A stretch of 63,640 bases of DNA, filler included, from Folioceros fuciformis (lineage: Eukaryota): the NCBI GenBank assembly GCA_049999805.1. It is 4 parts of 4 records of this genome, joined end to end, with 100 filler letters (N's around TTAATTAATTAA, not from the genome) between each part and the next. Parts side by side here need not be neighbours in the genome. Positions count along the whole stretch, not along the records: positions 1 to 27,217 come from JBNGIO010005368.1; 3 more parts are not named here. One strand, 5' to 3'. Shown here piece after piece: positions 1 through 63,640 of the stretch. The notes under the pieces were generated by a model, which ran no database searches, had not been told where the DNA came from, and saw only the letters and a list, made by a program, of their open reading frames with translations. Each line of letters opens with the position of its first letter. Within the stretch, counting starts at the first letter, position 1. The translations under genes were made by a program, and so were the position numbers.

Positions 1-530
1 GGTGTTGGAAGACAAGAGGGTACAGCTTGTCAAAGTTCACACTAGTCAGAACCTTGCAGATGTTCTTATCAAGGGGCTCTCTACGGAGCAATTCGCACAA
101 GCTCGGACACTCATGGGCATGAGGTAGACCACTCTCCTATGAAGGTAAATTGGCCTGTAAGTGGGAGGTTGTAGGGTTATTAAAGCCCAATGTGCTTAGA
201 CTAATGTGTTTAGTCTAATATTAGTGTCTAGTTAAGTATCATTAGTTTAGATTAGCTTAAGCTAATATGTAGGAAGCTTCTTGCGCAGCTTCCTGTGCGC
301 TTCTTGTGAAGCTTCCTGTGCGCTTCCTGTGCGCTTCTTGTGAAGCTTCCTGTGCGCTTCTTGTGAAGCTTCCTGTGCGCTTCTTGTGAAGCTTCCTGTG
401 CGCTTCTTGTGAAGCTTCCTTGGGAGCTCTTCTAAAGGGTATAAATACCCCCTTGAGCTCCCTTGCTATTGAGACTGTGTGAGAGTGTGACCTCTCTTTC
501 TCCTCTTCTCCTTGCCTCCTCCTTCACCAT
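1..530 (+). mobile_element. 3' end of Ty1/Copia LTR retrotransposon (RNase H tail, PPT, 3' LTR)
   Basis: Frame 2..127 reads VLEDKRVQLVKVHTSQNLADVLIKGLSTEQFAQARTLMGMR* (Copia ADxxTK-type tail). Purine tract AAGTGGGAGG is followed by TGTAGGG at 170, and TATA-like GGGTATAAATACCC lies at ~437. Confidence 0.8.
275..421. repeat. Tandem repeat (~23 bp, GCTTCTTGTGAAGCTTCCTGTGC) inside LTR
   Basis: Unit repeated about 6 times, directly visible. Confidence 0.9.
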
Positions 531-539
531 GTGGCTCCT

Positions 540-2655
540 CTAGCGATCCTTCACCTTTGACACCTTGAAGATGAGTTTGATGGAGGCTCCCATCATGGCC
601 AGGCTCGACTTTGCCAAGCCATTTGTGTTGCACACCAATTGGAGCATCTTGGGCCTTGGTGTTGTCTTAGCCCAGCAAGATGAGGACGGATAGGAGAGAG
701 TGGTAGCATATGCCTCACGCAGCAACAATAGGGCAAAAGCCAACTACAGCAGCTACAAGGGGGAGTGCTTAGTGGCTGTGTAGGTAGTTTGTCATTTTAG
801 GCCCTACTTGTATGGCAAGCCCTTACATTGGTAATTGATCATTAGCTCCTCAAATGGTTGATGACCAACACCAAGTTGAGTGGCAAGCTTGCACGGTGGG
901 TCATGATCTTGTAGGACTACGAGTTTCAAGTAGTCCACCGACCTGGGATCACGCACCAGAATGCTGACACTCTCTCCCGAAATCCTCGTGCTAGTTGTGA
1001 GGATATTACAGAGGCTAGGTTGGATGCTAATGAGAGTAAAGTGCAGCACCCATCAGTCTCAGTGATGGTGGTCTTAACATGCTTGGGTGACAATGCTGAG
1101 TCTGGGGCAATCCCGAGTATGGTGGAGCTCCAGCAAACCAAGAGGCAACTGTCACCCCTGGACACCTATGTTGGGGACAAGCGGCCTAAGGACATTCGGG
1201 AGGACCCTGATAGTCTCTTGTTCATATAGACAGGACAATTGAATCCTACCATGGACGCAGTGGAACAAGAGCGAAGTGAGGCAATGGGCAGCTCTTCACT
1301 ACTGGCGAGATGGTTATCTCCTTCAGAAGCTGCCCAATGGGTTGGAGCGCATTGTCCCACCTCCGGCTGATTGTGAGCGATTGATTTGCCGAGTGCACGA
1401 TGACATGGGCCATTTCGGGGTCAAGCGTACTTATAACTTGCTTCTACCACATTTCCACTGGCATGGGATGTATGCCCAAGTCAAGCAATAGGTGGCTTGT
1501 TGCCAGGAGTGTGACAGGGTTAAGACATCCTTCACCATTTAGAACCTGTAGCTGCACCCCTTGCCGATCATGGGAGTGTTTTTCAAGTGGTCTTGTGATT
1601 TGCTAGGTGAACTACCCAAGACACCACACGGGAATGTGTACATCCTCGTCATGATGGAGCATGTTTCCAAATGGGTAGAAGTGGTGGCTCTGCCAGATAA
1701 GAGTTCTAGAAGCACAGCTCAAGCTTTCCTCCAAAATGTATTGAGCTGCTTCAAGAGCTGTGGCGAGTGGCTGACGGATTAGGGGACTGAATTCAGAGGT
1801 GAATTCCATGACTTGCTGGATGCAGCACTCATTGACCATCGCAGGACCAGTAGGGACCACCCACAAGTTGATGGCCTTATTGAACGCATGGTTCAAACCA
1901 TCAAGAAGGGTTTGAGGAAGCTTTGCCTTCAAATGCCAAAAATAGAGTGGGATTTGGCGCTCCCCTACATTGCCATGGGCTACCACATGAGTCGCCATGC
2001 CTCATTGGCCCATTTTACTCCCTATTTCTTGCTGTTTGGGAGGGATCTTGTGCCACCCAATCCCATTGCTAAGCAGCTCTATGAGGTGGTGGACTTGGAT
2101 GATCCTGCAACTTGGGCAAGGGTCATGGGTCAACGTGCGGCACTGTTTCGGCAAGCCATGCCAATGGCCATGGCTAACCTAAGAATTGCCCAACATCGGG
2201 ACACCCTGAGGTATGCCCACACACGTAGTGGTAGCTTCCGGCCCAAGCTCAAGAAGTTCCTAGTTGAAGATTTCGTTTATTTGTAGAGGCAAGCGGGGGA
2301 CGCTCTTGACACCACCACGAGCCGGCATGTGCTACGCATCTAGGCAGTCAAGGACAATGGTGTGCTAGTTTTACAAGGCTCAAATGGACGTACGACCAGG
2401 GAGCACATGAAGAATTGCGCACCATGCCATCTACCCAACCTGGATCCCACCATTGTTACCAGCAATTGGGTGCCCTTAGTCAACTATCCATGCTAGGTCT
2501 GCAGGAGGGTCGATGACCCCGAGCTGATGTTGCTATGCGACTCCTGCAACGGTGGATATCACCTGTTTTGCTTGCAACCCACTTTGGCTGAGGTGCCAGG
2601 GCAGCTGTGGCATTGTCCTTCATATGTTGCTCCTCCTGCAACCTCAGCGGTTTGA
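540..2655 (+). mobile_element. Degenerate Ty3/Gypsy pol (RNase H, integrase, C-terminal PHD finger)
   Basis: KPFVLHTNWSILGLGVVL..ERVVAYASR (RNase H), HDDMGHFG and KWVEVVALP..GLIERMVQTIK..TPYFLLFGR (integrase). Many in-frame stops. A G-rich PPT lies at 2675-2687. Confidence 0.9.
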
Positions 2656-2689
2656 CACACAAGCTTCACCAGTTGGGGGGGGGGAGGCC

Positions 2690-3530
2690 GTAGGTGCTCC
2701 ATCAACTCTAACTTGCTCCCATGAGCATGACTCTCTTTCTTTTTGATGGAGTTGTTCTTGAACTACAAGACTGCTAGGACAAGGCATATTCGGGATTGTT
2801 CTTTCCAAGACTCCCCGAATCTTGCTAACTTGCTGCTTTTCACGACAGCTGACAGGAAGCTGCTAGGGAGGACGGGATAGGTGACATGTTCATTTTGCAA
2901 TCAAGATTGCCGAGACTCCTGAGACTACTTCCATTACTATGCTCGAGCACAAGAAGGAAGGTAAGGCAAGTTCACATTTATAGCTTTCAATTTGTCCCTT
3001 AGCACAATATGGATAATAGCTATTATTCCCTTTTATTTCATTAATTTGGGAACGTAGTTATTACAAGTAATAGACATATTCAAGTAGCTAGAAAAACGCT
3101 GGAACCCAGCAAGTGTGAACACGCTGGAAAAACCCTAGGCAAGCACTAACACCAGGAGGCAAGGGGCAAGGAAGTTAGTCTTTGAAGTTGCACCTGGAGA
3201 TTGCCATAGCTAGAGGAGAAAGGCCTTGTACTCATGTGTCATGAATACAAAGTTGGTTTTCCGTGTGCCCCTCGGATTGGTTCGAAGGTGTGACTGACGA
3301 ACTCCCAGCCAGTGCGCATATCCTAAGCCCAATTGCTTACATTGCAACTTTCATGATTCCCTCTCATCGTAGAGGAAAACACTTCGGGGAAGCTGTAGGT
3401 GCTCCATCAGCCCTAAGTTGCTCCCATGAGCATGACTCACTTTCTTTTTGATGGAGTTGTTCTTGCATTGCAAGACTGCTAGGACAAGGCATATTCGGAC
3501 TGTCCTTTCCAGGACTCCCCGAATCTTGCT
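2690..3530 (+). repeat. Pair of ~137 bp LTR-like direct repeats (2690-2826 and 3394-3530)
   Basis: GTAGGTGCTCCATC...CTCCCCGAATCTTGCT occurs twice, each copy preceded by a purine-rich PPT-like tract. Confidence 0.8.
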
Positions 3531-5759
3531 GGTGGAGATGCACCGTAGAGAGGTAGGGAGAAGGGCTCCTATGAACGTAGCCGAATGTCCAAGAACGAGG
3601 AGTGAAAAGAGACGCCAGCGAGAGTGAGAGAGCTTGGATAAAAATGTGGTGAAAAAAGAGAGTGTGAGATGGCGGGGTGGAGAGGAAGGGGGAGGGATGG
3701 AGTGGAGCATAAGGTCGGCCATCACAAGCGTAAGACTTTGCGCTCGAGAGATCAGTATGTCCGTAAATGCCCAAGACGGTTACTGCCCACAACCTACATG
3801 CTATCAGGGTACTGGTTATGAGCCGGGCCGGATTTACTGTCAGTTTGACATGCGCCTTCTCTCCAAAAGGTCCGGGTCCGTTGGAAATATAAAAAAAAAA
3901 AAAAAAAGAGTTGTGCTTACTTCGGAAATGAGTCTGGCCTGCGGTCGGAGGTACATGTTGATGGTTATTTTCGCACCGACATATGGTCATTGTGGTAAGA
4001 AAGGGTGGGTTTGTATGTTCCATTAGTTGCGTGGTCGAGATCTAATAGATGACAAGTTGAAGTTCAGAGGACTTCAACCACAACAAGACATGGAAGAGTT
4101 GTGGGCTGTACAATAGGTAGGCAAGTTTGTTGGTCTGCCAAGTCTGTCAATACTTGGCAGTACTAAGAGTAGAGAAGGGTGGGGGCAAAAATCGAGGGCA
4201 ATCGACATTGTGCTTTGAAGACAATCTCCCTCACAATGGTGCGTCGGAGGTCAAGGAGGAGAGCTATGGGCAAGAAGGTATATTTATGGTTCTCGTTTTT
4301 GCTGTGGACTTTAATTTTAGGTTTGCTACAATCCAGACATTTAGACAAGAAGGAAACATCTATATANNNNNNNNNNNNNNNNNNNNNNNNNNNNNNNNNN
4401 NNNNNNNNNNNNNNNNNNNNNNNNNNNNNNNNNNNNNNNNNNNNNNNNNNNNNNNNNNNNNNNNNNGCATAGAATAATTCAACATTAAAGCTCCATAAAG
4501 TACAACAACAAATAAGTTGAAGTCTTAAATAACTACCACAAGTTAGGGCTATAACTTCCACCAATGGGTGCACCTTTTCACAAGGTACACCCATATTAAT
4601 CTAAATATGAAACATGCCCTAACCGTAGTTGTGAAGGCAACACCAAAGTACTACTATTTCTAGATGGACATCATGCAATTTGCTGACGTTTAGAGTGTGG
4701 GTGTAGGGGGAGGGGAAGACTATGAGTGTGGGCTAGACAATGGGTTTCGGGAAGGGAACCAAGAGAGCATGGAGATTGAAGAGGATGGTAACCCTCATAA
4801 GAGACATGACATTGAGAATTCAAACAAGGGGCAGTTTGCTAAAGTTGAAGAAGACATGGAGGGAGTGGCTGAAGGTGATCCATCTTGCCCTATATTTACA
4901 GGTAATAACCCAACCACAGCTCATTATGAAACATATGATTCAAGCAATGACCATTTTCAAGAGGAATCTCCTCCAACACGATGAGGCAAACATAGGAAGA
5001 GGACTCCACACATGAACGTCATCTACCTCAAGCGAATTGCTGAATAACAAGGGCAAAAGCAACTTCCCTTATGAAAAGGGTTTGGCCGACAACACTAGTG
5101 ACAAGAACACACTCAAAGGTGGGGCACATGGAAAAGGTATGGCAGGTGCAAAAGTTGTGTTTCACGGTCATTTGGAGAACAATAGCTGAGTATGAGTCGT
5201 AGGTGATGTTGTTTCTGCCTTCACAAGGTGTGGGCACTGCGAGAGAGGAAGTTGAAAGTGGAAAGAAAGATTTGCAGGGCTAAGGGAAATGCAAATTCAC
5301 CAAACAAGCTACCTCCACAAAGCGGGCTCAAAAGCACATGGTTCCATGAGAACACAAGAGCACCTTGCCCACCAGATATCTTTCACAAGAATACAATTAG
5401 GGGGTGTGGTTGTGTGTCACAAAGCATGGGAAAGAGAGTCTTGTATACGGCGAGCCATGTAATGCTATGTGGGGTGCAGCACACCCTAAACCAATACACT
5501 GCCGCATTAGAATTGTCTGTACACATATACCGCATGTTCCTCAATGCATGCAAAGCTCTAAGACCTTGGGATCTACCCAAGATATTTGGCCCTGGGCTTG
5601 CACGAGATCCCACACAAGTTGCTGCCACCAACACCTTGGTAGGAAAGTTCAAATGCAGGCACTTAACATGTTACCCGCATATGTTTGGACCACACACCTG
5701 CAATTGAAGCAAAATCCAGAGCAAAAGTGTTATATCACATGCAATCTAACATTTTAACT

Positions 5760-5881
5760 GTAACGCTTTCCCTTGGCTCAGTGTCCAAGTCTATGCTGTT
5801 ACAAAGAGTTGCAAAGTGTTAGAAAATTACCAACAAGTGTTAGATTTTAGTGTTACAAACACTCGCATGTTTTTAGTAGTG
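5760..5881. mobile_element. Probable CACTA transposon terminus
   Basis: Ends ...TTTTTAGTAGTG (reverse complement CACTACTAAAAA), preceded by short subterminal TGTTACAAA/AGTGTTAGA repeats. The other end was not found. Confidence 0.45.
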
Positions 5882-7640
5882 AGAGCACCTAGAATTGAAT
5901 ATTAATTAATTCTAGGGCACTAAGTAGTTCCTTTCATTTAGTTATTTAAGTAGTTAGTTGTTATATTAGTTACAACTACTTATTGGTTATAACCACTTAC
6001 AATTACAACCACCTTGCCTATATAAAGGCATGTACTTTATATTATGCAATGCAACAAGCTTTTATACAAGTGTGTGTACATGATTTTCTTCATGGTATCA
6101 TAACTTTGGTTCTAGATTCTCAAGCATATTGTTTGCCATACATTGAGACATCAATCCTTCTATGCATTTTCTGATCTAGATCATTCATATGAAGATTATT
6201 CTCCAAGGAGGCTTTTTATTTGACAGCAATTTCATTATGCTTTATTTCATGCATATATAATGTACCATTGGTGCATTTTTTCTTTGGTCTATGTACGATG
6301 GATTTCTTAAATCTTAATAGATAAGGGAATATAAGGAGATCCCAGGCTGCAAGCAATAAACGAGAAACAATCAAACACCATCAATCCTAAGCACATCAGA
6401 GATGAAGTTGAAGGAGATTCTAGGATTATTAGCAACTACACTGGAGCTATTATAATCAAATAAAAAAATCAAGGACAATTGATCAAGCTTGCCAAAAGAG
6501 ATCTACTTTCTTGTTTTAGTTATTCAAAAGTATAATCAATTACACTTGCACTCCAACATCTTCCCATTACACTTGCTAGTCTTAGTGCTTCCACTAACAC
6601 AAATTTCTTATAGCTAGTAGAATCCATCAAGTTATATACAAAACTAAATCATAAAGCCCTAATTCAGCAATTATCATTTCTACTTCTTGGTATCAATCGT
6701 TTAAATAAACGTATTGATTTAGAAAACATAATTTCTTATAGTTCTATGCAAATTCATCATTTACTTGCAGATTCTAATTTTGATGAAGATTTTTATATCA
6801 ACCCACTTCCTTGAATGATCTTCTCCAAAAATTCAGGCGCGCAACGTAATTGTGTATAAAGCCATCTGCTATGTCTATTGCTTCAAATGATGGTGGTGAT
6901 CACATTAATCCTCATCTGGTCAATCCTTCATCACCTATCAATCAAGATAAGGAATCATATCCAACAATTATCAATAATTATAGAGATTTTGATATGTGGC
7001 ACCTTAGAATGCGTGTGGTTCTATGCAATTGTGATCTATGAGACATCACCAATGGAAGTCTTACGCGCCCTGACATCACCAACGAAAGTCTTACGTGCCC
7101 CAACATCACCAATGNNNNNNNNNNNNNNNNNNNNNNNNNNNNNNNNNNNNNNNNNNNNNNNNNNNNNNNNNNNNNNNNNNNNNNNNNNNNNNNNNNNNNN
7201 NNNNNNNNNNNNNNCCCTGACATCACCAACGAAAGTCTTACGTGCCCCAACATCACCAATGGAAGTCTTACGCGCCCCGACATCACCAACGAAAGTCTTA
7301 CGTGCCCCGACATCACCAATGGAAGTCCCAAGTCACGAGTGCCCCCAATTGGGGCACTCGTGAAGCAAAAGGTTGCTGGGATTCTAAAGGCAAACAAGCA
7401 CAAGACACATTGATTAGTGAGCTTTCTCAACATATGGTTTCACAAATATATGAGGCAAAATCTTCAAAGGATATGTGGAACCAACTTGTTCAACTATATT
7501 CATCTAAAGATGTCATGAGCTTGATTACAGCCAATAATAACTTCCACAACCCGAGAAGGAATCATATACTATTGAACATCGTATCAACGCTTTCTTCATG
7601 GCAAGATCTCAAGTGCATTTGGTCACAAAATGTGGAGTGA
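5882..7640 (+). mobile_element. 5' part of Copia element (LTR, PBS, leader, gag remnant)
   Basis: LTR ends CA at 6092. PBS-like TGGTATCATAAC at 6093. Gag-like FDMWHLRMRVVL and IYEAKSSKDMWNQLVQLY. Confidence 0.75.
7043..7330. repeat. 30-bp tandem repeat within Copia gag (spans a gap)
   Basis: ACATCACCAA(T/C)G(G/A)AAGTCTTACG(C/T)GCCC units on both sides of the N gap. Confidence 0.85.
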
Positions 7641-8350
7641 CCTACCACCAATGTGTCACCACCAAAGTGTCACAAAGAGGCCCATATTAATCCTCTTATT
7701 GTTGCAGTCCTAGGATTCGCTTCCAAAGAAATGTGATCTTGTGCCAAAACAAACCTGATCCTACTTACCAACCCCTTACTCAACCTGACAATAGCTACGA
7801 CAATTAGATCTAACTTCCTAACTTTATTCCTATTGCATGCAAAAGCTACCCTAGCAGCTGAAAAAGAAACCCCGTCTCCCAGCTCTAAGTCCTCAACTTC
7901 AACCTCTCAATTTGCAACACAACAGCTTTCCCCACCTGCAACCCTAGGGTAGAGATGTGAGGTTTTAGCACCGGATAGCCTCTTGACTCCCAGCCCTCCA
8001 ACCTTCACCTCGAAAACCTTACCCAAGGACATCAAGGCACCTCTCAACCACCATACAAAAAGGGTCAACAATTGTGGATGTGGCCACACAAATCTTGTGC
8101 CGTGCCTCTTAGAGGCAAGGGATAAGGCACAAGGTGCACACTCACACCAAATCAACATCCCAATCCGGCAGCCTACAGATAAGGAACAAGGGGGATCACA
8201 CCAAAGACTACCCCTTCCTAAATGAAGGGGCTGGCCCCTTATATTATCTTGGCCAAGAACTACATCACTACCCACCAAGGTTAGCATCAGTTCACACGCT
8301 CAAAAAATCTCCCCTAATTCCAGCCTATGAGAAACTGACATGTGGACTCT

Positions 8351-8485
8351 TGGAACCCATTACTAGCTTCCCCTTTTGGAACTCATTACTAGCTTCCCCT
8401 TTTGGAACTCATTACTAGCTTCCCCTTNNNNNNNNNNACTCATTACTAGCTTCCCCTTTTGGAACTCATTACTAGCTTCCCCTTA
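8351..8485. repeat. ~26-bp tandem repeat (CATTACTAGCTTCCCCTTTTGGAACT)
   Basis: About 5 copies visible, with a 10-N gap inside. Confidence 0.85.
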
Positions 8486-8649
8486 ACTAGTTTAGGACCA
8501 CTTCCCTTGCAATTTACTCCACCTTCCCCTGTGATAATCATGTACAACTGCATCGCATAAGTTTAGCAACATTCCAATGCCACTGCCTCTTGTCGACCCA
8601 TAGCCCTCTAATATGACAGCCTGGTCCTCTGACAAGTGTTCACCGACCA

Positions 8650-8748
8650 CCAGCGGCTTGTTCTCCATCAGTGCTGCTCACCCCACGCATGCATAACCCA
8701 GCGGCTTGTTCTCCATCAGTGCTGCTCACCCCACGCATGCATAACCCA
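8650..8748. repeat. 48-bp tandem duplication
   Basis: CCAGCGGCTTGTTCTCCATCAGTGCTGCTCACCCCACGCATGCATAAC twice. Confidence 0.9.
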
Positions 8749-9525
8749 ACACAGTCACCAGCAATTTCCCTGCCATGTGTAAGGTACGGTATGCACCAAC
8801 TCAAGGAGGTAGGTGACAAAGCCATATTCTGGCCTCTCCACGACTATCCTATTGTGCTTGTCAAACACAAACAGGAAGACGTGGAGCAGTCTGTATCAGT
8901 CCCAAAACCAAGGCATGCCAAGAAAATTTGACAGGCACTCTGGCCCTCACAAGCGGCCCCTGTCCATCCCTCAGCTTCAAAGCTGCCTTCATTGCATGTC
9001 GACTGGTGGCCACCCTTCCCTTCAATTCTTAGGTTTTGGTGCCGCGTTGCACCTTACATGGCTCCCCAACCCCAGAAGGCTCCCCAGCCCCGAACCATGT
9101 TGCAGACCGCCACGACCTCATCAACCCGCAGCTCAAGAGCCGAAATTTGCACATTCTCCCACTTGTCCGCAAACCCCTTGAAATGGAAATTGATCTCAAG
9201 ACTGGCTACAGGCTGACAGAGCACTCGTCCAGTTTCTTTGACCTTCTCATCAGGGTTCAAGCCAGGGTGCGGCAATTCTATACCAGTAATCCACACCTTT
9301 GGAGACCGTCCGGGACGTTTAGCAAGAGCCTTTGGAGAGGAATGCGCCACCAGCTTCCCATTACTCTGGGAGGTATGCAAATCGGCTCCTGTGCCGTACA
9401 GCTTAGCCAACAGCACATCTAATGATGTAATGACAGCCTTGGCACACTCCATCACCACGAACTTGACATCATCAACCCCTAAACCCTGAGCAGCAGCATC
9501 AAGCACTGTCCTGGCAAGCGCTACA

Positions 9526-9945
9526 TCATCTTGGCCTATTCAGTGCCAAGCCGGCCAAGGAACATGGATTGTCCCCGCTCCAGTGCACCACCTGGCAATC
9601 CCCCCGGAAACCATAGCTTCGCACGAGGTAGGAGCTCAACGGCCTCGCTACCGCATGCAGATGAGCCAGATACTCGAGCTTGTCACTCAGCCCCGGTGCG
9701 GTGGCGAGCAACGCCTCCTCAGACCACTCCCGCTCATGCACGTCCATGAGGTTCATCCTAGCCGCGTCGCTGTGGTCAATTCCAGTGTACTACCCCCCGT
9801 AGCACGGACGCCATGAAGGAGCTCACCAGCGAGATCCGCTCCATGGAAGTGTACACCTCCGGCTGCGTCTACCACAACTTTCGTAGTTGCGGGTCAGTGA
9901 AACGCTCGTGCACGTAGGGGCCGGTGAGGGACGCCACTGCCTGGC
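9526..9945 (-). pseudogene. Captured xylulose kinase fragment (FGGY family)
   Basis: HERFTDPQLRKLW*TQPEVYTSMERISLVSSFMAS..GIDHSDAARMNLMD..WSEEALLATAPGL..VVHWSGDNPCSLAGL matches plant xylulokinase. One stop and one frameshift; no intron visible. Confidence 0.88.
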
Positions 9946-10594
9946 TCCTCCAAGGGCCTACTCCAGCTCTCGGCATTGGTCTCCCGTGCTGCTCTCCACC
10001 CGGACTGGGAAGTCGGGGGTTGCCAGTCGTCCTCGCAGCTGATCCGCGATCGGGGTCCCCGGAGCCAGGTCCCGCAGCTTCGCCCCCGCTCAAACTGTCC
10101 CCGACACTCCTACTGCTGCACTCACTGTCCGAGCCGCCGCCACCGGTACTGCAGTTGCTGCTGCTCATAGCGCTCTCACTTGCGACCTTCCTGTCCCGCT
10201 CCGCCGTCATGTGCCGCCGCTTGCTCATCCGCAGCCGATCCCGGCTCCGGCCATGGTGATGCGGGTCCCCGCCCTCCAACAACGAGGAAGGCCACACCAT
10301 CTCTTCCCGTCCCTTCAGCTGTCCTTCCCACCTTGCTTTAGCTCCCAATCCACCACAAATATGCAGAACAAATTCCTCCCAGCCTCTCCACCCAAACGTG
10401 GTCGCTGCTGCAGTGTGCCAAGCAAGCAACAGCCCCGAGTTCCGCTCCCTCCAAGCACAGCTGCTCCACCTTCCGCTCCCATGCCTATGTAGGTCTGCTC
10501 TCCACTGCATACTCCAGGAACGTGGCCAGCCCCACAATCGCCACAGTTCCGGAACTTCGCACCCATAAGCTGCCCACATGTGCTAGATTCAAAG

Positions 10595-10665
10595 AACACC
10601 CGCTTCTTGCAACACAGTGCATGACATTGTTGTAGGTGACCACGTCAGGCCGATGCCCCCCGGCA
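10595..10665 (-). pseudogene. Captured P-type PPR motif fragment
   Basis: GGHRPDVVTYNNVMHCVARSG resembles the PPR consensus G..PDVVTYN.LI....K.G. Confidence 0.65.
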
Positions 10666-10707
10666 GCTGTGGCCGCGGCGGCCATAGCGTGAAGGTCGGG
10701 TCCAGGT

Positions 10708-10878
10708 GCCGCTTAATGACCTACATCCACTCCTCCACCATCCCCAGGCTCCTCCGCAGCACGAAGAAAAATTGCCCCGTAAACAGCCGCTTCCATAGCT
10801 TGCACATCCCCCTAAGCTTATTGTGGTAAACCCGGGGCGCCCGGATGATGCAGGCGATGGCAAGATCGCCAGGGTCCG
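10708..10878 (-). pseudogene. Captured F-box domain fragment of an F-box/kelch protein
   Basis: PGDLAIACIIRAPRVYHNKLRGMCKLWKRLFTGQFFFVLRRSLGMVEEWM*VIKR matches the plant F-box/kelch pattern PDDLAxACLIRVPRxxHxKLRxVCKRW..LRKSLGMxEEWVYV. Confidence 0.85.
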
Positions 10879-11499
10879 AGCGCAATTCTTGCTCGCGGTC
10901 CAAGAGATCAAGGCCGTTGACGCCCCCTGCTTGGACAACCGCACTGCCGAAGACGGGTGAGGCGACAACAAGCCTCCCATGGCCGCCAAAGACCCCTCGA
11001 CGTTGGGCGGTGCACTACCGCTATGCCAGCACGTCCCAGTCCTTACACCACCCCACCCCGCGTGGACAGAGAATTGTGGAGTGGCCCCCTCCGCCCCCAG
11101 GATCATCCTCCCCGGACCCTCGTTCGCCATTCCCATTCTCCCGCTTCATCCACTTCGACGCCAAGCACAGCCGCAGTAGATCAGCAGGTAGGCATTCCAT
11201 CCTGCATGCACACCGTCCTGGCTCGCATCGCAACACTGACTCGTATCCACCACAAGCTCCATTTGCCCTGCACACATCGATCCTGAATGCCACATAACAG
11301 CGTTTGAGCCGAGCTCACTACCACTCTGGGTTCCATTTTGTAGGCAACCCACAACACGATTCAGATGCTTCCGACCTTCCCACCACTCTTGCCATGTCTT
11401 CCAGTACGGACTGTCCTAGCAGTAAGGAGCTCCACCTCCCGGCTTTTTGGTGCGCCCTCGTTGCTCTCTCGTCCAGCGACCGGGAGCTCTTGGCACAAG

Positions 11500-11659
11500 A
11501 GCTGTAGCCCCGCCTTCTCGGATGACACCCAACGTCCTTCCCAAGTCCCGTCAAAAGGCTCGTAGAATGCCGGCCCCACCTCAGCCACCCCTCCGCAGCC
11601 TTAAGCAAGAGCAGCAGCAGCCGTAGCTGGTGCAACCACATCCCGCTCCTCCGAGCCAT
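11500..11659 (-). pseudogene. Captured calnexin N-terminal fragment
   Basis: Signal-peptide-like MARRSGMWLHQLRLLLLLL, then after a frameshift FYEPFDGTWEGRWVSSEK, like calnexin FYESFDEsFEGRWIVSEK. Confidence 0.75.
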
Positions 11660-11931
11660 GCCAGGCGACATCTATCCTTTCCCTTCCAACCCCTCTGCCT
11701 CTGGCCAAGGCCTCTAAACGCACAACTAGAAGCTAGCGGGAAGATCACGGCAGCTGGCGGAGAAGAGAGTCAAGACCCGGTCTTACCCCGACCCTAAGGA
11801 ACAACCCGGGTTAGCAAATCGCTGTTTACCTTATGAACACATCCACTACCTATATCCTAACCAACCTAGTCTAATTTCTCAACTACTTTTTCATAGAATT
11901 CAATCAAAACTCAAAAAAAAAAAAAATACTA

Positions 11932-14900
11932 TCATTTTTCTAGGGATCCATTCACCATGTGGACTCCACATATTCCCCTTTTCATTTGTTGGCGTCCCCG
12001 CCAACTTACCAATAGTATTTCTTCACATGCCAATATTTCTACCCTAGTTGGCAAGTTAGGCCCATTGAGGTACTGGGGTTGGATGGATCCATTCCTATAA
12101 ACCTCCAGCACCCTATAAGGCCCCATCCACCTAAGATACAGCTTTCCTGGAAAATGCATGTACCTATTGTTGTATAACAAAGCCAAATCTCCATGAACAA
12201 CATGTTCATGTTTAGACAACTTTTGGTTATGCCATTTCTTCCTCTTCTCTTGGACATCAAGAAAAATAGCTAGGGCCCGTTCCGTGTTCTCATCATGTTG
12301 TACAAAACTTGGTAGCCTCTCCAGTTGACTTTCCTCCACTGGCAACCGGTTGCCCTCTTGCATTCTCAAGGTAGGTATCTCAAATTCAATTTTCATGACA
12401 GGTGAGTGACCATAGGTGAGATAATAAGGGGTTTGTTGGGTGGTGACCTTCTCCGCAATCCTATACGCCCATAGTACTGAATGAAGCTTCCTATCCTAGT
12501 CATGAGCATAAGTAACGGTTAGCTTGCTAAGAATCCTACATAACAACCCATTAGCCTTCTCTGTGAACCCATTGGCCTTGGGATTGTAGGGAGTGGTCTT
12601 CCTATGGCTGATATTGAAGTATTTATTCATGTGCTTGACCACCTCATTGATGAAGTGGGTGCCCCTGTCACTGACCAGCTCCAACAGGCATCCATACCTT
12701 GTGATGATCTACTCAAACAAAAATCTGGCCACCACATTTGCTATGCCTACGGGCAAAGCTTGAGCCTCCACCATGCGAGTGCAATAGTCTGTTGTCACCA
12801 AGATGTGTTGGTTCTGCCTCCCCTTGGTCTTTGGCTGAATTGGCCCCACGAAATCAATTCCCCACTTCTCAAATGGTGCCAATGCTAGGATGGGAACAAG
12901 TGGCCATTGTGTTGTCCTGGTAGGCTTCCCCACCCTTTGGCACGCATCACATCTCTTGATGAACTTCCTAGCATCAGCATCCATTATTGGCCACAAATAC
13001 CTTGCTGCAAGGATTTTTTTGCAGGTCACATGGGCTGCATAATGCTCTTCAACTTCTCCTTCATTTGAGGAGCTGATAACATGCTCCACCTGGTCATGCT
13101 TGACCCACAAACGTCCACTCTATTAACCCCTATGCGATACAACTTGCCCTTGTACTTAACCACCAGCCTAGTGAAATAGAGGAACAGCCGTTGCTGCTAT
13201 CGCAAGAGATCAGCTGGAAACTCCCCCGTGCCCAAGAAATCAGCTACCTCTTGGTAGAACGGCTTACGGAACCCCCTTCTCCCCTTCTCATTCGGCGTTG
13301 CGCCTCCATCTCCTAGTAGCTTAGCATTTGGCTTGGCCCTTTCTTTCCTAGCCAGCTTCGCTGAGAATGCCTCATCTGGGAAGTCATCTTCCTGGTCCCG
13401 ATCCACACTCTCAGTCTTCAGCCTTGATAGGAAATCAGCATTCAAATGCTTGCGCCCTTCTCTTGTTTCCACGGTGAATGTGGATTCTTGTAGATGCGAA
13501 ATCCAGCGGGCTATACATCCCAATAGATTTGCCTTGTTGACAAGATGCTTAAGAGCAAAGTGGTCAACATGGAAGAGGAACTCATATGAGAGGAGATAAT
13601 GACGAAACTTACGACATGAGTAAACCATGATTGTGATGTACTTGCGCTCAACCTCCGTGAGTTGGCATCCAGCATAGTAGATTGGGTAGTCTCTCCTCTT
13701 CTCCTCCCGTTGGCTTAGGATTGTCCCAAAAGAAAATGCAGACACATCCACGTACACATGAAATTTCTTGTCCCAATCTGGCCCCTTGAGAGTTGGTGTT
13801 GTCACAAGGGTGGTCCTCAAGTCCTGAAACATAGCCTCCCTTTCCACCGTCCACTCCCAAGGTTGCTCCTTCCTCAATAGGCCAGTTAAAGGGGCAGCCC
13901 ATCTAGCAGAGTTGGGAACAAAATAGCGGCAATAACCCACCATACCAAGGAAGCCACACAACTCCTTGAGAGTGGTTGGAGCCCTCAAGGCAGCAATCAC
14001 CTTCACCTTATCCGAATCAACCTCAATGGCCCGTGCTGAAACTCTATGGCCTAGCAAGATCCCTCTAGCCATACCAAAATAGCTCTTCTTTGGATGCAAA
14101 CAAATTTGAGCCTCATGACACCTAGCCAAGCATAGCCTTAGGTGCTCCACGTGTTGCTCCATTGTCCCAAATTTGCAGAAGTCATCTATGAACACCTCCA
14201 GGAACCTGTGGAGGAAATCCTTGAAGATATTGTGCATGCTGCACATGAAGGAACCTGGTGCTCATGTCAGCCCAAATGCACTCCTCTTGTAGGCGTATGT
14301 CCCCCAATCCATTGTGAAGGCTATCAACGGCCAGTCGCTCTCCCTTAAGTGAAGCTGGTTGTAACCGGAGTAGCCATCCAAGAAAGAATGCATCATTCGA
14401 CTAGCTAACAAATCCAAAATTTTGTTAATGAATGGCAAAGGGAAGTGGTCCTTCTTGGTAGCCTTGTTTAGCCTCCTCCAATCTTGGCACACTCGAATCT
14501 TATCGGGTTATTTCTTAGATACCACAACAATTGGGGCCACCCACTCCGTGTTCACAACGGGGAAGATGATATTTACCTTCAAGTACAACTCCAGCTGCTC
14601 CTTTACCTTCATGGAGTACTTTGGATTCAGCTTGTACTATGGAATTCGAATAGGGACAGCTCCTGGCTCCAAGTCAATCTTGTGCTCCCCCCACTTCTTA
14701 GGAATTCCCTTCATGTTCGTCACCTCAAAGGCAAACACATCAATGAACTCAGCAAGGAGTTGCTTCATGCCTTCCTCCAACGTGGCATCCAGTCGTTGTG
14801 CAAACTTCAGCACCTTGCCGAGTAGCACCTCTACATCCTTGATCTCATTCGCTTGCACCCACTCATGTTCCACCGGTGCTGAATACTCCAAATCCCTCTT

Positions 14901-17900
14901 CCAGCTCCGAGGGTCTTCCCCCCTCATTCCCCATTCTCTGAATAGGTCCTCAAAGGTGAACCTAGTGACCTCCGGATCATGACAACCAGAACCATCAGTC
15001 CTCAAGTCACGACCCTCTTCAACCAACTACCCTTCCTTCACACTCCCCTCAACACATGGCACCCCCACCTTTGTTTCCCCCTTAGCAACCCCAACAGCTT
15101 GTCTAACAACCTCGATTGCTCCTTCTGCCACCCCAATGGTGCAAACCACGGTGAGCCCAAAACATTCCACCTGGTTGAGAGAATACGGAATGTCCCTCTA
15201 GTAGTTCCCCTCCTCCTCTGATCATGATATGTGTGCAAAGGGGAACTGGTCCTCCTCTTCCCTCTCCTCCAAGTCATATGTGTCCTTCGCAAATGTGAAC
15301 CCCTCCGTCTCCATGGGTGTCTCACCAGAATAAGTATCTTGGTGTGAACCTCCAAAGTTTGGGGTAGTGGTTTGTTTTGGTTGAAAAAGGGTTAATAGTG
15401 GTATGGTATGGTTTGGTTTTCTTTTTCTACCTATTTTCCCTAATTTTCCTTTATTTTCTGGTCATTTTTCCTATTTTTTCTTGTGCTAATTAGGTTAATA
15501 GACCAGTAAATAGTTGGTTTGGTTATTAGAGTGGGTATAGGTTTGGTCCCAGACCTGGGAAGGTTTAGGTCTGGTACCAAACCATAGGGTCGGGAAAGGT
15601 TGAGTCTAGGTCTGGTGATGAGTTTAATATTAATTAAAGATATATAACATTAAATGGTTAAATAATAATGGAATAATATAAATAATAAAATAATAAGAGG
15701 AACCTAGGAACGGGAATATGTGGGGTATGGTATGTCAGAGTCTAACGTCAGGCTGGCTNNNNNNNNNNNNNNNNNNNNNNNNNNNNNNNNNNNNNNNNNN
15801 NNNNNNNNNNNNNNNNNNNNNNNNNNNNNNNNNNNNNNNNNNNNNNNNNNNNNNNNNNNNNNNNNNNNNNNNNNNNNNNNNNNNNNNNNNNNNNNNNNNN
15901 NNNNNNNNNNNNNNNNNNNNNNNNNNNNNNNNNNNNNNNNNNNNNNNNNNNNNNNNNNNNNNNNNNNNNNNNNNNNNNNNNNNNNNNNNNNNNNNNNNNN
16001 NNNNNNNNNNNNNNNNNNNNNNNNNNNNNNNNNNNNNNNNNNNNNNNNNNNNNNNNNNNNNNNNNNNNNNNNNNNNNNNNNNNNNNNNNNNNNNNNNNNN
16101 NNNNNNNNNNNNNNNNNNNNNNNNNNNNNNNNNNNNNNNNNNNNNNNNNNNNNNNNNNGTATTTCTTTTCTTTTTATTTTCCTAATTTCCTCTTTTCTAT
16201 TTTCACCCCTATTTTTTGGATTTAATTCCAGAAATTCCAATTCAACTCTATTTCACCTGCTTTCTTCTCCTCCTAGTTCGGGGCCTATTCTAGCACCCTA
16301 GGGTCAGTCTTCCATGGCCGAAGAACCATTTTGGCTGGAAGCTGATTCCGCTGGATAAGCTACCATTTTCAGGCCAGGTTCCTGCTGCTGATCCCATTGC
16401 TTCTTACCTCCTCTCTATCTTTCCCACTACTCATACTCCTCCCCTAGAGGCTGGATCAGCCACCAAGGGTGAATAGTTGCAGGGGAAGACATTAGTGGGC
16501 GGCCATCCAGCAAGGAAGAGGCGACGTCCGTAGATCTTTGAAGATCAGACATCCTCTGAAGTCTCAGGATAGTCTAAGAGGTGGTAGATCCTTGTGGTGG
16601 TAGGGCCAGCTCATTGGTGGCAGGATGTGCTAGAAGTCTAAATAAGTCGCTGGTGACAGTCGGCTAGGCTAGCGGTCCTATTAAAATAATATTTGTCAAG
16701 TTAAAGAGAGGTGAAGCCAGAGAGAGAGAGGCTCCTATAAGATCAGGTAAGCCTATAGGAGGAGGTAGTCATTTACTTTGGGAGTCAGTCTGTCACTTCG
16801 TGAGCTCTTGGAGGTACTCTCTTCATGAGCTCTTGTGGTCTATCCCTGCTTGGTTTAGGACCTGCAGTGTGTTGCCGGCTGTGCAACGTCTGGTAGGATC
16901 GCAAGCCGCGTGTTGCCGGTTGTACAGTGTCTAGTAGGATCACAAGGTGTAATGACCAGGGTGAAGGGGCTTGCCCCTAGCTCTTGATTGTAAAGGATGT
17001 GTCTTTATCTCGACCTGTCCACTCTTGTTCCCTGTTTTGACAAGTGTTGTAGGCCGGCCATGTTTCATGGCATCTGGTAAGGTTGTGGGGAGGAGATATT
17101 CGAGAGGGGAGTGCGTTCCCTTCTTTCTTTTCTTTGGGGTTAGTCTAGTGACTCTTGCCGGGTAGGAGGAGTCAATAGGGAAGTGTAGAAGGTAGTGGTG
17201 TCGTTGTTAGTTGCTGGTGCTAGTGCTGGAGCGAAAGAGTGAGTGAAGTGAGTGAGGGAAGTCACAGATTTGAGAGGTTAGGGTCGTTGTAGTGACTGGA
17301 GTGAGTTTGTGGGCACCAAGAGAGGTGCAGCTGACCGCTGGATAGTGAGGCCTGTCCTACGCCTGATTGGAGTTGGAGGGGAGCCCTTGAATCCATCATC
17401 AAGTCGATTGAGTCCGACCCTCCTTCCACAGCAGCAAGGAACCCCTTCGCTCCTTCGTGGGAACGGAACCCAATGTCTCAACGACAGTGGGATAAGTGTG
17501 GCCACTAAAGGTGGACCCGTCGGCAATTAGCGCCCGGGGTTTTGCCTCCACACTTGGCTCCAACTCAAGCAAATCTAGCCCTCCTTTGTCTTGGGGTCCC
17601 ATTTTGGTGGCTTGAAGGCCACCTCCTTCCTCCCCCATCACAACTTGCACCTTGAACCATACAACTAGGTCCTACCAAGCAAGATATCATACCCCGGTGC
17701 CTTGGGCTGAATAACCACATAAGGTGTCTAGGAGGTAGGGGATGGTCCCTATGATTGTGGTCACTCCTGTTAGGTCCCCTATGAGTTGTATCTTAGACAT
17801 GTCAGCCAGCCTCAACACCTTGGTTGTATGTTCTATCTCCAACCCAAGCTTCCTAACTGTGTCTTCTGTCATGATGTTCACGCTTGAGTTAGTGTCCAGG

Positions 17901-18535
17901 GGAACCCTCTTGATCACACAACCAGCAATCTCTTCCTGCAACTCAGTTGGCCCTTGATCTACCATGGACACCATGCTAACCACAGGAGCCAACTTCCTTT
18001 GCCCTGACTTAGGAAGCCGCTTCTTCTTCTTGGGTTGAGCTTCTTGCAAGGCCTTCTGAAGTTGCTGCCTATACTTGGGGTTGTCCTTCAAGAGTTGGCC
18101 AAATGTGATGGCAAATTGTTGATCCATGATGGACTTAGCCAGGTTGAATGGCACTCCATTTGTCCCCTCCTTCTTCTGAGCAACCTTGGTTGTGGATCTA
18201 TCTGCCTCAGTTGCCCCCTTAGGTGGTCCGGTTGCAGTCACGGGCCCTGCCACCTCAGTTGCCCTAGCCAACTCTTCATGGATCATGTCCATGACCTCCC
18301 CACGTACATCTGGTGGAAACTCCTGGTTCCCCTCCTTCCTATCCTTTGCTAGAGCTACTTCCCCTCCACTCCTTGGTGTTTCCCTCTTGGAGGTCCTCCT
18401 TCCACAACCCCCGTTCTCATGGCTTGACCATTCCAAGTTTGAAGTGCTTCCCTCTTCCTCCTCCAATCCTGCAATGGATTCAGCTCCCTTCCTCCTTTTC
18501 TTGGCACTCCGTTGCTTTCCTCTCCTCCTTCCACT
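11932..18535 (-). mobile_element. Degenerate Ty3/Gypsy (non-chromovirus-like) gag-pol, interrupted by a solo LTR
   Basis: Protease-like VPLDTNSSVNIM (17687-18565), RT DWRRLNKATKKDHFPLPFI/LDGYSGYNQ/VFIDDF, RNase H FHVYVDVS, integrase WGIDFVGP/SDRGTHF/RWMGPY. Confidence 0.92.
15343..17552 (+). mobile_element. Solo LTR (~2.2 kb including a gap) with 5-bp TSD CTTGG
   Basis: Starts TGTGAACC at 15343 and ends CCTCCACA at 17552. CTTGG lies at 15338-15342 and 17553-17557. It splits the Gypsy polyprotein. Confidence 0.85.
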
Positions 18536-18552
18536 TGTTAAGAATAAATAAC

Positions 18553-18675
18553 TGTGAACCTCCAAAGTTTGGGGTAGTGGGTTGTTTTGGTTGAAAAAGG
18601 GTTAATAGTGGTATGGTTTGGTTTCCTTTTTCTACTTATTTTCCCTAATTTTCCTTGATTTTCCCTAATTTTCTC
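18553..18675 (+). mobile_element. Truncated copy of the same LTR end
   Basis: TGTGAACCTCCAAAGTTTGGGGTAGTGG...GGTTGAAAAAGGGTTAATAGTGG, as at 15343. Confidence 0.85.
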
Positions 18676-18699
18676 CAGTCTCCCCTCTTCTTATCAAAC

Positions 18700-21600
18700 C
18701 TTTATCTCTAGGCAGAATGCTACTCTTCAGTCATCCTATTTGGCTGTAGCAGCTGGTAATCCCTCCACCATTAGCTTTGATGATGTGATGGGCACTCTCC
18801 TACAAGAGGAGTAGAGCTGTCACGAGTCTGGGCAGAATTTTAAAATCAGAGGCAAAAAGGTGTTAGTTGCAGTCAAAGGCAAGACATTTGGGAAAGGAAA
18901 GGAAAAATGGAAGAAGCAATATAGCTTCCCTTTGCCTTCCACCCCTATACCCAAATGCCAAGGGATATGCAATTGGTGTCTAATTCCTGGACACTAGGAG
19001 AGAGAATGCTGCAAGAAAAAGGCTAGTGAGCCTGGTAAGGAACCAAAGTTTGAAGTCCATTATGCAACCAAGGACATGAAGACAATGGTGAAAACCTCAG
19101 CTTCAGCTCTTACAGTGTGTCTAACTGACTCTGGAGAGCCTTCTGCTCAATGGTTTGTCGACTCTAGCACTAGCACACATATCTGCAACAATTTAGAATT
19201 GTTCACCTCATTCAGGAGTCAACTGACTCCACAATCAATTTATGTGGGAGATTCCAGAACGGTAGCAGTCAAAGGTGAGGGTAGAGTGACAATACCTCTT
19301 CCTAGTGGTGCAACTCTGCAGTTAGAAAATGTGCTATTTGTACCCTCCATGACTAAGAACTTGATATCTGTTCATGCTATCACCTGTAGTCAGTCATATG
19401 GCTTTTGATTTGAAGCCAACAACTGCTACATCTACAGTCTAAAGGATACCATTATTGTTTTAGCCAAAGCTATAGTCACTGGAGATCTGTATCAGTTGAT
19501 TACCTCTAATGGTGAAATAAGTCAAACTTTCTTAGTTACCTTCAAGTCTCAGGCCAGCTTATGGCAGGCTAAGCTTAATCATGTAAATAAGGCCAAGCTA
19601 GATTTGATGTCAACTTCAAACTGCTATAGGGAAAAGCTTCCCTCATGCTTCAAGCCCCTGCCTGTATGTGGTGCTTGTGTCTTGTCCAAACAGAGGGAGT
19701 TACCCTTCAGGAATAAGCAGGTATTCAGGGCTACAGAAGTGTTAGGCCTAATACATGCCGATGTAGCTGGAAAAATACAAGTGAAGTCACTTGGTGGGGC
19801 AGAGTATTACCTCACACTTACTGATGATTATTCACGATATACTTGGACTTATCCTTTGAAATACAAGAGTGATGCCTTTGACCATATTGAGTCATGGATT
19901 CAAATGGTTCAGCGACAAACTGACAGCCTTGTTAAGTGTTTTCAAATAGATAATGGAGGCAAGATTGTCGGGTGTAGTTATGATGCACTATTCGAAAAGA
20001 GTGGCATCATCCAACAGCTTTGAGTACCCTATACACATCAACAAAATGGTGTGGCAAAGAGGAAAAACTAGACCTTGATGAGCATGACTCGTAGTATGCT
20101 ATCTTGGGCAGCTTTACCAAAGAGTTATTGGGCAGAGGCAATTACCACAGCAACATACATCCTTAATAGGCTGTTAACTTCTGGCCTTCGGGATAAGACT
20201 CCATTTGAAGCATTTTGGGGCAGGAAGTCTAGCCTATTACATCTTCATGTCTTTGGTTCCTATGACTTCGTCTACATACCTGCTGAAAAAAGGAAGAAGT
20301 TGGATGATAGGTCAGCCTTTTTTTTACTTCCTTGGCTATTCTGAGGAATCAAAGGCATACAAATTGTTTAATCCCAAATCTCACAAGGTGGTGCTTGCTC
20401 GAAGTGTTACCTTTATAGAGCTGTTTAAACCTAGGACTAGGCCCATGTTTGGGCCAGACATAAGTCCCCTACAAGATCTCCTTGAGATTCAATATGGCGG
20501 TGATACCTAAGCGTCTCCTTTACATGCACATGTCTCTTTCCCAGACTTAGAGGATGGATGTACGGATGAGCATGTGCTACTCTATACTGATATTGATGAT
20601 GTCCCACATGTTGATAACGGATTACCTCAGTTGGCTGAGGATGATGCACTCAGTCTTCATGACTCTGATCATTCCTCACAGCTAGGTGAAGGGACTGGTG
20701 ATGTGGAAGAACCTCCAGAACCTCAACTTAAGGCAGAGGCTCCTACATAGTCTGTGCAATCATGATACCCTGCAAGGGAATGAAGAACACGAGAAAGTTG
20801 GTCAAAATTCCCTTATCAATCTATAGACTTTCGGACCTTAGCTCATTTAGTAGACTTTACTGTACCTGAAGTTCGACCACACCCTCTGACTTATCAAGAG
20901 GCCCTGAATGGGCCTGACGATGCTCATTGACAATTGAGCATCAATGATGAGTACAATAGCCTCATTATGAACAAGACATGGGAGTTGGCAGACTTACCTC
21001 CTGGTCCTAAACCAATTACCTATAAGTGGCTGTTTGAAACAAAACTCAAGTTAGATGGCACAGTAGCCCGATATAAATCTCATCTTGTTGCTCGAGGTTT
21101 TAGTCAAGTCCCTGGGTTAGACTACAATGAGACATTCTCACCAGTTGTTAAACCACCCTCCATTAGAATTCTGCTGGCGATAGCTGCCGAGTTTGACTTG
21201 GAAGTTCACCAGATGGATGTGTGCACTGTGTGTCACGGTGAGCTTGAAGAGGAAATCTACATGCAACAACCAGAAGGCTTTGTTAGTAGAGAGTTCCCTG
21301 CAAAGGTCTGTAAATTCCTTAAGACCATTTACAGCCTCAAGCAAAGCCCTCGAGCATGGTATGAATGGATTGCAAATTACCTCCATACAGTTGGCTTTGT
21401 CTAGTCCCCAGCAGACACCAATGTTTGGTATTTTCCAGAAGGGGTCTACTTTGTGATCCTAGCCCTGTATGTTAATGATGTTATCCTCCTCATCAACAGC
21501 CCTAGTATGTTAGAGAAAGCAAAACAGATGCTAAGAGTAGAGTTTGAGATAGCAGATCAAGGAGACTTACAGTTCTGCTTGGGTATCCAAATCTTGCAAG

Positions 21601-21730
21601 ACCGCACCCACAAAACAGTGGTTGTCCATCAGACTAAATACCTGAAGGAGATTCTTAAGCGCTTTGGTCTTGACTCTGCCCGTCTTGTTGCCTCCCCTTT
21701 TGCTATGAAAGAAAAGCTTATAGGTGCTAT
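18700..21730 (+). mobile_element. Degenerate Copia gag-pol (5'- and 3'-truncated)
   Basis: Zinc knuckle CNWC..GH..REC, protease WFVDSSTSTHIC, integrase IHADVAG/TDDYSRYTW, RT NKTWELADLP/LKQSPRAW/LALYVND. Confidence 0.92.
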
Positions 21731-24700
21731 GTACCTGAAACAATACATACATATATTGTATAGTTAAGGTCCAATCATTAGGTTAAGTAGGTTTTAATGG
21801 ACATGACCTAATACGGCTGGTATTATGGCTGTAACCGTTCACGATGCGGTGACACATAAGATGCATTGCCGCCTAATAGAACACAATCTTACAATCCAAA
21901 ACTTTCCATGGTATCAGAGCAATGGATACCTTGACCTGCTCGTTTTACAAGCGCGCTGAATACAAGAACCCAATCTCTATTTCTGAGTTTGGCATATTCT
22001 TGCACTTGATCCAAGTTTGTTGGCCAAGTGGCGTGCCTGCAGAGGTTTGGGAGATGGTACTCGCGTGCTATTTCCTCAAGCCGCAGGTATGAGTGCAGCA
22101 CAGCTGCAGGCGTTCTTGTCTCAGCATGCTAAGCTCAAGGAGAAGGGAGCGCCCGAATAGACGTGCTAAGAGGCTGTCTAACCTGGCAGACTATCTTGCT
22201 CGATCTGAGAGAGAATATCAAGAAAAGTTAGCACTTGGAAATAGGTGGCATCAAGTTTGGATTAGATGGATATAATTGGAGCCATGTAGATATCTCAAAT
22301 GTCTTCCAATAGCTGAAAAACATGTCTTCCCCCTCTAAGTCCACAATCATTTTTGTTTCACCTAAAACACCTGATGATGTCCACACATCAATGTTTAGTA
22401 AAATATAGGATCTGTTTAAACAGCAACCAATTAGTCCATGCATTCATTACCTCAATGAGTACGCTCTCAGCGTTGTCCACAAGCTTCACACAGAGTACTG
22501 TTTCTCAGATTAAGTAAGCATCCAAATGTCACTAGAGGTAGAAATTCAGTCTCACCTGCCTCACTATTGCAAGGCACACTTTCACCCTATTTCTTGAGTC
22601 TTCCCTTTAGGCCATAAAAATGTCACGGCAACAACCACCAACGCCGATTGCCTTGGCAAAGGAGGATAAATTTGATGGAGAAAACTTCAATCTCTAGAAG
22701 TTTCGCATGGAGGAGCTACTCAAATCCCGGAACCTGTGGGAGTATGTTGGAGCAACCGTGATAAGGCCTCAACCACCAGCCACAGCACCAGCATATGAGA
22801 TAGCAGCCTGAAAGGCCGCAAATCAGCAGGCAAGAAGCACATTAACAATGAGTGTAAAGAGCTCTCACATAGCCACCTTCATGGTCTCCATCACGTCAGC
22901 TGCAGAATTATTGCAGCAATTACTTGAGGTTTATGTTGCCTTTGACCTGATGTTGAAGACCCATTCATTGAAGTCGTTTGTTGAACTTCGAATGTTCGAA
23001 AGGGACATAGTGGCTGAGTTTATGCTCAAGTGGAGGAGCTGGCAAACCAAGTTTCTCTCTCTTGGCTTTCAAATCAAGGAGGAAGTCATGGCAGTAATTC
23101 TACTTTCACAGCTGCCGGAAAGTTGGACTACTATTGTCCAGACCCTGCAAAATGTGGCAGCTATCACTGTTAATCGAGTGATTTCAACAATGCTCACAGA
23201 AGAAAATTGCAGGAAAATGGCTTCATCATATGGAGCTGAAGGTGACAAGGCTCTTTTCGTTAACAAACTTGGAAGAGGGCGTAGTAGAGGCAGACCGTTC
23301 AACAGAGGACGAGGTCGTGGTCGAGGCACATTCTTTCGACCACAGCCATTTACTGGAAGTAAACCAAAGCCACCTTGTGGCTACTGTGGAATTCCTAATC
23401 ATACATGGAAAGTCTACAGGAAAAGACTCGCAAATGAGTCATGTGGCAGTCATTCAGGTGGTAACCTAGCTGTCACAATGAAGAAATATTCCAAAGCTTT
23501 CACAGCCTCTGTACAAGATGAAGTGAGAGCAGACTCTCATGAAGGTCCTACCTCTGCCCTAGTAGTGACCTGCTATGCATCCAAGTCCGAGCATGCTTGG
23601 TATATAGACTCTGGAGCCTCACAGCACATGACTCCGCATCATTCCTCCTTCACAAACTTGCAGCCAACATAAGGAGAGCGGTTTGTATGCTTGGGTGACA
23701 ACTCCACACACAAAATTGAAGGCCAAGGGATTATATAGCTTAACCTTCAACCTGACCAGCACCTGACAATACCAGATGTGATTTGCGTACCAAGTCTCGC
23801 AAAGAACTTGGTATCAGTACGGAAAATTGATGAGTTAGGATGCTACATATGCTTTGGCGCCTACAAGTGTGTGGTAGAAACACCTGAAGGCAAGCTCATG
23901 GCCACATGAGGACTTCGATCTAATGACTTGTATCATCTGGATGTCAAGCATGACCATGCCTATGCAGGTAATCACTCTGCCCATATGGCAAAACCTTCTC
24001 TCACATACCTGTGGCACCTGAGACTTGGACACTTGAATTTCCAAAAGTTAGTAAGAATGCATCAAAAGAAGCTGGTCAATGGACTGAAGTTAGATACCCT
24101 GATTGACTTTGGAGTGTGCAAAGCATGTGTGCTAGGCAAGCACCATAAGACACCATTCCCCATTGAACTTGCCGAAAGAGCAACCAGAGTGCTTGGGTTA
24201 GTAGATAGTGACATATGCGGACCTCTACCTACATCTATTGGAGGCAAGCTATATTTTATTAGCTTTATTGATGACTACTCTAGATTTACCGTAGTTTATT
24301 GCATGAGACAAAAGTCATCTACTCTTACCTGCTTCAAGGAGTACAAGGCATGGGTTGAGACCCAAATCGAGGAGAAATTGAAAGCACTTTGTTCAGACAA
24401 CGGTGGTGAGTATGTCTCAGGAGAGTTTTAGGCCTTTTGTGGTGAACATGGCATTGTGAGGCAATTGACCAATGCTCGCACACCTCAGTAGAATGGAGTA
24501 GCTGAAAGGAAAAACAAGGCACTTGAAACATCAGCATCTAGTATGTTAAGCTATGCAAAGCTTGCAAAATGCTACTGGGTAGAGGCAGTGGCGTATGCTA
24601 CCTTCATACAAAACCAAATTGAACATGCTTCTGTCCAGGACAAGACAACTTTTGAGTACTGGGCTGGATCAAAGCCCAACATATCACACATGCGGGTCTT

Positions 24701-27030
24701 TGGATCACCAATGTACGTACATGTACACAAGGACTTACGAAAGAAGTTTGAGCCAACATCTACTTCCTGCATATTTATAGGCTTCACTGAAGGTATCAAA
24801 GGATACAAGGTTATTGATAGGTAGTAACGCAGGGTGACACATTCTAGAGATGATATTTTTGTTGAAGGTGTAGAGTCTCATGACTCAGTGGGAGCATACG
24901 ATCTGGACTCACCAGCTAAGTCAGAAGATAAACAAGAAACGACGTTCACCAAGCCTGCAACACCTGTAGCTGTAGCACAACCACCACAAGTCACTCCGAC
25001 TGTGGTTGGACAAGGACCACAAGCTCCAGCAAACACTCAATTTCCAATCACACCTGTACCTCAACCTCCTGTCAAACCTGAAGACAGTGTTGATTCAGAA
25101 CCCGTAGTGTTCTGAAACTTTGACATGGAGGGAGTTGTCTCACTTGGAGACATGTTTGCTACACCTTCCACTTATCAACATGTGTCAACACCTGGTGTAG
25201 TGTAGCGAAAGAAGCTGAAAGTCTTATCAGTTCCTGTACCACCACGAGACAGACCAATCAAGTCTACTGCTGGGAAGATAGATCTGTACAAAGTACATGA
25301 CTGGCGGCATCTCAAAAAGCTTGCAAGTCACTCAAAGTCAAACTTGACTTACTGTCTTACAACTGGTACAGAATACTTTGAACCTCAAACATATAAAGAG
25401 GCCCTAGCTTGCCCTGACGTAGAACATTGGAAAGTAGCAATTGCATCCAAGCTTGGTTCCCTAAAGGAGAATGAAACATGGGAGCTGACTAAACTACCGC
25501 CTGGAAGGCAAGTTGTGGGTAGCAAATGGGTGTTCAAGGTTAAATTAAAGGCAGATGGTAGTATTGAAAGATATAAAGGCAGGGTTGTAGCAAAAGGCTA
25601 CTCATAAGTTGCTGGCATCAATTATACGAACATGTTTAGCCCTAAGTGAAGATGAGTACATTGAGACTTTTCTTGGCACTAGCAGCAGTCCACGACTATG
25701 AGCTTGAACAGCTGGACGTTACCATTGCAATTCTGTATGGACAGCTCAACAAGGAAATATATATGGAGCCTCCAGCTAGACTAGTAGCACATGGCAACCC
25801 ACATCAGTATGTGTGTAAGCTTAAGAAGACACTTTATGGGCTCAAACAGAGCCCTCGTGCATGGTTTTCACACATCCATAATTTCCTAGTCTCACATGGT
25901 TACACTCCACTACATACTGATAATAATGTGTATATCAAAAGAGGTAAGGGCAAGGAATTTTTGGCATTTGCCATATACGTAGATGACATCAATATCATGT
26001 CCAATAGTCTACGCATGATTGAAGAGTTAAAGGAAAAGCTGAGGTCATCATTCAAGATGATAGTTGCAGGAGCCTTAATTTTCTGTCTTGGAATGCAAAT
26101 AAATAGAGACAGGAAAAGGCAAAGAATCTTTATGCATCAAGGAAAATACATTAGGCAGATTTTGGCACGCTTCCAGATGATCAAATGTAAGCTAGTTTCT
26201 ACTCCTCTTGAGCAAAATGTCAAGTACAAAGCGCAAGTGAGAGAAACTGAACTTACGGAAGAAGAAGAACGACTGATGGAGGAATCCCCATATGCCTCTC
26301 TGTGGCAGTGTCATGTACCTCATGCTTGGAACTCAACCAGATCTTGCATTCTATGTAGGCATACTATCACAATTCTTGGCGAACCCTGCAATGGCACATT
26401 GGCATGCAATGCGGCGACTGTTTAGGTACATCAAGGCCACTGAGGACTGGGGTTCACTAAACAGAGGGGACGCACCAAGAGCTCTTACATTGATTGCCTT
26501 CAGCGATGCTGACTAGGCAAGTGATCACGATGGCAGGCGTAGCATCTCCAACTACGTATTCTTGCTGGCAGGGGCTGCAATTTCTTGGAGCAGCAAAAGA
26601 CAGTCAACCATGGCTCTCTCATCCACGGAGGCTGAATACAAGTCATTGACTGAAGCGTGCAAGGAGGCCATCTGGGTAGTGGGAGCTCTTACCGAGTTGG
26701 GAACACCACAGCAACTACCACTAAGCCTGATGTGTGATAACCAAAGAATCCAAGATTCCATGCGAGGACTAAGCACCTAGAAGTTCAACATCACTTTATC
26801 AGAGAGCAAGTGGCGAGCGGGTTGGTGCAGGTAATCTATTATCCTACCGACCTCATGACAACATATGTGTTGACGAAAGCCTTGAGCAAGGCCAAGCATC
26901 AGCAGCACGCACACAGCATGGGACTTTGGGCGGCATTCGACAAGCATATTTGGCAATCAAATCTAGCTGCAGCTAGCAGCAGCCGCCAGGTGCACTTCCA
27001 CAAACACAAAGACGAAGACAAAAAGTAACT
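21731..27030 (+). mobile_element. Near-complete degenerate Copia nested in the previous element
   Basis: ~175-bp LTR ending CA at 21908, PBS TGGTATCAGAGC at 21909, gag, WYIDSGASQHM, IDDYSRFT, IYVDD, SSTEAEY. The 3' LTR is absent. Confidence 0.92.
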
Positions 27031-27155
27031 TTGGAATGAACAACAAGCTAGGACTGAAAAGTGTCTTATGCTCCTTTTCAGCTTCTTTAGCTAGGTTTTA
27101 GGTAGCATACGTTTCTTAGGTTTGGTAGCTTGCCAATAGGATAGTTATTAAAACT

Positions 27156-27217
27156 TGTGAACCTCCAAAGTTTGGGGTAGTAGTTTGTTTTGGTTGAAAA
27201 AGGGTTAATAGTGGTAT
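27156..27217 (+). mobile_element. Third copy of the TGTGAACCTCC LTR end, cut by the scaffold end
   Basis: Near-identical to 15343 and 18553. Confidence 0.85.
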
Positions 27218-27317
27218 NNNNNNNNNNNNNNNNNNNNNNNNNNNNNNNNNNNNNNNNNNNNTTAATTAATTAANNNNNNNNNNNNNNNNNNNNNNNNNNN
27301 NNNNNNNNNNNNNNNNN
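27218..27317. other. Artificial scaffold linker (N...TTAATTAATTAA...N)
   Basis: All-frame stop 12-mer at 27262-27273 embedded in Ns. Confidence 0.95.
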
Positions 27318-28309
27318 GCTAAGTCCTACCAATAATTGCTAGGGCAGTGTGCGCCGATGAAGATAAGGACAGTCGGTGCCGTCATAGAAGATTTGTTGAC
27401 CCCCTTTTCAAAAAGGTGTGGCTAGCAGGGCTCCTGAAGGGAGGCTGAGCCACTAGGCCCCCCTCCATTATTGGGATTCGTCTTCTTTTGGATCCACGAA
27501 CTTCCACCATACCTTCCTGTGTGTGGATCTCTTGGGATATCTCTTCACCACCACCTACAAGTTTGGTAGGGGAGGGATCCCCTTGTTCCTCAACTTGAGC
27601 TCCTTCCCTACGTAGGGTGGGAATGTTCCCTGCGTAGGTAGGGTACTTGTTGCTCTCTTTGTAGGTAGGTTCCCTACCCCTCTTCTTGTAGGTAGGTTCC
27701 CTACCATTCCCACCCATTGTCGTAGGTAGACAGCCTACCCCATTGCCGTAGGTCGGGTGTCTACCGTATAAGTACCTTCCCTACCTATGTAGGTATCTTC
27801 CATTTTCCCACGTAGGTACTCTCTCTACGTATGTAGATAGACATCCTACTATGTATGTATCTTCTTATTCCAACCTACTAGAATAGGACTAAAAATACTC
27901 CATAAAAACCTTCACTAGCCGCTCACTACCTACCATGGGCACTTGCCCATAAACCTACCTTCCACATGCCTCCCTTCGAACTATTCTGAACAAAAAGAAA
28001 CCAAGTTAGACTTTCCTAGACCGATTACCAAACTTTTCCGTCCCACAAGCATGATCAAGGACTGTGGGAGATTGAAGAATTCCTTGCAGAAGGTAGCGTG
28101 GCTACGAGATGTGGAACTCTACCACAGTACATGGTAAATTTGCGTGGGATCTCAACACTAGTTTGGGTAACATTAGAGGATATCCAGAGAGGCCCTTGGA
28201 TGATTTGCTCGTTACATTGGTTATAACTGAGGGTTGTGATTCTTTCCTAGTGGGTGAGGAAGTAACAACGCTGGTTTGAGTGCCAAGCAAGAAAGCTTCA
28301 TGCAGAAGC

Positions 28310-29160
28310 ATGTTTAGCAGAGCAGGTTAGTAAGAGCATGAGAAGCATGCAGCCCTAGGAAAGTGTGTAGTAGTGAATAATAACTTATGTAAGTAGTTGC
28401 TAAGTTAGTGACTAGAGCTTGTGTATAAAAGGGGACCCCTTAGTAGTACTTTTGAGTATCTCCTCAAAAGCCTTGAGAGCACGAGAGCACCCATTTTGAG
28501 TATCTCCTCAAAAGCCTTGAGAGCACGAGAGCACCCATTTTGAGTATCTCCTCAAAAGCCTTGAGAGCACGAGAGCCCTGAGAGCACTAGGTGCTGGGGC
28601 GACGTCTGGAGAGCATTTGTTGCTTGGGCTGTAAGCACAAGAAAGTCTGGAGAGCATGTGTTGCTCGGGCTGTAAGCTCTCCAGGCATGTGTTGCTTGGG
28701 CTGTAAGCACAAGAAAGGTGTGCTATGAAGGAGCTGTTGGAGGAGGTCAAGAGAAGGGAGAACTAAGCTATGGGGAGTTCTCTCCAACCCTCCAGCTTCG
28801 TATGTTCTTGTTGACTAGTGGTTTGAATAAAGAGCAGCAGAAAGGGTGCGAGTCCTCTTCCTCTAGTTGACTCGTGGTTTGAATAAAGAGCAGCAGCAAG
28901 GGTGATGGCTATGAGTCCTCCTCCTAGAAGAGGAGGGCGGGCTACTTGGAGGCCTAGTGCTATGTCTGGTACTTGGAGGCTTGGTACTTGGAGGCCTAGT
29001 GCTATGTCTGGTACTTGGAGGCTTGGTACTTGGAGGCTAGTGCTATGTCTGGTACTTGGAGGCTTGGTACTTGGAGGCCTAGTGCCATGTCTGGTACTTG
29101 GAGGCCTAGTGCCATGTCTGGTACTTGGAGGCCTAGTGTTGGTGTTTAATTACTGACTCT
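28310..29160 (+). repeat. LTR-like region with nested tandem repeats
   Basis: TATAAAAGGGG at ~28424. Arrays at ~28450-28575, ~28610-28715 and ~28945-29137 (GGTACTTGGAGGC units). Confidence 0.6.
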
Positions 29161-29622
29161 TGCTCTTGCTTTAACTGCGTGGCTCTGCCCACCCCGCTGA
29201 AAGGGGGTGTTACTGCTCTGGCATTTCCGCGTTCAGCAACGAACTTGACGGAAAGCCCATACATCTCCAGCAAATACGCACAGCATCTGCGTTTGCAGAA
29301 AGAGAAAAACAGGCATGGTCGTTGAAGGCTTTCAGATCGGAAGGCACCCGATGAAAGGGTACCTATCCGTCTGCAATGAACGCGACAGTGGTGCCTGCAG
29401 CCAAAGAATGGCCTTCACCCAGGCCCCGTGCGTGAATGGAGCACCATTGACACGCACGGACCATGTCGGGTACCAACCAAGGTGGTCAAATTTCCCTCGA
29501 GGTTTGCCCGAGTCCCAGCAATGCAGTCGCAGGGGCCATGTTTCCTGAACAGCGCAATGCGATGGATGTGAGATATACCCCGGCAGGACATCTCAGGTGC
29601 GCTTTCGCCTTCGCGTTCGATC

Positions 29623-32600
29623 ATGCCACCAATGTCCTTTCAGTCACTGCGACGGACAGGACGGGTCCTTCTGTCGTGGATTCGACTGAGCCAAATTTGT
29701 GGTACAACCGTGGGAAGAGGTCATCACTCTCGCCTCCTGACTGCAAATTTTTCAAGCTACGAAGCCTGGCCGAGTAGCGGTTTTGCACTTCAGTCAGGGT
29801 TGGTGGATTCGCAGCCATGTGCCGTGGACATGCATAGGCTCCCATCCAAGCGGAGCTGCCTGGGTGATGGTGAAGCTGGTGGGCTTTTTGAGTACCCAAG
29901 GAGTGTAACGCCTGAATCCGTGAGCTGGCTATGTGAGCAGGAGCAGCTCAGTAAGGCTGTTGAGGCCCTGGGGGTTCTGGCGCAGGCAGGCACTGGTCTA
30001 TCCAAACCACTCCTCTACGCAGTCCTCAGACAATGTGTAATTAAGAAGGATCTGGTCCTGGGTCGCCATGTCCATGCGGTCGCGGTGAAAGTGGGCTATG
30101 AATCGGACACGTTCTTGTGCAACCACATCCTACGAATGTACTCATCTCATGCCAGTCTGCAAGAAGCTATGAATGTCTTCACTGTGGTTGCCGAACCAGA
30201 TGCATTCCTCTGGTCTTCTATCCTTTCTGCTCATGTTAAACATGGGCAAACTAAGCAGGCCATACAATTGTATCATCAGATGCGCAGGTCAAAGGTGAAG
30301 CCAGATGCCCATGTGTTTGTAGCAGCCCTACAGGCTTGTGCAAGGGGAGCAGACTTGACAACTGGGAAGCAGGTGCATGCTGATGTGGTGGCCAGTGGGG
30401 TGAAGCCTGACTTTTTCGTTTCTTGCTCTTTGGTGGACATGTATGCAAAGTGTGGCAACTTGGAAACCTCTCAAAGAATTTTTGACGGTCTTGGTAGAAA
30501 AACTGTGGTAACTTGGAATGCCATGATAGCAGGGTATGCCCGACGGGGCTTCGGTCTGGAAGCCCTTCGACTTTACGCCTCCATGCGAGAGGAGGGCATC
30601 ACGGCTCCTGATTCTGTGACATTTGTTTGCCTCCTGCAGGCGTGTGCAAATGTGGGATTCCCAGCCTTGGAGAAGGGGAAGCAGCTTCATGCGCAGCTTC
30701 ATGAACGAGGACTTCATGCTGATGTTGTTGTAGGCTGCAGCCTGGTAAACATGTATGCGAAGTGTGGCAGCCTGCAGGATGCCGAGGCCTTGTTTGACAG
30801 ACTTCCTCAAAAGAATGTGGTTACGTGGAATGCCATGATGTCAGGATTTTCCCAGCAGGGCATGGGTCAAGAAGCCCTTCGTCTATATGAGGCCATGCTA
30901 GTAGAAGGCATCACCGCACCCGATTCTGTGACATTTGTATGCGTCCTACAAGCGTGTGGACACTTGGGAACTCTTTCTTTGGAGAAGGGGAAGCAGATTC
31001 ATTTACAGCTTGGAGAAAAAGGGCTTGATACTGATCAGTCTGTTGTCACTAGTTTAGTTAACATGTATGCCAAGTGCGGCAGTCTACAGGATGCCCGGGC
31101 TGTGTTCGATGGACTTTGTCAGAAAACTGTGGTGACGTGGAATACTATGATAGGAGGATATTCCCAGCAAGGCATGAGTCAGGAAGCCTTTCATATATAC
31201 AGTGCTATGCTAGAAGAAGGCATCACTTCACCTGATTCTGTGACGTTTATATGCCTCCTGCAAGCATGTGCATGTGTGGGCATGCCAGGATTGGAGACGG
31301 GGAAGCAGCTTCATGCCCAAATCAAGGAACAAGGGCTTCAAGGTGATGTGTGTGTAGCCAACAATCTGATAAACATGTATGCGAAGTGTGGTAGCGTACT
31401 TGATGCCCAGGGAGTGTTTGACGAAAGCAGTGAAAAAACTGATGTAACATGGAATGCGTTGATAGGAGGATACTCCCAACAGGGCAGGGGTCAGGAGGCC
31501 CTTTTGCTTTACAGAGCTATGCAAGAAGAAGGTGTGGTTGAACCCAACTATGTGACATTTGTGTGCCTTCTGCAGGCATGTGCAAGTTTGGGTCCCCAGG
31601 CTCTGAAAATTGGGAAGCAACTTCATGCACATATCCAAGAACAAGGCCTTGAAAACGTGGTTGTAGGTTCCAGCTTGGTAAACATGTATGGTAAGTGTGG
31701 CAGCCTAGAGGATGCCCGGAACATGTTTGACAAACTTGGTGCAAAAGATGCGGTGACATGGACCGCTCTAATATCAGCATACTCTCAGCAGGGCATGGAT
31801 CAGGAAGCCCTTCATCTCTTCAATGCTATGCAAGAAAAAAGCATCTCTGCGCCTGATTCTGTAACCTTTGTGTGCCTCCTGCAGGCATGCGCAAATGTTG
31901 CTGCTTTATATCCAGGAAGGCAGCTACATGCCGAAATTAAAGCACAAGGACTTCAAGCTGATGTTTCTGTGGCGATTAGCTTGATAAACATGTATGCAAA
32001 GTCTGGTAGCATGGTTGAGGCACAGCATGTGTTCGATGCATTGCCCAAACGAGACGTCATTGCCTGGAATGCTTTGATTGCTGGATACAGCCGTCAAGGA
32101 GACAGTGAAGTGGTCCTTGACTTAGTTCACCAGATGCAAGAGGATGGCATCCATCCAGATGGCGTCACATTTGTAAGCATATTAACAGTATGCAGTCATG
32201 CGGGACTAGTGTGTAAGGGCAAGGAAATCTTTGCATCTATGAGGAGACAGTATGGCATTGCGTGTTCTCTTGAGCACTACACCTGCATGGTGGACCTCCT
32301 GGGTCGTGCAGGCCATCTGGACGAAGCACTAGCGGTGATAAGGACTATGTCTGTGCTACCTCATGCTGCAGTTTGGCATACTCTGTTGGGTGCTTGTAGA
32401 AAGTGGAACAATGTGGAGGTAGGACGCCATGCCTTCAATGAAGTGGTGAAGCTAGATGAAAAGCACACCCCAGCATATGTCTTGATGGCTAACATATATA
32501 CTAGTGTCCAGATGTTGGAGGAGGCACAGGAGATGCAGGCAAGAAGAATAGTAGTTGGTGCGTGGAAGCAGCCAGGCCGGAGTTGGTGGACGGATATGAA

Positions 32601-32700
32601 TGGCCTGGTGCATAGCTTTTTGGTTGGGGACAAAAACCATGCTGAAAGTGATGGCATATATGCAAAGCTAAAACAGCTTGCTTTGAACATGAAGAAGTAA
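29623..32700 (+). CDS. PLS-class PPR protein, E/E+ end (WW-type PG box), no DYW; start codon uncertain
   Basis: Intronless 1025-aa ORF with repeated LVNMYAKCGS/VTWNAMI/PDSVTFVCLLQAC triplets, an E domain, KQPGRSWW..HSFLVGDKNH, then a stop. Confidence 0.93.
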   Translation: MPPMSFQSLRRTGRVLLSWIRLSQICGTTVGRGHHSRLLTANFSSYEAWPSSGFALQSGLVDSQPCAVDMHRLPSKRSCLGDGEAGGLFEYPRSVTPESVSWLCEQEQLSKAVEALGVLAQAGTGLSKPLLYAVLRQCVIKKDLVLGRHVHAVAVKVGYESDTFLCNHILRMYSSHASLQEAMNVFTVVAEPDAFLWSSILSAHVKHGQTKQAIQLYHQMRRSKVKPDAHVFVAALQACARGADLTTGKQVHADVVASGVKPDFFVSCSLVDMYAKCGNLETSQRIFDGLGRKTVVTWNAMIAGYARRGFGLEALRLYASMREEGITAPDSVTFVCLLQACANVGFPALEKGKQLHAQLHERGLHADVVVGCSLVNMYAKCGSLQDAEALFDRLPQKNVVTWNAMMSGFSQQGMGQEALRLYEAMLVEGITAPDSVTFVCVLQACGHLGTLSLEKGKQIHLQLGEKGLDTDQSVVTSLVNMYAKCGSLQDARAVFDGLCQKTVVTWNTMIGGYSQQGMSQEAFHIYSAMLEEGITSPDSVTFICLLQACACVGMPGLETGKQLHAQIKEQGLQGDVCVANNLINMYAKCGSVLDAQGVFDESSEKTDVTWNALIGGYSQQGRGQEALLLYRAMQEEGVVEPNYVTFVCLLQACASLGPQALKIGKQLHAHIQEQGLENVVVGSSLVNMYGKCGSLEDARNMFDKLGAKDAVTWTALISAYSQQGMDQEALHLFNAMQEKSISAPDSVTFVCLLQACANVAALYPGRQLHAEIKAQGLQADVSVAISLINMYAKSGSMVEAQHVFDALPKRDVIAWNALIAGYSRQGDSEVVLDLVHQMQEDGIHPDGVTFVSILTVCSHAGLVCKGKEIFASMRRQYGIACSLEHYTCMVDLLGRAGHLDEALAVIRTMSVLPHAAVWHTLLGACRKWNNVEVGRHAFNEVVKLDEKHTPAYVLMANIYTSVQMLEEAQEMQARRIVVGAWKQPGRSWWTDMNGLVHSFLVGDKNHAESDGIYAKLKQLALNMKK

Positions 32701-34099
32701 ATAAGGGTTAGTTCCATGTACGGACAGTCTATATATTATATTATAATAATGCGGAACGGAAGGTGTGGATAGGCATGCCAAAGAGGTAGCTGTTGAGTGC
32801 GTCAATCTGACAGGCGTACAGCCATGAACTAGGTATGAAAAGGGAATTGTCGTTTGCGTGGATGCTTGTTGGTGCAGAAGTCATAAAACTTGTCCTGATC
32901 TCAAATTCCTCTCTGCAGTTCTTGCTATGAGGAGCAAGCTGTAGCCTGTAATATTCGACAGCTACCCGATCATTGCGTGGCAAGTTTACACGGGTTTAGA
33001 ATCGGACTGACGATGTGAAAACGCCTGAATTCGTGAAGAAGCTAGCTTCTTTTGTCACTGGCGTGATGGCCAGAACGCAATTTTAACGGGTTGGTATCAT
33101 TTGTCTTGTGCAGTGCGTGTGTAACATGTGCTGATGTGGGCGTATCACCAATCTTCTGGAGTGCTTTGGGATTGACTACAACCTAAAAATCGTCTGAAGA
33201 CTGACGATGAGAACCAGCGGTAAGAACTATCCGTATCGTTGCAGGTAAAACCTTACGTTGGGTTTTTCAGATCAGCGTGAGTGGCTGCGTTTCTTGAAGT
33301 TTTACAACTGGGCCAAGGAAGCTAAACTAGGTTTGTGGGGAGGCGGAAGCTGGGGAATCGTTGGCAGCGAAGCAAGAATAGTTGACCGCAGACTTTACCG
33401 TCTGGATGTCTCTATCGGTGTGTGGTAGTGCAGCTAATGTGTGGATGAAACCTTGCGTGAATTCGTGAGACAATTCTTTCCCGTGCGTTTTCTAAGAAAC
33501 TGGAGGAAGACACAAAGAAGCTCGTTCAATGAAGTGCCGTTTGCGCCACGTGATGGCCCTCTATCAGGCACACTTGGATATCTCTAGATCCATGGTCTCT
33601 TGTGAAGGGAAATCGTAGGGTGGAAAGTCGACTTACGTGGTGTACAGTAGAAAGGCGGGAAGGACGAAGAGGACGGAATGATGTAAGCTGTCTGCATCCT
33701 GAGTAATTTGCCTCTTGAAATACAGCTCGCTTTGTCCTTCGATTTGAATGTGTTTGTTTGGAAGGGGGTTGTAGAGCCGAATCCTGGGCACGGCTCTCAA
33801 GATATGAGGATCTTTTGTATTAGACAAACGCCTGTATAATGTTAAAAAGCTATGCACTTGAGCGGCACGGCATTTTAATAAAGGGCTCCCTTATGTGAAG
33901 TACTGAGTAATCGGACGTAGAAGACTCATACGTACTGTGGTGAGCATTTCATACTTCAGCTTCCAAACATTAGAGATCAATAAGACTCGGAATTCCAGTT
34001 TCTGTCGATTTGGTGTTCGTTGCATACCTTTATGCTTATGGGAAGGGATTTGAAGTGACCTGGCAAGCTTTGTAAAAGCCTGCGCAGGACGGATATGCA

Positions 34100-34612
34100 A
34101 TGGCGGTAACAATGAAGCCACTTATTACAGCAGCGTCACTTTTAATGCTCCTCAGTGTGGCGAGCCACGGGTCACCTGTGTCTGGTGTAAATGTGAAGGA
34201 CGCTATACGACAAGCGGGGTACCACAGCACTGTGATAAGCCTGCTGGAGAAAACTGGCCTGGATGCCACAATCCAGAGCCTGGCAACTTCGGATTTGACA
34301 CTTTTTTCCCCAACCTACCATGCCTCCCTCCAGGTCCAGGATGTGTTCCTTATCCCTACCCATGAGCAAATGGTGTGGGTGCTCAAGTTTCATGTCCTCC
34401 CGAGCTACCTCTCCAGGCATGCTGTCCTGAAATTGTCAAACCTAGCGAAAACGGCCTCAGGCTGCATTTTCTTCATAAGCACTTTTGCCGAGCATGTTTT
34501 CGTTCAGACTGGCATCGTCCAGCCTGTTGACAGGTCTGTTGTTCTCGTTGACAGCCCTACAGCAACAAATAGTATTCCATCGACAGAGCCCTCATCCCTT
34601 GTGAGTTTGTGA
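34100..34612 (+). CDS. Fasciclin-like (FAS1 domain) secreted protein, divergent or possibly a pseudogene
   Basis: Signal peptide, AGYHSTVISLLEKTGL, LTLFSPT (H1), VLKFHVLPSY. H2 motif and GPI tail are not evident. Confidence 0.7.
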   Translation: MAVTMKPLITAASLLMLLSVASHGSPVSGVNVKDAIRQAGYHSTVISLLEKTGLDATIQSLATSDLTLFSPTYHASLQVQDVFLIPTHEQMVWVLKFHVLPSYLSRHAVLKLSNLAKTASGCIFFISTFAEHVFVQTGIVQPVDRSVVLVDSPTATNSIPSTEPSSLVSL

Positions 34613-34919
34613 ATTTGCACGTGATTGGCTGTTGTCCAGCTCTAGATCCCGAGGCTACCGCAAATTGAGTGCAAGTTCTCTTATTATTCATGTTTGGTGG
34701 TAGGAGATCTCGCCCACGGTGCAACCGAATGCCAGCTCAGGGTTCCTGCCTGCAGGAGCTGAGAAGTGGCAGCCTACTGCGGCTCCGTTCTCTGCCCGTT
34801 TCGTCGAAATACGTGAAGGGATATTCTAGAACGACTATGGTCTTGGAAGTAAAGACGTACGGCAAGATAAGCATGGGAATAATTTGGGAATCCGGGAATG
34901 GGGGGCAGACATGCTGCTA

Positions 34920-35180
34920 GATACCATTAGAAATGATTATAATAATTCAGAGATGGCGGCTGTTAAAAATGATTATAATAGTTAAGAGAGTGTTTACTAT
35001 AAATGACTACAATAATTAAGGAGAGAGAGTGGCCATTAGAAATGACGATAATAGTTGAAGAGAGCGGCCATTAGAAATGACTATCATAGTTGAAGAGGGA
35101 GTAGCCATTAGAAATGAATATAATAGTTGAAGAGAAAGTGGCCATTAGAAATGAATATAATAGTTGAAGAGAGTGGCCGC
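34920..35180. repeat. ~35-bp degenerate minisatellite (GCCATTAGAAATGAnTATAATAGTTGAAGAGAG)
   Basis: About 7 copies visible. Confidence 0.85.
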
Positions 35181-35488
35181 TCTTTAATTTGAGAGGTAAG
35201 TTGTATCCGACAGGTAATGATTGCGCCGAGGTTTATTCTAGCTTCTACACAACTTGTGCTAGACGGTCGCATGTGATTTGAAAGCTTAAACGTCTGCCGA
35301 TAGGTTCATGCGCATCTAGCAATTTTTGATCCCTGCAACCTCACTTACTCTCGCCCCTTGTTTAAGTTAGGGGCCTTACAGCAATTATAGTCAAGATCAA
35401 CGAGAACAAGCTCAGATGAAACTGAATTGCGAGGGAGTGCGTCAATATGACCAAGTGTAACAATTTGAAAAAGTAATTTTTACCAGAT

Positions 35489-37163
35489 TCAAACTGAGAC
35501 GCTGAACACGAATTTGTCAGCAAACGTCCTAACCTCTAACGACCTACAGTATTGTGCTGCTTCTATGCTGCTGATTTGTTTTAGAGAATCTACCAACGCA
35601 TCCGTTGCCTCCACTTTTCGCCTCTGCGAACAGTCGGATGCACCGAGAGGACAGTGAAGGAAATGCATAGAACTCATGAAAAATGGCTTCTTTTCCGCAA
35701 ACAGGGATCCAAAATGGGAGAAGCTGCAGAACAACACTTGATACATCCCAAGAACCGATTAGAAAATGCTCGACCCATTTCTTGTAAAGGACACCTTATG
35801 ACAGGGGAAAATCATGCGAGAGCGAGTTGGGTCTAATCACTGGAGAAGACGACATACCTTGCACACGAGACAGAGCATGTCCGTTTCATAGCCTGTAGAG
35901 ACATAGTTGTCCAACTGCAAAACCGCCTGCATGTTTGAACGAAGGGCGCATCTTATGACTACCTCCACCTGATCTTAGGAAGGCAATTGGATGAGCACAA
36001 GTTAAATGAGCGCGTAACTTACCAGGCGTCAGAAAAGCTCATTTCCGGCGGGGAGCTGTGAAGGAAGCTGGCGACTGTCCACAGGCCAGAGCAGGTACCC
36101 GCGATTGAGAGTTCGGAAGAGGAGGCCCCGGAAGAGCCCTTTCCAAGTTGGCATTGGACAGCGGATCTCCCGGGCCGGCCGGAGGGCGTAGCATAGCCCT
36201 TGGCTGGGCAGGGTCTACAACGGGATGCCTTTGAATGCGAGGATCAACAGCTCTTCCAGGAGGACGAAAACGCTGAATATTGTTCGCACCTGCATTCCCT
36301 TGCGCATAGAACGCTGCGGGGGGAAACCCGGGACGGTTGTTGCCCTCCTGCCCTTCAGCCCCGAAGAAAATATCATGAAGCGCTGAGGACAGATTTACTC
36401 CACCAGGGTTCTGATCGCCTGCAGCGCTGGCAGCACCGTTTCCACCGGCCTGCATCGGCACAATTCCTCTTGGCTGCGAACGAGCAGCCGTTGGCTCGAT
36501 CGCATTCCCTGGCCCAGGTTCCTCCACGTCCCTAGGTAGACTGCTTGCGGACTGGAAGGAGCAGCTGGGACCTCCAGGAAACCGCGTGCATCCAGGAGCG
36601 GAATCATCCTGAATACGATGTGAAGCAGCCCCAGCTGTAAGGATGGCTTTCCCCTTTCTTCTCTCCATTTCAGACTCCACGGCTCGCCGTCGAGCGTTCG
36701 CTGCAAGCGCCTCTTCAACGAGCGCATCGATTGCAGCCATGTCCAAGGAGTCCCAAAATGCGTCATCGTAATCAAAATCCGGATCCACTACACACCCGTC
36801 AGGCTTCCCAGCTGCATCACCGCCTACAGACTGGGACGAAGTTCCGCTCGAAACCACGGAGCTGCAGCCGGCCGAGAAACTGTTCAGGTTTTGTCCCCCA
36901 GTAGCTGTCATAGGCAGCTCCGCTCTATTTCTCGAGCGTTGGCCCGCCTGGCCCTCCATTGGCATCGCCTGCGCATGTGCCACTCCGCCGCCAGAGAACG
37001 ATAAACTTCTTCCGCAAGCCATGAATGAAAGTTTTGCCGTGTCATCCTCAGAAACCGCGCGCTTTTGCTTCTTCCTCTCCTTCTCCTCGCCCACACTGCG
37101 ATCAGGAGTCTGCAGCGACCCTGACTTGCCAAATCTGGAAACGTTGTAACCTCTGCCGGCCAT
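35489..37163 (-). CDS. Unknown protein with a large low-complexity first exon and probable small downstream exons
   Basis: 388-aa ORF 36039-37205 with KERKKQKR NLS-like and DDAFWDSLDMAAIDALVEEA motifs. An AG/GT-bounded open exon lies at ~35858-35968. Confidence 0.55.
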
Positions 37164-37662
37164 CCTGCTGGAAGACACCAACAAGACAGAAGCGTGCAAA
37201 CACACGTTGAACTACAGGAATGCGGCTAGAGGACTCCGAACTTTAAACTGTGCCAACCAGATTTCGTATGGAACAGGGTCGCTAGCAGCGCGGGCTTTCT
37301 TCCCGCCACAATTTTGTATCTCACGTTTTCTGGCCTGTCGTCATGAAGTAGATTATTTTTTGTTAACCCCAGAAAAATCCGCGTCCATTCAAGGGTTGTG
37401 TCTCGCGCGCCCCACGCCCACTCCAGACCGAAGGAGGTTGTGCCTTACCCGGGCACACCCTCGAATGACGTCAAAGGCAGACCTCGGCAAATAATTTTTA
37501 CCTAGGGGTTTAAAGTTTTTTTTTATTCCTCAAGACAATTTATACTTCTAGTAAAGTATCAAATAGGCCCCTTTAGTCTAAACTTGGAGGCCTAAAGCCA
37601 TTTTACCTTGAAACAGGAAGGAATTATTATTTTCCTTAAAAAAAAACCTACTCCTAAAAGAT

Positions 37663-37941
37663 GCCCTCGGGCACCTGCGCGCTCTCGACGCTAGCGTATT
37701 GAGCTTTCCATCCTACCCGTCTTGAAACACAGACCAAAGGGTCTAACATGTATCCGAGCTGATGGATGGCAAACCCATTGAGGCACAAGGAACTTGACAA
37801 ATGGGATCCCCATAAAGGGGAGCACCATCGGCCGACCATGATCTTCTGTGAAAGATTTGAGTGCGAGCATACCTGCTGGGACCCGAAAGATGGTGAACTA
37901 TGCCTAAGCAGGGCGAAGCCAGAAGAAACTCTGGTGGAGGC
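37663..37941 (+). pseudogene. Degenerate 26S rRNA fragment
   Basis: Diverged copy of 43622-43901 (ACCCGTCTTGAAACAC, GACCCGAAAGATGGTGAACTATGCC). Confidence 0.92.
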
Positions 37942-53814: not shown

Positions 53815-56076
53815 ATGGAGTGCTTACTGAGTGGCAATGAGATCAAGTGCCTGCACCGGAGTGTTGCTTGCCTAACTCGGATTGGCCACGAGCTTTTGTT
53901 TGAGGCCTTCCCTGAAAAGGTTGGTGGCGTTGCTTTGCTGGTGGGTTCTGGTTCTGTCGTACGCAGTGGGGCCCTAATCGTGGTACTGCCTGTAGCTCAG
54001 GCTTGAAACGATCAACACTGCAAAGTCTGCTTCCCTCACTGTGTCGTTCAGGGCTCAGTTTTTCGACTTTTATCAGGTGTCCGGCCCGGTTGCGAAATGT
54101 CGAGTTTTGTTGAAGGTGAGGATTTTGCGGTTCCTCCTGTTCCTTGGAGGATACTCTGGAGGACAGTAGCTGATTTGGGCTGCTTGTCAGTCCGTGTGTT
54201 CCGTGTTTCGAACGCCTCCAGGCAGTATGGGGAGGCTGTCCATCAGCCTCCCGGAGCTTGATGCAAACAAGTTACAGTGGACTGTGGAGTGTTACAATGG
54301 TAAGGGTCCTCGACCAGCCTTGCTTTGCTCGAACATGTCTCGTTCTGTGGAGGTGAAGAGAATGAACAAGCTTGATTGGAATTATTGCAGGGTTGCGGAA
54401 AACCTATTGGATATCGTGTCAAGAGGACACTACCAACCAGCATGTGGCTGTTGATCGCAACAGCCTTCCTAGCTACTTGGTGGTGAGACCGAAGGATCTC
54501 AACCGGTTGCTGGGAAATTTTCAATCCTCGCTTCAGGAGCTGACATTGATTGCGACGGAGCCCTCTGACACGCCCTCGGAATCTGGCGCTGTAGCAGAGA
54601 CGAAGGCGATTGAACTTAGGAGCTACACAGACCTTGTTAAAGGTGAAAATGCACTTGGGACTAGTGTGCGAATAGAGAGCTCAAGTCTGTTTGCTGACTT
54701 GCCATTTCGGGGGGGTGCAGAGTCGACAGACGGTGGGGCATTGCATACGCAACTTTGGATAGACCCCGCGGAGGAGCTTCAGACATATTCTCACTTGGGA
54801 GCGGCAGTAGATGTCACTTTCAGTCTGAAGGAACTGAAGGTATGTCACAGTGGACCTTTCGATGTGTTTCATAGCCATTGGGTAGCCATGGTCATGGTAG
54901 AGACGGGGGCTCTTCAAATTTGGAATCCTATTCCTCATCATAAGGTGTGCGTGTCACCGCAGGCTTTTCTGGCATTTTGTGAAGGATCTGAGGCCGATCT
55001 GCAACTCAACTTCGAGAAGGCCGGCAGGTACTCATTGTGGCCTCACACAGCTTGTACTCGTTATCATCAGCAGCAGATGCAGTGACTTCAATCGCTGATT
55101 TTTTTGTTACCTCTTTGTAGACCTATTTTACTGTCACCGAAGTTGGGGATGGATACTGCTCATGTGGATTTCGATGCCTCGCTAGTCTTGGCGACCATGC
55201 TTTCTTCTCAACTTCGCCCAGAAGCTAGCCAAGATCAAATTGGAGGGAATGCAGCGGGTGATTTGCGGATAGCACTACAGGGAAATGGACAAAGGAACAC
55301 AGCATCGAACAACATTAGTCACAGGGATGCTTCATCTACACCAGGCTCTGGAGAGAGAAGTGACCATACTGCTGTCTGGTCAGAGCTATCCGGTAGGAAA
55401 AACTTATCGTCTGCTATGGTCACTTGCGCTCGCAGCTAACACATTCTGACCTCCACCAGTTTGAATCGGGTTGCAGGAAGTGGTGCTCGAACCAGCACGG
55501 CTGGTCTCCGACAGCATCGAAGGAGCCATCCCCAAATGGCAGCTGACGGTGATGCTACCGAAGACGGACACAGAACCTTCAATTCCCATCCAGATTCCGC
55601 AAGAGCCTGTGAACCGTATCCTGCTGCTGGTGCTGCTTCTGCGCTTGTACATGCGTAGGTTCCACTGTTGGGATGATTCGTAACGAACGGTTTTCAGATT
55701 TTGTCTTTGTACTCTCCTTAGCGTCTACAACGCACAGCCAACATTCCTCCCAAGGTGATCGTCCACAGCAGCAGGAGGACGCAATCCCTGCTGCAGCTGA
55801 ATATCCCGTCTCAGGTGAGCCTGCTTCGAACTGTGTCGTTCAAAACTCACAGTTGCAGACTTTGGACAGGATAATTTCCTTGAACAACGCCCTGCCTATG
55901 CTCTGAATCTTCTGTGTCGTCTTAATACTTTTGGCTCAGCTGGACGACGGCAACATGACGCCCCAGAACAGCACATGGACTTTGCGAACGAACAGATTGG
56001 GGACCAGGGTGCCGAGGACGAAGACGAATTCTGCGTACGGTCGACTCCACCGGATAAGAGACATGAATATGAATAA
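53815..56076 (+). CDS. RAD9: Checkpoint clamp (9-1-1) subunit RAD9, multi-exon
   Basis: LSGNEIKCLHRSVACLTRIGHEL, LLGNFQSSLQELTLIAT, LHTQLWIDPAEE, VTFSLKELK|AFLAFCEG, FDASLVLATML, C-terminal EDEFCVRSTPP. Confidence 0.92.
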
Positions 56077-56906
56077 CCCGATGTTGAGGCTTCAGTTCCA
56101 CTAGGTTCTTTATTCTGCCACTATTCGGCTCCTGTCGGGGAGCCCCGGGGAAAGTTTCTGCAGATCTTATGCTTTGTCCTCTTCTCGAGAATAGAGGAGC
56201 AGCATGAAAGTACAAATAGCCTGATGAGAGAGGGGCTTGACCGGTGAGAAATGAGGTTGGTTGCAGGACAAGGCTTGAAAATGAGAGAAGGGAGGGGGGA
56301 AGATAAGCACCGCAGGTTATGAGAATCGGAGGGTTCAAGATAGAGCATACAGCACGACTATAGCGGACTTTAAAGCTGAAACATAAAATCAAATTAAGGA
56401 CATCTTGAAAGGCTGCTCACATCTATGCCCTAAACTACTTGGGTAAACGGACTGTCGATGTAGATGCCGTGCGTTCAATATATCCCATGCGCTCGTCTCG
56501 GTGCGGAACCGTCTTCCGCCTTGATCCGCTCCAAGACAGCGGTCACTCGGAGCAAGCCGTCTTCGCTGTTGCCGAGGTGATGCCTGTCGGTGTCTGTCGG
56601 ACGAAGATCCATCCAACACACTAAGCCGTCCAAGCCATTTTATGCAAACAAGAATTGCGGAATTCGAGCAGGACAACTTACCCAAACGGGCGTACGATGA
56701 TGTGATCGCCTTCCAGCAATTGGGACTCAGAGATGGCGGCATCGGCAGGCATGTTGCTCCCAATTCAGAGCAACACCGAATCCTGTTTCCTTTTTCATGC
56801 GTACAGATTCCGCAATCCCCTCCAGTTGCGTAGGACCTGGCTCCGGAATGGACCTCAATTTCATGGATGTTTTGCTACATGTATATGCCTTTCATCCATC
56901 GCAGTA

Positions 56907-59900
56907 TCAGATAACAGTCTGCAACACATGAGGCAAATAACCTTGTTTCCTCAACTGCGGAAGAAGATGTTCCAGCTTTGCATAGATGCCGTCGCTGTCG
57001 AGATGCTTTGAATCCCCAACCACAAAGCTATGCACTAGCCCGTCCATCCCTGTCCACCAGCTCTGCCCCGGCTGCTTCCATGCCCCAACTGCTTTTCTTC
57101 TGGTCTGCATCTCCTCTGCCTGCTCCCACATCTGGGCACCGGTGAATATGTTCGACATCAGGACATACGGTGCAGAATCTTTGTCATCCAGTTTCACTGC
57201 TTCCTCAAAAGCACGGCGTCCCACCTCAACGTTGCTCCATTTTAAGCAACCTGCCAAGAGAGTGCGCCAGACTGCACTATTAGGCTGTACGGGCATGCTC
57301 CTCATTAGTGCTAGTGCCTCTTCAAGTTGCCCCGCACGACCCAAGAGATCTACGATGCATGAGTAGTGCTCCGCAGTCGGATTCATCCCATCCTGTCCTC
57401 TCATAGCCTCAAAGTACTCCTGCCCCTGGGTTACTAGACCTGCATGACTGCATACTGTGAGTATACTCAGGAATGTGATTCCGTCAGGCAGCATGCCCTC
57501 CTCTCGCATTCTTCCGACCAGGTCGAAAACCATTTCGCTGTTTCCTTGACGGGTGTATCCTGCGATCAGTGCATTCCAAGCAACAATGTCTTTTTTGGGC
57601 AATGCGTTGAACACATCCTGTGCTTCAACCATGCTACCAGACTTAGCATACATGTTTATCAAACTGATGGCCACAAAGATGTCGGCTTGAAGTCCTTGCT
57701 CTTCAATCTCAGAATGAAGCTGCCGTCCAGGGACCAATGCTGCTACATTTGCACACGCCTGCAGGAGGCACACAAATGTCACAGAATCGGGTGTGGCGGC
57801 CCCTTCGTTCCTCATGGCACTGTATAGACGGAGGGCTTCCTGTGCCTTGGCCTCCTGGGAATATCCTGTTATCATGGCGTTCCAAGTCACCACATCTTTT
57901 TTACCAAGTCCGTCAAACACCTTTTGGGCATCCTCCAGGCTGCCACACTTCGTGTACATGTTTACCAGACTGTTGGCTACAGAAACATCAGCTTGAAGGC
58001 CTTGTTCTTCAATTTCAGCATGTACCTGCTTCCCCCTATCCAAAGCCGCTGTACCCAGACTTGCACATGCCTGCAGGACGCACACAAATGTGACAGAATC
58101 AGGTGTAGTACCGCCTTCTTCTCTCAAAGCACTGTAAATGCAAAGGGCTTCGCGACCCCTGCCCTGCTGGGAATATCCTGCTATCATGGCATTCCATGTC
58201 ACTCCATCCTTTTGACGAAGGCCGTCAAATATGCTCTGGGCATACTCTACGCTGCCACACTTCGCATACATGTTCACCAAACTGTTAGCTACGACCACAT
58301 CAGCTTGAAGCCCTTTTCCTTCGATCTCAGCATGCAGCTGCTTCCCCTGCTCCAAACCTCGGGTACCCACACTGGCACATGCCTGCAGGAGGCAAGCAAA
58401 TGTCACAGAATCTGGTGGAACCACACCTTCCTCTCTCATAACACTGTAGAGATGAAGTGCTTCCTGGGCCATGCCTTTCTGGGAATACCCTGCTATCAGA
58501 GCAGTCCATGTCACCACATCTTTCTGAACGAGTCCATCAAATACGCCCTGGGCATCCTCTAGGCTGCCACACTTTGCATACATATTGATCAAGCTGTTCA
58601 CTACAAATACATCAGCTTGAAGCCCCCGGCGTGCAATCTGTGCATGAAGCTGCTTCCCCCTCTCCAAAGCTGTTGTACCCACTGAAGCACATGCCTGCAG
58701 AAGGCACACAAAGGTGACAGAATCAGGAGCTGCGACACATTCATCTTGCATAGCACTGTAAAGAGACAGCGCTTCCTGGCTCATGCCCTGCTGGGAATAT
58801 CCTCTTATCATAGCAGTCCAAGTCACAACATCTTTTCGAGGAAGGCGGTCAAACACGTTTTGAGCGTCTTTCAGGCTGCCACATTTCGCATACATATCAA
58901 CCAAGCCACTACAAACAAACAAATCTGGCTCGACACCGCTGTCCAATAAATCTGCATGCACCTTCTGCCCATTTTTCAAGTCTGCTTCCCTTGCACAAGC
59001 CTGTAGAGCTGCTACAAACACATGGCCATCAGGTTTGACACTTGACCTGCTCATCTCACAATACAACTCTAAGGCCTGCCTCGCTTGTCCATGTTTCGCA
59101 TGCGCAGAAATTATGGAAGACCACAAGAAGGCATCTGGCTTGGCAACGCCGGAGAACACAGCCATCGCTTCTGGCAACCTGCCATGACAAGCATACATTC
59201 GCAGGATGTGGTTGCACAAAAACGTGTCCCCCTCAAATCCCTTTTTCACCGTCAAGGCATGGATTCGACGACCCAGAATGAGATCCTTGTGAACCACGCA
59301 CTGTTTAAGGACAGCCCAAAAAAGAGACCTGGAAACACGATGACCTCTCTGCACCAAACCTCCCAGAGCTTCAACAGCCTCACTGACCTGCCCCTGCTGA
59401 GATAGTTTGCTCACGATCTCAGCCGTTAAGGTTACTAGGTATCTTGCAGGGACTGCAGCGTTCGGCAAGCCTGCAACCGGAAGACCTCTAGGACAGGCAG
59501 GGTTCACTGCAAGGCTGTAAGATCGTTCTCGCAGAGCAGCTGTTCCCCCACTCTGTCTTCGTAGGACAAAGAAAAGGTGCTGCCAGAGAAAGCTGTCTTG
59601 CCCTCTGTGAGAATGAAGCCACGCGGCCATAATTCTCAGAAACATTCGCTGAACCCATGGAGTTGAGCCTGAGTGCGAAAACCCGCTCCAGGAGAGAGGA
59701 GAGCTAATTTCGCAAGTGATATCTAGTGTCTTGTGCCATCTATGCCAGAAGGATGATACGAGCTCTATAGAGTTTTCGTCGGCGTCAAGTACGACCACGT
59801 TGAAGCTTCTCCTGCTTGGAGTTTCCGATATCCTTTCTTCTAGTAGGATTGCAGAGCTGTGCAGATCTTGCTCTTCCCACCCCCATGCCGAACACGCTGC

Positions 59901-59999
59901 GTGTATGTCACCCACGAACTTGCGCTGTATGTTTCCTTCTCGATCATGCTGCCCTGCTCCGTCCTTCATCCTAGGTGAACTCACAGGTTCATCACACAA
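56907..59999 (-). CDS. PLS-class PPR protein, E/E+ end (WW-type PG box), no DYW; true start may be downstream
   Basis: Intronless 1030-aa ORF paralogous to 29623-32700, ending KQPGQSWW..HSFVVGDSKH..QGYLPHVLQTVI*. Confidence 0.93.
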   Translation of the reverse strand: MCDEPVSSPRMKDGAGQHDREGNIQRKFVGDIHAACSAWGWEEQDLHSSAILLEERISETPSRRSFNVVVLDADENSIELVSSFWHRWHKTLDITCEISSPLSWSGFSHSGSTPWVQRMFLRIMAAWLHSHRGQDSFLWQHLFFVLRRQSGGTAALRERSYSLAVNPACPRGLPVAGLPNAAVPARYLVTLTAEIVSKLSQQGQVSEAVEALGGLVQRGHRVSRSLFWAVLKQCVVHKDLILGRRIHALTVKKGFEGDTFLCNHILRMYACHGRLPEAMAVFSGVAKPDAFLWSSIISAHAKHGQARQALELYCEMSRSSVKPDGHVFVAALQACAREADLKNGQKVHADLLDSGVEPDLFVCSGLVDMYAKCGSLKDAQNVFDRLPRKDVVTWTAMIRGYSQQGMSQEALSLYSAMQDECVAAPDSVTFVCLLQACASVGTTALERGKQLHAQIARRGLQADVFVVNSLINMYAKCGSLEDAQGVFDGLVQKDVVTWTALIAGYSQKGMAQEALHLYSVMREEGVVPPDSVTFACLLQACASVGTRGLEQGKQLHAEIEGKGLQADVVVANSLVNMYAKCGSVEYAQSIFDGLRQKDGVTWNAMIAGYSQQGRGREALCIYSALREEGGTTPDSVTFVCVLQACASLGTAALDRGKQVHAEIEEQGLQADVSVANSLVNMYTKCGSLEDAQKVFDGLGKKDVVTWNAMITGYSQEAKAQEALRLYSAMRNEGAATPDSVTFVCLLQACANVAALVPGRQLHSEIEEQGLQADIFVAISLINMYAKSGSMVEAQDVFNALPKKDIVAWNALIAGYTRQGNSEMVFDLVGRMREEGMLPDGITFLSILTVCSHAGLVTQGQEYFEAMRGQDGMNPTAEHYSCIVDLLGRAGQLEEALALMRSMPVQPNSAVWRTLLAGCLKWSNVEVGRRAFEEAVKLDDKDSAPYVLMSNIFTGAQMWEQAEEMQTRRKAVGAWKQPGQSWWTGMDGLVHSFVVGDSKHLDSDGIYAKLEHLLPQLRKQGYLPHVLQTVI

Positions 60000-60607
60000 G
60001 CAAAAGGCAGAATCCCCTTAATCGGCATTGTAACCGAGGATGTGACCTACACCAAACTGTTAAGCAGACTGAGAATGCATGTAAAAGCCGTAGCCAAGCG
60101 CCCACACTCGGAATTCGCCAATGCCACGAGAAATGCCAACACACTTGCATAGGCCATTTCATGCACAACGAAGGAATTCAATGTCGAGTATCGTTTGCCT
60201 GACGGGGTTGCTTGAGGGAGCGTAGGGTTCAATGTAGCAACGAGGCTTGTGAGAGACGGCACAAAAGTGAACTCTCCAGAACCACAAGGATCATTGAAGA
60301 GTCTCTATTTCGCAGTCCAACAACAAATGTCTGACCGCAGATGCACCTAAAGGTCGAGACACAATCCACACCAGGGTCCAGGACAATGCACCATCTGCCA
60401 GCCTGGCGAGGCCAAATCCCAAGGGACAAACGACCGGAGACAAAAAACGGTCAAGTTTCTCAGCAAGCTCATAAGCGTCCAGCAAATTGCTCAGACTGCG
60501 TGAAGGACAAATCCAACGACCGACCTGCACAGCTGTCTGCTATCATCCCTCATCGAGCCAGACACAACCTACGTCAACACAGCCAACCAGGAAGGGCTCC
60601 ACGCCGA

Positions 60608-60874
60608 TCACGTGCTCCGGCTCCGGAAAGACGTTGGCAACCTCGGCCCGCTTCCATTGTAAATGATCTCACAATCTCTGAGCGCCGATCCCAACCCCAG
60701 ACCCGCGCCAAAAGCCACAGAGGCCCATCTGGTTGAAGGACTCCTGAAGAGCAACAAAGCGCCGAACGTCCCTGCCACGGTTGAATACACAACGCGGCGC
60801 AGTGTGAGATCGATGCAAGCATCCCACTTGTCCTCCAAGACCAACTCCGATGGCCTCTCGTTCACACGTTCCAT
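60608..60874 (-). CDS. MIC10: MICOS complex subunit Mic10
   Basis: EDKWDACIDLTLRRVVYS..LLLFRSPSTRWASVAFGAGLGLGSA (GxGxGxG motif). Confidence 0.9.
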   Translation of the reverse strand: MERVNERPSELVLEDKWDACIDLTLRRVVYSTVAGTFGALLLFRSPSTRWASVAFGAGLGLGSALRDCEIIYNGSGPRLPTSFRSRST

Positions 60875-61739
60875 CCCTTCACGCTCCGCTTCCTGAAAGC
60901 ACGAATACTTCACACATGACCAGCTGCAGGGACAAACGCAAACGCAGCGAGCTAGCTTTGCAAGCGCAATGAGGCCTCCTTCCAACCTCACCCGTACCAC
61001 ACTCTCCGCTCGCCCTTTCACGACAAAACCGTCCCGCAAAAGCACAGCACCTGCAACTCCGCTCGTCGCTTGGTTAGGGCTTCCGAAGCCGAGTTCTACG
61101 AAGAGCCATCATGGATACCTCGATACCATTACAAAATCTCTCGACACGCGACACACAGTGCCGGTAGGTACCGCCTTTGCGGACTCTCAGGTCACCGCCA
61201 AGCATGTTCAGCACGTAGTACCTCGTTTATGCTGTATACAATACACCTTCACAAATGAAGCCTTCTTTGACAAAACTCTAAAGTGCACGACAGGGAGAAG
61301 TGCATCGAAGGGAGGAAGAGCCCAAAGCTCAGCTTAGCTTCTTCAATCCTTGAAGATAGTACTAGAGGTTGCTTCAAGCGGTGGAATCTTTGCATCAATG
61401 GCTATGTCACAAGCACAAGAGAAAGCAGGAAGGAAGGTAATCTCAAGTCCAAAGTGCCGGGAGATTGACTTAGGAAAGCTTCGGATAAACCCAAGCAGAG
61501 TGGCCCAGATGGACATCGGACATGGTGTGACCTACTTTGCTGACAGGCAGGTAGTACAGTATGTACATGTAGTGTACTTTGGTAGAAGCATGATCCTTTG
61601 TGGAGTCCGGGTTGGTGCGGGCCTTTTCCCAGCACCGCGTTTTTTTGAATGCAGGAAACGCAACTGAGGCGAATGCGGCCGGCTTTTTCGAAAGGACAAC
61701 GTTGCTTGCGACAGGGGAAATGGATATACAGTACGTATG

Positions 61740-61800
61740 GACGGGTGGATGGATGGATGTATGTAGATCACATTACATGACATGACGTGACATGACATAG
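61740..61800. repeat. Microsatellites (GGAT)n and (CATGA)n
   Basis: Directly visible. Confidence 0.7.
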
Positions 61801-62032
61801 AGTGAAGGATCCGACAATACGCGTGTCGTGAGAGGGGAAAGTCGCTAAAGCGCGTGAAGGAAATGGGGGAGGAAACGAAGCAAAAACTGGAATGGCTTCC
61901 GAGGGTGGGGAAACGGAAATCGTTGGGTGGCCATGTGGCTGGCCTTCAAATCCAAAGCTGGCAGGAACCATCCCTTCTCCTTCCAGCCTATTTCACGCCC
62001 CGCGCACTTGGCGACAGGGCGAGGATATGTGC

Positions 62033-62132
62033 NNNNNNNNNNNNNNNNNNNNNNNNNNNNNNNNNNNNNNNNNNNNTTAATTAATTAANNNNNNNNNNNN
62101 NNNNNNNNNNNNNNNNNNNNNNNNNNNNNNNN
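62033..62132. other. Artificial scaffold linker
   Basis: TTAATTAATTAA at 62077-62088 within Ns. Confidence 0.95.
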
Positions 62133-63640
62133 TAAATAGGCTCTTAATGGAGAGATAATATATAACAAAACATCTTTAGGAGAATATACTTTGTTTTTTT
62201 TATGCTTGAATAATGTACATACATTACTCATAGTAATTAAACTGCATTATTATTTTTGATATGGTATCAGAGCACGTCAAAATTAGATAATGCAAAATCT
62301 GGGCAGTTATGTAAACTTCTATTATGATAATTATAGGAAGATCAATAATGATCTTCATCAAGGTCGAAAGATGGCCACAAAATTATCTAGTCAAAAGCAT
62401 ATACATGACTGCCCTATACGAAGACAACACTTATCTTCTGATTTTAATCTAGATTTCTATGAATATCTAGAGAAAGAAAAATGTCTTGGTAAGAAGACAN
62501 NNNNNNNNNACTTGAACACAGCCGATATACTAACAAAAGGGCTGCCCAAGCAAAAACACTGTCAACATATGGAAGGGTTAGGCCTGGCAGATTTTTCTGT
62601 CTACTCAAGCCATATTTAACTACTTGTTCTTCCTATCTGGTGTTTTCAAACTTCACTATCCTGTAAATTTGTCCAAGTACACCAGGCGGAGGAAACAGTG
62701 TTACTTCTACTGATATATGCTGACAACAGAAAGTTTACAGTGGATTTCTTCAACAACTGGATGTGATATCCTCCCCCCTGTTTGTAGATCTGTTGTTCTC
62801 CTACTTGTTCTGTGACAGAGGGAGCACGATACAGATTTTAGGAGGATGATGTGCACAGTATCCAGAGAAACCTGTATAATAAGAGCAAAGTCGAAGCAAC
62901 AGATGGATGAAGCTTCAACGAAAGATCTAATCACCTGTTGTTCGATGCCTATTGGTGCCTCCTCCTCTATCACGCAAGATTGCACATGGCTGTTTACCTC
63001 CCCTTCCTCGTCGAATGAGCTCTGAAGAATCTCCGTGCTGTTCCCGAGAGTCATGCTTCCTTGGGAGTCGAGCTTTCCATTTGTTTTGATGAAGCGCCAC
63101 GACATATCCTTCACTCCTGCCCATCTCACCTGTAGGTTCCTCAAAGTTTGCACTGCTGCGTTCCTAGGAACAGATGGAGATGTTGCCAGTATCACTGGAG
63201 ACGAAGGTGCAAGGGGCTGAATAGGAGCCAGAGTTGTCTCTATCAATTGGGGCCCTCGCTCCTTGCTGAAGTGGCGTTTTTTGTTGCCCGTCGACATTTC
63301 TCGCGAAGTTTGCTGGAACGCGATCTCACTGATGTCTGTCTCAGGCACAGCAAGTGCGCTTAAGAGCTGTTCAAGACACTCCAGAGCTTGATCTCGTGGT
63401 GAACGTGAAGAAGACTGGAGTTGGACGAAGTTTGATGGCATAATGTGCGACACGTGTGGTTTACTCTTGTGTGCGACTCGTGAGGGCTAAGAGGGAGTGT
63501 TAGGGTTTTGTTACCTTAAGTAGTTATAGCCCCTTTCACTCGTTATTTATCCTATGGACTGCTTTTTATCAACCATAGATGCCTTTTCATTTCTAGGGTT
63601 TCTAGGGATATATAAATAGGCTCTTAATGGAGAGATAATA
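62133..63640 (+). mobile_element. Short Copia-derived element with both LTRs (each partial)
   Basis: 62133-62160 is identical to 63613-63640. PBS TGGTATCAGAGC at 62262, RNase H tail NTADILTKGLP, PPT GAGGGCTAAGAGGGAG, then TGTTAG at 63498. Confidence 0.88.
62707..63453 (-). CDS. Antisense ORF of unknown function inside the LTR element
   Basis: Uninterrupted ~248-codon ORF between the RNase H tail and the PPT; no domain recognised. Confidence 0.4.
   Translation of the reverse strand: MSHIMPSNFVQLQSSSRSPRDQALECLEQLLSALAVPETDISEIAFQQTSREMSTGNKKRHFSKERGPQLIETTLAPIQPLAPSSPVILATSPSVPRNAAVQTLRNLQVRWAGVKDMSWRFIKTNGKLDSQGSMTLGNSTEILQSSFDEEGEVNSHVQSCVIEEEAPIGIEQQVIRSFVEASSICCFDFALIIQVSLDTVHIILLKSVSCSLCHRTSRRTTDLQTGGRISHPVVEEIHCKLSVVSIYQ

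Follow-up and report, generated by a model that had tools for sequence, protein, structure and literature searches.

LTR retrotransposons choose the chromatin into which they insert by means of accessory reader domains on their integrases, and to our knowledge the chromodomain is the only such reader with experimental proof. The stretch of DNA analysed here, 63.6 kb from the land plant Folioceros fuciformis (the window), raises the question of whether a different reader can occupy the same place. A sequence-only reading of the window had proposed that a Gypsy integrase in it carries a PHD finger fused to its C-terminus in place of a chromodomain. Is this finger genuine, does it belong to the family of the element or to one broken copy, and what would it do in a relative that is still active?

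The element that carries the finger is badly decayed (Table 1). Its pol order, with RNase H at 544-1082 before the integrase at 1255-2490, is that of Ty3/Gypsy elements. A relative of 929 residues with the order RT-RNase H-integrase-PHD (P0003) aligns by tblastn to 1255-2622 in one frame (64% over 456 residues); its residues 262-362 lie on 556-831 in frame 1 and its residues 321-439 on 732-1082 in frame 3. Because P0003 aligns only from residue 262 on, the RT and everything upstream of it are missing from the window copy. Two frame changes occur along this alignment, from frame 1 to frame 3 and back to frame 1. From 1243 to 2655, frame 1 encodes the integrase and then the PHD finger without any change of frame, so that the proposed fusion to the C-terminus of a Ty3/Gypsy-type integrase is upheld, with no frameshift from 1255 to the TGA at 2653-2655. 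The integrase-PHD frame is interrupted by seven internal stops, all of them TAG (1489, 1540, 1549, 1780, 2284, 2341 and 2494), which is the signature of C-to-T and G-to-A transitions. With seven internal TAGs and two frame changes, without RT and gag and with one zinc ligand lost, the copy cannot work; it is a dead, 5'-truncated Ty3/Gypsy LTR retrotransposon, a fossil.

Table 1. Features of the decayed element and its flanks, with positions counted along the window.
Feature	Position	Strand	Evidence
Flank cutting off the 5' part of the element	1..543	+	Sequence reading, repeat search
RNase H remnant, split over frames 1 and 3	544..1082	+	RT_RNaseH_2 E 1e-25, RT_RNaseH E 8e-19
Integrase_H2C2 zinc-binding N-terminal domain	1360..1527	+	PF17921 E 4.2e-15, P0001 residues 40-95
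Integrase catalytic core (rve)	1585..1863	+	PF00665 E 5.9e-11, P0001 residues 115-207
Integrase C-terminal region: long helix, small beta-barrel, CAPCHLP linker to the PHD finger	2140..2490	+	Alignment, AlphaFold2
PHD finger (C4HC3)	2491..2625	+	PF00628, PDB phmmer, AlphaFold2 pLDDT 83-91, Foldseek
TGA closing the pol frame, nine codons past the last PHD ligand position	2653..2655	+	Frame reading
Polypurine tract GGGGGGGGGGAGG	2675..2687	+	Direct reading
Putative start of 3' LTR and high-copy non-coding DNA	2689..3530	+	Internal repeat, contig depth

An LTR-like stretch lies downstream of the finger. The sequence-only reading had placed a polypurine tract after the finger, and a purine run does lie downstream of the TGA. 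A segment of 146 bp at 2681-2826, which includes the end of this tract, recurs at 3386-3530 with 91% identity, and the pair is the only repeat of the post-stop region inside the window. Over 2703-3423 the summed depth of contigs is 140-375, compared with 50-120 for the coding part, and beyond 3527 it falls to 9; this pattern is consistent with an LTR that has more copies than the interior of the element, contig depth being a poor measure of copy number. The 5' LTR, the primer binding site and the 5' half of the element are absent from the window. The left edge of the element, near 545, adjoins an LTR-like stretch of the flank. This flank consists of a 41-residue open frame ending at 127, followed by the TATA-containing LTR-like stretch, and it has 23-bp tandem repeats at 253-434. 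The 41-residue frame, which we take to resemble the end of a Copia-type pol, is matched weakly in tblastn by two other Copia-like stretches of the window (E 0.1 and E 4).

The finger is encoded on the + strand in frame 1, in frame with the upstream integrase, and follows the C4HC3 pattern of PHD fingers. The translation of 2491-2625 (C X V C R R V D D P E L M L L C D S C N G G Y H L F C L Q P T L A E V P G Q L W H C P S Y) has the spacing C-X-V-C-(11)-C-D-S-C-(4)-H-(2)-C-(15)-C-P-S-Y, in which seven of the eight zinc ligands are kept. The codon of the eighth (2623-2625) encodes Tyr, and an in-frame TAG (2494-2496, the X) lies between the first two ligands. The sequence-only reading had described just such a finger, with one stop and the last Cys lost, and both the frame and the Pfam match agree with it; the start that it gave also stands, whilst the end that it gave, 2630, lies a few bases beyond the last ligand codon. 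A search with the Pfam PHD model, which it had suggested as a check, matches a 57-residue piece with E 3.8e-12 and 46.5 bits, where the curated cut-off of PF00628 is 24 bits. In the 471-residue read-through of integrase and finger (P0001, stops as X), which also gives the Integrase_H2C2 and rve matches of Table 1, the same model scores E 3.1e-10. No chromodomain (PF00385) is matched in this read-through at E <= 1, and the site of the finger is that of the chromodomain in chromoviruses; the phrase 'in place of a chromodomain' is thus right as a statement of position only. As a chance control, the seven-ligand pattern was sought in the six frames of the window, where it is present once, and in 100 base shuffles, none of which contains it. 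The feature is a genuine PHD finger in a broken copy.

That the window holds a single copy of the finger, with a stop and a lost ligand, might be taken as the mark of a one-off: a chance pattern of Cys and His, a captured host exon, or a fragment of a host gene adjoining a broken integrase. However, a stop codon, a purine tract and an LTR follow directly downstream, and the integrase-PHD junction is also found in other contigs of the same organism, both of which argue against an accident of this kind. These contigs come from two runs of one sample, in which 0.97 and 0.92 of the sampled words were present, and 208 and 195 of their pieces, respectively, can be placed on 540-3600 at a likeness of at least 80%. 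Of the pieces from the first run, 43 have a likeness of at least 99% and 165 a lower one, from which it follows that the organism has many older copies of the family. Three diverged contigs span the end of the finger and differ from the window at that point, also inside the lost ligand's codon. A run presumed to be RNA has a contig that is about 82% like 1329-2471 and continues into the start of the PHD finger.

Within the 63.6-kb window itself there is no second copy of the PHD-integrase element. The only other integrase match, at 12367-13017 (- strand), was considered as one and rejected, being 25% identical and part of another element. The window also contains two intact, intronless frames for PLS-class PPR proteins with E and E+ motifs (29572-32697 and 56910-60017), which are 59% identical to each other. 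Their best named matches are from the lycophyte Diphasiastrum (43-47%); the identity is 33-42% for matches in ferns, conifers, mosses, Selaginella and a liverwort. These matches place the host among the land plants, though in no particular clade of them.

Whether the finger is an accident or a trait is decided by its constancy in the family. The last 171 residues of the copy, comprising the integrase C-terminus and the PHD finger, were used as a query against a collection of 5.8 billion proteins. PF00628 is listed for 63 of the 69 longer relatives and for 74 of the 87 relatives of similar length. The chromodomain model PF00385 appears neither in the precomputed Pfam lists of these 156 relatives nor in the 12 relatives that were scanned. 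Search matches and cluster members together gave 219 proteins, which were fetched and compared by BLASTP; 202 of them match the C-terminal query and 186 cover its PHD part. All eight C4HC3 ligands are found at the aligned place in 159 of the covering relatives. In the other 27 the PHD finger is still recognisable but damaged or incomplete, some ligands being lost or the end cut off, and a different domain is found in none.

The conservation extends to individual residues. In an alignment of 45 sequences whose identity to the window copy is 34-68%, C118, C133, C136, H141, C144 and C159 are invariant, as is W157, the Trp that precedes the seventh ligand, and C121 and C162 are at least 90% conserved. 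The integrase C-terminal part has its own invariant columns (L14, A17, Q18, H19, R20, Y25, G31, V46 and C96), and the CAPCHLP linker that leads from the barrel to the finger, at least 90% conserved in this alignment, is also kept in the taxa named below. An exhaustive HMMER search with a protein from the liverwort Calypogeia (P0257) found 1158 representatives of 50%-identity clusters at E <= 1e-30, and the C4HC3 pattern is intact in 134 of the best 150 of these.

A pattern search of metagenome contigs provides a further sample: its 699 matches include 686 stretches that code for a relative, and 80 loci were kept. The finger follows 57 of the 60 copies of the integrase C-terminus in these loci; the other three copies match weakly (45-47% identity) and lie, in three loci, on the opposite strand. 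Every one of the 80 loci is decayed: no open frame exceeds 554 residues, and a stop lies inside 37 of the 57 fingers. The long intact proteins of the family are database predictions. At the nucleotide level the loci are 65-69% identical to the window over coding parts only, and none of the 80 matches it after the stop. LTR-like pairs of about 290-620 bp flank five of the 16 loci tried.

Copies of the family thus keep their PHD finger, in the fetched proteins, in the metagenome loci and in the best clusters alike. Together with the PF00628 match and the empty shuffles, the counts of intact and damaged relatives and of clusters lead us to reject a chance pattern or a one-off capture, which we regard as very improbable. 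A PHD finger at the end of the integrase is a trait of a large, old family of the green lineage.

The relatives that were scanned have the domain order RT-RNase H-H2C2-rve-PHD, with the RT upstream of RNase H seen in P0003, P0006, P0015 and P0030. In three of the 12 (P0007, P0011 and P0021), a DNA_methylase domain lies between RNase H and the integrase, and the C-terminal PHD finger is kept. Pfam finds no DNA_methylase match in the pieces of the window. Moreover P0003, which has no DNA methyltransferase (DNMT), spans the RNase H-integrase junction of the window with only about 170 bases unaligned, and since this alignment leaves no room at the junction, the window's own lineage is without a DNMT. 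Close relatives stop 2-14 residues past the PHD finger, as the window copy does. Many algal relatives have 300-500 further residues after it, with no Pfam match, and in these the finger may work together with something else. In a protein atlas, the best look-alikes are PHD-only chlorophyte clusters (0.90 and 0.89); mollusc PHD-integrase clusters at 0.84 are a lead only.

The hosts of the family are spread widely over the green lineage. The liverwort Calypogeia fissa has relatives that are 67-69% identical over the last 160 residues, and those of another liverwort, Marchantia polymorpha, are at 45-46%. Moss relatives occur in Sphagnum magellanicum (54-59%) and also in S. fallax, a relative in the streptophyte alga Coleochaete scutata is at 48%, and those of the chlorophytes Pleodorina, Haematococcus, Tetrabaena, Chlamydomonas eustigma and Chromochloris are at 43-47%. 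No Selaginella relative is among the 156 listed, and a paper on a PHD-bearing Gypsy element of Selaginella was not found in the literature searched. The sequence-only reading had described such elements as known from just a few lineages, Selaginella for example. This rarity is contradicted by the liverwort, moss and algal hosts and by the number of the best clusters that carry the finger.

Published accounts of PHD fingers in retrotransposons already exist, algal Gypsy elements among them, and the window copy is one more member of its family. REM1, reportedly described by Perez-Alegre in 2005, is said to be a PHD-bearing retrotransposon of Chlamydomonas, and the CR1 elements, reportedly described by Kapitonov and Jurka in 2003, are likewise said to bear the finger. 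In their accessible parts, PMC6673714 and PMC8557442 state that PHD fingers are widespread in retrotransposons, and the latter, writing of the transposons of C. reinhardtii, calls the finger 'a common accessory domain'. What the window family shares with these Chlamydomonas and other elements is a PHD accessory domain within the polyprotein; the host here is a land plant. Where it is described, the position of the domain differs. In the Chlamys elements, as far as the accessible text describes them, the PHD finger is inside the RT or the endonuclease (PMC8557442), and the figure legend for the Gypsy element Gypsy-7a_cRei lists it before INT (PMC9940879), whereas in the window family it follows the integrase.

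A second point of contact with published elements is the DNMT. KnitGypsy-Dnmt3 and Gypsy-DNMT3 of streptophyte algae have a DNMT in pol (accessible text of PMC5890265), as do P0007, P0011 and P0021, unlike the lineage of the window. Because these three relatives end in the same finger, DNMT-bearing Gypsy elements of the RNase H-DNMT-integrase layout belong to the PHD family; a PHD finger goes unmentioned in the main text of PMC5890265 (de Mendoza et al. 2018). Nor is PHD mentioned in the main text of the REXdb classification of plant retrotransposons (PMC6317226), where Selgy and Phygy are given as short non-chromovirus clades from a lycophyte and a moss. A PHD-tipped Gypsy integrase of land plants was not found described in the literature searched, which was mostly open-access.

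The likely ligand of the finger can be approached through its similarity to solved structures. By sequence (phmmer), 65 PHD chains in the PDB are matched at E <= 0.001, the best being WSTF (1f62, E 8.7e-14). The nearest solved fingers are those of WSTF, KMT2D/C, KDM5D/A/B PHD1, BAZ2B/A, Lid, ATXR5, CHD4, DPF2/3, UHRF1/2, ORC1b, PHF21A and AIRE; the fingers of ING, BPTF and TAF3 are not among the 60 PDB matches listed. The last 171 residues were modelled with AlphaFold2 at a mean pLDDT of 80.4, with higher values over the finger (Table 1); the model places a helix at residues 2-29 and strands at 45-89 in the integrase C-terminal part. In Foldseek comparisons the modelled finger lies within 0.7-1.2 Å of the PHD fingers of DPF3b, ATXR5, BAZ2A and KDM5D. 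It superimposes on the ATXR5 finger bound to H3 at 0.9 Å (46 columns, 50% identity), and on the BAZ2A finger with its 'unmodified H3K4' peptide and the KDM5D finger at 1.1 Å each.

The nearest solved fingers read the unmodified H3 tail, some of them according to their PDB titles. As a group, the host H3-tail fingers (WSTF/BAZ1B, BAZ2A/B, KDM5 PHD1, ATXR5, UHRF1, PHF21A and AIRE) match the window finger down to E 1e-6 by sequence and at 0.9-1.2 Å with 42-50% identity over 45-46 columns by structure, and they share with it an acidic stretch before the third ligand and an L-L-C-D motif. They sit in cellular chromatin proteins, whereas the window finger is the last domain of a transposon integrase. 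The finger of the family is likely to be a reader of the unmodified H3 tail, a class assigned by similarity to solved fingers.

The same comparisons bear on whether the finger reads histones at all. It could be a general zinc module, used for nucleic-acid binding, multimerisation or a RING-like activity; the region gives a weak Pfam match to Prok-RING_1 (E 0.079, under the cut-off), the PHD and RING folds are related, and the integrase already has another zinc module in H2C2. But every significant match, by sequence or by structure, is to a PHD finger that binds histone tails, and for several of these the solved structure includes an H3 peptide. The Trp that precedes the seventh ligand, a residue characteristic of PHD fingers, is moreover invariant. 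A zinc module of this general kind is accordingly improbable, and a histone reader is preferred.

Because the nearest solved fingers read unmodified H3 and the finger occupies the chromodomain position, a role in tethering integration suggests itself. In active relatives the finger would bind the N-terminal H3 tail, most likely one that carries no methyl group on lysine 4. Once bound, it would tether the complex of integrase and cDNA to nucleosomes of a particular chromatin state, and this tethering would bias the landing sites of new copies in the way that chromodomains guide chromoviruses to H3K9-methylated chromatin. By this analogy, the role to which we incline, with some reserve, is the tethering of the integration complex to nucleosomes with H3 lysine 4 unmethylated. 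The parallel with chromoviruses is close in layout: in both, RNase H is followed by the integrase, and a histone-reader domain lies at the end of the integrase before the stop, the polypurine tract and the 3' LTR. They differ in the reader, a chromodomain there and a PHD finger here, and would differ in the ligand, H3K9 methylation there and probably the unmodified H3 tail here. Gao et al. (2008), cited in PMC6673714, showed that the chromodomain directs chromoviruses to heterochromatin, and the accessible text of the same paper (de Mendoza 2019) likens retrotransposon PHD fingers to the chromodomains of chromoviruses.

A finger conserved throughout the family need not choose sites. After integration it might recruit the host's chromatin machinery or block it, so as to shield new copies from silencing, for instance, and in the relatives with a DNMT it might act as the reader partner of that enzyme. 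PHD-like domains paired with DNA methyltransferases are known as reader-writer combinations, and a DNA_methylase domain and a C-terminal PHD finger do share one polyprotein in P0007, P0011 and P0021. The possibility that an accessory reader domain is unrelated to integration is also raised in the accessible text of PMC6673714. Against this, the finger occupies the position of the targeting modules of chromoviruses, and a conserved CAPCHLP linker joins it to the barrel in members with and without a DNMT alike. The partnership with a DNMT meets the added difficulty that the window's own lineage, as the P0003 alignment indicates, has none. A function apart from targeting is on this evidence unlikely, though it deserves some weight. 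The overall explanation that we favour as reasonably probable is that the window holds a dead copy of a green-lineage PHD-Gypsy family, in whose active relatives the finger would serve to target integration through the H3 tail.

More tentatively, and with the balance somewhat against it, the PHD-tipped integrases may constitute one ancient Ty3/Gypsy clade spanning chlorophytes, streptophyte algae and non-seed land plants. Such a clade would parallel the chromoviruses but read the unmethylated H3 tail in place of H3K9 methylation. In some algae it would subsequently have acquired a DNMT3-type methyltransferase, and the current classification of plant retrotransposons would recognise neither the lineage nor its PHD domain. 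The remaining interest of the finding lies in the breadth and age of the PHD-integrase family, in its absence from the classification of plant transposons and in its putative targeting role. The fossil in the window itself adds one more host to the range of the family, and, for non-seed plants, a model of the PHD domain could be added to the pipelines that annotate plant transposons. If confirmed, a second widespread reader at the position of the chromodomain would offer a natural comparison for the evolution of target choice, and targeting by the PHD finger, if true, might explain where the family accumulates in algal and bryophyte genomes.

Between the RNase H and integrase domains, three relatives of the PHD element recovered by protein searches (P0007, P0011 and P0021) have a C-5 cytosine methyltransferase domain, and their polyproteins terminate with the same PHD finger as the family represented in the window. 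Judged by polyprotein sequence, Gypsy elements with a DNA methyltransferase in this position are members of the PHD family, since they share its terminal finger. The finger goes without mention in the main text of the published Gypsy-DNMT3 description (PMC5890265).

The finger is not always the end of the polyprotein. Algal relatives such as P0015, P0030 and P0037 continue for a further 300-500 residues C-terminal to it, a tail for which no Pfam match was obtained. Of the 60 cluster representatives whose linker is standard, 41 carry a tail longer than 200 residues; the lineage of the window copy lacks the tail.

The best Foldseek E-values for the AlphaFold2 model of the integrase C-terminal barrel and finger (m61598bc2ce5e) were to the tandem-Tudor-PHD cassette of UHRF1 and the Tudor-PHD cassette of PHF1. 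The rmsd is high (14-16 Å), so the modelled arrangement has domain order in common with these cassettes but not orientation. Integrase-PHD fusions may also occur in animal retrotransposons: protein-atlas clusters annotated as integrase zinc-binding, PHD and integrase core (score 0.84) have Mollusca as their commonest recorded phylum, which we treat as a lead only.

Two features show that several copies of the PHD element have an LTR region that is rearranged or repeated internally. The first is a 146-bp direct repeat of 91% identity in the window (2681-2826 and 3386-3530, spaced by 705 bp), which includes the last part of the polypurine tract as well as the LTR start. The second is the presence, in contigs of the same organism, of joints that jump backward within 2691-3273. 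The DNA by which the PHD element is truncated has, at 253-434, a 23-bp unit repeated in tandem seven times, within an LTR-like stretch and shortly before a TATA-like motif.

Two pentatricopeptide-repeat frames, mutually 59% identical and surrounded by nested transposons, identify the host as a land plant that has PPR genes of the RNA-editing type. The Rad9 and fasciclin frames are probably host gene exons. A 187-residue open frame (11935-12495) adjoining the integrase of the second Gypsy element has no Pfam match.

Other coding features of the window
Feature	Position	Strand	Details
Gypsy element remnant (RT, RNase H, integrase)	12367-14843	-	different element; 25-30% identity to PHD family
Copia-type element remnants, two (gag, integrase, RVT_2)	19409-26422 and 40125-42470	+	
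PLS-class pentatricopeptide-repeat frame	29572-32697	+	1042 residues, intact, intronless, E and E+ motifs
Open frame, fasciclin domain match	34076-34609	+	E 1.7e-08
Open frame, Rad9 domain match	54366-55082	+	E 1.9e-21
PLS-class pentatricopeptide-repeat frame	56910-60017	-	1036 residues, intact, intronless, E and E+ motifs

The integrase-PHD frame has seven internal stops between 1489 and 2494, every one of them a TAG. Of the 57 PHD copies in related metagenome loci (L001-L080), 37 have a stop inside the finger, recurrently at the same codon between ligands 1 and 2. This pattern of stops points to transition-driven decay of PHD-family copies, as expected for methylated transposons. A public sequencing run of the same sample (X3), compared with 540-3600, differs by 155 C>T and 37 G>A changes, no other type of change occurring more than 10 times, and looks like a bisulfite-converted library. 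As such, it could yield the methylation state of the PHD element.

Follow-up and report, generated by a model that had tools for sequence, protein, structure and literature searches.

The window analyzed here is a stretch of 63,640 nucleotides, filler included, from Folioceros fuciformis (assembly GCA_049999805.1), in which four parts of four records are joined end to end. A degenerate Ty3/Gypsy pol occupies 11932..15026 on its minus strand. Its domains run RT, RNase H, integrase along a single strand, as in Ty3/Gypsy elements, and Pfam models RVT_1 (14262-14507 and 13200-14261), RT_RNaseH_2, Integrase_H2C2 (12712-13119) and rve (12496-12708) were matched, RVT_1 and RNase H together lying within 13200-14507; no chromodomain was found in 11932..15026. 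The pol is split into at least six ORFs and is multi-copy, with a DNA depth of 30-290 compared with about 9 for single-copy sequence. It ends in a stop codon at 11932, with a tract of host gene pieces directly next to it, which agrees with the earlier note, where a minus-strand Gypsy integrase was described as adjoining the tract. Directly after the stop the sequence reads as a T15 run (11918..11932, minus; A15 on the plus strand), which forms the border between multi-copy pol and single-copy tract. A spacer recognized by its composition (11811..11917, minus, GC 0.29) lies just upstream of the start of coverage in run X1 and is either a promoter-like region or leftover Gypsy 3' UTR. The window is free of gaps over 8438-15758, whereas on its 5' side the inserted block has undergone rearrangement and contains an ultra-high-copy repeat twice as well as a 400-N gap.

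The tract itself (8925-11810, minus, the strand of pol) begins about 120 nt past the pol stop and is a real single-copy mosaic derived from at least three unrelated host genes, which encode a xylulokinase, an F-box/kelch protein and a GRAS protein. Its GC content is 0.53-0.63 compared with 0.475 in pol, as expected for the GC-rich tract of about 3 kb reported earlier, and its CpG observed/expected ratio is 0.73-0.81, compared with 0.34 in pol, 0.35 in 8350-8905 and 0.24 in 7650-8335. Pfam matches were confined to the minus strand (two of three minus frames, none of three plus frames). All three proven fragments share the strand of the element, as had been claimed; the probability of this by chance is 1/8. 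The pieces between the assigned fragments probably come from further donors. Regarding the earlier count of at least four unrelated host genes, the diversity of donors stands, but only three are proven, since neither the calnexin nor the PPR assignment found support. The locus today is a pseudogenized patchwork.

The xylulokinase fragment (9532..10083, minus; tblastn and Pfam FGGY_N) corresponds to amino acids about 112-296 of about 560 and is thus longer than the roughly 140 codons first recognized. An 87-aa ORF within it matched moss xylulokinases, which were the best matches, with an E-value of 4e-27; the search yielded 15 matches at E≤1e-3 among 177 candidates, and PF00370 was present in 14 of these 15. 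Amino acids 112-296 are collinear with 10083-9532 in tblastn through at least two frameshifts and two stops, and no intron is visible over these 552 nt of coding sequence, so that the lack of visible introns in the earlier description holds for this piece. A contig of the parent gene in run X1 (92% identity over 9532-9830) runs on beyond 9532, where it translates as GDLAVSLGTS, and is expressed in this probable RNA run. Three of three intron-bearing metagenome xylulokinase loci (L014/15, L016 and L017/18) have at least one intron in the homologous stretch; these homologues lie about as far from mosses as from a green alga, and as evidence for intron loss they are only suggestive.

The GRAS-domain fragment (9093..9332, minus), which had been overlooked in the earlier note, covers positions 130-208 of the Pfam model (E-values 4.3e-13 and 1.4e-11) and matched six DELLA chains in the PDB (E-values 4e-4 to 1e-3). 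A second short GRAS piece may lie upstream, up to about 9455. The N-terminal piece of an F-box/kelch protein lies at 10661..11014 (minus), with the F-box at 10724-10882, and its alignment continues through a stop codon to about 10661. It was detected by a full phmmer scan only, the word-index search, PDB and Pfam having missed it; the scan gave 39 matches at E≤1e-3 (best 6e-14), 38 of which map to 10484-11014 (minus). Each of the 15 matches that were scanned by Pfam had an F-box where the alignment lies, and Kelch was present in 13 of them as well, which confirms the earlier assignment. A contig that resembles the parent gene, with indels of 1 nt and 57 nt, occurs in DNA runs as well as in the probable RNA run. 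The supposed PPR motif, 17 residues at 10599..10658 (minus), was below cutoff for both PPR_2 (E 0.035) and PPR_1 (E 0.042); a value of 0.035 in one of 26 ORFs tested, absent from the read-through frames, is at chance level, and the motif was dropped. The window does encode PLS-type PPR-E+ genes, which, together with moss proteins as the best matches of the xylulokinase piece, point to a probable origin in a non-seed land plant.

The 5'-most piece (11496..11671, minus), delimited by its ORFs, has an ATG, a leucine-rich signal-peptide-like start and, in another frame, the motif FYEPFDGTWEGRWVSSEK; plant calnexins presumably start with a similar motif. The piece had been read as a calnexin N-terminus, a reading that is unconfirmed, no match having been found in Pfam, the 5.8-billion search, PDB or Atlas; the PDB search returned eight unrelated matches only, all with E≥0.55. 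A candidate intron of 93 nt with GT..AG ends lies at 11283..11375 (minus). It is indicated by a joint from 11281 to 11375 in one contig of run X1 only, at a depth of 7.9 and with 27 letters on the shorter side, and its removal joins two ORFs in frame to give 185 aa. The earlier note had named introns retained from a parent gene as evidence against its proposal, and the 93-nt segment, if it is one, is such a case for that fragment.

Run X1 is treated as a probable RNA run; none of the listed runs is recorded as RNA, and X1 is labelled so only as a guess, but pol bins near 0, low repeat depth and unequal depths of parent-gene contigs make it probable. The depth of X1 was 0 in 11 of 12 bins over 11775-15194, the exception being 10.9 in bin 12345-12629; for a repeat with depths of 40,000-71,000 in DNA runs it was just 18 and 0.5, and for the contigs of the parent genes it was 121, 70 and 35. 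Over the tract it was 25-36, with pol at 0 apart from that one bin. Coverage sets in at the 5'-most fragment, from 0 in bin 11775-12059 to 12.9 in bin 11490-11774. The tract thus appears to be transcribed separately from a silent pol, presumably from the minus strand, as a long chimeric RNA with occasional splicing, and the chimeric transcription predicted earlier is likely, judged by coverage in this probable RNA run.

Beyond the tract, a CpG-depleted low-copy repeat at 8350..8905 (minus; DNA depth 45-106), recognized from self-repeats and composition, carries two tandem arrays, one of at least five units of 26 nt containing AAAAGGGGAAG and one of two units of 48 nt. A further copy, about 90% identical, is expressed (X1 record 2). 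The adjoining segment at 7650..8335 (minus), also CpG-depleted (o/e 0.24), starts with TGTCA and ends with GTGACA(CA); it is LTR-like by these ends and by CpG depletion only, and is an unproven candidate for a 3' LTR. Related copies with internal deletions occur in DNA runs, and self-comparisons found no twin inside the window. The segment abuts the left half of a Copia gag (7221..7640, plus; Retrotran_gag_2 model positions 27-91, E 5e-10, plus a 28-aa tail). The right half of the same gag lies at 18665..19216 (plus; model positions 128-164) and aligns (E 3e-9) to amino acids 96-284 of the intact Copia gag that starts the copy at 22812; protease and integrase follow, with Pol_BBD and rve. The whole block 7650-18663 thus sits between two halves of one Copia gag, from which it follows that the mosaic is imported TE-associated material and not local host DNA; the mosaic therefore arrived together with, or into, TE material. 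Where the block meets the Copia gag, a 14-nt near-repeat is present (7644-7673). Another abrupt patchwork join elsewhere in the window brings together a truncated Copia RT, a piece of SSU rRNA, three telomere-type repeats and LSU rRNA starting from about model position 150.

The tract is single-copy: DNA reads cover the cargo at a depth of 8-15, equal to that of single-copy flanks, and the excess is explained by the parent genes. For pol, by comparison, about 5-30 copies exist at ≥90% identity. No sibling elements sharing the cargo were found in the sequencing runs, and there was no other genome copy at ≥90% identity, so that the search for further Gypsy copies with the same cargo, as suggested earlier, came back empty. 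Internal junctions are confirmed by exact contigs from runs of two studies, which span 9441-9830 (including the xylulokinase/GRAS junction), 9801-11074 and 10228-11284. At the border with pol the listed contigs stop at 11925 and resume at 11943, and none of them crosses the T15 junction (11926-11942).

Element termini were searched for in several ways. Self-comparisons at several sensitivities revealed no LTR pair, either in 1-30000 or in the whole window, and no clear PBS or convincing PPT was seen for the Gypsy element, so that neither a proven 3' LTR nor a convincing PPT emerged around 7630-8700, where the earlier note had proposed to look; the set that delimits a Ty3/Gypsy element (two TG..CA LTRs, PBS, PPT and target-site duplication) is lacking. 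Since the window holds no LTR pair, the placement of the cargo inside the element is a matter of geometry only: the cargo is post-pol and on the pol strand, with TE-like sequence after it that includes the candidate 3' LTR. Terminal inverted repeats and flanking direct repeats were not found in 6200-12300, where the only inverted pairs were three imperfect ones of 17-19 nt, all internal; the TIRs with flanking target-site duplication of Pack-MULEs and other Pack-type elements are thus absent. A scan for Helitron ends over 7400-12100 on both strands gave only two weak 6-bp stems with one mismatch each, both within the tract. Neither border has a GC-rich hairpin followed by CTRR-T, and the Helitron arrangement (5' TC, 3' GC-rich hairpin plus CTRR, insertion between A and T) was not recovered. 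Independent TIR or Helitron ends had been named in advance as evidence against capture by the Gypsy element; they were looked for around the tract and not found. The sense strand has no A run near 8900-9050 and the sole homopolymer is the T15 run at the 5' side, unlike a LINE-mediated processed retrocopy with 3' poly(A) and flanking target-site duplication. A loaded element of the Bs1 type that had transposed would share its cargo with other copies, which is not the case here.

The explanation preferred, tentatively and with somewhat less than even confidence, is capture at the RNA level by the Gypsy element during reverse transcription, in the manner of maize Bs1. A decayed non-chromodomain Ty3/Gypsy copy would then carry the mosaic post-pol, both being nested in the Copia gag. 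Reverse transcriptase would have switched from element RNA to co-packaged cellular mRNAs and then back, so that sense-oriented intronless cDNA pieces came to lie downstream of pol but short of the element's 3' end, like those of Bs1; the cargo would thus belong to the Gypsy element and be of RNA-level origin. The lack of sibling copies sharing the cargo suggests that capture probably happened only once or a few times, with no later amplification of the loaded copy. The same lack argues against the word 'serial' in the earlier proposal of serial RNA-level capture, in the sense of several transposition cycles; the common strand and the absence of visible xylulokinase introns are in line with that proposal, whereas the missing siblings and the missing LTR pair are not. 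Multi-gene capture by LTR elements has a low prior, given that none of 425 gene-bearing maize LTR elements has more than one gene (PMC2774510).

A serious rival is that the patchwork was assembled from DNA and inserted later. A double-strand break in the 3' region of the inserted Gypsy element would have been filled with DNA from several genomic templates by synthesis-dependent repair with template switches, and a copied promoter, first exon and intron would now drive the chimeric transcript. This is a real possibility, at somewhat more than one chance in four. The 93-nt GT..AG skip, together with the onset of X1 coverage at the 5'-most fragment while pol stays at 0, is more readily explained by promoter, exon and intron copied from DNA than by a cDNA piece, but the splice is seen in one contig with few letters on its shorter side. 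The single-copy state of the tract, the absence of TE termini around it, the near-repeat at the Copia gag junction and the second patchwork join in the window speak for such repair. The common strand of the three proven fragments and 552 nt of xylulokinase coding sequence without a visible intron speak against it, and the break would have had to hit the narrow interval that separates pol from the LTR-like end. Insertion of a truncated or unrecognized DNA transposon (a Helitron or a Pack-type TIR element) into the Gypsy 3' region would account for multi-gene cargo in one orientation with chimeric spliced transcripts, which is typical of Helitrons and Pack-MULEs; with no TIRs or flanking direct repeats, no border hairpin with CTRR-T (the two weak stems being internal) and no second copy at ≥90% identity, it is very unlikely.

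The mosaic might also be real and yet lack the physical connection to the Gypsy pol that the assembly shows, the neighbourhood being in part an artefact of assembly or haplotypes. The window is a draft of concatenated, gapped contigs in which 11926-11942 is bridged by no listed contig. Contigs from X2 and X3 match 11330-11925 and 11330-11670 exactly but depart from the window at 11330, where they carry 225 and 208 extra letters, respectively, and X1 has a loose end of 120 letters at 11330, a 30-mer of which is absent from the window. Given the divergence at 11330 and the unbridged T15 run, the link between mosaic and pol depends on the assembly plus the one splice-like joint. That joint, however, carries an X1 contig from 11281 to 11375 over the doubtful place, the window is gap-free there, and an indel within the candidate intron would account for the divergence with linkage intact; such an artefact is improbable, with about one chance in ten. 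Under the preferred capture by the Gypsy element, a bolder and equally improbable extension is that the locus is an early Bs1-like new gene in a non-seed land plant, formed in one round of reverse transcription from three to six host mRNAs, with promoter activity of its own and a functional intron, which might yield a chimeric protein of 185 aa whose start resembles a signal peptide, or small RNAs acting on the xylulokinase, F-box and GRAS parents.

The filler-DNA patchworks that plants leave where double-strand breaks have been repaired are single-copy mosaics of short pieces from several loci without TE termini, in which orientation is random and non-coding DNA is copied as well; the proven pieces here differ, since all are coding and share a strand. 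Should the DNA-level rival be right, the locus would be an example of break repair from several templates within nested transposons. Helitron and Pack-MULE cassettes resemble the tract in being multi-gene mosaics, often in one orientation, that give chimeric spliced transcripts, but the termini of these elements were looked for and not found here, and the xylulokinase piece has no visible intron. Gene capture of this kind is already known, multi-gene LTR cassettes being rare, and the maize LTR retroelement Bs1 is the textbook case of multi-gene capture by an LTR retrotransposon. In the literature searched, multi-gene LTR captures in non-seed land plants are little described; a second, transcribed example would help in testing exon shuffling by retroelements and the regulation of parent genes by their products. 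Bs1 carries pieces of genes for a plasma-membrane H+-ATPase, a xylan endohydrolase and a beta-1,3-glucanase, and the likeness to the present locus lies in unrelated host pieces in sense orientation, none full-length, a transcribed locus and a possible chimeric ORF (PMC13317346). Bs1 differs in having defined LTRs and a small family, whereas the present locus has no detectable LTR pair, retains pol, holds its cargo in a single copy and has a protein product that is predicted only. Captures of single-gene fragments in LTR retrotransposons are reported for maize, rice and sorghum (PMC2774510, PMC13317346, PMC3726574), with 1343 transduced sequences in sorghum (PMC13317346). The host fragments in these cereal captures are internal to Gypsy or Copia elements, as they would be here; the 425 maize elements with host gene fragments, 168 of them Gypsy, carry one gene each (PMC2774510), compared with at least three donors at the present locus.

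Judged from sequence matches, the GC-rich tract of about 3 kb at 8925-11810 (minus strand), which lies behind a decayed Ty3/Gypsy pol, is a real cassette of host-gene fragments with three proven donors, xylulokinase, F-box/kelch and GRAS. The earlier note had proposed at least four donors; a cassette of several unrelated genes holds, the number four does not. The xylulose kinase piece was confirmed and is longer than thought, about 184 codons rather than 140. Its 87-aa ORF (9526-9789) gave 15 matches with E≤1e-3 among 177 candidates (best E 4e-27; moss xylulokinases, 64-67% identity), and PF00370 was present in 14 of the 15 matching proteins; by tblastn with three of them, xylulokinase residues 112-296 are collinear at 10083-9532 (E 6e-35 to 5e-36), in an alignment that changes among at least three frames and crosses two in-frame stops. 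The F-box/kelch piece likewise stood: when 1.84 billion representatives were scanned in full with phmmer, the 97-aa ORF at 10721-11014 had 39 matches with E≤1e-3 (best 6e-14), all on ORF residues ~45-97. A Pfam scan of 15 of these 39 proteins placed an F-box exactly at the matched place in all 15 and Kelch repeats in 13, and 38 of the 39 match the tract by tblastn, each of them inside 10484-11014 of the minus strand and usually over 10873-10661, through a stop codon. This ORF was seen only by the full phmmer scan and had no match in word-index search, PDB or Pfam. The GRAS piece, absent from the earlier list, is a newly added donor: the ORF at 9054-9539 corresponds to GRAS domain model positions 130-208 (Pfam E 4.3e-13, above cutoff), and six DELLA chains in PDB match it as well (E 4e-4 to 1e-3).

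Two further pieces were dropped. The supposed calnexin N-terminus found no support in Pfam, a 5.8-billion-sequence search, PDB or Atlas, and the supposed PPR motif was a 17-residue match below cutoff (E 0.035) in one of 26 ORFs, missing from the read-through scan. In that six-frame scan of 7650-11931 (X at stops), FGGY_N and GRAS were recovered in two of the three minus frames, and none of the three plus frames had a Pfam match. All three proven pieces lie on the pol strand, as had been claimed, and the reported lack of visible introns applies to them; a 93-nt segment at 11283-11375 is a possible retained intron.

The degenerate pol extends on the minus strand from ~15026 to a stop at 11932 (Pfam RVT_1, RT_RNaseH_2, Integrase_H2C2 and rve); no chromodomain was found in its last ORF. 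Directly behind the stop follow a T15 run (11918-11932, minus strand), an AT-rich spacer of 107 nt (GC 0.29) and the tract itself (GC 0.53-0.63), reaching down to ~8925, 3' of the pol as originally described. The mosaic is followed on the minus strand by two TE-like segments depleted in CpG, 8350-8905 (o/e 0.35; tandem arrays containing a polypurine run) and 7650-8335 (o/e 0.24; beginning TGTCA, terminating GTGACA(CA), with a TATA-like motif inside), compared with o/e values of 0.34 for pol and 0.73-0.81 for the mosaic. This order fits 'pol, cargo, 3' UTR, 3' LTR', with 7650-8335 as candidate LTR. For the 3' LTR that the earlier note had proposed to locate, this LTR-like segment is a candidate; self-comparison of 1-30000 and the whole window, with word sizes down to 7, detected no LTR pair, that is, no direct repeat able to flank the Gypsy element.

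The block of pol and mosaic is an insert of 11 kb, from ~7650 to 18663, in one Copia gag, since the two gag halves flank it. The left half (7221-7640, plus strand) covers Pfam Retrotran_gag_2 model positions 27-91 and then 28 more residues; the right half (from 18665, plus strand) covers positions 128-164, aligns from residue 96 of an intact Copia gag at 22812 (E 3e-9) and is followed by Copia protease, integrase and RT, so that the split element comprises 7221-7640 and 18665-22000. The mosaic is therefore not a leftover of local host genes. The left junction has a 14-nt near-repeat (7644-7673), and around the block no target-site duplication could be made out. A 30/60-nt tandem array in the 5' part of the split Copia (7042-7327) is broken by a 100-N gap. 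At its 5' end the 11-kb block has been rearranged, with a protease-like ORF (17687-18601), a 400-N gap and an ultra-high-copy repeat ending at 15343 and again at 18553. This repeat (15343-15758, 18553-18663 and 27156-27217) has a DNA-run depth of 33,000-116,000 versus ~9 for single copy and a fixed 3' end, ...TTGGAGGTTCACA on the minus strand, behind which the sequence differs from copy to copy; a SINE/LINE-like or solo-LTR-like nature is possible. Two of its copies bracket the Gypsy gag/protease part.

The window is otherwise TE-rich eukaryotic DNA of land-plant-like character with Copia and Gypsy remnants, plant-type rRNA and two PLS-class PPR genes, intact and free of introns, with E and E+ motifs (29572-32697, plus strand, 1042 aa; 56910-60017, minus strand, 1036 aa), which are 73-74% identical at the DNA level and lie on separate contigs. 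Linkers N44-TTAATTAATTAA-N44 (27218-27317, 46710-46809 and 62033-62132) are six-frame-stop spacers between draft contigs, so features across a linker are not genome neighbours; the remaining runs of N, 100, 10 and 400 letters long, represent gaps in scaffolds. At 42380-46709 a truncated Copia RT stopping at ~42715 is joined to SSU rRNA model positions 615 to ~1060, three telomere-type TTTAGGG repeats (~43151-43184), LSU rRNA model positions ~150 to 3401 and rDNA spacer, with abrupt joins, on one strand and without ITS or 5.8S. An isolated LSU rRNA fragment of 280 nt (37663-37942), 93% identical to 43622-43902, lies outside any rDNA unit.

Three public sequencing runs under one species label contain the tract: X1, and the DNA runs X2 and X3, which come from one sample; X1 and X2 belong to different studies. 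The type of X1 is a guess, and the run is treated as probable RNA because pol bins are near-empty (of the 12 bins of 11775-15194, 11 have depth 0 and bin 12345-12629 has 10.9), depth is only 18 and 0.5 on a repeat whose depth in the DNA runs is 40,000-71,000, and contigs of different genes are unequal in depth (121, 70 and 35). Depth over the tract is 8-15 (X2) and 11-35 (X3), about that of the single-copy flank 7215-7784 (8.5-9.3 and 13.5-20.2), whereas pol bins reach 30-290 and 13-716; the pol family is therefore multi-copy, and sibling Gypsy copies with cargo, judged from this depth, are absent at ≥90% identity. The xylulokinase/GRAS junction (9441-9830) is spanned by contigs with 0 differences in all three runs, and other internal junctions by exact contigs in X2 (9801-11074) and X1 (10228-11284); since such contigs occur in two different studies, the mosaic is not an assembly chimera.

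An X1 contig of 6048 nt (depth 121) matches 9532-9830 at 92% identity (23 differences and one 1-nt gap) and continues past 9532 with letters translating, on the minus strand, as GDLAVSLGTS, the expected xylulokinase continuation; it is the expressed xylulokinase parent. It shares a 1-nt difference at 9792 with an X2 DNA contig. Over 8925-9494, 10065-10349 and 10920-11489 the X1 depth is increased by other contigs that resemble parent genes, which suggests more than the three named donors; one of these contigs (depth 70) has a 1-nt insertion and a 57-nt skip relative to the window and is present in DNA too.

Exact X1 contigs cover 7244-8379, 8953-9267, 9441-9830, 9813-10257 and 10228-11284 with depth uniform at 25-36; bin 11490-11774 has 12.9, and past it the depth is 0. 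A single X1 contig (depth 7.9, shorter side 27 letters) skips 11283-11375, which starts with GT and ends with AG on the minus strand and whose removal joins the ORFs 11318-11671 and 11021-11314 in frame (185 aa); this joint is absent from X2 and X3. On this one run of guessed type and one short-sided joint, the tract seems to be transcribed on its own from the minus strand, with the neighbouring pol silent, which upholds in part the chimeric transcript foreseen earlier.

Capture of the mosaic by the Gypsy element, in the manner of the maize retroelement Bs1, is the tentative preference, held at a little under even confidence. The pol strand carries all three proven pieces (chance 1/8), which are internal or 5' CDS parts without visible introns. 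TIRs, Helitron ends, flanking repeats and poly(A) on the sense strand were looked for at the tract without success, a further point in favour of capture at the RNA level. Each of three distinct intron-bearing xylulokinase sequences (L014/15, L016 and L017/18; five of the 8 metagenome loci examined, out of 18) has one or more introns within residues 114-295, which is suggestive only, because these loci stand about as far from mosses as from a green alga. Both the strand and the missing introns speak against DNA-level capture by later filler-DNA repair, which is rather unlikely although the cargo is single-copy, an intron is possibly retained, transcription begins right at the 5'-most piece and the window holds a second abrupt patchwork, the rDNA one at 42380-46709; multi-gene cargo is also rare in LTR elements, more than one gene being recorded in 0/425 gene-bearing elements of maize (PMC2774510).

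That the mosaic is the cargo of an unrecognised DNA transposon is very improbable: TIRs, Helitron ends and flanking repeats were searched for at the tract and none were found, nor were the TIR/TSD or Helitron ends of its own that the earlier note had considered contrary to its reading. An artefactual adjacency of mosaic and pol is improbable. Contigs do depart from the window at 11330: an X2 contig matches 11330-11925 exactly and has 225 more, departing letters, an X3 contig matches 11330-11670 exactly and has 208 more, and X1 has a loose end of 120 letters whose first 30 occur nowhere in the window; the stretch 11926-11942 at the T15 run is bridged by none of the contigs listed. What lies behind the departure at 11284-11330 may be an indel, a difference between haplotypes or a misassembly of this spot; if an indel fell within the candidate intron, both the extra letters and the loose end would be accounted for, and the splice-like 93-nt joint connects both sides of 11330.

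Among known cases the closest to such Gypsy-mediated capture is the maize LTR retroelement Bs1, which according to a review (PMC13317346) carries parts of three host genes and has a chimeric ORF that is transcribed. Single-gene captures by LTR elements are common in surveys of maize, rice and sorghum (PMC2774510 and PMC3726574). The present locus differs from gene-capturing LTR elements in having no LTR pair and no sibling copies with cargo; it otherwise works like Bs1 and the surveyed captures, and is probably a multi-gene case of gene-fragment capture by an LTR element.
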